A stretch of 64,000 bases of DNA, from the NCBI GenBank assembly GCA_047967505.1, contig CM106538.1. One strand, 5' to 3'. This document shows positions 1 through 64,000 of this stretch, piece by piece. How positions within the stretch are numbered: the first letter of the stretch is position 1; each line of letters starts with the position of its first letter. The notes beneath the pieces are model-generated. The model was not told the DNA's origin, did not search any database, and saw only the letters and a list, made by a program, of their open reading frames with translations. This DNA is from Dipteris shenzhenensis (lineage: Eukaryota). The translations under genes and the position numbers were made by a program.

Positions 1-383
1 AAAGAAAGAGAATTTCGTTTGTCCTAGTTGTTTTCATTACTCAAACCCCCCCCGTCTAGGGCAAGCTTGTAGTGCGCATGATCCTTGGGAATGTAGTGTA
101 ACTATAGTAGGTGCAACTATATTGGGTGCATACAATAATTATTGAGTGATCAAAATAGGTAATAAGACTAGAGCAAGGAAAAAATGCATGGTTAAGATGA
201 AAATGGAGGTCATGGTGAAAAGTAAGAGTATATCTTGTACTTGAAAGAAAGGGCCATAACTTGTGGAAACAAGTTGAAGTTTCTTTAGTGGGCCTGCCCT
301 TGAACATGCTTGTGTTGTGTTTAGTTTTGTGGTGATCTTTTGGTTTTTATGTTATTTTTTGGTTTTTTTTTTGGGGTGGTCCT

Positions 384-1073
384 CTATATTTCTATTGTTG
401 TGTAAAGCAACGAGTGGTTCGACCAATATATGTAGTTCGTGCTAGGTTTTATTCTCTTCTTTTGTGTTGGTCCATATTTGGTCAATTGTCGTTCCATGTA
501 CTGTTGTTGACGATGTTATTATATGCAGCATATTGCAATCTCGCATCATTTCTTTGAGTTTTGTTGGAGGGGTTGTTTTTGAGTTTTAGTTGATATTGAA
601 GTCCCCCACAATATATGTCGTCGTTTGTTGTGGTATCATGTCGATGATTTTTTTGATGTTTTGCGTGAGGTTTTGTGTTTTCGTTCTTGGCACTTTGTAT
701 GTGTTAATAACTGTCAATTATTTGTTTGATGATGTTTGGAAGATTGTGAGGAGGCATTCACAGCCTTGATCGTTTACGTTTTAAGTGTTGGAGGAGATGG
801 AGTTCTTGTTTGAAGTATGTGCCCCAGTCCCAGGCTTGTCGATGTTATGGTTATATTGAAAAGTGGTATGTCCGGTGCTGCATGTAGTTTTGTGTGTGTT
901 TCTTGAAAACATAAGATTGTTGCTTGGAGGATGCTTTGTGAATTCATGATGTCTTCTTTGTGAAGGTTGAGTGAGCGTGTGTTCAGGCTCTGCAACGTTT
1001 TTCCTTGGTATTTTGTGTTACTATAGTCCACCTGGTCGAATGTCCAACTGTTATCTGCATGTAGTCTTGCCAT
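384..1073 (-). pseudogene. C-terminal AP-like (EEP) endonuclease domain of the Helentron protein
   Basis: SLNTRSL..ILCFQETH (ORF 774-1073); YIVGDFNIN (~590-617); TTVHGTTIDQIW (~472-507); YWSNH, a variant of the SDH motif (~414-428); stop at ~384. Confidence 0.85.
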
Positions 1074-1122
1074 TTCCCGGAGTATAGCACTGTCTGTTTT
1101 TTAGTTTTTTCATTTTCTAGCC

Positions 1123-2300
1123 TCAAGTCGAAGTATAGGTTTTGGGAGTGTGGACTCTTGATAGTGCTGTGTAGAGCAGCCCATGTGATTTGATCCCAGT
1201 GGGATCAAATACTAGCACGTCCATGGTGAGGCCTTGTGAGTGATGCACCGTTCTTCCTATAGGGGCCTGTAGCGGGAATTGTTTCCATGTGATTATGTTC
1301 AAGTGGTTGTTGCCTACTTGAAAGTCACACGTGATTCGTAGAATAGGTGTCCACTTGTTGCCGATCTCTCTATCATATAGGTTTTGGTTTTCGTAGTGTG
1401 CTTTTGTTCTTGTCTTCATGTCATTGAATTCCACCCAGACGCGGGAAGGTTTATGTTGCATTTTAGAGCCTCTAAATATTCTGTTTGTGTAGTTGACCAA
1501 GCCATCATCGATGTCTAGGTTGCCTGATCATATTTCAACTATCATTCTTGGCTTAAGATCCAATTTGTGTTCTAGGCCACAAGCTTTTCGTGGGTCCTCT
1601 AGGATTATTATTGTTTTGCTACATGTTTTCTACCTGGTATCAATCGATGGTAGAATGTGTGGTTGATATGGTAGGCTATCGAATATCTTTTGATTGTGTT
1701 GGTTCTTCACGTTGTTTGTGTAAAATAAATGCGGGATGATGTTTTTGTGCGGTGGCCTTTTGAGGTGCGCAATTGTTAAATAGTTAATGTCTTGTTGAGT
1801 TTGTGTTGCTGTTTTGATTCTATTGAGTATGTCTAGGAACACCTTGTTATCCTGGCGCATTGGTTTTTCCAATTGGTAGCACTTAATGTGTGACCTCCAA
1901 ACCGAACTGATCATCGTTGTTGTTGATTGATGTGAGAATATCGAGGTGTCTTTTACTAGGCTGGCTTGGCAAAGGTCACCGCAGAGAACCAGGTCCACCC
2001 CACCGAAGGGCTCAGTGTGATTATGCTTTATTTCTCGCATTTGCATGTCTTCTGCGAGGAATGTGTTAATGCCCACTAAAGATATTTCGTCTATGAGAAT
2101 AGCTTCGACGTCTTGGTATTTGGTAGCCAAAGGTTGGAGTTTTTGTACACCAACAAGAGGACTTTTGGTACTTCAATATTGGATGTTTTAATGCTCGCGC
2201 AATGCCTCCGCTATTAATGTTGCGACAAATGTTTTCCCCGAACCTGTGTTTCTTGTTATGAACAGTTGTATTTGTTCTTCTTGTTTTGTTCATTTCTTCA
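1123..2300 (-). pseudogene. PIF1-family helicase domain of the Helentron
   Basis: Motifs I (TGSGKTF), II (IDEIS), III (GDLCQ), IV (MRQ), V (TVHHSQGLT) and VI (YTALSRV) spread over several broken ORFs. Confidence 0.9.
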
Positions 2301-5266
2301 GCATAATATCATAAAAAAATAGCCGCTGCTCGCACTTCATTTCCTGAAGTTCCCATAGTACATCTCGATCGATAGGTTGTTGGGTTTGATTTGTATGATT
2401 GGGTGGACGTTTTTCATTTTTTTGTAGTACTCCATGTCATTGGCAAGATCACATTTTTATGTGGATGCCCCTGGTCATTCATCGTTGGCGACTGTTAAGT
2501 AGCTACTATCGTTGCTTGTTGTCACTCCAAGGTATGTGGCATCCGTTTGAAAATGCGCCTGCAGTGAGTCAATGCTCTCTTTGTTTTCTGTGTACATGTC
2601 CTTCCAGGTTTGGGTTGTTTCGTTCAATGTGTGTTCGTTAGAGTGGAATGGTAGGTAGAGCAGGCATAGTTCCCTGTAGTGGTTTTCGGGGTCTTTTATT
2701 TTGTTGTAGTTATTGAAACGTATTATTATTTCTTTTCTTCTTTTTTTAGTAGATCCTTGTTTCATGTTATATGCGCTTGCTAATGTGGCACATGTAATTC
2801 GTGGTGCCTCTTTAAATACTTTGTTACAATGTCATCAAAGAAGATGTCAGTGCTGTCTGGATGAAGTAACTCTAGTTGTGCACATCTTTCAGTAGCAATG
2901 CCCTGTCAGTCGGTGCGTTTGTGTTTATGTATGTGAATTCTTCGGAAGTGCTTGTTAGAGGCAATGAAAGGCAAAGGTACACTGCTTGTTGGGCATTGCT
3001 GTGTTGAGTATTTAGTATTGCATTTCCCACCTTGCGTACATGCTCACTAGGTGTTGCATTGTCTTGAAAGCTTTGAACGATTGCATTCTTAACTGCATTG
3101 TTTGTCTCTTTGTCAACTTTGGTTATGTATGACATGCCATACGATGCTGCACCATGAGGGTTTAAAACAAATTGTATGTCAGTGTTAGCACCCCATAGTT
3201 TGCTCAGCACCGGGTTAAAATTGTTTGTATAAATGTCTTTTGGTTCTCTTTTCATGAATATTTTCAGTTGAGAGATGCTGCTTCGTAGCGCCGTTTCATA
3301 TACTTGATCAAGGATATTGATCTTGTCAAGGAAAGAATCGAAAGTGAGCGTGGTGGATGTTTTATCTTGTAGTGCTTCTTTAACTTTCACATATTTTTTT
3401 TTTGTATGTATTGTTAGTATCTTCATCAAGTAAGTGTCTCAAAATTTTCTGTATAGTGCATCGATGGCTTCGGGAACCCAAAGTAGCAATGGGAATGTTT
3501 TTTCTTGCATGTTTGTCTAGTTGTGTGTTTGTATATAATTGAGCATGGGTTCGAGTTGTGCACTATCAATAGCTATGTGTTTGTCAATAAACTGTTCTAT
3601 GGTTTTGTCGTCAGTGTTGTTACCGTTGGGTCCTTCATCTACCCAGAGCGGGCCGTGGTCGTGTTGGCTCCCTCTGTTTTGGAATTCTGTTACATAAAAT
3701 ACTGTTGTCTTGTCATAATAATGTTTTGAGGGCTCTGAATTTGTGGACATAATGTTGTGTCGTAGTCACGGGCTGCTTTGATCACATTTGGATGTTCTTG
3801 CCTGCTTGTTCAACATTCTCTTCATTCGCGTGTTTGTTTATTTCCTGCAAACATCGTACTAGTGGCTCCCACCATTTCTCAACAGTAGATAATGTGATGA
3901 AGAATGTAGGAGGGCCAAGTTGTCTAATCATGGCGAAGACGTTTTGCTTCAGCCACTGTTGTTTCTAATCGGCGGACGTTCTTAAACAAGTGAAGTCACA
4001 GAAGCCAATTTTTGATTGCAACAATTGCTTAATATTTGTATCTCGTACTATTGTTTTTGCCTCGATGCTTTGCCCTTGTTTTTGCCCTTTTCACATGCGG
4101 ACCCAAACAGATGATAGCACTTGCCTTACCACACCTTCATTGTTTTGAAGAACAAGTTTTCGATGGACCATGCAAATCTCCTGTCCTCATTTCGAAGTTC
4201 CCACTTCACTATGTCCTAGTAGCTTGTTCGACTTGGAATGCGGTATGTGTGAGCTTTGCCATAAAAAAGAGTTGAGAATGCAAGTTCTTCGTAGTACTCG
4301 TCCTAGAAAAGGCTAAGAGGATGAAATCCTGTTAAAGGGCCGATGGTTGTTGGATTGATCTCGAAATCAATAACTTGGTGGCTTGTGTAAATTCCATGCA
4401 CGAAAGTATCGGTTGCGACGTCAAGAGAAACGGTGCACTTGTCCCTGTCTACTGATGTTTGCTGCATTTCCTCTTCTTCGCATTGTAGTTGCTGGATGTG
4501 TTCGGCCCAAAGTTTGTTGATCTTAACATAGTTCTTAATGTAGAGGGGGGTTGCAAGCAATTCTTGAAGCACACATTGTTATAGTGGGGCATACTAGGCT
4601 GCTGATGTAGTTATGATTGTAATGTAGTCGACGCTTGATTGCTACTGTCACTGTAGCAGAGTCGTTTATTAAGCGCGGGAGAACTTGTTGTGCTCTATCA
4701 ACGTGCGAAACCATTTATTACGCTACCGTCGAGCCCGAGCTGACCTTCATATGTTAATTGCCTTAATTGCGCGAAAGGTATTCTTATTAAAAATCAGTCG
4801 CTCCTCGATTTTGTTCAGATTAGATGTGTGTTCTTGGGGGGTGGTCAGGGCATGTTTCTCTTTGAGAACCTAGGTTCTTTGCCTGAACGGATTTGGCTGT
4901 AGCACAAGGAGCATGTAAGCACTTTGTTTTCGGTTTCTTGCGCTACATCATTCAGTTCTTCATTTATAGATGTTGAGTTGATGCTTTCTTTTTTCAATTT
5001 CGATCTAAATGTCAAACATCCACACGTGAAGCAAGCAAACGCCGATGTGTCATCTATCTTTTCAAGGTATATCGTCTTTGATTTTCGCATTCCTCTTTTC
5101 CATTTCAAGGAGTTGGCCTTGGTGGGGTCTTGAGTAGATTTTTCTTTAACTAGGTCTCCGCCGATATGAATTCCCAATACTTCCTCGCCTTGCACCAAGC
5201 ATGCCGCCTCATAGGCAATATTAGAATGGTACGCCGTGTCTTTCAGCTTGTATATTTTGTTGCATG

Positions 5267-5609
5267 TGTTGAGATATGGTGCCATGAGCACATAGATTAA
5301 AGGGCTAAGGTATGGTATAGGAAATAATTAAAGTAGCCACCCTAGGATGTGGACTACAAGATGTGAAGATGTGGATTGAGGATATCCACAAGGAGAGATG
5401 TGGATGAGAGGATCACACAAGTGTTGACTATTCAAAGGGCACTCTCTTTATAAGAGGCCTATCATGTATTGTTGTGTACACACACACATTGGAATAGATT
5501 GAGTATTGCCTACCGCATGTCTCACATGGAATTTCTTCTATGGTTTGATCCCCCTTGATCTTTTGCTAATTCCATGTTGCACTAGGAGAGCACGATCCTC
5601 ACTTTCTCA
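5267..5609 (+). repeat. 5' LTR (family B)
   Basis: Direct repeat of 7581-7923, followed by the PBS. Confidence 0.95.
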
Positions 5610-7580
5610 TGGTATCAGAGCTTAGGTCTAGTCTCCTAGGCATGCCTTAGGAACTCATGTTTTCTTCTAGATTAGTTTTAGAGAGATAGTGGTTACCCTT
5701 GTTTAGATTTTTGGAAAAGTATGAGAGAATGTGAGTCGTTCTTGAACAATCTCTTGTTGAGTGTTGTGAGCTCTCCCTCCAAGGGAGATCCCCAAGGACT
5801 CTAAATCAGCTCTTCTACAAGCAGGCTTTCGAACCTTCAAGGCTCCACACCTCAACTACGGCTACTCTGTGATGACAACTACAGTGCCATAGCTCCTATG
5901 CTAGTCACCTCCCAACCGAGCTCACGATAGCACCTCCCAAGCGGTTGTTGGCGTGCTGCTGGTGTCGATGCAGTAGTCGTAGCTGCAACAGTGATAGTTC
6001 TTCTTCTTCTTATGTTGTCGTCACCGTCGTGACGGCCACCATGTCTGGAGGTAGAAGCAACAAAGAAAACAGCCATCACCTCGTTCAGCAAGCCAGCAGT
6101 AATTAGGCTCCATAGCCCATTCGATGAGCGCATCCATCAATGGAACCATCGGCTCCCTCATGAGCCCTTCTTCAACGAGAAGGTAGCGCAGCTGCCGCTG
6201 CCAACGAGCACAAGGGTAGAGCAATGCAAGGACCTCACGATCTTCATACAAGCTAAGAAGCTGTGACTGCCAGAGATGCACCAAAATGCAATCAGAAGCA
6301 CCACGCTCAGGAGCAAAAGATGGGCAAACACCCTCTTCATTCTCTGAGAACACCTATGACTAGTTGCTGCTCCAAACAGTGCTACTTCAAGCAACAAGAA
6401 GGCTCAAACACCTCTGAGCGGCTCCTACGGCTTCAACAAGACAGCTCTCAATGCCATGGCTCCAACCGTTGACGACGAGCCAGCCTCTTGATATGAACAG
6501 CTGCTTCACAGCAACTCTAGCTCTGCTATATTGCAGACGAACTCATCGACCTCATCCAAAGAGCGGTCTACAGCAGCTCTGCCTCCTTTAGCGACTCGAG
6601 CTCTTAGTTCTCCTGCACATTGGCTGCTAAGTCGAGGCAGAAGCAAAGGATTTGCAAGCTCCTTCCGTGGAGCTGTGCCTGCAACCGCATCAGCAACCTA
6701 AATGAGAGCTCTAAGCTCTCCTCTTGTATGCGCAGCCAGCCTAGAAGCTCCGTCGTCGTCGTCGCCATCACGGTCAACAGCAGCTCCGTCGTCGCCTCAA
6801 ATCTTTTCTTTCTCCAAGGTTCCCTTAGATTGACACGTGGCATATAATAACTAACCAGGGTTTCTTTAGTTAAATAGGTAACTATGGTTAGGGTAGGATT
6901 AGTTAAGTGCCACCCAAGCACAGTCTCTTTGTAAGCACAGTTTGAATGCAGCATGTGAATCCCTGTGCCACATCATCAAGGCCCCCTCGTCTTCACAAAA
7001 GCTTCAACAAAGTGTAACTTCCAATCCAGGAAGAATTTGAACACGCTCCAAAAAGGAAAAGTGATCATCTTTTCGAGCTCTACGCGTCTATCAAGTCAGA
7101 ATCATTGTATGCAATTAGACACTGCCAATATTGAAAAAAATCAATTGGTAAGACCTTTGCAACAAATGAAAAAGCAACGCATGAATGCAGAAAGCATGCC
7201 AAAAGCACAAGTGCATGAGATGACCATAGCAGGAAGCATGGCATCCACACACAAAGCATCAAGGCACATGGAAGAACAAAGCATCATGCAGGTAGCTACA
7301 CCAAACAAAGAAGCAAATGAGTCGTCATCAAGCCATGAGCCAAAAGGTGACATCAATGAAATGTATTGAGAAACAAATACCTTGCCAACCTTGCCTATAT
7401 TTTGTAAATCAAACCTGACCACCTGAGAGTAGCTATGAAAGCACCCAGGGGAGGTATTGACATGTAAAAGCCACACTTGACTACCTTAAGTAGCAATGCA
7501 TGCACTAAGGGGAGGTGATGGAATGTAACTCACATCTGACCACCTTGCAGTAGCCAAAGGATCATGGCACCAAGGGGAGG

Positions 7581-7923
7581 TGTTGAGATATGGTGCCATG
7601 AGCACATAGATTAAAGGGCTAAGGTATGGTATAGGAAATAATTAAAGTAGCCACCCTAGGATGTGGACTACAAGATGTGAAGATGTGGATTGAGGATATC
7701 CACAAGGAGAGATGTGGATGAGAGGATCACACAAGTGTTGACTATTCAAAGGGCACTCTCTTTATAAGAGGCCTATCATGTATTGTTGTGTACACACACA
7801 CATTGGAATAGATTGAGTATTGCCTACCGCATGTCTCACATGGAATTTCTTCTATGGTTTGATCCCCCTTGATCTTTTGCTAATTCCATGTTGCACTAGG
7901 AGAGCACGATCCTCACTTTCTCA
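7581..7923 (+). repeat. 3' LTR (family B)
   Basis: Direct repeat of 5267-5609, preceded by the PPT. Confidence 0.95.
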
Positions 7924-8582
7924 GCATGTTGCCTCCAAACTGTGCTTGTTTGGACAGCTACATTGGAGGAAAATGGTTGCAATTTGCTTTGCTGTTGAAT
8001 GAGGGTTTCGTTGCAAGAGATATTGAAGGCATGTCTTCTCAGTCTTCATAAATATTGTACGTTCTTTTGATTTGTTTCCTAGCCACTGGCACAATTGTGG
8101 GGGGGTTGGCTGATGCATCTATCAGCAAGAAACTCGGCTTTTGTTGTTCAATTCAATGAATTCCATTATTTGTATGGTTGACTAGCCATCAAAAAGGAGG
8201 ATAGACAAAGAGCAATGGATAATTTAATGTATTATTTGAAGGCAATCGAAGACCAAGGATGGGCTGTTGGTGGATTTTTGGATTGCGGACAATGCGATGC
8301 TGCTTGCTGCATCCTTCTAATGTAGGTTTCCACCTTGATGTTTTGATGCATTGACTGTAGTATTGGCGATGCTGTTGTTGAGAATGTTTTCCACAAGCAT
8401 TTCAAACATCATATCATATGTGTATGCAGGATAGAGAGCTATCAAACAGGAGAGCAAGTCGGTATTTTTAGGTTTTTTGTTAATGAATTCTTTGTTCCAT
8501 TCGACATAGAAAGAGTTTAAGTCAACTCTTGAATAAAAAATGTAGGAGAACAGTCCCAGGATGTTGGCACAGGGAATCAGCC

Positions 8583-8745
8583 TAGCACATCTGTGCGTCG
8601 CGGACAGATCGCGAATCGTGACTATTTTCTGAGTTCTTATGTCTTCTGGCACATTTGCACGTCACGGATAGATCGCGACTGTTTTCTTGGGTTCCTGCGT
8701 CTTCTGGCGCACCTGCGCATCGCGGACAGACTTTTCGAGCTCCTG
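8583..8745. repeat. Degenerate ~58-bp tandem repeat, about 3 units
   Basis: Recurring unit cttctggc(a/g)ca..tgc..(g/a)tc(a/g)cgga(c/t)aga. Confidence 0.6.
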
Positions 8746-9331
8746 CAAAAGATCTCGTGCCCCTATCCTCTTCTTCTGCTCCAAAAGGTAGAGAAAGAGA
8801 GGGTTAGATGTACAGTGCAAGCTTCAAGAGGTTATGTTCAATTGCCTTTGAAATGTAAGGAGGATGTTTCAGATAGCATTTGCATATTGCTTTGAAAAGA
8901 ACTGAAAAGCTTGTAGTCAAATCGAAGTGGTACATCTACATTTGTAAGTGCCATGTTTAAATGTAGTAAAGACAAGGAAGGTACATATCAATTTTTGTAT
9001 GTGAACGCTACGTTTCCCCCGGGAAGAAGGCTTCGAGTACTACAATGTGACATGTGAATACTCATTTGCAAACTGCGTGCCCAAATACACCGTAGTCGCA
9101 AAAACAATATGCTATACAAGAGTTGTATAAAGTTCTCCTTGGTTTAAGGTTGTGAAGGTATACACTGGGGATGCATGTATAAAGCCATTGTTTTATGTAG
9201 AAGGAGAAAGGTAAAAGCCAAAGTTGTCATTGTGAATGCTAGTTTGAAAGCTCCATGTGCAAACATGTCATAGATAACAAAGAAAGGTCACATAAAACAA
9301 TTGTACAAAGTTTTATTTTGTATTGCATTAT

Positions 9332-9568
9332 CTACAAGCGGGGAAAACTGAGTAGAAGGGTGCAACAACAGTGGTAGAAGAACTGAGGTGAAGACGAAAA
9401 AGCTAGGCGAGGCATACACAATGGGTTGTACATCAGAATGGCTCCCAACTATTTACAACCGGGAAAAACCAAGTAGAAGGGTGCAACAACATTGGTAGAA
9501 GAGTTGAGGCGAAGAAGGGGAAGATGGGCATACACAACGAGCTGTACATCAGAATGGCTCCCAAACTA
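9332..9568. repeat. ~118-bp tandem duplication
   Basis: Two copies of ..gtagaagggtgcaacaaca..tggtagaaga..ggcatacacaa..tgtacatcagaatggctcccaa. Confidence 0.85.
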
Positions 9569-10983
9569 GGTAGTCTTTGCAAAAGATGTCACAAAGCCAG
9601 AACTGTTGATGTAAATTCTCACTAGTGGGCCGCTTCTCGAGCAGCATGCAACGAGTTGTGACAATACTTCGATTATGGAACTCAAAAAATGGGCAATGAA
9701 GGGCCAAAATATCGTCTACATGTGCGCCACATACCTGCACGGCAACCTGGGTGGCATCATGCAAAACAACGTAGCCCTTCAAAGAAGGGAATTAGGAAAT
9801 AGTTTGGATGTTGACACAACTATAGCAGTAGGGGCGCATCGGATCTTTGCTCATGCGGCAACCACCACAAGCCACACAATGGAACTCAACCAAGGGGTTG
9901 TTGAGGCTAACGAAGTGAACAATGCCATGCACCTACGAGCAAAGCAAACACGATTGTTATAATGTCAAGGATTTTAGATGCATGAACTTGGTAGTAGTAA
10001 TTAGTGAAAATGTACCTTCTTCTTTCTTCTCACAAAAAAAAAAAGAAAATGTACCTTCTTCCCATAACCTAGTTGCAAGACCTGATGTATGAAGGCATCA
10101 TGCAATGTGGTATGGAGATTCCCTTCTAGCGCTGCCCCTAAGATAGTGAAATCAAACACACCCAGGGCATGCCCATGCCTTGCACGCATGTATGAAATAT
10201 TCTTGGCAACGTACATCATGATGCCTTCATCGAGCAAGGGTGTGCCTTCTTTCGAAAGCGTCTATAACCGTATCTCAGTCCTTGGGGTTGGCCCATCCGC
10301 AATAATGATCTGGTCACTAAGCAGTCCATCGAGGCCAACTTTCACAATCACAAATGCTACCGATGGACCGCCAACTTTCACAATCACAAATGCTAGTGTA
10401 TCAATGACTGATGTCAACGATGCACGTAAGTTCTCCATTTGGTTTGCTACCCAGGGTGCATAGCATCGTATGATCGTATTTGGAACAAAGGATATGGTTC
10501 CATCGAACGATTCGCTTTTCAAAATTGTGGTGGTTGCATCAACACGCAATGAAAAAGAGGATGTTCCTCCCTCGCTAGAGCCTCATTTACTAATGGTAGA
10601 ACCCTTGATTCTATAGAATTCACCTACTTGAAAAACATCCTTGAAATCCAAAACATATGTGTGCGGGATATGTAATGTAATGGTCTCAAGCACGTATAAT
10701 CAGTGAGATCTATGTGCATGTACACGAGATACGTCACATCTTTCGCTTTGAAAGTACTGTACTTTGCTAAAATCTTTCCTTCAAAGGCAAAGTGATGTGA
10801 TACGAACTCGAACAATGCACCTATGGTCAGGGTTGTAAAGCATTTGCATTGGTCGGATTGATGTTGCCATGAATGTGGGTCGGCTAGGGCCATTTTCATC
10901 ATTTGGAAGGAAGAGGTTTTCGATTGGATTTGGGGCATCCACGTCGTTGTGGCAAAGGCTCTTTCCATGTTGCACCCCAACAT
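9549..10983 (-). pseudogene. RPA70-like multi-OB-fold ssDNA-binding protein, intron-containing, probably Helitron-borne
   Basis: Three OB-like segments: MKMALADPHS..CFTTLTIGALFEF; QIIIADGPTPRTEIRL*T..MYVAKNISY; and, after a GT..AG intron (~9934-10054), VHGIVHFVSLNNPLVEFHCVACGGC..PYCYSC..GYVVLHDAT..VQVCGAHVDDIL, which resembles the RPA1 DBD-C zinc ribbon. Confidence 0.55.
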
Positions 10984-11855
10984 TTTAACTCCCTAAAAAA
11001 TTCCGTTATGATTTGGGTAAAAAGCACTCAAATGTATTGAATAAGTTTTAGGCTACATAGTTTTTGGAAAGCTCTTTGTTGTTCGGGGAAGAGGAGTGCA
11101 CGTTTTAATGATGCAAGCCCCAGACGCCGAGATGAGTCCTTGGCTGCGCAAGAGCTCGTATCACCTCCCTCATTGGTGGGGCTAGCCCTTTTTCGGAAAG
11201 AACAACAAATTAAAAACAACGAAGTGGGGGATAATTAAGCTGGTGTGTTGGTAATGCACTATCTTTTACTACAACCTTCTGTTGGATTGAAGTTTTCTAG
11301 TCAAGACCGCTACTCGTGATAGCTCTTTTTGACACACCAGTGTCTATGAGGACATCTAAAGTAAGTGATTTCAAAACAATCACTCAACCAATAGAAGCAA
11401 ACGATGTTTTGAAACATACAAGGAAAAAGCACTAGTAAATATATCCCCAGTGGCATGGACAGATTTAGACAATGCACGAGACACAGACGGATTCCTTGAC
11501 TCGGGTGCTTGGTCGTGTCTTGAGGTGGACTTGGGTGAGCGAACTTCGTCGTGCCGTGGTTCGGATAGAGGACTTTGTACTTTAGATTGGTCAATGATTT
11601 CTGGAGTGGAGAAAAACAGAGATGAACATAAAGTGTATGCTTGATTTGGCTTTGGCAATATTAAGAGGAATAACAAAAGAGACTATGTAGTGGAAGGCAA
11701 CAACAAAGGGACGTTAAATCTTGCATGCGGCCAGAGACGAGAGAAAGCTCGGGGGGGAAATATTAAGGTGAGTGAGAGAACAGAGTCTATAGAGGAAAGC
11801 AGCAAGGGTAAAAGAAGTCAAATGTTCAACGCGGGCAGAGAGGAGACAAAGCTGT

Positions 11856-12030
11856 AAATGCCCATATTGATAGTGAGCCTTCCAACAACGTCTATGACTT
11901 ATTCAAGAGAAGAGAGGCTCCACATCAGTTTACGAGCAGTAGTGCTCAGAAGCACCGCAACTGTCTCTGACTTATTCATAAAAATAGAGGCTCCAAATCA
12001 CTTTACGAGACGCTCTGCTTAGAAGCGTTG
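11856..12030. repeat. ~60-bp imperfect direct repeat pair
   Basis: tgacttattca..agaggctcca.atca.tttacgag..tgct.agaagc occurs at ~11856 and ~11968. Confidence 0.6.
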
Positions 12031-14059
12031 GAAAGCAGCAGTTATTAAAGACATGATTATTCACAGTAGGGGCAAAAGGGTTGGCAGGTTTAGGACAAAG
12101 GGAGTCATTATTTACCTTGATGAACAAAATGCGCTTTCTTTCCACAAGGGTTGCCAGATTTCACCATGTTCATCATTCCTACACAGAGCAATCACGAAGG
12201 TAAGTTCTGAACAAGAAGTTAGAATTTTGAACGGTAGTTTGAAAGGAATGTGGAAAAAATGGGACCTTGTTCGAATTCCCCACTACTAGTGTCCATGGAC
12301 TCTCTAGATCTTTCCGAATCGACTTGGTAAACATCGTTGTCTGGTTGCGACATGCTTGTTGAGATCTTCTCACAAAAGGTTGGAGACGGAAAGAAAGAGA
12401 CACGAGAAGAAGACATGAGAAAACAGAGCCAACATCATGTATCCAAGCGCACTTATATAGAAAAATTGTGATCATCCGTGCCCATGCTTTTCGTAGTTGT
12501 TTGGGTATGTTGGTCCATTACTTTGTGGAAATTCTCTGGAAGCCACCCACATGAAGCGGTCTATAGCTACGGGAGCTTGTGTTGGAGAATTAGACTCTGC
12601 TTCCTAACTTCTCATATACACAATCGCTTGTCTCCTCACTTGAAGACGATAAACATTTCCCATGCTGTAGAAAATTGTGGATGTTCGTTTGCTTTCATGT
12701 GAGAAATGCCCATGCATTCCGGAATGTGGTTCCTAGGCGTGACAAATTGCGATTGCGGTGATGTATCTAGCTACTTAGTCACATTAGGTTGAGCTATGTA
12801 CCCGAGAGGTAATGCTATTGCCATTGCTGTCTAGACTCATCAGCAGAATGAAAAATGTTCCCTCTATGCCCGGTGGGCACATCTTGCTATAGAGAATAAG
12901 TTGTGGTATCCATTTAAAATTGGGCCACCTTAGTCATTCAACTCTAATTCTAGATCAAGTGCCCTAACTACAACAAAAATATTTTCTTGAATCTCGTCAG
13001 AAGGTATAGACTTTGGTAAGGGCTTGCCACCCTTCCAACCACAATATCTTCAAGATAAAGGCATTGCTTAGCTTCTTTCATATTTGTCATTATATTTCTA
13101 TCAAACTTAGATCCCTGTGACTCATCTCATGCTGGCCAAGATAATTAAGAGTATTTGATGCTGATTAGATTTTCTTGTCCTTTTAGATATTCAACAAGTG
13201 CTTCTTTTGAAATGGTTATCTCCACATGTTTATTTGAATTCTCAAGATTTTTTTGGATACTTCTAGGATGTGAAATAAAGACTTGTAAGTCTTTCATCTC
13301 ATCTATGTCCAGCGCTTTGTTTTTTGCAAGAGTAAATGTAGTTGACTCCAATGGAGTTATTTGTTCTAATAATGCTTATGGCTCACTTAATAAATGATCT
13401 TCATCCACACTGAGTAATGCTTCCATTTCATCATTGGAGTGTTGTTATGAATGATAAACCGAAAGTAGTGTGGATTTATGACCTATTAGTGCATCATCTC
13501 CTTGTATTAAATATGGCTCTATGAATGCTCTCCAATCTAGCACCCTCTCTAAGATAGCCACTTATGATTCTTCCTTTAGAGAACCTCTCTATTGTTTTTC
13601 AATTTGATATAACATATACACCATAGTCAAAATATCCCTTGACGTCAAAACTCTAGAGATAACACTAAATATTCTATCCATATCTTCATGTCTACATAGA
13701 CGACAAGAAGAAAATTAACTTCTCGGGGGGGGGGGGGGCGTTACTCAATAATATATGTGACTACTATCACATGAGTTCAATATAAGGGCATATTTAATTT
13801 CATTTTTTCTCACATTTTCACATACACAAGGGTGTTGTACAAAGGATTTTGGAAAAGAATTTAGAATAGGAAAAGGGTGCATTTTATTAATGAAAAATCA
13901 CAGATAAGGGGTTTTATAAATAGGGCCTGAACGCATGTGATATATAGGGTTTATACATAGTAATCCCCCCGATATTAACTTCCATTTCTTCAAATATTTT
14001 CAAAACAACTAGCATAAAACACAAAAAAAATATGTATGTATTGTTGTTTTCTCTCTAAT

Positions 14060-14490
14060 AATTGTCAGCCCTATATACATAAGATATGAGGTAAACATCC
14101 ACATGAAATCTTTGACCTTTGGTATTGCCTTCATGATATAATCAATTCATGAATCACAAATAGTTAGTATCCATGTACTTATACTCTATACAAGTGTGTT
14201 TTTAGTCCACATTTACCCTCCATTTGAGGTTGGATATGCTTGTATCTTGTCAACATTTTTATGTTATGATCCATGCCATCAATGGTGATGCACATGAACT
14301 TATTGATATTTGAAATACTTCCTCCCTCCAATAAGCACATGATGTAATGGATTGCTCACCATTTTATACATCATTCTCTAAGTTACTCACATTTTCTATC
14401 TTCAATGGCATTTTCCAATTCATCACGTCTTGCATTTGGGCATCCTTTGGTTTGATGGTGTCTTGACATTGCAAAATTGTCCATGCCCAA
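14060..14490 (-). pseudogene. Degraded DDE transposase fragment (DUF7869/Sola-like)
   Basis: KFMCITIDGMDHNIKML..GLKTHLYRV*VHGY resembles the IDGMDQxK..LxTHLxG..VHG pattern; heavily decayed. Confidence 0.45.
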
Positions 14491-16029
14491 TTGTTATAAG
14501 GTTTACTTTGAAATTATTCTTTCTTCCTTATCTTTTAAAGTTTTATTAACAATTTCCAAACAAACTTCTCTATCATTCCCAAATGAAGATGATGGTGGCA
14601 TTTTATACTTCCATTTGGCATTGTTTGGTAAAGATGAGGTTGTGGCAATGCATGGTCTTCAAGGATTTTATTTAATGAGCATTGTAGCTGCATTTTCAAT
14701 GATTCTTAAAAAAAAAAATGAAATTTACCTTAAAATTTTTCCCCTAACTTTAGGAAGCATGAATATTAGTGTAAAAAAGAAATCATTAAAATTTATGTCA
14801 TTATTCTAATCCTCATCCTTGTCATCATTTGATTCCTCATTATCGCCACCCACTTCCCCATAGCCAATACCTTCCTCTCTCCCAATTTAGCACATCGGGT
14901 TTTATCCATATCTCAGGGTTGTTCAACAAGCACACAAACTAGAGGTTAGTAATTCTTTTGTTACTTGTTTTATGCAATCATTTGATGAAAAATAAATATG
15001 TCTAGTTTGAAGAGCTTACATCAAGAAAGGGAATTAAGTCCCCATTTCTCTAAAGCATCTCAAAGAGTGCCTCCATACCATTCTCATACCATTTTGGTAT
15101 GCATATGTATATTTTTTGTCTGTGCATGGCCTTCCCATTTTGATGTACTAACACTTATAAGAATCCATGATAGTTAAAAAGATTTAGATGCTAAAAGAAG
15201 ACAAACATGTTGAAACAAGACAAAATTTAGTGACCTTATAAAAGATTATAGATAGGTATCCTTGCCTCTTGAGCCTAAATGCAATTGGCCCATTTTAGCC
15301 ACCCTAGCTGTCACCACCCCCCATTGTTGGTCAAACGTCTTGGGATCGTTCTTCATCTCCTTCTTGACTTTATTCTAGTCATCCTAGTGAGCCCAAGCCC
15401 TCTTATTGTCTTGCTGCCTTACTAATTTGACCATTTTTTATTTAAACACTTTAGACATTTTACCCAACATCCACCAAGAGTCACACTCTGTCTCATCTGG
15501 CACTAGGAATTTTGACTGCAATGAGGTTATAGCACAATCTTTTTTAAAAAGGCATGGTATAGATACTCATCCATGAGTCTCTCGAATGTAGAGTTGCATA
15601 GTTGATGATGATCATTTTATCTTGTGAGTTCACGATGATGTGATTTTGGTCATCAATTGAGTAGGGTAGATTTGTGGAAGCTTGGGAGTCAGCTTCTACA
15701 CTAGTACCTTCATCTCCTATGGAAGAGCATCTATAATGTAGATTCTCCCTCTGCCTAGCCTCCAAAGTCCCTTGAGAGATAGAGATAAAAATAGGTGGAT
15801 TTCCTTTTCTTATCTCTCTCTACTGTGTAAGTTCTCATAGGAGGTTCTCCCTTGAGGATGGGTTTAAACCCATGAGCAAATTCCACACATTTTTCTCCCT
15901 CTTGAACCATTGCCTAGCACCCTATATTCCAAAGTTGCATTGCCCAAACAAAGCATAAAAGGAAAAAACTAAATGCAAAATATTAAAAAAAAGAGAATCA
16001 TAAAAACTAAACATAAATCCAAGTATAGA

Positions 16030-17000
16030 GTTTAATTAAGGGAGATGAAATGGAGGAAATAGGAGAGGAAAGGGACAAGGAAAGGGAGAAAAAGGGAGAG
16101 AGATAGAGGGGGGAATATGGATGCATGGGAGGGGCTTAATATGAAGAATGGGCTGAATTTATAAAGGGCATAGGAGAGGAAATGAGATGAGAGATAAGGA
16201 GAGAGGGGTTGAACTTATGAAGGGGATGGAGGGGGGATGGAGAGATGGAGAGGGGGATATAGAAACCTAAAAGCTATGAATGTTTTTGCAAATAGGTAAA
16301 TCCTCCAAAACATGATAGAAGGAGGGGAGAAAGGGGAAATAAAGAGGGGATAAAGGAGGACTGAAAGAAGGAGGGGAGAAAGTGGAGGGATATGGATGCA
16401 TGGATGCCTGGGAGGGGAAAGGGGAAATAAGGAGGGGATAAAGAAGGAGGACTGAAAGAGGGAGGGGAGAAAGAGGGGGTGGATGTGGAAGAGGGATATG
16501 GATGCATGGATGCATGGGAGGGGCTTAATATGAATGCTAGGGCCAGAGTTTATGAGGGGAATAGGACATGAATGGATAGGATGGATTCCTATAGGAGATG
16601 AATGATAGAATAGGGAGATAGGGGATGAATATGAAGGATGGGCTGAATTTATGAGGGGAATAGAAGATGAGATGGATGGAATGGATGCATGAGATTAGTT
16701 ATTATGAAAAATAAAAATGAGGTGAGTTTAGGATGAAGGATGGGTTGAATTCCTAAAGGGGAAGGATGTGGGGGGGGGGGGGGTAGAAAAATGGCTAAAA
16801 AGGGGAAGCAAAAGGAGAGAAAGAGGGAAAGGGGGATGAAGAGATGACTAAAAGGAAGAATAAAGGAGGGGAAATGGGGAGGGAAAGGAGAGTTGAATAT
16901 TGGGAAAAATTAGAGGGAGGGATGTATGGAAAAGGATAAAAACAAAAATACTAACAAAAAATTATGGAAATAAACTAAAAACTAATAAACAATAAACTAA
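16030..17000. repeat. Purine-rich low-complexity region with internal duplications
   Basis: GA/GGA-rich; repeated gatatggatgcatgg and gaggggcttaatatgaa units. Confidence 0.8.
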
Positions 17001-19370
17001 CAAACAATAAACAACCATTTGAACAACCTTGAGAGAGGTCAGATGAATACTTACTTCATTTCTTGAGGTGGACTAGGTGTTGGGGGGATGCTATGGATGC
17101 CTACAAAAGTAAAAAACTCACAATTTTTTAAGACAAGCATGGAAAAAGCAAGGGAATGAGTGAAATAAACCAAGAACTAGTAAGAGTTACATTCTTTCCC
17201 TCAAATCTAGCATCATCTACTCATTCCAAATGCATTTTTACGTCTATGCATGCAAAAAGAGAAGGGAAATCAAGAACGGCAGAGAAATGGAGGAAAGGCA
17301 AAGGGATGAGAAAACGGAGGAGTAAAGGACAACCTTCCATAAATATGTGTGCACATGCAAATTTTTATTATGCTTATGTGTGTGTCCACCAACATTGGTA
17401 CTCCATGGGTTTGGTAATCATAATGGGATGGGTTTGGCAATCATAATGGGAACCCCTCTTACTACAATGTTGGTACTCCATGAGGAAGTTGGTCATTGGC
17501 ATTCAGAATGGGACTGAAATTGGTGGGCATATAAATCGTGCAAAGCAAAATCTATGCAAAGAGTTTTGCCATAAGCTCAGTTTGTAAGGTGACATGAAGG
17601 TGGGAAGGCCATCCCATTGAGTGAGGAGGTGGTGAATACCTAGGCAAGAGGGTCTCCAAGAGAGAGCAAAAATGGTATTGCAAAGGAGGATTGGCAAGAG
17701 CGGCTTGCATGGTGATACAATCACGTGAAGGGAAGGTTTCATGTAACGTGCAGCCAAGGTGTAAGAATTTGCATTCATGACCATAGTTTGTGATCGTAGG
17801 GATGCAGTAGCTATGATCTCAATGTGACCGGCATCATAAGTAAGCGTGGAGCATAGGAAGGTTGAAGGTTAAGGAGAGCATTTGGTTGTTGTAATGTGTA
17901 TCAAGAAGGTGATGAGGTCAAGGAGAAGTGAAGTGTAGACTCAGGTGAAGGATACGTCAAAGGTTGGCCAAGAGAGAGAGAAGAATCTATTGGCTAACAA
18001 GGTTGTGTTTAGCATAGCCCATCTTGTATCAAAGCTATCGCAAGGCTCTCATGAGCAGTAAGAGGTAAAAATTGTAATCAAAGGGTTCACTAAATGAACA
18101 GATGAGGGCACGTCTTGTGACAAAACTCCTATCTATACCTTCTTAGGTACTACATAGCATATACATCTGAGAAAGCACAAGAGAGAGTAAGAAAAACAGA
18201 TTGAGAAAGAATGAAGCAATAATAATAGGCTCAGGGATGGCAAGCATGCAAGGGGGAGAAGAGAGCTCTAGTAAGTAGAGATGAGGATAGGGCGACTAGT
18301 AGAGGTAGGAAAAGGGACAAGAGGCCGAGCACCATAGCATGAGGTGGGGCTAAGAGGTTAATCGAACCTTTTGGGCAAGCCACAAGAGGTGTTGTAGAGA
18401 CAACCACAAACACATAAGGTCCCAAAGGAAAGATAAGGATATGGTAGAGAATACGATAGAGGTAGAATAGACATGTAGCCACGTAACTCAAGCCATAGGA
18501 AGTTTGTGACCCAAGGAAGAGGGCCACATCATAAGCAAGGTAAGAGAAACTTTAAGTGTAAGCATATAGTAAGAAGAAAGGTGAAGCATTAGGGGAATAT
18601 TGGGTTCTCCAAAGGGCCCCCAATTAGTGTTTCCTAATTTCAAGCGATTAGTGAGGTATTTGAAGTGTACCAATAACAATGCTCCTTTTTGTGGGGCAAT
18701 GCCATGTTGAGGTGGAGGGTGGGCAGACCTGCAAACAGCCCCTATAAGCTACTCCTCTTACACCAGGGACCACTCAAACCATCCCCCCCCTCAACCCATG
18801 CTTGACCCTTCTCCAATATGCACCTCCCCCAAACAAACCTACAAGTCATTCAAGAGGCGGTGGGCTCGTCTGGGCAAAAATTCCCCCCTCTCAGCTTGTT
18901 ACAGGCCTGCCCCCTCCTCTTCTTTGGTCCAGCTCCATTCTCCCTTCATTTTTTGAACATGGGAACTCATTTGGCATCTTCTTTGCCCCCTCCTACTTTG
19001 GTCCACTGTCTTTCTCCCTCTCCAACACCTCCTGTAGCAGCTGCTCATCCAATCCTAGCTACAACACCTCCTACAGCCCCCTTTGCTCTTTCTCCCGCCA
19101 TTCCTCGCTATAATACCTCCTTAGTGGCTGCTCATTCCCCTCTGCTCTTTCTCCCTCCATTCCTAGCTACAACACCACCTAGAGCAGCTGCTCATCCCCC
19201 TAAGCTCTTTCTCCCTCCATTCCTAGCTACAGCACCTCTTGGAGCTTCTCTCAACCTCCTTCAGTTGCACACTCTATACCTTCTCCCTCTCTCTCCCTCT
19301 ATTGGAGTTGCTCTCTCCCTCCAAGCTGCACTTTCTAGTCCACTATTGCCATTGTGACCTCTGTACAAGC

Positions 19371-19560
19371 ATGGTGAGGAGACCATACATGTACTTTGTG
19401 TCCCACAGGAGAAAAAATGCATTGGGTGAATGGGTGCCTTGCACCTATAGCTTGAATGATTGGATAGTCATGAGAGGATCTGCCAAGGGTCCACATAAGC
19501 TTCCCAAGAGCAAAAGAGGCGATCTTTTGCATGAATGGTAGGGCCTATCATAGCTTGTTT
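19371..19560 (+). pseudogene. Short unknown ORF (MVRRPYMYFVSHRRKNALGEWVPC...) after a pyrimidine-rich leader
   Basis: ATG follows a ~550-bp C/T-rich stretch, with a TATA-like cctataag at ~18741; protein-like composition; no recognised family. Confidence 0.3.
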
Positions 19561-20003
19561 GTAGAAAATCCGTTGTGCCAGAATAGTAGTGGGAACGAGA
19601 AACATCTTATTTGACGACTAAATTTCTATGTCACCCACAAAAGATGACATTGCAAATGATATACTATCTCCAAACATAATGCGATGTTTAGGGTTTTTGG
19701 TCTTGAACAAAAGGTAGAAAAGTTGATGTTAAGGGACTTCCTAAGTCAACTACTACAAGGATACGTTTTCTATGGCATTTTTCTTCAATGACAAATGCAA
19801 TGGGCTTCAGAGGACCTAAACAAACGAGGGAGTGTTCCCCCCCCTTCATGGCTCCAAATGCTCTTATCCCAACACTATATTATTTGAACAATTATGGGAT
19901 TCATAATTTTAAATTAGTTGTAACATAGTATTTACTACCATGGTTGTTAACACTAAATTGTGATGATTATGGCACTGGTTTTCCACTTCATGCCCATTTC
20001 GAA

Positions 20004-20315
20004 GTGTAATGAGTCAGTTTGAAATTGTATTTTGAAATAGCACCAGTGTAATGAGTCAGTTTGAAATTGTATTTTGAAATAGCACTTGTGCATAACAGAT
20101 GTATTTCCTTCAGACTTTGAGGAGTGGGAACTAGTCGAGTGCTTCTTAGGTAAGTTTACTACCATTCATGAGGATTTAGGAAGGCAAATGCATGCTAGAG
20201 AGAAGTCCTTTGCTTTGAGGAGTGGGAACCAGTTGAGTGCTTCTTAGGTAAGTTTATTGCCATTCATGAGAATTTAGGAAGGCAAATGCATGCTAGAGAG
20301 AAGTCCTTTGCTTTG
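20004..20315. repeat. Two tandem duplications (39-bp and ~98-bp units)
   Basis: agtgtaatgagtcagtttgaaattgtattttgaaatagcac x2; ctttgaggagtgggaac..gagaagtcctttgctttga x2. Confidence 0.9.
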
Positions 20316-20349
20316 AAATAGAGAACTATCTATTGGTATAATGCCAAGT

Positions 20350-21073
20350 ACATTAATCCAAGGACAGAATCAGGCTATGGCCATCTTCAATGCATTGCAA
20401 CACCACAACTTGAAGACATGGATTTAGCATGGTGGACATGAGAATAGTGCAATCATACATGGAAAAGATTGCAAAGGATGTGGGCATGGCAATGAAGTTT
20501 ACATTTGGCTCTAAATGGGTAAGGTTGTCTTGGTTTATGCCTCTGCACATTTTTGCTTCTTGTTTTCAAGATATCCAGCTGCAGAGAACAAAAACCATGT
20601 GGCCATGCAAGTGCCTACATTAGAATGCCCTTGAGGAATTGCTTAGGGTGAATTGGGGAAGCAGGTCAGGTGAACAAAAGGGTGATCTATTTCAATGCCA
20701 TGTATGTAAGGACAATGTGGTTGTCAAGTACCACATCTCCCGAAAAATGTTATATTTTTCTTTCCAATATAGGCATTGGAAGAAAACAAAAGCAATTGGC
20801 TCCCCCTTGACTCTAACGACAATGATAATACAGGGGTAAGTTTATGTATTGGTTCTTATTTAGGAGATGTTTGTCACGTCACAGTGGACTCTCAGGGATG
20901 TGCGGGAACACCTATTGGTCATGGAGGATGGCATGTCTAAGTTCTTTCACTTTACCTTAAATGGTGAAAAGGTAAGAAAGCATGCAGAGAAGCACATGCA
21001 TAGTGCCACTTTTATCCCTCTTGCAATATTGAAGATTGTAAACAATGTGGGGTGGAACAATTGTGGATTTTGA
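20350..21073 (+). pseudogene. Unknown accessory ORF of the RAG1-like cassette, possibly with a ubiquitin-like C-terminal domain
   Basis: In-frame pieces 20429-20623, 20639-20839 and 20867-21073 separated by single stops; C-terminal TLRDVREHL..FHFTLNGEKV resembles a beta-grasp pattern. Confidence 0.4.
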
Positions 21074-21259
21074 CATTTTTCAATTAATAGTGGTGCAATT
21101 AATTTTGATGTTTTGAATGGTTTTGTTTCATGTCAATGTCAAGTTTTGCCCAAAAAAATTATAATTCTTTTTATTATTTATATTTAGAAAATTTGGGTAT
21201 ATATAGGTTATGAAGTTACTTTAGTTTTAAAGTTTCACTATCATAGCCATAGTTCTCCT

Positions 21260-22759
21260 AGCTACCAAACTACCATTGATTCTGCTAGGTCTGCCTTCCA
21301 CGATTTCATCTCCCATACTCCATTTGTTGATAGAGAGGAGGAGTTATTTCCAGTCTTTGATAAGAGCATAGATGTCCTGGGTACCTACTTGGGAGCTCGA
21401 GATGATTTTGAAGACCTCATCAAGTACATGCAAGACCACATCGTGAGTTTTGCATATCAACTTGATGAGTCTACAAAGAGATGGGTCCCAATTGATTATT
21501 TGAAGTACTTGTTCAATCAAGAACCTAGGTTCGTGAAGCATTTAGACCACTTTTGAGCCCAGCTCACACCCCTAGGCTTTAGGGAGGTGGACACTGATGA
21601 CCTCCTAGCATGCGGAGTCATCAGAAACACAAAAAATAGGTTCCTATCCTGGGAAATGACCTTTATTTTCCTTCTCTAGGAGGGGCAAATGGAAGAGGAG
21701 TCCTCGACCTCAAGCCTTGCCTCTGCCCCTCCCTTTTCAATCCTCTTATTTCTATAGATGAGCCCAACATCTACAATGAACAGCCCATAAATGAAGAAGC
21801 TGAGGAGTGGGAAGCTACATTGGCCCTAGAAGTGCTCCAATGACCTCCTGAACCCCATTCTACTTCTCAAATTCCATCCACCTCAAGCAGCACCTCTGTT
21901 GACCTTGCAACAGTGATATGGTTTCTTGCTCCCCTTCTTGTTGATGGAGAATAATACCTCTTTCTCCATGACATCGAGGTTGTGTTTGGTCTCTGGGAGG
22001 ATGAAGCTCTTGGTGTCCAGTGTGGATACAAGGTGGACATGACTATGCAAGAACCTAGGTTTTTGGAAGAAGATGATTCAATAGAAGAGGTTCTTGCTTT
22101 AACACTGGCCAAAATCAAAGATGCAGAGACATCAATCTACTCTGACTTACTTGATGTTCTAGAATAAGCCTCCATATCTCACTTCGGACAGCGAGGCCTC
22201 TAGATCCATCCTCATTGACAAAGAGAAAGGGATTGAGCATGATGACTCCATAGTGGTAAGAAACTATGAGCTTTGAATTTCTTCTCTCTTGGTATAATTT
22301 TGCTTTAACGGAATTCTAATGTAATGTTGTGGACTGTTGCAGGAGGCATTTGAGGTTGACCTATTCTGATCTCAGCAACGCCTTGTTTGCAGTAGCTTCG
22401 GATAAGATCACTCATTGGCACATTACCTTGGCCAAGCAAAAGGGTGCTTTGTGGTTATCCACAAAAAGTTTTCTCCACATGGCACTGATGACCTCTTGAA
22501 GTGCAAGGCCTTGTCATGAGTGATTGGTCATGCTAACATCAATCACAATGCTGACAAGGTCATTTTGGTGAACCGCATGGCTACCCTCAATGCTTTTGGA
22601 ACCAATTTTCAAGGTATGGCATTGACGGTAGCAACCATGTCCTTGGCTAGCAACGACAATAGTGTTGACTCTCTATCGACTAGGTTTAGAGCCAGGAGTG
22701 TATTTGGGAATTCAAAGCCCGATGTTCTCAATGTTTTAGAGAAGAGAGAAAGGCTCTGA
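21260..22759 (+). pseudogene. Unknown accessory ORF, acidic, with a probable intron at ~22256-22343; convergent with the H3-like gene
   Basis: Protein-like frames ..SAFHDFISHTPFVDREEELFPVFDKSIDVLGTYLGARDDFEDLIKYMQDH.., ..LFLHDIEVVFGLWEDEAL.. and ..DKVILVNRMATLNAFGTNF..; donor gtaaga and acceptor ttgcag. Confidence 0.4.
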
Positions 22760-22999
22760 AGCCTTATTGTATATAACTTTTATTTTATAACCACATTTGC
22801 CTTCTGCGCCACGGGAAAGAAACATCATTTGACCACTCAAATTCACACTGAACTTGCATAAACTAATGGAAAGCATCACGTAACATGTATAATAAGATGG
22901 GAACAGTAATAGAACATCAAAATATCTTTTATTCATTGGCCTCAAAGGGCAGATATTTACAAAATGATTCAAGTTACACCAAATGAACCTAAACAACAT

Positions 23000-24102
23000 C
23001 TAGGGCCTAAGGGAGGGATCGGAGCGAATGCACTTGGTGAGTGCAAGGTCCTTGTCCATCATTGTTACTCTTTTGGCATGGATAGCACATAAGTTTGCAT
23101 CTTCAAAAAGACCTACTGTCATCTGCTCCATTGCCTCCTAAATTGCTCCCATAGTGCCTGAAGTGAAACACACATCATCCTTGTAATGCTGTGCTATCTC
23201 ACGTACAACACGCTGGAAGGGCGCACGGGGAATGAGATTGTCCACAGTGGTTTGGAACTTTCGGATCTCTTGAAGTGCCTTCATGCCTGTTTTTTTGCGC
23301 CTCTTAATCTTCGGGGGACCGTGCACTGGCCTCTAGACATGGCCCCATGGCCGCTTGTCTTCTTTGAACTTCTTTCGCCTCTCCTCCCTTGCAACCACCT
23401 CTTCAGACTCCTCTTCCTGAGTCTGGTGGGTCCTTCAAGGTGGCTTGTCACGCCTAGGGGTCTTCTTTGTCCTTGGTCTCTTTTCCTTTTAATGAGGCTA
23501 GGAGACAACAGGTTGAGGCTCTTGCTCAGCTTGTACTAGAGGCTCCTCATATGTGACAATCTCAAGGCACAGAGGCTTGATGGTGCTCTTCGGTGTGGTC
23601 TACTTGGTTGGAGGATTGGGGCCAAGGTTCATTACATCTACGAGCCTGCCAAATACTTCCTCTTGTTGTGGCCCCTTTAATCTCTCCATCTCCTCTCTTT
23701 GCCTTTCTTGCTCCCCTTGTTGGTCCAGATGCTCCGTGCTAGGACCCTACGGAGGAGGGAGGGGTAGTTGATCACGATGGATTGGACTATTTTGTCCCTA
23801 TTGGGAGACTTCTCTACTTCCACGGTTAGTTGTGTGGAAGGACTGAGAGGACCCCTGATCGTGCTTGGATCCTTCATCATGCTGGGATTCCTCATGGTGC
23901 TGAGATCCCTGGGATCCCCCATGAGAATTGAATGGTGGGGATTCTGTTGCTGGGACTCCTGGTGATGAGAACCGCCTTCAGATCCCTACTGATCATTGCC
24001 CTCTTGGCCACTGGGGCTTGCAGTTTATGGAGTTGTTAGGAGGAGAGCGAGTAGCATCTAAATGGTGTCCAATGGGCCTGTAGTTTGTTTAACTCGTGCC
24101 AT
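23000..24102 (-). pseudogene. Histone H3-like gene with a ~260-aa inserted disordered tail (~365 codons in total)
   Basis: Starts MARVKQTT (ATG at 24102). One frame runs from ~23923 to the stop at 23000-23002, broken only by TAG/TAA/TGA codons, and ends [85 protein letters not shown], a complete H3 histone fold. Confidence 0.9.
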
Positions 24103-24355
24103 ATAAATGAGGGATTTTAGGATTTTGAAGTGCTTTATATAGTCTTTTTTAAAGCACTTTAGGGTTTCTCTTTTAAATTAGGGTTTTTTGAGTGCACCTC
24201 CCCCCCCGGTCTTTTGTCGCTAGTTCGATAATACTTAATCTTCACCACCCTCCCTCCCAACCCACTCACCCCTCCACCCTACCATGTCGCACATGCAATT
24301 TCCAAACAAATTTGTGAATTTTGGAATCTATAATTGACTCAAAATAGTGTTAAGT

Positions 24356-26360
24356 TTATTCATCAAACATTTTACATTGGGGTTCTCTTAGGACCCAACG
24401 CCTCCCCTGTCTGACTTTACATTGCAACCAAAGCACAACCCCTTGGCTCCCTATTGAGGATTTCCAAGTAGCACATCTCCTTGTCTTCTTGACATGTTGA
24501 ACCACTTTTGCGAGACTTGAGACCTCTACCTTATCGCGCTTGAGAGTCCTGGCCTCTAGACATCTATAAAACCAGTCGAACATTTTGTGTAGTGCATTGC
24601 TTCGTGTGATACCACCCCCATGCCTTGTATTCTTGAAGTATGTTGCCTTTGCTCTATAGTGTGATTTCTCCATTCCTTGAGTATTCCAAATGGACAGAGG
24701 GCCCCATTGCTCCACAAACCATGGTGCATGTGCGTAAAGAATATGCTGTAAAGAAAAACATCGTATTAGAAACATAAACTGACTCAAGTTTAAGGCACAA
24801 AATTTCAACCTGAGGATTACCATGTAATGTGTAATATGTGACTCCCCCCATGCTTCTACCATCAATGATATGAATTATCCCAATGCTGTCTTGAATCTCT
24901 CATAATAAAGCTCATCTATTTGACCTTGTCTAAGCAACTTTGTAAATGCATCAAGCTTTGTCTACAATTTTGCTCTCAAAGTAGCAATTCATGGATGTGA
25001 AGCTTAATTTGTGGTGCACTCACACAAAGCTTTCTAGTACTTGCTTTGAGCCAATGCATGTTTTTCTTTATCAGCATTATGGTTGGATAAGAACCTCCTT
25101 GCCTTTCCTCCACCCATGGACACTTTAGCAAGAAGATTTTGTGTCTTTCCTGATTGTTTCTTGTCTTGCTTAAGCTTCACATTGCCTCCGTGAAGTCCCA
25201 TTAGTGAGAGTAGTTCTTCAGCTTTTGCAATGCATTGTGCAGATACTTGCTGTGGCCTCAAATTCCAAGCATAAACTAGATGGAGATAGAGTAACTTATC
25301 AAGTATATGCAGTTCAGCATGCAAAGTACACATGTGTACCCGCTCCAATCGAATTAGTAGAATGGGGTCCCACTTAGGATCCTTTTTGTGACGATCAAGG
25401 GCTACACTTTGGTTGCAAGAAAGGATGCCATTTTCCCATTGTAGGCTTCCCTTTTGCATCTTCTAAGAGTGGGTTCAATACAAGCATGTCCATTTTGCAT
25501 CTGCACCTATATCACAACCATACAAGCACTTGAGGGTCTTCAAATCACCAACTAGATGCCATTCAACTTGAAACGTTCCATGCGCATCCACTATTAACAT
25601 TTGCCTTGCCTCTTGTCTTCAAATAATCGACGGAATGCTGATTCTCTCCAAAACCCACTTCAATGTCTCGTGGCACTCCTTTGGGGTCTCAAAGGCTACA
25701 AGCCACCATATGTCCTTCTCAGATTGGATCGAGAAACCCTGCTCAACTTCCTCATCCCCTTGAGCAAAACGCAAGGGTCGTTCATAATACAAATGCTCAC
25801 CCTCTCTAGCTTGTGCTCTTTTACCAACTGAGCTTCGTCCATTTTTATAACAAATACTAGCTTGCCATCTATACAATGAAAGAGAAATATAGTAAGGATA
25901 TAGAAATGAGAAGAAATAAAGTTGAATGCAAAGAGGGAATTTCTCTTACCTTCTTCTCTCATCCCATAGAATTTGACCATGGCTCTCTGCAAATTCTCTA
26001 CATCCACACAAACATTATTGAAAGCATTCATCTCAAACGTTTGGATGCCAGATTTCTATTTCAAGTCATTGTGCCACTTACACAATCATATCCTCCAAAC
26101 TTTTCCCTAGCACATTGGTTTGTTTCTTGACATGCAAGCCTTATAGACCACGGTGTTGGCAATGGCATTGTAGATATATACTTTTCCTCCATAGTAGACT
26201 TGAAAATTTTAAAAACAGAGTTGTAAGATTTACGACTTACACCAGCAGCATCACAAGCTCTAAGCACCTCCTTTGCTTGCACGAGGCCCTTGAAGTCCTT
26301 CATTACCTCTCTAGCAACTTGTTCACTAAATCCAAAAGGTAATTCTCTTCAATAAAAATT
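24356..26360 (-). pseudogene. RAG1-core/Transib-like DDE transposase, spliced (introns 25869-25949 and 24746-24820)
   Basis: Ordered motifs VFVIKMDE, QSE, ECHETL, HLVVDLK..LYG..WTCLY*, TLHAEL, SMGGGKARRFL and ITHYM|HILYAHAPWFVEQWGPLSIWNTQGMEKSH. Removing both GT-AG introns restores the frame and motifs. Confidence 0.8.
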
Positions 26361-26469
26361 CACCACTTAATTGATTGGAGAGAAGAACACAATCACACCA
26401 CAAAAATGACAACAGACTCTGTACAATCTCCCCCCCTAGATGAGTGGCTCATGCTTCCTCATCTAGAGT

Positions 26470-27072
26470 ATTTATGATATTTCATAAAAGCACCAAGGAG
26501 CCAAAATTATCCCTCTCTTCCAAAATGAGGGATTTGCTTTACATAGCCATCTTAGGGCCCAAAAATGAATTATGTCCACTACAAAATATATATTGCTCAA
26601 ACTTGCAATAATAAAGCAAATACAAAATTGGCCCATGGCCATATATAATGCACTGTGCGACACCTCGATCAGTACCCTTGCACCAACTCCAATCCTTGCT
26701 ATGAGTTCCATCACTTGTACTCAAGCTGCCAATTACATTAGTTATTAACAATCGATTGAACGAATCATCGAATCAACAGATCCCAACATAACCCAACATA
26801 ACCACGCTCAAAGCACAATAATCAAGCACAAAACCAATAACACTAACATCATGCACTGTATGAAAAGGACTCTTTTGGGTGGCAAGGTCTAAAGGATACA
26901 AGTTTCCATCCACCCAAAGGTCAAGATGCTTCTTCCCTTGCAATCGAAGACTATGGAGCACACTTTGAGGAGTTCCACTATATCCCAAACGGCATGTGCT
27001 TGCATATTCTACCTCCAGTTGTAGGTTCACATGGTACTTGTTGGATATGTCCTCGAATGGTGCCATACTCAA
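26470..27072 (-). pseudogene. Unknown ORF upstream of the RAG1-like core; may be its N-terminal exons
   Basis: ORFs 26773-27072 and 26539-26751 on the same strand, possible donor gttagt at ~26847; follows a pyrimidine-rich leader on the - strand. Confidence 0.35.
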
Positions 27073-27099
27073 AGAGAGGTATTAGTGATGCATGCTAAA

Positions 27100-27556
27100 A
27101 TGTAGGGGAGAGCTAGCAAAGATGGAGCAGTGAGAGGGAGAGAGTAGCAAGGAAGAGGGAGGAGGAGAAGCAGATGAGGGCAAGAGGAAAAGGAGGAGGA
27201 GAGTAGGGGGACCAGTGTAGAAGGGAGGGAAGGAGCTACTGTAGAAGGAGGAGGAGGGGAGAGGTGCTACAGGAGGGAGGAGGAAGGGAGAGATTCTACA
27301 GGAGGGAGGAGCAGAGGAGAGGGAGCCTGGGTAGGTAGAGAAGGAGGGGAGAGGAAGGAGGGAGGAGGAGCTAGAAGGAGGAGGAGGAGGGGAGAGGGAG
27401 GAGGGAGGAGGAGGAGCGAGATGGAGGAGGGGAGAGGAGGAGGGAGGGGGAGGGAGGGAGAGGGAGAGGGAGGAGGAGGGAGGGAGCGAGGGAGGGAGGA
27501 GGGGGAGGGAGAGGGAGGGAGGGAGGGAGAGAGAGGGAGGGAGGGAGGGAGGGAGA
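27100..27556. repeat. GGA/GGGA low-complexity tract
   Basis: Almost pure purine on the + strand. Confidence 0.9.
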
Positions 27557-29449
27557 TTCAAAATTTAAAACTCAAATATCAAAAACTGGCCCACTCCCCT
27601 CATTGGTGGGGGGAGAGGTGGGCTCAAATGTGGGCTTAACCCATCTAGGTTGGGCCCTTGCATTAGCCCACTAAGCATTCCCTAATCCATTCCTTATGAG
27701 GCCCTTTTAAGACCCCAATTCTCCCTAATGCTACATGAATGTGATGACTCTGAACTGTGGGCATTTGAAAAGTGAGTGCAAATAAACAAATGCTAAGGTG
27801 TAAGTAGGCACAGCGAAAGACCACAAGCTAAGAGCTACCAAAAGTAAGACGGGGCTTTCAAGGATGTGTATGAGTAGCTTGATCCTTTATAATGTTGATG
27901 GTGTTGGAGCAGCAATGGAAACATGATGGAGACATGAGAATATGAAAGAAGCTTATTCATTCATGAGATACATGGCCAATATAAAGGCAAGAGATACAAT
28001 GTACCTATGAGCTCAAGAGAACATCTAGATTGATAAATTTCTCCATGAATCTCTCAATCACATACCACACTCCTAGATTCACTCAATCACACCTACTAAC
28101 TGACACATCATCAATCACACCTATCTCAGGCAATGTACCTACACACACAAACACACTTGTTCACACACTCACTCATGTGATCACACTCACAATCATAGAC
28201 CTTGGTATTAATCCATTACATCAATTTGTTCCAACATACCCCCCCACAAATCGATGACCTCAACCCTAGCAGTAGTCCATGGGAGACTTCATGGCTTGCA
28301 CACCTCTAGTGAAACCACTCATGATCCCAACCTGGCACTCACTCTAGTTGCATCAGTAGCAGTAGACTCATTTCGACATCCTCACCCCAACATGATCTCA
28401 CTATGAATTTGGTCTCTTGTTTTACAATTGGGAGACTAAACAATGACTATGAATGGGAAATTCCCATAGGTCTGACAAGGTAAACTCAGACATAAGACTA
28501 AAAATCATTTAAGGGGGACATCCCAAGGCAAAGAACCCTTATTGACCACACAAAAATTCTAATATTTTGGAGATGTTGGGAAGATTCCCCCCTTGATAGC
28601 AGTCCTTTTCCAGTCTCATTTCCATGCTATCATTGTGTCTGGTCCACAAATGTATAATTATATATTCAATAGGGTGCATATTTAAACCACCATGTTGATG
28701 TAGTTGAAAGAGTCCAAGTTGATGTCCTGCCAATGCTTTGGAGAGGCTCTGAATGTGTAACATCTATTTCAGGTACATAACATTGGTACCCATTTTAAGA
28801 TTCTCTCAAAAATTCATTAAAATTATAATTAAAAGAAAAAAGCTATATTTTGCGGTCAAAAACTAAAAACTTACAGAATTCATACATTTTTCAAACATCA
28901 TGCCTATTAAATAAAAAGGGCCTCCACTATATCGCAAAATATCTTTTGGTGATTTGCACAATCCTTAATGTGAGTAGTATTAAGGCTTGTGTAAACTATC
29001 ATACCCATCGGAGATATACACATATGCTAGAAGCACATTGATGCATATTTCTTAATAGTCATGCATAATTTGTGTTAAGAAATTAAGAAATATACATGAT
29101 CAACCATGCAAATAATATTCGATGGATATGATACTTTGTAGAAGCCTTAATGTGAGTAAGATTAAGGCCCATGAAAAGTATAAATTGTAAAACATTTTAT
29201 CGATGCTTTTATTGATGACAAATATGGCAAAAAATCTCCCTGATGGCATGAGCAATATGCTTTTTTCATGGCCTTTGGACCGTCCTTACCAACAGCAACT
29301 TCTACTCCCCATCTTCTTCTTTTTTTAGGCACAAAAACAAGTTTGTTAATATTATGATCATCATATAATTTATACACATAAGTTCTTCGCCCAGGATTTC
29401 TCCTTATCAAAGCAAAAAAACAAACAAAATTTGATGCTGTTGACCTAGT

Positions 29450-32135
29450 TGTTAGAATTATTAATATATTCTAGGTAGTGGCCAATGTAATGTAATAAGT
29501 GAGTTAGGGGCACTTTTCCCTTTTAGAGGTTTTTCCCCCTAACCATAGTCTAATATCTAACTAAGGTTAGTGATTAGATAGGGTTTTGTCACTTAGATAA
29601 AACCCTTATCTCTTTCCTTGTACTCACACTTCAGTCACTTCAGTTTAGCACACTTTGGGAGTGAACTACGTTCAGCTTACTCTCCATCTTCCTCACTCTT
29701 GCTCTCTTGCTTTATCTCACATTTGGTATCAGAGCACTTCCTTCCCGGACCTGCTCCCTGCTCCTAGATTCTTGTTTCTAGCTCCTGCATTTCAACTCCA
29801 TCGCCAAGCTCCAGCTCCCATTCATTCGTATAGCTCCATCGTGACCATACAGTTCGTATAGTCTATACAATTGTATGGATTTTGTACCATGCCTGCTTCC
29901 ATTCATACACCTGTGCATTTCATTTGTACAGCCCCGTACGATTGTATGGATTTTCGTACATGTGCGTTAGTTCATTTGTATAGATTTTCGTACAGTTCGT
30001 TCGCACAAATTTCTGTACATTTAGCCCATACAGATTTTTGTACTATCAGGACACTTTGTCCGTATAGATGTCCGTACTGCTCATGTAGTTCATTCGTACA
30101 AGGTTCCATACAATTCTATACTTGCAGATTTATGTAGGCTGAAGGTGTTCGATGTCCCCGTCATTTGTTGACAAGTGTCATTTGCAGGCTCAGTTGTGCA
30201 ATCAACCATTGTTTGGCTTAGTTTTTGGGAGCACATTTGAAATTGTAGCAGGCATTGTAGTAGATCTGCAAGTTTTGGAGATTTTTTGGGGCTTTTGCAA
30301 TTGCATTACAATCTGGCAGTGAAATTTGGGGCTTTTGTAGGCAGAGTGCAATTTGAGCAACGTTTGGGCTTTCAGATCATTTGCCCTCTTTTGTATGCAA
30401 TTTCTCGTAAGAAATTGGGGCTTTTCAATTTGGGTTGCAATTTTGCAGGTAAAAGAGCATTTTGGAAGTTTGCAAGTAGTTCTAGACTCAGTTCGAGTCA
30501 ATTTGTAGACTTTTGCCACTTTTTGTAGATTCTATTTGCATATTTTTAGGCATTCAATAGAGCAATGAGGTGCCTTTTGAGCCTTTGATAGGCTGTGATA
30601 GTATTTGTCACTGTGGGTAGATTTTCTTTGTAGATTTTACTTGTCCATTTGACATCCTAGAAAGGGAATTTACTTGGTCAGTTTGTTGTGTTTTTTGAGT
30701 TTATTTGGCAAAAATGGCTTAGAACAACCCCAATGAGGTGTTTAGAGTTCTCACACATGAGGATAAGTTGGATGGCACCAACTACTCCTTGTGGAGTTTC
30801 ATAGTTCACAATATCTTGGTTGGTAGACATCTTTGGGATTATGTCAATGGAGATGAAGCAAGACCAGATACAGTGGCTACACTTGTCACTCCTATAGTTG
30901 GAGGCAGGGGTAGGGGTGCAAATGCAGCATAAGTAGTTGGAGCAGTCGCTCTAGGAGCTCCCACAGTAGAGCAGAAAAGATGGGACTCTAGAGATGCACA
31001 AGCTCTTTCAATGATTTCTCTCTCTATCAAGAGGTTCATTATACCTCACATTCGATCATGCAAGACATGTATGGTAGCTTGGGAGATACTAGAGAGTATG
31101 TTTATAGTAAGAAATGACTCCAAAGTTTCCTTTCTAAAGTGAGAGCCTTCCCATATGCATATGGATGAGGGAGATTTCCATGAATTCTCACCTCACAAAG
31201 CTTCACGACTTGTGGGAGCAGTTGTTGAATATTGATGGTCCCATTCCGGATTCAAAGATGATCACCACCACTCTGAATTCTCTTCTTGAGTCCTATCTTG
31301 GTTTCCACACCTCGCTGAATTTATCATTGAGGGGGGGCAACAATCCTCTCTTTTCATGAGTTGGTAGGACTTCTATTACAGGAGGAGCAGACTCGCAGAA
31401 ATATGGCATCCCAGGCTGGCAAGCATGCCATGCTTTCCAAGTTCAAGCCCAAGGGTAAAGGGCAGCAAAAGCCACATGCCAATTAGCCCACACATCAGCA
31501 TAAAGCTAATTCAAGACATCCCTCTTATAAGGCAAAGGCTGATGTAGATAAGCAAAAAAAGAAGGGCATTTGTCATTATTGCAAGAAGCCAGATAAAAGA
31601 AAAGGGATTCAGGTATGGCTATGTTAGATGCATCAGCTCCTCATTCTCATGATGGGGGAGATGTTGTAGCCAACTTTGTGGAAGAGCACTATGCCTTTCA
31701 ATCTTGCACTTCAGATTTTTCAGTGGGTAGTTCAGATGCTACAACCACTAATGATGATGACCCTTATGCTTTTTTGACTTGCAGCTATGATCCTTTAAAG
31801 GATGCATGCTCTCTCAGTGTCAATGAGACACTCAATACTTGTATTTTGATAGTAGTGCTTCAAAGCACATTACTTCCAAGAAGGGTCTTTTTGCATCTCT
31901 ACACCCACCACCTACCAAAAAGAAGGTGACTTGTGAAAATAATTCTTCTTATTCAGTGTATGGAGTGGGAGACATTATTCTCACATCGACTGATGGCACA
32001 TATTTCAGAATTTCAGATGTTCTCTATGTGCCAGGCATAAAGAAGAATTTGCTTTCAATGTCCTCACTCAATAGAGGAGGATTTCAGGTTGTTTTTGATG
32101 ATGATAAGTGTGCAGTTAGAGACAAAGAGAATTAC
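29450..32135 (+). mobile_element. Ty1/copia element (family A): 5' LTR, PBS, degraded gag and protease; 3'-truncated
   Basis: LTR ~29450-29721; PBS TGGTATCAGAGC 29724-29735; gag DKLDGTNYSLWSF..LWDYVNG; protease YFDSSASKHIT..DVLYVPGIKKNLLS. Confidence 0.85.
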
Positions 32136-33111
32136 TATGCTTCCATGGCACAATTTGTCAACAAAATCAAAAGCATTATGTCCCAACTAGAGGGCATAAA
32201 TGCAAAAGTAGGGGAGAAAGATGCACTTGCAATATCCTTAAAGCATGCCTACAGAGTATAGTGCATTGACAACCACTTTGAAGAATTTGCCAGATCCAAA
32301 GTTTGAAGAATGTGTATCCTCTCTTCTCAAAAAAGAAAGAGAGTTGAAAGCATCGACATCAACATCAACACGTAACGGCTATAATGAAGAACAAGCACTA
32401 TTCAGTAAAACATCAATGAAGTGCTACCATTGCAAAAGGATGGGTCACTATCAAAGTGACTGCAGATTGAAGAACAAACCAAAGTGTCACTATTGCAAGA
32501 AGCTGGGACACAAGGAAGAAGATTGCAGATTGAAGAACCAACAGGTCAACTACATGGAATTGTCATCAAGCCATGAGCCAAAAGGTAACATCAATGGAAT
32601 GTATTGAGAAACGAAAACCCTTGCCAACCTTGCCTATTTGTTTGTAATCAAACCTGACCACCTGAGAGTAGCTATGAAAGCACCCAGGGGAGGTATTGAC
32701 ATGTAAACCACACTTGACCACCTTAAGTAGCAATGCATGCACTAAGGGGAGGTGATGGAATGTAACTCTCATTTGACCACCTTGCAGTAGCCAAAGGATC
32801 ATGGCACCAAGGGGAGGTGTTGAGATATGGTGCCATGAGCACATAGATTAAAGGACTAAGGTATGGTATAAGAAAGAATTAAAGTAGCCACCCTAGGATG
32901 TGGACTACAAGATGTGGAGATGTGGATTGAGGATATCCACAAGGAGAGATGTGGATGAGAGGATCCCACATGGTTTGACTATTCTAAAGGTTTTCTCTAT
33001 ATAAGAAGCCTATCATGTATTGTTGAGAACACACATTGTAATAGATTGAGTGTTTGCTACCCTATGTCTCTCTTGTGGTGCTTTGATCCTCCTTGATCCC
33101 TCACTTTGTCA
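32136..33111 (+). mobile_element. 3' half of a gag-only (TR-GAG-like) family B element with its 3' LTR
   Basis: Copia-type gag C-terminus with two CCHC knuckles (CYHCKRMGHYQSDC, CHYCKKLGHKEEDC); 32563-32817 matches 7323-7580; LTR 32818-33111 is homologous to 5267-5609. Confidence 0.85.
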
Positions 33112-36100
33112 GTCGCAATTTTGGATTGTCAGTCTATCAGTTCCCAAGTCATGGAGGACTGGGAGACCCCATTCTTCATAGAGCTCCTTTGATAGGATAT
33201 TTACACTTGCTCCACCATCCACTATGGCTTGGACTTCATTATATGCCTTGTGAATCAAAGGCACACTAATGTTGCATGTGTCACCTCTCACCCATCTGCA
33301 TAGGGATATCTTCAATGTCATTCATAGGTGGAGGGGGATTTGCGAGTTCAATCCATCCTTTGAAACTCTCCCAGAGATTGGGACAATTCCGTAGGAGGAT
33401 TCCGATGGGAATTGACAGAGGGCAACTCAGGATGCTAGAGAGTGTGGCTCCTTCAAGTTGACATGGTGGTACATTATGTTGTGGAGTTTGTTGTTGGAAC
33501 AGAGGCTCGAGTACAATATCAATACTATGTGGGGCCAAGTCATGGATTGGGTCTTGAGCTTGTTTCTTAGCCTCAAATTGAGCTTGTTTCTCAGTCTCAA
33601 ATTGAGTACCCATTGTTGAAGTGCCTGAAAGCGAGCCTTCTCCACCTTTGCACTTGGGCCTGGAGCTTCCTTTATTTGAGGCTCAAGAGTTGATGTGGAT
33701 GAGCTCGACTACTCATTGCTTGGTGGAGGTGGAGGTACTTGTGCTTTCTTTTTAAGAAGTCACTTTTGTTGGATTGGAATGTTAGGGTCCTTCTCGGGTG
33801 CTTGGTGGCCTGTTTTTGTTGGCATGTAATTACATTTACAAGTTGTGATATTACACTTGTCGGACCTAGACTTTGATGATCCACCCCAATGATGCCGATT
33901 GGGACATCAAGCTTAACCTCTGTTTGTTGTGGGACTTTATTTTTCATGGGAAAATCCATACAGGCATGTCCTATGCCACAATCTCTGCAGAGTGGTTAGA
34001 ATGTAGCGGGGCTACCACGATGAGGGCACTCTACGATCCAGTGATTTTCTCCACAATCGTAGCACTTAATTGGTGCTTGATATGTGTTGGGATGTACTCA
34101 ATTTGCATAAACTAGTATTAGACCCTCTGCACCTTTAACATCCAAGATAGGTAGAAGGAGAGGGTGGGGAGAATTCAATACTTGACCCAAACGTTCAGCA
34201 CCAAATAAACTTGCAATCCTTTGTTGATAGTTTATCTTTAGACCAAAAAGAATTACAACTAGAAGCTTGAAATGAGGCACAAAAGGTTGATTAGGTACAA
34301 ATGGATTCCTTGGTTGAAACATTGCCAACCATAGCCGAGGCCTAGAAACCTTTGTAGTGAGATTGAGAATAAACCATTCAAGACGAGCTTATCCATAGGA
34401 ATTAATAGGCAGATCTCCCCCCAAGCTTGGGAGCATCCCACCCTTTGAAGAAGGACACCCTTTTAATTATCTCTGAAGCAACAAGTAGCTCGATCATCGT
34501 ACAATGAGTAGAATTGAAATCAAAGTCCTCCCATCGTATCACTAGTTCTTTACCATGAATCATCCATGGTGCATCATCCCACCCATCATCTCCTTGAACA
34601 ATGCACCAGACAATGAGCCGTTGAAGGTCTACATGAAGATCAAGAAAGAGATCTCGCCCATTGGTAGCCATAAGGCTCGGAGGACTAGGCACCAAATCCT
34701 TAAACTTGTCGAGAAGTGACATAAATATCCACCCTCCTCATGTGGCATGCGTCCATGAAGTGAACTTGGAAAAGTTTTGAATTAGTGATCTAGTAGGAGA
34801 TGTGAATAGAGCACATGAAATGAAATACTTTTGCTTTTTATAGCAAGAGTAAACTCCCCACGGTTAGAGAGTTACAGTTCCCGAGATTTCAATATATAAG
34901 CAAAAATCATTACATCACTTCCTACTTGTTGGCCCAATGATAAGTCTCCCTTTTGTGAAGGGGGAGGTCTTGGGTTCAAATCCCACTCTTTAATAAAAAG
35001 AGAGGAGAGGAGAGGAGAAGGAGAAGGGAAAGAGAAGGAGAAGGACAAGGAGAGGAATAGGAAGAGGAAGAGGAAGAGGAGAGAGAGGGGGGGCACAGGA
35101 TCTGTTACAATTTTGCAAAAACCCAAAAAAGCTATTCGTGACCAGAAGATGCAAGAGCCTAGAAAACCGCCGCGATCTATCCGCGATGCACGCCGGTGTA
35201 CACATGGATGCACGAATGCACATGCAAGAGCTCAGAGGGAGCACCGATGTTGCAGTTCTACAGGTGCGACCGATACGAGCAGAAGATTCGCCAGCCAGAA
35301 TACACATAGGAACCGCAAGCAGAAAGTAGGCCGACTGGAAGCGCAAAAGCAGGGAGGTTTTCAAGCTGTAGAGACAGGGAAGGCACGCAGTTTAGAGGCA
35401 CAAAAGTAGAGAACTGCACACAGAAGAGGCCGCAGAGCCGCACCCTGTCGTAGGAGTAACAGATTTTACACCACTAGCTGTGGAGATTTTGATCCCAGTA
35501 GCCACACCATTTCTGTTACCTAAAAAAGAAATCAGGACAAGAGGCTAGACACTAAGCATGGCGACGCTCAAGGGCCATAGAGGAAAGGAGAACGTGAGGG
35601 CGAAACATTATCATGGGAGGGGAAAAGGGATTAGAAGGGGAGGGAATGAAGAGGGAGACTATGGCACTAGGGGAAAGGGAGAGGGGGAAGAGAAGCATGT
35701 ACATGATGGGAGGAGGATTGTAAAGATGGAGACATCAAGGGAAGAGGACCATGCTTTATTTGAAAGGAAGGAAAGGGGAAAATCAAAGTACTAGCTAGGT
35801 GGCTTTACAAGAATGAGCGTGTCCCATCAAGGAATAGCCGCCTCCTTTTATAGCCAAGAGAGGGGGTCTCTCCCAATAAATGCATCCTCCCACATGCAAG
35901 GTGTGTGTGGAAGAGTCTCCCATGTGGGCTAGGTGGCTACGCACTCTCAATTGTGTGCGATAATGCTTGGCCACATTTTTCCACATATATCAACTCCGAT
36001 ATCCCAAGTCTATGATACTCCCTTGGTCTCTTCCCAATTTTATAATACGTTCAAACATCTAGGAGGACAAATGGAGGGCTGGCACAAGGAATCTTGCCAC

Positions 36101-36500
36101 CTCATCCTACTTTCCCCATTATTTAACTTGCACTCTTAGACCTTCTATACCTCCCCCACATGGGCCTATCCTATATGGAGGGAATAACCCAATATAATAT
36201 CCATCTCCACCTATTTTATATTACTTCTCTCATGGACTCTGAGCCATATCTCACTAAATGTAGGCATGGGATTGCCTAGGTGGAGGGGTGGCACATGGAG
36301 GAGCCATGCCACCTTACATTTTATAATATTACTACCATGGATTATGTACATCACACCTTATGGGTCCTCTTACGTGGAAGGGTGGCACATGATCATGCCC
36401 TGCCACCTCAACACTAGGCCGTATGCACACCATATTTTATTATACTATTGCCACACATACAAACACACACACATATTTATGCCTTTTTACTTTGGTCAAA
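33112..36500 (-). mobile_element. Ty3/gypsy element: 5' LTR, PBS, degraded gag and aspartic protease
   Basis: Protease VQAIVDGGASVNILS; knuckle KCYDCGENHWIVEC (~34025-34065); LTR end at 35514 with TATA ggctataaaagg (~35843-35855); PBS 35492-35509; far LTR boundary approximate. Confidence 0.75.
34925..34986 (+). other. tRNA-derived (SINE-like or pseudo-tRNA) fragment with a GTG anticodon-like loop
   Basis: A-box-like TGGCCCAATGA; stem-loop ccctt-TTGTGAA-ggggg; variable loop aggtc; T-arm GGGTTCAAATCCC; no acceptor stem. Confidence 0.5.
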
Positions 36501-36512
36501 TTTATCCATAAC

Positions 36513-36513
<1 letters not shown>

Positions 36514-36586
<73 letters not shown>
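36514..36586. repeat. (CA)n microsatellite
   Basis: Perfect CA run of ~73 bp. Confidence 0.98.
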
Positions 36587-36590
<4 letters not shown>

Positions 36591-37009
36591 ATAGCCCTTC
36601 ATGAGGTAGGTGAAGATAGGGAGCTTGGTGATTTCTTTCATGAAGAAAAGTGAAGATTGTGAGCCTTCTAGGTTTTTTTCTCAACATCTGCTCTTGATCG
36701 AATTTGATGTGAACTCTTGACAAAATTTGTCGCTCATGGATTTCGTGTGAAATTTTGATGCAATTGCTTCATATTCGATTGTATAAGGTGTTATGTTCTT
36801 CAGTTTGCCTTTCTTGAATCTTCCTATGCATACAAGGTACTATCTTATGTGCACATATGCTAGATAACTATGTTGGCTTACATGCCAACCTATGTTATTG
36901 TACTATTCACAATCAATTGAATTCTTTGAATCTTTTCTACTTATGATCACAAATGGTTTTTTCCACATGGCAACTTGGAGGAGAAGCACTTAGGAAATGC
37001 TACCATGTA

Positions 37010-37450
37010 CCACCCTTAGACTTAGTATGTCTTGGACTACCACCCTTGGACTCTTGAAATTTTATGAACTCATGAAACATCGCAATCTCTCTTGTATTAC
37101 AATTTACCACCCTTGATTCTTGGACTTTTACTGACTAATGAACTACCAACACACTCTCTTCTACCTATGAATCACAAGAGGGCTTTTGTTAGCTTGCAAG
37201 AGCGTAGTAAACGCTTCTACATGCCACCCTTGGGCTCACTATCTCTTGGATTACCAGTGTTTGACTCTTGGAATTTATGGACTCATGAACTACCCCAAGC
37301 TATTGAGCTACCACCCTTGGAGTCAAGACTACAAAAGGATCTTGGACTACCACCCTTGAACTCATAGACTATCACGTGCTATTAGACTATGCCACGCGCC
37401 ACCCTTGGAATCCTAGACTATCACTTCTTCTTGGATTACCACCCTTGGAC
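37010..37450. repeat. Dispersed array of an (A/G)CCACCCTTG motif
   Basis: About 8 copies of ccaccctt(g/a) at irregular spacing. Confidence 0.75.
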
Positions 37451-37476
37451 TCTTACTCTTACTGACTCATGAACTA

Positions 37477-37805
37477 CCACACACATACACATATGCATAC
37501 GTCTACAAAATACACATACACATGCATTACATGGACACAAAAACATACACGTGTGCATTCTCACACATGCATGCACATGCACACGTGTGCCGCACACACA
37601 CACACACACATGGGCATAAGTGCATGCACGCACATGCACATGTATACACATAGGCAAGGGGCACACACATACACATGCACATGCATACACAACACACACA
37701 TAGGCAAGAGGTGTACACATGCGCACTTGCATGAGCACAAATGCACACAATCATGTATGCACATAGATGCACACACTTACATACACATATACATACACAC
37801 ACATG
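37477..37805. repeat. Degenerate (CA/TA/TG)n low-complexity tract
   Basis: cacatgcacacatacac-type sequence. Confidence 0.85.
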
Positions 37806-37849
37806 TAGGCTATCAAACAACCATTCAATCAATATATATCAAATACAAA

Positions 37850-38229
37850 ATCTATGGAAAAAATGGTGAACGGCTATCAAGTTGCCGTTTTTGTGCGACT
37901 TCTGCAAAGAAGCTTCTTCACCTCAAAGATAGCTCATAGATCCAAGAATGGCTCTCCCACTGCGTGGCTATGGTAGCCCTGTACATGTCAAGAAGTGCCT
38001 CGATCAGAAGCTCCTCTCTCGTGCACACCATAGGCCCGATGCCGTGGTGCTTTGATACCAGTTGTGAGTTCACAACGGAAGCGGAAAATAAGAGAGAGTG
38101 AGAGCTAGAGAGGAACACACAGATTTGTGGGTGCTTAACCACCCTTATCTTCTATGTCATTCATATATATATGTTGAGTATTGTGTACATAACCGGGATT
38201 AAGGCATAGTGGACTTTAATCCCCACACA
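37850..38229 (-). mobile_element. Truncated LTR-element remnant (short LTR plus tRNA-Met PBS)
   Basis: gctttgatacca at 38049-38060 is a PBS on the - strand; adjacent TG..CA segment ~38063-38229 with a TATA-like run. Confidence 0.55.
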
Positions 38230-40420
38230 TCCAAACATAAAATGGGAATGTTCCATAGGGGCAAGAACTCTGCACAAAATTTTCCAAGACTTGTCGATGT
38301 TCACCGCCCTTCAAGTCTCTGCTCAATAAGTTTTTACAAGTCTTCTTGGATGACTTGTGTATCCATTCAGACAAGAAAGACCAATTACAATGCCTTGAGG
38401 TAGTTCTCATCAACAAATGCAGGGAGTATGGCATCTCCCTAAATTAGACAAAATGCCAGTTCATGGTCACCCACGGAATTGTTTTGGAACACATAGTCTC
38501 TCAATATGGAATTGCAACCGACATGGAAAAATCAAAATCATTATGGAATTACCACCTCCGCATAATTTGAAAGGAGTGCAGGTCTTTATGGGAGATGCCG
38601 GCTACTATAGAAGATTCATCTTGTGGTATGCCATGATAGCCCGCCCTATATACAAATTGTTGGTGGAATTATTTTGTACAAAGAAGTGTGACAAAGCCTT
38701 TGAGCTTCTAAAATGGTGCCTCATCACAGCACAATTCCTCATAGCTCCCAATCAAGAAATTGATTCTCATGTTCACAATGATGGCTCTAAGTATGCAATT
38801 GGGAGCGTACTATGACAACTTGGGGATCATAAGAAGGATTACTGAATTTACATTGCCAATCATCAACTCAATGATGCAGAAATCAACTACACAACCACCG
38901 AAACAAAAGCACTGGCAATGGTTTATAATGTCAAGAAATTTTGACACTATTTATTGGAAAATGATTTTGTATTCTACACCAACCATCAAGCATTGTTATA
39001 TCATGTGAATCATCTGTGTATGACAGGAAGGGTAACCAAGTGGCAAGAATTTGATTTCAAAATAGTGGTCTAAAAACATGCTCAAGACTACATTGATGAT
39101 CACTTGTCTCGCGTCAATTTTGTAGAAGAACCCACTCGAGTCAAAGATGACTTTTCAGATGCCACATTATTCCAAATCAAGGCTGTCCCGAAATGGTGTA
39201 CTGACATCATTGGATATATAATGATGGGAAAATCCCCACTAGATTTATGACGAACGGAAGCCCGCAAACTCATATAATCAAAGGTGCACCATATCAACTC
39301 ATAGCAGCCAATTATACAAAATAGGTAAAGATTAGATCCTGCATAGATGCATCATGCCAAATGAAATCCCACTTGTCATTTGCAAAGTGCATGAAGGCAT
39401 TGCAGGAAAATGCTTTGTTGGAGAAGCCACAGCTCAAAAAGGTCTTTTAGCTGGCTATTGGTGGCCCACAATATGGAATGATGCCTATGTGTTTGTGAAA
39501 AAATGTGATGTATGCCAACGAACTACCAAAACTCAACACAAAGACTTTAATCCCCGAACTACAGTCATGGCACAACACCCCTTTGAAAAATGGGGAATTG
39601 ACTTTCTAGGACCATACATCCTGCCGCTAAAGGAACACAAGCTTAGTACATCATTGTGGCAACATGTTATTTCATTAAATGGACTGAGGCATCAATATGC
39701 AAAGTAAATGCCAGAAGTACTTCCAAGTTCCTTTATGAAAATGTGATTGACACATGTTATGGTTGCCCATTGGAAATAGTCTCTGGACAAGGAACCCAAT
39801 TTGTCAAGTAATCCAAGAACTTCTCTCAGGACTCATGGTTATACACAAAAAGATAACTCCCTACTGTCCCCATGGGAATGGGCAAGAAGAATCTACCAAT
39901 AAAACCCTCTACATTATTGTCACAAAGGTAGTGGAACCCAAACGCTCTGACTGCTCGAAAAATCTTAGCTTTGCCTTATGGGCCTACAGAACCACTTTTA
40001 AGTCACCACAAGTTTTACACATTGAAAGTAGTATATGGTTTGAAGGCAGTATTCCCATTAGAATTCATTATCCCTAGTCTATGAGTGGTAGTACAATAGC
40101 TCCTCGGTGATAAAGAATACTTGGAAGCACGACTATTACACCTTGAGAAGCATACTGAAACAAGGTTAAGAGCCTACCATGCAATGACAATAGAAAAAAG
40201 ATGAAGGCATGTTTCGATAGAAATCTCAAATAAGGAGATTAATGAAGCTAACCTGGATTTTCTCTACAATGCCAAAGTCCACAAGGGCAAGTTAAACTGT
40301 CACCATATAAAGTTAAAACGATCAATCCCATTGGCACTGTGCTCCTCGAAACTTTGGATGGAGTGCAATTCAAATCAATGATCAATGGCAGTAGACTCGA
40401 GCGCTACTATGTCAACCTGC
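38230..40420 (+). mobile_element. Ty3/gypsy pol remnant (RT, RNase H, integrase)
   Basis: FMGDAGYYRRFI; HNDGSKYAIGSVL; NYTTTE..ALAMV; GYWWPTIWND..CDVCQR; PFEKWGIDFLGP; ALWAYRTTFK; INGSRLERYY. Confidence 0.92.
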
Positions 40421-41579
40421 AACTCATCCTTGACAACTCGCACCAACAAAATCAAAGAAATGGAAACCCCAAATCTCCCTTACTTAGGCCTACATTGTTA
40501 CACGCACACTCATTGATATATGTTCATGTTCGCACATATAGCTAGACCAATTTATTTCAAGCTAGGGCTCAAAGGTGATGACTAAGTCCTTGTTACCCTA
40601 TGAAATTCTAGCAAAATAAGCATATAGTTAGTCCCTACCTGGTTATTAGGTCCCATGCATTCACACACTTTTGCATAGGCACATAGTAGATTGCATCAGT
40701 AATTGTGCCACACACTTTCATTCCACACTCTCAAAGTATACGCTAAATTCACATCCCTCACACTACACACGCAACTGTCATACCTGCATACCAACTAATC
40801 TACCAATTTAATGACCAACACCCTATCCAAAGAAGATTCAATGAAAGAGTCCAAAGCCTCAGCCACCATGAGACATCACCAAAGTTTGTAGCCATTTACC
40901 TCCTCTCAATGCAGGCAACCACATGCATTTGTGGTTTGTGTGTTTGATTATTGTACATCATTGGGGTTAAGGAACAGTGGCCTATAACCGCCACAGAATC
41001 CACCCCACCCAACAACACAAGAAAACTCTTCACAGAGGCTAGCCTAGCTTGCTACCTCCAAATTGTTGGAGATGATGGAGAGGCCAAAGACCGTGCACAA
41101 ATGTAGGACTCAAAATCCCCCCCCCCCAACAACAGAGAAAACTCTACTCTAAAAACCCTTAGCCCTTCATCAATGTCTCCAGCAAATCCATAGAGCACAG
41201 CCATAAAGAGGCCAGCTGTGTGCATGCCATTCAAGATGGTGACATGGAGATGTGGGGAAGGTCGATGGAGATTATGAAGAAATTCCACAAGAGTAGGCAT
41301 TTCAAGTCCTAGTGAGTGCCATAGAATGACCTTGTATGAGAAAGCAGTCAAGATTGGGATCATGCTATCTCGAGGGGGGGTAGTAATGTTGGTTGTGTTT
41401 CCTATTGTAGTTCCTAGCATGTTACAAAGAGTGGGTGAGTAGTGGAATGGATGAGTAGATGAGAGCTTGAGGGAGAGTGGAGCAAGGTAATGACCAAGGG
41501 TGAGAGCTGGAGGAGGAAGCATGGAGCTAAGTAGCAGAGCAGGGGTAGATGAGAGCAAAGTAGCCAAACCATGTTCAGG

Positions 41580-42760
41580 GCGATGATTAAATAGTAGAAG
41601 TGGCACTCTAATATCAATGAGACACCTTAAATTAATCAAAATTCAAACCACCATAATGACTAGAGGCCCGGTAGTGCCATCCAATCATGAGCCATCTTAA
41701 TAAGCCAACTTAAATTAATCAAACTTTGAGCTAGCGCGATGACTGGAGGCCCAGTGGTGCCATCCAAATAATCATGAGCCATCATAATAAGTGCCTTAAG
41801 TTAATCGAAATATGAGCCAGTGCGGTGACTAGAGGCCCAGTAGTGCCATCCAAATAATCATAAGCCATGTTCAATTAATAAAAAATTGAACTGCCAATTA
41901 ATCGCATGCCTGGCCGCCAGGGGCAGTGTTGCATTTTGTAGACATTCTTTCCCATGTAAAGCTTCATCAAAAGACCTTAAAACATAGTGAAATTTGGCCT
42001 TGTTATTAAAGGTTAGGGCACCATGGTGACTGGGTCTAGATTGCTTGTTTTGCCCCAAAAATAATCACCAACATGCAAGCTTGTCCAATTTTAGAATGAT
42101 GGGCCGTGATTTTATCTCCGATGACCACTAAATATAATTGAGAATTGTTTTCCCCCAAAAAAATTCTCACATGCAAGCCCATGCAATCACATGCTAACAT
42201 AACAATTGGTAATTAACTGCACTAAACATAATGTCGACGTCCAAATAATCATGAAGAAGCCACCATGCCAATGACTGATAATTAAGTGGTAATTAAATCG
42301 CATGCATGCTAGACTAGATTGCTTGTTTTTCCCCAAAAATAATCACCAACATGCAAGCCTATCCAATTATAGAATCAAAAGCCACTACTTAATCTCATGA
42401 CACTGTAGTGACTGGTAATTTAAAAAATAATCAGGAATTGTATTGCCCCAAAAATAATCGCATGCAAGTCTACCAGCATGCAATCACATGCCACCACAGT
42501 GATGGGTAATTAACATCAAGAAGTCCAAATAACCATAAAGAAGCCGCAATGCCAGCGATGTATGGACATGCAAGGTTACCCATGTACAGACATGCAAGAT
42601 TATCAGCTAGTGTGGTAATTAAATCACATGCATGTCGGTGCAACGTATGGACAAGCAAGATTGCCCATGTCGGGTGGTATCTGAATAATCATGAAGGAGA
42701 TGCCATGATAATGACTGGTAATTAAGTGGTAATTCAATTGCATGCAAGCTTGTTTGAAAT
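41580..42760. repeat. Degenerate ~85-bp tandem array grading into longer diverged repeats
   Basis: Repeated atgact(a/g)gaggccc.gt.gtgccatccaa(ataa)tcatgagccat and ccccaaaaataatcaccaacatgcaagc. Confidence 0.75.
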
Positions 42761-43471
42761 TCGAGCCACCAATTATTCACCTACCACCCATCCAAAATCA
42801 TCCAGGAGCCACTACAATGGCCTTCACTCTACTTAAGCCGCTACTATTTGATTTCATTTACCATTTCCAACTCCTTTCACTATTTTGTATGATTAGTCCT
42901 TGTTGGATCTAGTGGATACTCATCCTCATGAGGTTGTCCTCAGGCTTAGTATTAGTATCGTCAGATGTGTTTATCCATGGTGCCTTCATGCATGCATTAG
43001 GCTATGTAGAAGGAGGAGGCAATGAGCTGCCCTCATTCTAGTAGTCTCCAGGGTGCTGATGAGAGTCAACCTCCATAGTTCTAGGGATGGCATGAGTCTC
43101 TTGGCTTCTCCATATAGTCAAGGATAGATAGATTGCATGTTGCTAGCAATACCACAAGGAGAAGTAGTCTCTATAGTCGGTTTACAAGATGATTTAAGTC
43201 TTGGAGTAGGTCGTCATTTGAGTGTATGTGTAGAAGGTTGTGTGAGACTTTGTGGATATCTTTTATGTTGTGTAATGATCAACAAGCCCAATCCATTGTG
43301 CTCTAGTTCTGATTATATAGTTGATTAAATTGCATGCATTATGATTTGAGGGACAAAGCCAACAGTGGTTTTAGAGCAAGGAATGCATATTCATGTAATC
43401 ACGTGAATTTTCTTGTGATTACATGTCGTGATGATGTATTTCATGCATTCATGAATATAATCATGCCTTTA

Positions 43472-43770
43472 CACTATCAGGTGGCCCTAACCTAGAAACC
43501 GAATACATACCGGTGGTAGTACCAACACTATATTGATGGTATCCTAGTACTGGCAGTAGCTCTAATACTACCGTCACTAGTTTAACACAATATTACTGGT
43601 GGTAGTGTTAACCATACCGCTAGTAATTTTATTGCCATTAATAGTAAAAGTATCATTGGTAGTAGTAGTAGCAATACCGGTGGTAGTTTGTTACTAACCA
43701 TTGGTAGTACTACTACTACCGATGGTAGTGATATAGTAATTACTGATGGTAGTACTATTGCCCTAAGATA
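43472..43770. repeat. CACTA pentamer followed by short direct and inverted GGTAGTA/TACTACC repeats; candidate CACTA terminus
   Basis: cacta at 43472; many ggtagta and tacta(c)c copies in both orientations over 43505-43760. Confidence 0.35.
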
Positions 43771-43991
43771 TATGCCAACCATCGGTTTCATTTTCAATAA
43801 GACTATATTGAGAAGAGGTAAAAATCCTCCTCTCTCCAAGTGGCCGAGGGGCCTAGTCCAAGAAGTGGTTCCTAGTCCCGTGTTGTGAATAGGATGGGGG
43901 GCTAGTTGGAACCATGGCCTGGAACTGGATTTCTTTGGCCCTCCACATAAAGGGGGGTTTTTTTTGTCAAAGTTTTTAAGAAATTACCTTG

Positions 43992-44095
43992 CATTTGTTG
44001 CATGCATGCATTGAAAGAATCATTTGTTGCATGCGTGCATTGAAAGAATCATTTATTACATGCATGCATTGAAAGAATTATTTGTTGCATTGAAA
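43992..44095. repeat. 29-bp tandem repeat, ~3.5 copies
   Basis: Unit catttgttgcatgcatgcattgaaagaat. Confidence 0.9.
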
Positions 44096-45949
44096 GTTAT
44101 TAATCTTTAAACTTTTACATTAATGCATGATAACTCATTTGCATTTCATGTAATTAAAAAAATTAAGAATGCAAAGGGTGGGAGATATTGTTAGATGCCT
44201 GCCTGCTCACAATTGTATGAAAACTGTAGCTATTTGCTAGTGTCAGGTGAGAAAGCTTTCTACACACACACATCAATATCTACTCGCAAGCATGGCCTCA
44301 ACCATCAGCACTAAGTGAAAAGTAGGGGAAGAGCTAAGTAACGGTGAGTGCAAGAGAGTGATGAGAAGCATTCAGGATGCCTTTTTTATTAGGGTGTACA
44401 ACATGGAGGAGAGTGAGATGGAATGAACCTGTCTAGTTTAGAGGGAGTTAGCACTTTGAAAAGGAGGATTCTTGATGATGCTAAGACTAGTTTGCAGTCT
44501 AAAGGTCATGATGACCTTGCAAGCTGGGTGCAATGGCAGACATATGCCATGCTTTGGGTTGATAGCTTTATTGGGAATGTAGAGACCCGCTTCAAAATGA
44601 AGCATGCAATGTAGACCCTACTCTTGCACAAGAGTTTGATGTCTTCAAATTAACACAATGGATGGGTGTATGGGCCAAGCACAAGACTAAGGTCGCTGCG
44701 TCAAATCGTCGTGTCATAGTGGCTAAGAGATGGGAAAATAAGGTAGCATCAACTTATGGGCGAGCTACGTCCCTGGCTACAGGTGAAGAGCAACCAACCT
44801 CTATACCCTCTCAACCACCTCTCAACCATTGAGAGGTGATGAGGTTTAAAGGTCACAACACATGGCTAGTAACATAGACTCAATCTTCTTGGATGTGCAT
44901 AATTTCTGAGCAAAAACCTATGAGCAGAAAAGTCCGAGCAATAATTTTTGATACCAACCATGCTTGTATATTTCTCAAAGGAATATAAAATTCTTTCTTT
45001 ATTTCTCATTTATGGAACCATATACTTACTTATTTTTCATCATAACCCTCATTTTAGAGAACATCATCTATATATGAACAAATAGTGAACACTTTAGAAA
45101 CTCCTATAAATACCTTCCTACCATACTCTCTTTTGAGGATTATGGTAATTCAATCAATTTAAAAGAGTTTCCCTAATCTTTAGCAATCCTATATTTGAAG
45201 CTCTCATATAACAATGTATACCATATATGAGTAGGAAAAAGATATTGGAAACCTCATACTTGAAGCCATTATAATTGATCATAAATTAATCTCTAATACA
45301 TTATCAAATATGGGAAGCCAAGGGAGGGATTTTTAAAATATTCCCAATTCTCCAAACCTAAGTACTTTTAAGGACATGTGGTCTCTATTGAACTCCTTCT
45401 TACCATAATATGAATTAGGGAGAAGTTGCAACTCTCATATACATCTTGAAATTTTTAATTTTTCTCTTTTATAACTATAAAAAGTGTAATTTTAACCTAC
45501 CATTGCATAGATCATGAGATTCTGAACATTTTTCCCTTTTACAACTCCTCAATCTGAGCTAAGGAGCAAAAGTTGTGACCCCTTTTGCATAGGCTCTCCA
45601 AGGGTATTCCGCCGGCGGAATAGGGTTGGGGCAAGCTCTTCAAACCATATTCCTTTGGCCAAATACACTTAGAGGGTCTATTAAAAAGGTAATATATATT
45701 TTTCTTAGGTTATCCTGAGGAACTGTAAAGATGATATTTGCTCAAAATTTCATGATCCAACCAATGGTGAAAGGAAAAGAAAGGATTTTTGAAAGTCATA
45801 AATAAGTCACCACTTAGACATTATATATGTATATTATATAAAGGTATATTTATATCTATATCTATTTATCAATATTTCATATTTACTTACCTATTCCTTG
45901 AAATAATTTGGATTCTTTTGCTCCCCAAAAATGACTTGAGCCTATATAT

Positions 45950-46760
45950 TTGGACCCTCCCACCTTTTGTCCGCTCGTCGCTCGGGGGTTTTTGCTCGAA
46001 AAATGGAAACCCCCAATCTTGGACTATGTCACACAGAGGGAGATCCAAGTTGGAGAGAAAATCGGCTTAAGATCCTATGGTACTATATTTAAAGTGCATT
46101 TGGTAGGAGCTGCAGGGTTGCCATATCACGTGGAATATGTCGGAAAGAAGCACAAGGGCAATATTGGGATGTGTACATGAGAAGCAAGGAGAGAAAAACT
46201 CATGCATATTTTACAACTAGTCCTTGTACGTGTGATTGCAGCAACCCGAGAAGAGCCACTGTAGACCATCATGCCATACTTTAATGGCCGTAGCTTGTTG
46301 CAGTTCCTTCAAAATTTGCCAATGGAATAGGCCAGGTCCATACGCTACTTCTACCATGTTCTAAGAGGAGGAGTGGATCTGATGGCCATGACAAGAAGGG
46401 AATTCCAAGCTACATTGGAGAAGGAAGATATTGCTCGAATCAATGTCTTTTGTGAATGTCCTCCATATCATCCATGCACTTGTGGATGTTGCACGTAGGA
46501 AGGTGGATGCACATAGACCTACATCCGCACAACATCTGATTGGATTTTGTTGGAAAGTCTAGATGCCGAGTAGGCACCGAGTAGGCATCATAGATTGGGG
46601 GATGGCCATGGACTTCTCGGAGAGTCGAAAGGAATTCAAGCATCTGAAGAAGTAGTCTTTGGAGACAGATGCTGACTTTTTTGAGAGAGTTTGCAAGAAA
46701 GAGGAAGAGCATGGGTGGAAAAAGTGGCTTGCACCCGAGCTACAAGAAGTAGCCTTAAGA
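45950..46760 (+). pseudogene. Intronless protein kinase pseudogene (divergent ePK)
   Basis: G-loop GEKIGLRSYGTIFKV; YVGKK; hinge IMPYFNGRSL; catalytic loop MHIDLHPHNI (~46507-46536); IDWGMA (~46590-46608); WLAPEL (~46724-46741); several stops and frameshifts. Confidence 0.75.
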
Positions 46761-48001
46761 GGCAGATACCTATGCATTGGGATGGATCATTGTTGAGATG
46801 ATTCAATTTTTTGGAGATGCCTGGGGTTATCTTAATAATGATCAAAATGCCTCTCGTTCATGTCATTAATGCCATTAAGTGTCATGTGCATGAACAAATG
46901 TATTGAGGACTATGGAAGAGATGACTCTTGCCCTTAGGCTTGCAACATAAGCCACATTTTTTGCCTTGTAATATTTTTGGGACACCATGTGTCTGTCAAA
47001 CTTATCGTAATAAACTTCTTGTTCAAAAACAAAATTAATGAGCTTGAAAGCATTTATAATTTGAAAAGATGCCATTTATGTTGTCGATGTATGACCATTT
47101 ATATTATGGAAAGATTGCAACATTTGAAAGCATTTATCCAAGATTGCAACATTTGAAAGCATTTATCCAAGATTGCAACATGTACATTCTGCATAGCATA
47201 TGTAACATCTTCATCTTTCATCGAGCATATTGCACGTGACATTTGAATCTTGTGTCCTACCTCACACATCTTGAACTCACAAATGTTGAATTTGATGCAT
47301 GCAAACTTTGCATACTGTTGCACTTCGAGCATTCATCTGTACTACATTATCCGAACTACACTATCTGAAACTACACTATCCAAAAATGTCATAAGGAGAG
47401 GATACTCCTCCTCCGCACAAGAAGAAGGATCTAGAAGAGCAGGGAAGCATCCATTGCTGTAAGAGGAGGCTCGACGTGTCGAGCATCAATGATTATAGCA
47501 CGAGCGACTACATAGGGTTGCCAAAGTAGCGCTCGAGCATGTGCCAGACACTATTGCACGTTCATCCGTGTATGCTCAGCCTAGAGGTCTGTATGTTTAA
47601 TAATTCAAATTTTGTTTGAAGATATTGTCAATAAGTATCTATGACGAACTAGCAATCAACACCATGGGCATTGATTTTACAGGCAAGCAATGGAAAGAAG
47701 TGAACAAGCTAGTCTCCAAACAAGAGCTTTTGGCAATCTGGCCCTTAGAGGTCGATGAAGAGGCAGCCTTAGTTAGTTAGGCGAGGAGACGTAGAAGAAC
47801 AATAGAGGGAGATGGAAGCACCCCAACCCAAGCTTTGCATGGGAGATGGAAGAGAGCCAATTATCGAGATGAACAGATTTGGAAAAAATCCCATGCAAAT
47901 ATATATTGAGGTATATGGAAAGGCACCACACCATAATGCAGTGGGGATGTACTTTGACACATTGCATCCTATTAGGTCTTGTATAACAAATATGACACTT
48001 T

Positions 48002-51000
48002 TGTGAAGATAGTGGGAGAGAAGGAAGGACTCTCACTTGCGGCTTTCTCACATACACAATGGGGGAATGCACACAAAGGTGGAGGCTGAAAATAGTTTTC
48101 CTCTTCTTAGTTGTGAAAGCCAAAAGAACTCTAGTACAAAGAAATAGAAGAACCCTATATGTGGGTTTCAAACCAAACTCAGCTAACTAAGGTGGCATAC
48201 TAACTGAGCCACGAACTAGAGTACATAAGGATAGCTGTCATCTAGCTATTATTCATGGGCGGTGTACCAACCGCATCTGTAGTAGCAAGTCGGTGACATA
48301 AATGCACAACGGTCACCCTGGCATATCACGAGTAGAGCTCGATATCTCAACACTCCCCCTCGAGCTCAATCCCAATTCCTGCACACCAAGCAGGTCTCTG
48401 AACTTGCACAGCTTCTCTGCGCCTAATGCCTTCGTGAATATGTCAGCTACCTGATCCTTTGTGCTGACATAAACTAGATCAATAAGACCTAGTAAATGTT
48501 ATCACAATGACTGATGCATATCATAAAGTAGCTTATGCAACCAAGCTACCTCACATGCAGCCATTACTGCACCCCTGTACTCAGCCTCTATGCAAGGCAA
48601 CTGTAGGCTGTTTCTTGCTGCTCCAAGTGATTGCAGTACTCCCAAAAGAGAACACATATCCACTAGTAGATCGTCTATCAAAAATACTACCAGCCCAATC
48701 AGCATCAGTGTATCCATGCAACTGTATCTGAACCCCAGTCTCATAAAATAGTCCATACTACAATGTGGACTTCACATACCTGAGTAAGCATCTAGCTGCA
48801 TCCAAATGCGGTTTCCTTGGAGCCTGCATAAACTGACTCACCAATCCAATAGCATAGCTCAAATCTGGCCTTGTAATAGTCATATAAACTTCCTACTATG
48901 CATCTGTACATAGTAGGGTCTTCCAGAAGCTCACCTGCATCTGTGCTCAGCTTCACATTCTGCTCCAAAGGAACTGAAATAAGCTTACATCCTGTCATCC
49001 CATATTTGGACAGCATGTCCAATCCATACTACCTCTACAAGAGCTGTATCCCACGAGCTGTATCCCACTTGGTGATCTAATCACCTCAATGCCCAAGAAA
49101 TAATGCAGCTCTCATAAATCCTTCATCTCAAACTTCTGCTTCAATAGCATTTTCACATGAAGGATATCTTCATCACTATCACTTGTGATGATCAAATCAT
49201 CAACATAAATGACAAGTAGCATAATACCTTTCTCTGTTTTTCTCACATAAAGTGAGAAATCTGCCTTGGAAATCTGAAAGCCAATAGTGACAAGATACTA
49301 TCCTATCTTATCAGACCATGCTCTAGGTGCTTGCTTCAAGCCATACAAGGCTTTCTTCAACCTGCAAACAAACTCAGGATGAACAGCATGAATATAACCT
49401 GGTGGCTGCTCCATAAAGATCTCTTCTTGCAAATCACCATGCAAGAAGGCGTTCTTTACATCCCTCTGATGTAAAGACCATCTTTTTGATGCAGCGATAG
49501 CAATGACTACTCTTACAGTTGCCATCCTTGCAACCAGACTGAATGTTTCTTCATAATCAATGCCATATGTCTGTGCATACCCCTTGACAACTAATCTTGC
49601 CTTGTATCTGTTCACAGAACCATCTGCATTGTGCTTCACCTTATAAACCCACTTACAGCCAATTGCATTCTTGTCTTTAGGTAAAGGCACCGATTCCCAT
49701 GGTAGCATTTGCTTCCAAGGCATCCATTTCTTCATCAATGGCTTTCTTCCATTTTTCTTTTCCCATGGCTTGCTCAAAAGAAGTGGGTTCTGGTTCCTGT
49801 ATCACTTTGACCATATAGGCATAGTGAATGGCTGTAAATCCATCATATTTCAACCTATCCATAGGATACCTAGCTTTGGTAGACCTGCACAAAATAGGCT
49901 CACTTCCAGGTGCTCTCAAAACATCCCTGGTATTCCTTACTCCAGGTGTAACAACAGAAGGAACACCCAACTCATCATCAATGCTCTATTCTGAGCTACT
50001 GGATTCACCATCCACATAAGAGTGACCTACATTCACATCAAACATGGGCTGATCTACCTTCTCTTTTCCTTTTCGTGATACCTGCATATCACTATCTGCA
50101 TTGCTTTGAGGAGATTCTCCTGATCTCAATCAGCTGTCCATGGCGAAGTATGTGAACCACTGCTAGAGGACACTACAGGTCCACTAATATTTTGTAATTG
50201 CTGCTGTGAATTTTATGCAGCATTACCATTTTGTGCATCTACATCATCAATCACATTTACTGGTTTATACCAGCTGCTCATCTCATTAAAAACATCTCTA
50301 CTCACTGTAAACTTACGAGTAGAAGGGTTATCGCATCTATCCCTTTCTGCTGCAGAGAATAACCAATAAGAATGCACTTCTCAGCTTTTGGATCCAACTT
50401 GGACCTCAACTCATCTGGCACATGAACATAGGCAATGCAACCAAAAATTTTCAAATGAGAAATATTTGGTTTTCTATGAGTATACATCTCCTCTGGCGTC
50501 ATGCCATGTATTGCTGTAGTGGGAGTCCTGTATGTAAACTGCTATAGCAACTGCTTTAGCCCAATAATAATCTAGTAGGTCTTTTTCATTTAGCATGGCT
50601 CGAGATACCTCTCCAATATGCTTGTTTTTCCTTTCTCTGCAAGTCCATTTTGCTATGGGGTATGACTGCATGAATATTGTTGCTTTATGCCATGCTCCTG
50701 TAGGAAACTTGCAAACTCATTTGAGAGGTACGCTCCCCCTCCATCTGACCTTAGGCATTTTATTTGCAGGCCTGTTTCTTTTTCAACAATAGTTTTAAAA
50801 GCTTTGAAATGCCCAAACACTTCACTTTTCTTTTTCATAAAATACACCCAAACTTTTTTGCTGTAGTCATCAATAAAAGTGACAAAATAATGATAGCCTC
50901 CAATAGATGTAGCTTTAGTAGTCCACACATTTGAGTGGATTAATTCCAATGGCTTCTTACTCTCTTGAACATGTCTAGGAAATGGTTTCCTTGCCTGTTT

Positions 51001-64000: not shown

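What the first reader, a model, noticed from the sequence alone, without database searches (positions are those of the whole stretch)
23000..24102. H3-like protein keeps the K4 N-terminal epitope but replaces the K9/K27 region with a ~260-aa disordered spacer
The gene starts MARVKQTT, against canonical ARTKQTAR. R2, K4 and Q5 are kept, and T3 becomes a non-phosphorylatable V. No ARKS (K9 or K27) context is visible in the S/Q/H/E/K/R-rich spacer, which has at least one frameshift near its start. The fold has canonical loop-1 length with Q68 and F84 retained, which argues against CENH3, but it shows CENH3-like LIPRAPF and EDANL. Inference: a nucleosome containing this protein could take the active mark H3K4me but not the silencing marks H3K9me2 or H3K27me, which would suit a TE-encoded anti-silencing histone or decoy.
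Basis: partly seen in the sequence, partly recalled or inferred. Interest (0 to 1): 0.8.

Follow-up and report, generated by a model that had tools for sequence, protein, structure and literature searches.

The report
Dead histone H3 gene inside transposon
This is a broken copy of an unusual histone H3-like gene that sits inside a jumping-gene element whose cutting enzyme resembles the RAG1/Transib family, so it is a transposon-carried histone rather than a working host gene.

Summary
The H3-like gene is real (minus strand, 24102..23000; Pfam Histone 1.4e-29) but dead. It has 10 in-frame stops, one inside the fold. MARVKQTT lies in a different frame from the fold.

It lies between two genes of one mobile element. 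Upstream is a decayed ~860-aa ORF (27048..24356), whose intact relatives look like RAG1/Transib by language-model features and by two fold searches. Downstream is a convergent small ORF (22388..22759). In two metagenome relatives these two ORFs abut with no histone between them.

Contigs from other sequencing runs hold 90-97% alike pieces of the histone tail, the fold and the transposase.

The closest proteins are an unnamed multi-copy family (63-69%). An intact 335-aa protein has the same architecture: MARTKQTARPS, a long spacer, a shared pre-fold motif, then the fold.

Loop 1 has canonical length and Q68 is kept. The tree cannot exclude a CENH3 origin.

TE linkage is supported. The anti-silencing function is untested. 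I rate it a new variant of transposon-captured H3, interest 0.6.

The parts
23003..23332 (-). H3 histone-fold region (basic pre-fold stretch, alphaN to alpha3, and a C-terminal extension ending SDPSLRP). One in-frame TAG at 23138-23140; the true stop is at 23000-23002.
   Evidence: Pfam PF00125 at 103.3 bits, E 1.4e-29. Collinear with H3 rows without indels. 63-69% identity to the unnamed family P0121-P0125.
23333..24082 (-). Long polar, disordered-type spacer read in the fold frame, with 9 of the 10 in-frame stops. Holds the pre-fold motif EERRKKFKEDKRPW (about 23350-23400) and an 18-nt tandem repeat at 23849-23910.
   Evidence: tblastn of P0123 runs collinear up to 23566. Other copies read sense codons at 4 of the window's stops.
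24058..24102 (-). MARVKQTTGPLDTI plus stop: an H3-type N-terminus in a different frame from the fold, so there is at least one frameshift.
   Evidence: The motif is unique in the window and absent from 200 shuffles.
24134..24186 (-). Promoter-like stretch: TATATAAA at 24134-24141 and two AAACCCTAA motifs at 24159-24167 and 24178-24186.
   Evidence: Read. AAACCCTAA occurs 4 times in the window against 0.64 expected. The names TATA box and telo-box are recalled, not from a call.
22928..22933 (-). AATAAA, 67 nt downstream of the H3-like stop codon.
   Evidence: Read. Its function was not tested.
24356..27048 (-). Decayed ORF1 of the carrier element, a RAG1/Transib-like transposase. It spans 3 frames and has 9 stops in 24356-25780.
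   Evidence: Homologous to P0262 and P0263; stop count. Relatives resemble RAG1 by ESM features at 0.96, by Foldseek (top 43 rows) and by VIA-align (Z 10.0-8.4 against 5.6 for the next row).
22388..22759 (+). Remnant of the element's small convergent accessory ORF (ORF-S).
   Evidence: tblastn with the L002 ORF-S gives E 1.2e-6. An HMM built from the L001 and L002 ORF-S gives i-E 1.7e-9 at 22388-22666.
21889..22080 (+). Possible trace of the larger accessory ORF (ORF-L). Not significant.
   Evidence: HMM i-E 2 and no tblastn hit. Only its position upstream of ORF-S fits.

Best explanation
SHOWN
- The stretch is a dead copy of a histone H3-variant gene.
- The gene lies inside a DNA transposon whose large ORF is a RAG1/Transib-like transposase.
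- It sits downstream of the transposase on the same strand, between that gene and a convergent accessory ORF.
- It has TATA-like and AATAAA motifs of its own.

INFERRED
- An ancestor of this element lineage took up a host H3-type gene at the DNA level, together with its promoter. This happened at the junction of the convergent element genes.
- The gene then travelled and diverged with the element.
- Intact members would make a protein with three parts: an H3-type extreme N-terminus (A-R-V/T-K-Q-T), a long disordered spacer without ARKS contexts, and a complete H3 fold able to pair with H4 and enter nucleosomes.
- The family shares a motif just before the fold that canonical H3 lacks. Relatives as far as 46% identical keep the fold without indels. 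I therefore think the family is or was under selection as a chromatin protein (about 0.5-0.6), not pure junk.
- What it does for the element is unknown.

In this window both the histone gene and the transposase are pseudogenes, so nothing works here.
For: THE GENE
- The fold matches Pfam Histone at E 1.4e-29.
- Decay: 10 in-frame stops plus a frame change.
- Own signals: TATATAAA 32-39 nt before the ATG, two AAACCCTAA motifs, and AATAAA after the stop. A processed retrocopy would not normally bring a promoter.

THE CARRIER
- ORF1 at 27048..24356 is 45% identical to P0262 over 414 aa.
- ORF1 relatives resemble RAG1 by ESM features: 0.96, 203 of 256 features shared.
- The Foldseek top 43 rows are all RAG1, RAGL or HzTransib.
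- In VIA-align, the top 6 of 48,161 chains are the same proteins at Z 10.0-8.4; the next row is 5.6.

POSITION INSIDE THE ELEMENT
- In L001 and L002, ORF1 is followed directly by convergent ORF-S and ORF-L, with no histone.
- The window has ORF-S at 22388-22759 on the other side of the histone gene.

MULTI-COPY
- In run X1, 3 to 5 contigs overlap single positions of the tail.
- X1 and X5 contigs that are 90-97% alike cover the tail, the fold, the intergenic stretch 24150-24502 and ORF1.

CODING TAIL
- Four of the window's fold-frame stops are sense codons in other copies. None of the 20 listed differences creates a stop in that frame.

FAMILY
- There are 25 distinct unnamed proteins in 5 clusters, 63-69% identical to the window.
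- They form a clade with the window at 100/99 support.
- P0283 is intact at 335 aa: MARTKQTARPS, a spacer, the shared pre-fold motif and the fold. It is 46% identical over 146 aa, E 2e-33.
Against: - No single contig listed bridges ORF1 and the histone gene. The bin 24028-24168 with the ATG is almost uncovered, so linkage in other copies is inferred from similar depth and adjacency.
- No terminal inverted repeats or 5-bp target duplication were found. The element's ends are undefined.
- ORF1 gets no Pfam RAG1 hit and no PDB sequence hit.
- The fold model is weak (pLDDT 48.9).
- Whether the unnamed family and P0283 are TE-borne is unknown, because their contigs could not be fetched.
- Most family ORFs are short: 16 of 25 have 94 aa or fewer. 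That fits decayed copies.
- No dN/dS could be computed.
- Listed tail differences are 6 synonymous to 10 non-synonymous (stops excluded), which shows no clear constraint.
Confidence: 0.62

Rival explanations
1. Neutral passenger. An H3 or H3-variant gene was captured once by the element (transduplication) and amplified with it. It never served the element, as described for fungal hAT elements that carry H3-like sequence.
For: - Precedent in PMC6710886 (abstract and sections 6-7 read).
- This copy is dead.
- 16 of 25 family ORFs are truncated to 94 aa or fewer.
- Relatives L001 and L002 do without a histone.
- Listed tail differences show no excess of synonymous changes.
Against: - The fold is kept without indels at 31-54% amino-acid divergence among the window, the family and P0283.
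- A derived pre-fold motif is shared by all three.
- The tail frame is open in another copy where the window has stops.
- The gene has its own promoter-like and polyadenylation-like motifs.
Confidence: 0.25
2. The element-encoded H3 variant enters nucleosomes, can carry K4 methylation, and lacks K9 and K27 contexts. It thereby shields element chromatin from H3K9me2/H3K27me silencing, or acts as a decoy for the machinery.
For: - R2, K4, Q5 and T6 are kept in MARVKQT.
- No ARKS or RKS occurs in any frame.
- P0283 reads ARPS where H3 has ARKS.
- The H3-56 position is T in the window and M in the family.
- The gene is TE-borne.
Against: - Nothing was tested here: no expression, incorporation or modification data.
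- This copy is dead.
- MARVKQT is not shown in frame in any copy.
- P0286 keeps RKT after the N-terminus.
- The family ORFs P0244 and P0123 start at MEVLTFQ, without an H3 N-terminus.
Confidence: 0.1
3. An ordinary host CENH3 or H3-variant pseudogene or retrocopy that landed by chance inside one transposon copy.
For: - CenH3-like residues are present: A at H3-107, W at H3-84 in the family, and LIP.APF.
- The AU test does not reject a clade with CenH3-like rows (p 0.47).
- No contig was shown bridging the histone gene and ORF1 in other copies.
Against: - Loop 1 has canonical length and Q68 is kept, while all 6 CenH3-like rows have an insertion or lack Q.
- Promoter-like motifs are present and there is no poly(A) tract after AATAAA.
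- Several 90-97% alike copies of the tail and fold occur in the same small assemblies that hold ORF1 pieces, at similar depth.
- Only one copy of each gene is in the window, and they are adjacent.
Confidence: 0.05

Closest known systems
Histone H3-like sequences carried by hAT DNA transposons in Dothideomycete fungi (Pseudocercospora fijiensis; also Pyrenophora tritici-repentis). PMC6710886: abstract and sections 6-7 read. PMC3538342: search listing only.
   Same: An H3 gene sits inside a DNA transposon, is amplified with it, and is mostly inactivated in the copies.
   Different: - The carrier there is hAT, with 8-bp TSD and 20-bp TIR. Here the transposase is RAG1/Transib-like.
- The fungal copies derive from canonical H3 coding sequence, mostly its third exon, and were inactivated by RIP.
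- The gene here is a strongly diverged variant, 55-60% identical to H3 in the fold.
- It has a roughly 270-codon tail, a derived conserved motif, and promoter-like motifs of its own.
CENH3 / CenH3 (centromeric H3)
   Same: A divergent H3 with a long, fast-evolving N-terminal tail. It has A at H3-107, W at H3-84 in the relatives, and a LIP.APF-type alphaN end.
   Different: - Loop 1 is not lengthened and Q68 is kept.
- The gene is multi-copy and lies inside a transposon.
- The tree places it apart from the 6 CenH3-like rows, though without power.
Transib / RAG-like (RAGL) transposons (PMC1131882, passages read; PDB RAG1, BbRAGL and HzTransib chains)
   Same: - The core of ORF1 relatives has the RAG1/Transib fold.
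- Accessory genes are convergent to the transposase gene, as the abstract of PMC7204232 describes for RAG1L/RAG2L.
   Different: - There is no Pfam RAG1 hit.
- The candidate D-D-E spacing in P0262 is 97 and 295 residues. The second-D-to-E distance quoted in PMC1131882 is 206-214 for Transib and 253 for RAG1.
- No RSS-like TIR or 5-bp TSD was found.
- The accessory ORFs have no Pfam family.
- That 2005 paper states that plant genomes seemed free of recognizable Transib.
Unnamed long-tailed H3-like proteins P0283 (335 aa) and P0286 (210 aa), and the 140-aa proteins P0126 and P0261
   Same: - P0283 is intact and has MARTKQTARPS, a roughly 225-aa acidic spacer, the same pre-fold motif and the fold.
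- P0126 and P0261 begin MTRVNQ and carry LIPRAPFQRVVRE. They are 60-62% identical to the window fold.
- Holding the family together with these two rows gives a tree 2.3 lnL units better than the free search.
   Different: Their organisms and genomic context are unknown. P0283 is only 46-53% identical to the window.
VANC anti-silencing proteins of Arabidopsis VANDAL transposons (recalled, seen in no call)
   Same: This is a transposon-encoded protein that counteracts the silencing of its own element.
   Different: VANC is not a histone. Nothing here shows anti-silencing.

Membership tests
Histone H3 (Pfam PF00125 fold, H3 type) | Histone-fold domain collinear with H3 from alphaN to alpha3 | tested here: met
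   103.3 bits, E 1.4e-29. No indel against 6 canonical H3 rows.
Histone H3 (Pfam PF00125 fold, H3 type) | Open reading frame from the H3 N-terminus to the fold | tested here: not met
   10 in-frame stops, and the MARVKQTT start is in another frame.
Histone H3 (Pfam PF00125 fold, H3 type) | ARTKQTARKS-type tail with K9 and K27 ARKS contexts (feature recalled) | tested here: not met
   MARVKQT only. No ARKS or RKS in any minus frame.
CENH3 / CenH3 | Loop 1 longer than in H3 (criterion recalled from Malik and Henikoff) | tested here: not met
   The window and 6 family rows have canonical length. The 6 CenH3-like rows carry +1 to +10 residues.
CENH3 / CenH3 | Loss of Q68; F84 replaced, often by W; T107 replaced by A, C or S (criteria recalled) | tested here: inconclusive
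   Q is kept in the window and the family. Position 84 is F in the window and W in the family. Position 107 is A in both.
CENH3 / CenH3 | Groups with CenH3 in a tree | tested here: inconclusive
   The free tree separates them (CenH3-like rows 84/73). Holding them together costs only 1.18 lnL, p-AU 0.47. 95 columns were used.
CENH3 / CenH3 | Host gene whose product localises to centromeres | not testable with these tools
   No genome is held. The multi-copy, in-element position argues against it.
Transib / RAG1-like transposon (the carrier) | RAG1-type catalytic core | tested here: met
   - ESM features 0.96 to RAG1 clusters.
- The Foldseek top 43 rows are RAG1, RAGL or Transib; best E 5.8e-4.
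- VIA Z 10.0-8.4 against 5.6 for the next row.
- The model is weak (pLDDT 48.9).
Transib / RAG1-like transposon (the carrier) | Sequence-profile match to RAG1/Transib families | tested here: not met
   No Pfam RAG1 domain at E up to 10 in any of 5 members. No PDB sequence hit to RAG1.
Transib / RAG1-like transposon (the carrier) | 5-bp target-site duplication and RSS-like terminal inverted repeats (PMC1131882, passages) | tested here: inconclusive
   Heptamer and inverted-repeat scans of 20.5-31.5 kb gave no convincing pair. This is a single decayed copy.
Transposon-captured H3 (transduplication, as in fungal hAT elements) | H3-like gene located inside the element, between element genes | tested here: met
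   The order in the window is ORF1 (27048-24356), H3-like gene (24102-23000), ORF-S (22388-22759). In L001 and L002, ORF1 and ORF-S abut.
Transposon-captured H3 (transduplication, as in fungal hAT elements) | Amplified with the element | tested here: inconclusive
   Several 90-97% alike contigs cover both genes in runs X1 and X5. No bridging contig was listed.

The most novel reading that the evidence does not exclude
A lineage of RAG1/Transib-like DNA transposons in a plant-type genome encodes its own histone H3 variant. The variant has an H3K4-type N-terminus, a long spacer in place of the K9/K27 region, and a complete fold. The element would use it to build nucleosomes that cannot receive H3K9 or H3K27 methylation, and so resist silencing by the host.
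Probability: 0.1. Interest if true: 0.9.

Novelty: new variant of a known kind. Interest (0 to 1): 0.6.

Why it matters
Transposons that carry a histone H3 have so far been described, in the papers I could find, as accidental captures by fungal hAT elements.

This case differs in three ways:
- The carrier is a RAG1/Transib-like element in a genome with plant-type genes (an E-type PPR gene, copia, Helitron). A 2005 survey found no recognizable Transib in plants.
- The histone is a long-diverged variant with a conserved new motif.
- Its tail architecture also exists in an intact protein elsewhere.

If intact copies are expressed, this would be a mobile element that brings its own nucleosome subunit. 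That would make the question of how transposons escape chromatin silencing directly testable. If not, it is still a clear case of gene capture, and a lead to an undescribed group of RAG1-like elements with two convergent accessory genes.

Tried and rejected
NOT AVAILABLE
- No whole genome is held for the window.

ELEMENT ENDS
- A CACWRTG heptamer scan and an inverted-repeat scan gave only chance-level pairs.
- The CACAATG at 22544 lies inside ORF-S.
- A self-BLAST of the window found no long repeat flanking the locus.

ORF1 BY SEQUENCE
- Pfam gave only coiled-coil noise.
- PDB phmmer and a profile search gave no RAG1 hit.
- The first AF2 model, built from 2 sequences, was useless (pLDDT 34.8).

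ORF-L
- No significant hit in the window.

TAIL HOMOLOGUES
- None of the best 150 rows among 10,877 hits matches query residues before 166. None of the 120 rows matches the tail, apart from a low-complexity match (P0009).
- Tail-only hits below the listed rows cannot be excluded.

EXPRESSION
- No RNA holder is listed.
- Run X2 ('RNA?' is a guess) shows depth 297 only in bin 23041-23181, with loose ends at 23057 and 23116. That is about 60 nt of the most conserved H3 stretch, so it is most likely ordinary H3.
- The uncovered part 23910-24150 is reported as a gap only.

OTHER
- Names for relatives: none of the 14 clusters looked up carries a name.
- Literature searches found no paper on a Transib-borne or plant TE-borne H3. 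One search was badly framed and uninformative. One search failed because a term was too short.
- dN/dS was not computed because no DNA of the relatives could be fetched.
- Supplements of the papers were not seen.

Full report
**1. The observation**

- On the minus strand an ATG at 24100-24102 opens MARVKQTTGPLDTI, followed by a stop.
- The histone fold is read in a different frame, at 23332..23003, with the stop codon at 23000-23002.
- The fold matches Pfam Histone at 103 bits, E 1.4e-29.
- Reading the fold frame upstream to 24082 gives a 360-residue read-through with 10 in-frame stops. One of them (23138-23140) lies inside the fold, where H3 rows have Q.
- MARVKQT is not a chance string. It occurs once in six frames of the window and never in 200 shuffles.
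- The tail is 74% polar, charged, Pro or Gly, and has no ARKS or RKS in any minus frame.
- Part of the tail is an 18-nt tandem repeat.

**2. Signals around the gene**

- TATATAAA lies 32-39 nt before the ATG.
- Two AAACCCTAA motifs lie 57-84 nt before the ATG. The window holds 4 such motifs against 0.64 expected.
- AATAAA lies 67 nt after the stop, with no poly(A) tract after it.
- This looks like a complete transcription unit taken up as DNA, not a processed retrocopy. The motif names are recalled, and no function was tested.

**3. The neighbours**

- Directly upstream on the same strand (27048..24356) is a large decayed ORF, ORF1. It is homologous to two unnamed proteins: P0262 (857 aa; 45% over 414 aa) and P0263.
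- ORF1 is spread over three frames and has 9 stops in its last 475 codons.
- Pfam and PDB sequence searches say nothing about ORF1.
- Three other approaches agree that it is RAG1/Transib-like:
  - Language-model features of P0262 residues 330-800 score 0.96 against RAG1 clusters.
  - With an AF2 model of the core of the L001 relative (6-row alignment, pLDDT 48.9), Foldseek's first 43 rows are all RAG1, amphioxus RAGL or Helicoverpa Transib.
  - An all-against-representatives VIA-align search puts the same proteins in the top 6 of 48,161 chains. They score Z 10.0 to 8.4 over 250-310 residues; the next row scores 5.6.
- The model is weak. I therefore call ORF1 RAG1/Transib-like in fold, not a proven member.

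**4. The gene is inside the element**

- A scan of metagenome contigs with the ORF1 alignment found 5 loci.
- L001 has an intact 840-aa ORF1. In both L001 and L002, ORF1 is followed immediately by two convergent ORFs: ORF-S (138-163 aa) and ORF-L (374-399 aa). The two loci share these ORFs.
- Neither locus holds an H3-like gene in its ~2.1-2.2 kb downstream of ORF1.
- The window has an ORF-S remnant on the plus strand at 22388-22759 (tblastn E 1.2e-6; HMM i-E 1.7e-9).
- The order in the window is therefore: ORF-S forward, then the H3-like gene and ORF1 on the reverse strand. The histone gene fills the gap where ORF1 and ORF-S abut in the relatives.
- This is the signature of a lineage-specific capture into the element.
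- I could not find the element's ends.

**5. Other copies**

- Only contigs could be laid on the window, from four runs with coded names.
- In X1, a very small assembly, and in X5, contigs 90-97% alike cover the fold, the tail (for example 23565-23909 with 19 differences), the intergenic stretch (24150-24502) and ORF1.
- Three to five X1 contigs overlap single tail positions.
- Of 20 listed differences between 23420 and 23880, four turn one of the window's fold-frame stops into a sense codon. None creates a stop in that frame. In the MARVKQT frame, one difference does create a stop.
- All three of the window's fold-frame stops inside 23565-23909 are sense in that one X1 contig.
- So at least that part of the spacer was coding in frame with the fold, and is not an intron.
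- The bin that holds the ATG is almost uncovered. No listed contig bridges the two genes. Both points stay open.

**6. Relatives of the histone**

- The nearest proteins are an unnamed family of 25 distinct sequences in 5 clusters on short contigs. They are 63-69% identical to the window.
- They share with the window the pre-fold motif (EERRKKFK.DKRPW type) and a C-terminal extension.
- Two 188-189-aa members run collinear with the window up to 23566.
- Sixteen of the 25 are 94 aa or shorter, as expected if many copies are broken.
- A search without a word index added P0283. It is an intact 335-aa protein that begins MARTKQTARPS. It has a roughly 225-aa acidic spacer, the same pre-fold motif and the fold. 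It is 46% identical over 146 aa, E 2e-33.
- P0286 (210 aa) is similar.
- P0126 and P0261 (140 aa) begin MTRVNQ and share LIPRAPFQRVVRE.
- Canonical H3 rows are 55-60% identical to the window fold. The six CenH3-like rows are 46-54% identical.

**7. H3 or CENH3?**

- In the alignment, the window and its family have canonical loop-1 length and keep Q at H3-68.
- All six CenH3-like rows lack one or both of those features.
- Position 107 is A, and position 84 is W in the family, which are CenH3-like states. These criteria are recalled, not from a call.
- The ML tree (34 rows, 95 columns) joins the window to the family at 100/99 support, on a long stem. That clade sits in an unresolved polytomy with H3.
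- Forcing the family together with the CenH3-like rows costs 1.18 lnL (p-AU 0.47).
- Forcing it together with P0126 and P0261 gives a better likelihood than the free search.
- The donor gene is therefore unresolved.

**8. Mechanism**

*Shown:* the gene is a dead, transposon-resident H3-variant gene.

*Inferred:*
- Intact members encode a nucleosomal H3 variant.
- The fold is preserved without indels at up to 54% divergence.
- A derived motif is conserved across the window, the family and P0283.
- The tail frame is kept open in at least one other copy.
- I give about 0.5-0.6 to past or present selection on the protein.
- I give about 0.25 to a neutral passenger, as described for fungal hAT elements (PMC6710886).
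It fits the missing K9/K27 contexts, but no data supports it.

**9. Novelty**

- My searches found transposon-carried H3 only in fungi with hAT carriers.
- Kapitonov and Jurka 2005 (passages read) state that plant genomes seemed free of recognizable Transib.
- Five later papers mention both Transib and Viridiplantae once each. I saw only the search listing for these.
- I rate this a new variant of a known kind.

Noticed in passing
L001:479-4950 and L002:589-4821; window 21889-27048: RAG1/Transib-like ORF1 relatives are followed by two convergent ORFs with no Pfam family. ORF-S is 138-163 aa and ORF-L is 374-399 aa. The two loci share this order at only about 33% ORF1 identity. The layout recalls convergent RAG1L/RAG2L. 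I did not test whether ORF-L is RAG2-like.
   Followed up: partly
window 27082-27640: A CT/GA-rich low-complexity block, giving long open frames on both strands, sits directly 5' of the decayed ORF1.
   Followed up: no
window 1123-3438 (-): Pieces of a Helitron-type helicase ORF. The Pfam PIF1 hit is at 1630-2172, E 4e-14.
   Followed up: no
window 48007-53406: A Ty1/copia element with 347-bp LTRs that are 95% alike (48007-48352 and 53060-53406). It carries RT and integrase ORFs at 49298-51306 (-).
   Followed up: partly
window 58469-60985 (-): An uninterrupted 838-aa pentatricopeptide-repeat ORF with an E motif. It is the only clearly intact host-type gene seen, and it points to a land-plant-type genome.
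   Followed up: no
window 5266-5609 vs 7580-7923; 7324-7837 vs 32562-33070; 40228-40484 vs 62858-63114: Dispersed direct repeats: 344 nt at 100% identity, 516 nt at 92%, and 257 nt at 94%. They were not classified.
   Followed up: no
window 31827-32261 (+), 38399-38815 (+): Further retroelement fragments. Pfam gives a Pol beta-barrel domain at E 1e-21 and RT_RNaseH_2 at E 5e-6.
   Followed up: no
P0126 / P0261 (140 aa, unnamed): These short H3-like proteins begin MTRVNQ and carry LIPRAPFQRVVRE. They share the R-V at positions 2-3 with the window's MARVKQT, so they are possible relatives of the donor gene.
   Followed up: partly

Follow-up and report, generated by a model that had tools for sequence, protein, structure and literature searches.

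RAG1-like transposases and the CMCT clade

The systems to which the transposase analyzed here is most readily compared belong to the CACTA-Mirage-Chapaev-Transib (CMCT) clade of DDE transposases, which comprises EnSpm/CACTA, Mirage, Chapaev, Transib, Plavaka and ESTA, together with Lanisha (Kojima, 2025). According to that study, the DDE triad and a C2/H2 motif set are common to the whole clade, and its elements have 5′-CA..TG-3′ termini and target duplications of 2-5 bp.

Two reports concern plants. Lanisha, a cut-and-paste superfamily, was put forward on the basis of Ceratodon purpureus, a moss (PMC8245031), and Kojima (2025) later placed it in the CMCT clade. It is a plant lineage separate from EnSpm whose motifs are DDE, C(2)C and H(3-4)H (PMC12730594; PMC8245031), and it is characterized as "showing similarity to EnSpm" (PMC12730594). 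In addition, 39 plant "Transib-like" proteins have been published (PMC9435367).

Structure and extent of the decayed transposase gene

The window, a stretch of 64,000 nucleotides from contig CM106538.1 of Dipteris shenzhenensis, contains a transposase gene on the minus strand. A sequence-only reading had listed a series of motifs corresponding to those of RAG1, which cuts antibody genes, and had proposed two GT-AG introns. All listed motifs were located in the window copy, in the proposed order, and both introns could be confirmed. The identified features are as follows.

24356..27039, minus strand: transposase pseudogene (ORF1), whole recognizable extent, by tblastn of the relative P0002
26758..27039, minus strand: conserved N-terminal domain with the motif HLDLWVDG at 26905-26928, by tblastn of P0002, beyond the extent described earlier
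26067..26318, minus strand: helical region (P0002 residues 225-307) whose counterpart in intact relatives superposes on the NBD/DDBD region of RAG1
25869..25949, minus strand: intron 1, 81 nt, GT...AG; removal restores REE followed by DGKLVFVIKMDE, as in P0004
25834..25851, minus strand: VIKMDE, first catalytic Asp (D207) in strand beta-1; D in 90% of 21 sequences
25712-25729, minus strand: IQSEKD
25661-25681, minus strand: KECHETL
25529..25552, minus strand: VGDLKTLK, second catalytic Asp (D304) just past strand beta-4; D in 97% of 31 sequences
25475..25492, minus strand: WTCLY followed by a stop codon, remnant of the CxxC zinc motif (C324 and C327); CxxC in 91% of 33 family sequences
25310..25330, minus strand: CTLHAEL, family motif HxCTLH; H382 in 97% and H387 in 100% of 38 sequences
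25088-25120, minus strand: SMGGGKARRFL
24821-24835, minus strand: ITHYM
24746..24820, minus strand: intron 2, 75 nt, GT...AG, interrupting the HxxxxH motif; removal joins ITHYM to HILYAH
24728-24745, minus strand: HILYAH
24659-24676, minus strand: GMEKSH, catalytic Glu; M-E-x-S-H invariant in 27 sequences
24356..24745, minus strand: last exon with HILYAH, GMEKSH and RHGGG, then the stop codon

The relative P0002 matched the window in four collinear segments with 44%, 42%, 31% and 42% identity. The gene extent of 24356..26360 given before was thus too short, since the N-terminal domain reaches at least position 27039; this part of P0002 is also matched by many family fragments. The identity to P0177 was 71% over 329 aa. 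Compared to P0002, the window copy contains nine in-frame stops, eight of them between 25780 and 24779 and one between 27039 and 26758, and its frame shifts twice (-3 to -2 to -1). With nine stops and two frame changes, the ORF1 copy of the window is an inactive pseudogene.

Both splice junctions agree with the intron-less relatives P0004, P0072 and P0215. Reading through intron 2 accounts for the end of most database fragments of the family.

Catalytic and zinc motifs

The motif set of the CMCT clade is present in the intact relative P0248 (D207, D304, C324/C327, H557/H562 and E581). In its predicted topology, D207 lies within beta-1, D304 directly follows beta-4 and E581 opens the helix 579-594. 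Judged from this predicted secondary-structure placement, the conserved D, D, E, CxxC and HxxxxH are positioned as the RNase H topology requires. In the window copy, a stop codon replaces the second Cys of the CxxC motif.

P0107 and its cluster have lost CxxC together with HxxxxH, which hints that these four residues work together. This joint loss was not counted as evidence, because P0049, P0022 and P0113 lose the Cys side alone or are truncated.

The transposase family

The transposase family is widespread, large and unnamed. It comprises 541 representatives at E<=1e-3, 248 at E<=1e-10 and 37 at E<=1e-30, with 77 members in one 90% cluster. Intact long reading frames of 843, 845, 802, 787 and 699 aa were found in metagenome loci. 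The named hosts are the ferns Ceratopteris richardii (two proteins) and Adiantum nelumboides (three proteins), whose members are annotated as hypothetical protein, and the family has no Pfam model of its own. No relatives were found in the scanned viral contigs and prokaryote genomes, where 6 and 26 pattern matches, respectively, were obtained and none was confirmed. For the four sequencing runs listed, the shares were 0.12, 0.05, 0.00 and 0.00, and no RNA source was among them. Since a 105-sequence alignment (A1, 1523 columns) was too fragmentary and its C-terminal pieces were misaligned, it was replaced by sets of 32, 11, 44, 27 and 7 sequences.

Similarity to RAG1 in sequence

Among seven single-sequence queries against the PDB, RAG1 was found by one, P0072, whereas P0002, P0107, P0248 and three pieces of the window found none. 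In the phmmer search with P0072, all 15 matched sequences were RAG1 (best E 0.0024). In the ungapped HMMER alignment, its H-x4-H and E fall on H937, H942 and E962 of RAG1, with identical residues at P944, G951, S952, G954, W956 and G960. None of the three family profiles A2, A3 and A6 reached RAG1 in the PDB at E<=10.

The Pfam RAG1 model was the best and sole listed match for P0072, under the threshold. Overall, PF12940 was detected in 2 of 27 C-terminal members, with 15.8 and 12.2 bits compared to a cut-off of 25. At the sequence level, no significant match to the core of RAG1/Transib was thus obtained, the best values being 15.8 of 25 bits for PF12940 and the single PDB match at E 0.0024. 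As judged by these searches, the sequence similarity of the family to RAG1 is marginal and depends on the member analyzed. The resemblance exceeds chance and is carried by the relatives and not by the window copy, since all three window pieces were without a RAG1 match in the PDB.

Predicted structures of intact relatives

AlphaFold models were analyzed for two intact relatives, P0107 (model 1, pLDDT 68.8) and P0248 (model 2, pLDDT 81.8, pTM 0.79). AlphaFold was trained on RAG1 structures. The Foldseek search placed RAG1, BbRAGL and HzTransib at the top by a wide margin for both models. For model 2, 49 matches were obtained at E<=1e-3 (best 1.8e-11); the listed rows down to rank 49 were all RAG1, BbRAGL or HzTransib, followed at rank 50 by the P element transposase (0.035).

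The VIA-align comparison of model 2 gave Z 19.8 for RAG1 4wwx_E (501 residues aligned, rmsd 7.5) and 19.3 for 6dbi_C (471 residues, rmsd 4.8). The values for the other structures were 18.8 (BbRAGL), 13.8 (HzTransib), 11.1 (P element) and 8.1 (Hermes). The same ranking was observed for model 1, with Z 17.1 for RAG1, 16.0 for BbRAGL and 13.3 for HzTransib, and a Foldseek value of 3.8e-9. The RAG1-core fold, consisting of the pre-RNase H region, the RNase H fold and the ZnC2 and ZnH2 insertion, was thus recovered with Z 17.1-19.8 for RAG1, 16.0-18.8 for BbRAGL and 13.3-13.8 for HzTransib. Residues 1-100 of model 2 are part of the stretch that aligns with RAG1 from residue 418 on. The identity to RAG1 and Transib in the structural alignments was 10-15%. 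These predicted models support structural homology between the family and the RAG1/RAGL/Transib core, and the RAG1-like interpretation of the enzyme made from the sequence could be upheld on the intact relatives.

Compared to RAG1 and BbRAGL (4WWX, 6DBI, 6CIJ, 6B40), the family core superposes over 460-500 residues (Z 18.8-19.8) with the DDE residues on the RNase H fold and the CxxC about 20 residues past the second D. The H-x4-H precedes the E by 19-20 residues, and the P, GS.G.W and G.E are identical to RAG1 944-962. However, the identity to RAG1/BbRAGL is only 12-15%, and in contrast to RAG1 the family lacks the RING or N-terminal zinc-finger region and shows no RAG2-like partner gene. Its conserved N-terminal domain is a different one, accompanied by a coiled coil; it has a second gene resembling H3, and it is multi-copy and decaying.

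HzTransib (6PQN, 6PQR, 6PQX) shares the fold (Z 13.3-13.8, Foldseek 1.6e-6 to 2e-4) and, like the family, is a DDE transposase of the single-ORF type from a cut-and-paste element. It scores below RAG1 and RAGL, and the family is larger.

A histone H3-like second gene

Just downstream of the transposase pseudogene, on the same strand, a second gene was identified.

23000..23332, minus strand: histone H3-like gene (ORF2), decayed, with one in-frame stop between its halves, by Pfam Histone PF00125

The two halves matched PF00125 with 5.4e-12 and 2.9e-11 (46.5 and 44.1 bits, cut-off 26.4), and the protein P0238 scored 111 bits against the Pfam Histone model. An intact ORF2 of 184 codons with its own Met is present in the metagenome locus L002, to which the window ORF2 is 38% identical over 115 aa. 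A further copy was found in the metagenome locus L007, and in two Ceratopteris gene models ORF2 is fused to the end of the transposase. In several lineages, the family is accompanied by a histone H3-like gene of its own, which is present in only 2 of 27 loci. The literature search found no printed report of an H3-like gene linked to such a transposase.

ORF2 resembles canonical histone H3 in its Pfam Histone match above the threshold and its H3-type C-terminus. The intact ORF2 of L002 starts with MGRVKQCAKR, which we take to resemble the H3 tail. Unlike canonical H3, ORF2 is much diverged, carries a long basic, proline-rich insert ahead of the fold and is encoded inside or beside a transposon.

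Element ends and mobility

The window and six loci yielded neither terminal inverted repeats nor target-site duplications; the window copy is decayed, and the six loci may lack the ends. In the six loci, low-complexity or local pairs were the only ones detected. The best inverted pair of the window (21541-21572 / 27608-27639, 32 nt, 81%) was not significant by blastn and was rejected. Likewise, the point at which the loci L009 and L010 diverge was discarded as an element end: they are 99.7% identical and then split after a splice-acceptor-like site.

As no repeats or duplications were found, the status as a transposon rests on copy number and decay. The same two features argue against a host recombinase. 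In 2005, Kapitonov and Jurka reportedly defined Transib elements by RSS-like terminal repeats and 5-bp duplications; these were not found for the present family in the window and the six loci.

Placement of the family

The motif series is not specific for RAG1 and Transib, since the set is common to the entire CMCT clade. The structure-search matches from this clade were RAG1 and Transib only, and no CACTA-type transposase was returned. A best match to RAG1 therefore argues for membership in the clade and not for membership in Transib. Within the CMCT clade, to which the family probably belongs, it may be Transib proper, Lanisha or a new lineage. Pfam and language-model scores suggest a position nearer to RAG1/Transib than to CACTA Tnp2, with RAG1 clusters as language-model neighbours at 0.94-0.95 and Tnp2 clusters at only 0.87.

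It is quite conceivable, if not the expected outcome, that the family is a member or a fern branch of Lanisha and hence already described. Going by the published description of Lanisha (Maumus, McDaniel and Carey, Repbase Reports 2020; GenBank MT647524; PMC12730594), both are plant-borne, non-CACTA lineages that share the DDE triad, the C(2)C and the H(3-4)H. The same description likens Lanisha to EnSpm, whereas the present family shows no Pfam Tnp2 signal, with none of the 45 family sequences or window pieces matching Pfam Transposase_21, and no named moss protein was among the family clusters looked up. Somewhat more doubtful is an assignment to the Transib superfamily in the narrow sense, as a sister or relative of RAG1L that may include the 39 plant "Transib-like" proteins (PMC9435367). 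The best structural matches, RAG1 and BbRAGL (Z 19-20 across 460-500 residues, with the N-terminal helices included), are consistent with it, as are the spacing from H-x4-H to E in P0072, which is that of RAG1, the RAG1 clusters as closest named language-model neighbours and the plant proteins themselves. Against it stand the identity of 10-15%, the Pfam RAG1 scores below the cut-off, the clade-wide nature of the shared motifs and the failure to find RSS-like CACxxTG termini or 5-bp duplications in the window and six loci. Furthermore, the N-terminus (read in P0247) has no Chapa or RING domain, no Pfam match and no Cys-rich stretch.

A very divergent Tnp2-type transposase of CACTA/EnSpm is improbable. 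Clade, motif set and host kingdom are shared, Tnp2 clusters appear among the weaker language-model neighbours (0.87) and the window itself contains a Tnp2 fragment (54724-55095). However, this fragment scores 4.2e-36 in Pfam, whereas PF02992 was absent from every scan of the 45 sequences (6 window pieces and 39 relatives; no match at E<=10, in one scan E<=1). The family also lacks the Transpos_assoc, DUF4216 and DUF4218 domains, and no sequence similarity to Tnp2 was found; hhalign of the family profile against the window fragment gave a probability of 0.3%, a weak test on one fragment of 124 aa. The earlier statement that the gene does not resemble the Tnp2 copies of the window is in agreement with these results. 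That the likeness to RAG1 is due to chance or to convergence on a generic DDE fold is most improbable of all, even though the family profiles reach no RAG1 sequence: RAG1, RAGL and Transib rank well above Hermes and ISCth4 in two independent models (Z 17-20 vs 6.5-8.1), less far above the P element transposase (Z 11.1-12.1), and all 15 sequence matches of P0072 are RAG1.

The proposal that the RAG1 lineage extends into plants is partly anticipated in print by the reports on Lanisha (PMC8245031) and the 39 Transib-like proteins (PMC9435367).

Proposed function and implications

Taken together, the locus is best explained, with a probability of about 80%, as a decayed autonomous cut-and-paste transposon of a land plant that belongs to a CMCT family and encoded a RAG1-core-like DDE transposase (ORF1) and a divergent histone H3 (ORF2). 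The putative ORF1 enzyme, a DDE transposase, would follow the plan of the RAG1 core: N-terminal helices at the NBD/DDBD position, a pre-RNase H region, and the three catalytic residues on an RNase H fold, with D in beta-1, D after beta-4 and E at a helix start. By analogy to RAG1 and HzTransib, intact relatives may form dimers, nick the element ends and release the element via a hairpin on the flanking DNA. Immediately downstream, ORF2 probably encoded the divergent H3, which might, as a guess, mark or open chromatin at donor or target sites.

A more far-reaching interpretation, which we regard as unlikely at present, is a deep unnamed RAG1-type transposon lineage of plants and protists that is structurally closer to RAG1/RAGL than the insect Transib and ancestrally carried its own H3 variant as a second gene. 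The claim of novelty is weakened because the motif set is clade-wide and plant lineages are already published; it may be that Lanisha, together with the 39 Transib-like proteins of plants, already covers the family.

RAG2 reads the H3 tail, and for this reason the pairing of a RAG1-fold transposase with an H3 of its own merits testing. If the interpretation as a deep lineage is true, this would be the first case in which a chromatin protein different from RAG2 accompanies a RAG1-fold transposase, and the H3 variant would choose or prepare chromatin for excision or insertion. A plant-borne family with the complete RAG1-core architecture would widen the sampling for inferring the ancestral enzyme, and it would allow repeats in the very large genomes of ferns to be annotated better.

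Gene structure and decay of the window copy

The motif series that the sequence-only reading had compared with the RAG1 catalytic core is real. All listed motifs were present on the minus strand, carried by stop-to-stop frames between 24356 and 26348. The two proposed GT-AG introns are also genuine. Their removal results in the junctions EE/DGKLVFVIKMDE and ITHYM/HILYAH, and the intron-less relatives P0004, P0072 and P0215 read the same at both positions. The gene extent had been set too short, as a conserved N-terminal domain was found in addition.

Features of the transposase locus
23000-23332, minus strand: histone H3-like fold (ORF2); Pfam Histone 5.4e-12 and 2.9e-11, both over the cut-off
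24746-24820, minus strand: intron 2 (75 nt), GT...AG
25869-25949, minus strand: intron 1 (81 nt), GT...AG
26758-27039, minus strand: conserved N-terminal domain (tblastn of P0002)

Using tblastn, the 706-aa relative P0002 was aligned to the window in four collinear segments with identities of 44% (345 aa), 42% (86 aa), 31% (84 aa) and 42% (97 aa). Measured against P0002, the window copy contains 9 in-frame stops and 2 frame changes, and in the motif WTCLY-stop a stop codon replaces the second cysteine of CxxC. It is a dead pseudogene and the only copy of this gene within the 64-kb window. Long purine-rich low-complexity tracts (GGA/GGGA-type) were observed at about 27100-27560 and 16040-16780, one of which borders the transposase gene on its 5' side.

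The surroundings are repeat-rich DNA of a plant-like kind. For the Pfam scan, 50 of the 62 window frames of 110 aa or more were used; the others were four frames of the transposase locus, six in low-complexity tracts and two that lie within the PPR gene but on the opposite strand.

Other features of the window
1633-2172, minus strand: PIF1-like helicase fragment (4.2e-14), which may derive from a Helitron
5266-5565 and 7580-7879: 300-nt direct repeats, 100% identical, 2314 nt apart
32817-33116: third copy of this repeat, 77% identical, 25 kb away
31827-32604 and 38399-39704, plus strand: fragments of retroelement gag and pol (Pol_BBD, zf-CCHC, RT_RNaseH_2, Integrase_H2C2)
48007-48352 and 53060-53406: direct repeat pair, 94-96% identical, 5053 nt apart
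49301-51306, minus strand: copia-type RVT_2, rve and gag-pre-integrase frames, between these two repeats
54724-55095, minus strand: CACTA Tnp2 fragment (Pfam Transposase_21, 4.2e-36)
58472-60985, minus strand: intact PPR protein with E motif (838 aa)

Both copia and gypsy pieces were found among the scanned frames. The repeat pair at 48007-48352 and 53060-53406 and the enclosed copia frames probably represent a single LTR retrotransposon, including both of its LTRs. The PPR repeats are visible as a 303-nt periodicity (59093-60444), and pentatricopeptide-repeat proteins with an E motif are of the land-plant type. The stretches 7319-7468 and 32557-32707, which adjoin the 300-nt repeats, are 90-93% alike.

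Extent of the family

No Pfam family was assigned to the scanned window pieces and relatives. When P0002 was searched with HMMER against all 1.84 billion representatives, 541 proteins had E<=1e-3 (248 with <=1e-10, 37 with <=1e-30). These are mostly short fragments, many of which terminate by read-through into intron 2. The relative P0001 and the window copy share 76% identity, and the 90%-identity cluster of P0001 comprises 77 members. The few named members are all annotated as "hypothetical protein" and include the ferns Ceratopteris richardii (n=2) and Adiantum nelumboides (n=3). The cluster of P0024 has 14 members, and the two of them that were read are transcriptome fragments from EukProt with the labels Prorocentrum and Pyramimonas.

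In metagenome contigs, 27 family loci were detected, several with long open frames (843, 845, 802, 787 and 699 codons). Locus L007, which encodes P0248, has no introns and carries every motif; intact members of the family thus exist outside the window, whose own copy is one among many decayed ones. No relatives were found in the scanned viral contigs and prokaryote genomes. Over 2365 nt, loci L009 and L010 share 99.7% identity; they then diverge (L009 3076, L010 2363) directly past a polypyrimidine-TAG site resembling a splice acceptor. Instead of two insertions, the pair may represent assembled transcripts or alternative joins.

Similarity to RAG1

At the sequence level, the support for a likeness to RAG1 is marginal. 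In a single search of PDB sequences with P0072, all 15 matches were RAG1, with E values between 0.0024 and 0.014 and scores of about 20 bits. The ungapped alignment places T.Y.H....H.P......GS.G.W...G.E on RAG1 T933, Y935, H937, H942, P944, G951, S952, G954, W956, G960 and E962 (numbering of the 1040-residue chain 9jpu_A). In Pfam, the RAG1 model was the sole match of P0072 (15.8 bits, E 0.0038) and one of two listed for P0215 (12.2 bits), both below the 25-bit cut-off; this sub-threshold signal occurred in 2 of 27 C-terminal family members. PDB searches with P0002, P0107, P0248 and three window pieces did not find RAG1, nor did profile searches with the family alignments A2, A3 and A6 at E<=10.

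The predicted structures give strong support. Two relatives were modelled: P0107 (model 1; 32-sequence alignment, pLDDT 68.8, pTM 0.63) and P0248 (model 2; 44 sequences, pLDDT 81.8, pTM 0.79). The Foldseek comparison proposed earlier had RAG1, BbRAGL and HzTransib as best matches for both. Each model had 49 matches with E<=1e-3 (best 3.8e-9 and 1.8e-11, respectively), and the rows listed up to this rank all belong to these three proteins. Rank 50 was Hermes (8.5e-3) for model 1 and the P element transposase (0.035) for model 2. A second, independent comparison of both models was carried out with an all-against-all aligner.

Structure comparison of the two models
Model 1: RAG1, Z 17.1 (368 aligned, rmsd 4.1); BbRAGL, Z 16.0; HzTransib, Z 13.3; P element transposase, Z 12.1; ISCth4, Z 7.1; Hermes, Z 6.5
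Model 2: 4wwx_E (RAG1), Z 19.8 (501 of 598 aligned, rmsd 7.5; residues 1-655 onto chain residues 418-1008); 6dbi_C, Z 19.3 (471 aligned, rmsd 4.8); 6cij_A, Z 19.2 (463 aligned, rmsd 4.6); BbRAGL, Z 18.8; HzTransib, Z 13.8; P element transposase, Z 11.1; Hermes, Z 8.1

In the model of P0248, D207 lies within strand beta-1, D304 immediately past beta-4, and E581 begins the helix 579-594. The predicted triad is thus placed as an RNase H-type transposase requires. Across the family (P0248 numbering), conservation was 90% for D207 (of 21), 97% for D304 (of 31), 91% for C324 and C327 (of 33), 97% for H382 and 100% for H387 (both of 38), and M-E-x-S-H was invariant in 27. In a divergent metagenome branch (P0107, P0154, P0155), D, D and E are kept and both CxxC and HxxxxH are absent; the predicted zinc site may be dispensable there, or the branch may be inactive.

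Superfamily placement

The models bear out a RAG1 fold for the enzyme; the assignment to Transib goes too far and is not established. Among the structure matches, the CMCT clade (CACTA-Mirage-Chapaev-Transib) is represented only by RAG1/RAGL and Transib, and therefore any clade member may match RAG1 first. The combination of a DDE triad with C2/H2 zinc motifs is common to this whole clade. Its termini are described by Kojima (2025; PMC12730594) as mostly CA..TG with duplications of 2-5 bp; inspection of the window and six loci turned up neither terminal repeats nor target duplications.

The family resembles RAG1 more than it does CACTA. The stated lack of resemblance to Tnp2 was borne out: whereas the window's own Tnp2 fragment, the only Tnp2 frame among those scanned, matches Transposase_21, none of 45 different family sequences (window pieces and relatives) did. 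In a weak test, hhalign of the family profile against this fragment gave a probability of 0.3%. As leads only, the closest named ESM Atlas clusters were RAG1 (0.94-0.95, 182-195 shared features), followed by clusters partly with DUF1280 (0.94-0.95) and Tnp2 clusters (0.87).

Novelty for plants is not established, since the family may belong to either of two groups reported before: the Lanisha lineage from the moss Ceratodon purpureus (PMC8245031), which Kojima places in the CMCT clade, or the "potential Transib-like proteins in ... plants (39)" of Tao et al. (PMC9435367).

Histone H3-like second gene

ORF2 follows the transposase on the same strand, about 1 kb beyond the stop codon of that gene, and the two halves of ORF2 are separated by one in-frame stop. 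In Ceratopteris, the gene models P0238 and P0241 fuse the last transposase exon with the H3 fold. H3-like genes also lie directly downstream of the transposase in two metagenome loci, at 1675-2229 in L002 and 2129-2707 in L007. The L002 frame is intact (184 codons), has its own Met and begins 89 nt past the transposase stop. Its N-terminus, MGRVKQCAKR, is H3-like. The L007 copy is 57% and the window ORF2 38% identical to it. The transposases of the H3-linked loci share only about 36% identity with that of the window, which means that the linkage extends across distant branches. Although recurrent, it is not universal: the gene is present in only 2 of 27 metagenome loci, or 2 of the 10 that continue for 700 nt or more past the transposase (counted from coordinates). 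A third open frame, cut by the contig ends, was observed 3' of the H3-like gene in L002 (2587-2856) and L007 (3059-3238), starting alike with MVRVKKTP... and MVRRKITP..., respectively. No paper on such a transposon with a histone gene was found in the literature; the supplementary material on Lanisha may bear on this point.

The family is thus multi-copy and decaying, with a second gene encoding an H3-like protein and an enzyme modelled as an RNase H-fold DDE transposase bearing an insertion domain of the RAG1 type. Judging from RAG1 and HzTransib, the enzyme would work as a dimer, nick each element end, form a hairpin on the flanking DNA and integrate via a short staggered cut. The ORF2 product might, as a guess, mark or open chromatin at donor or target sites.
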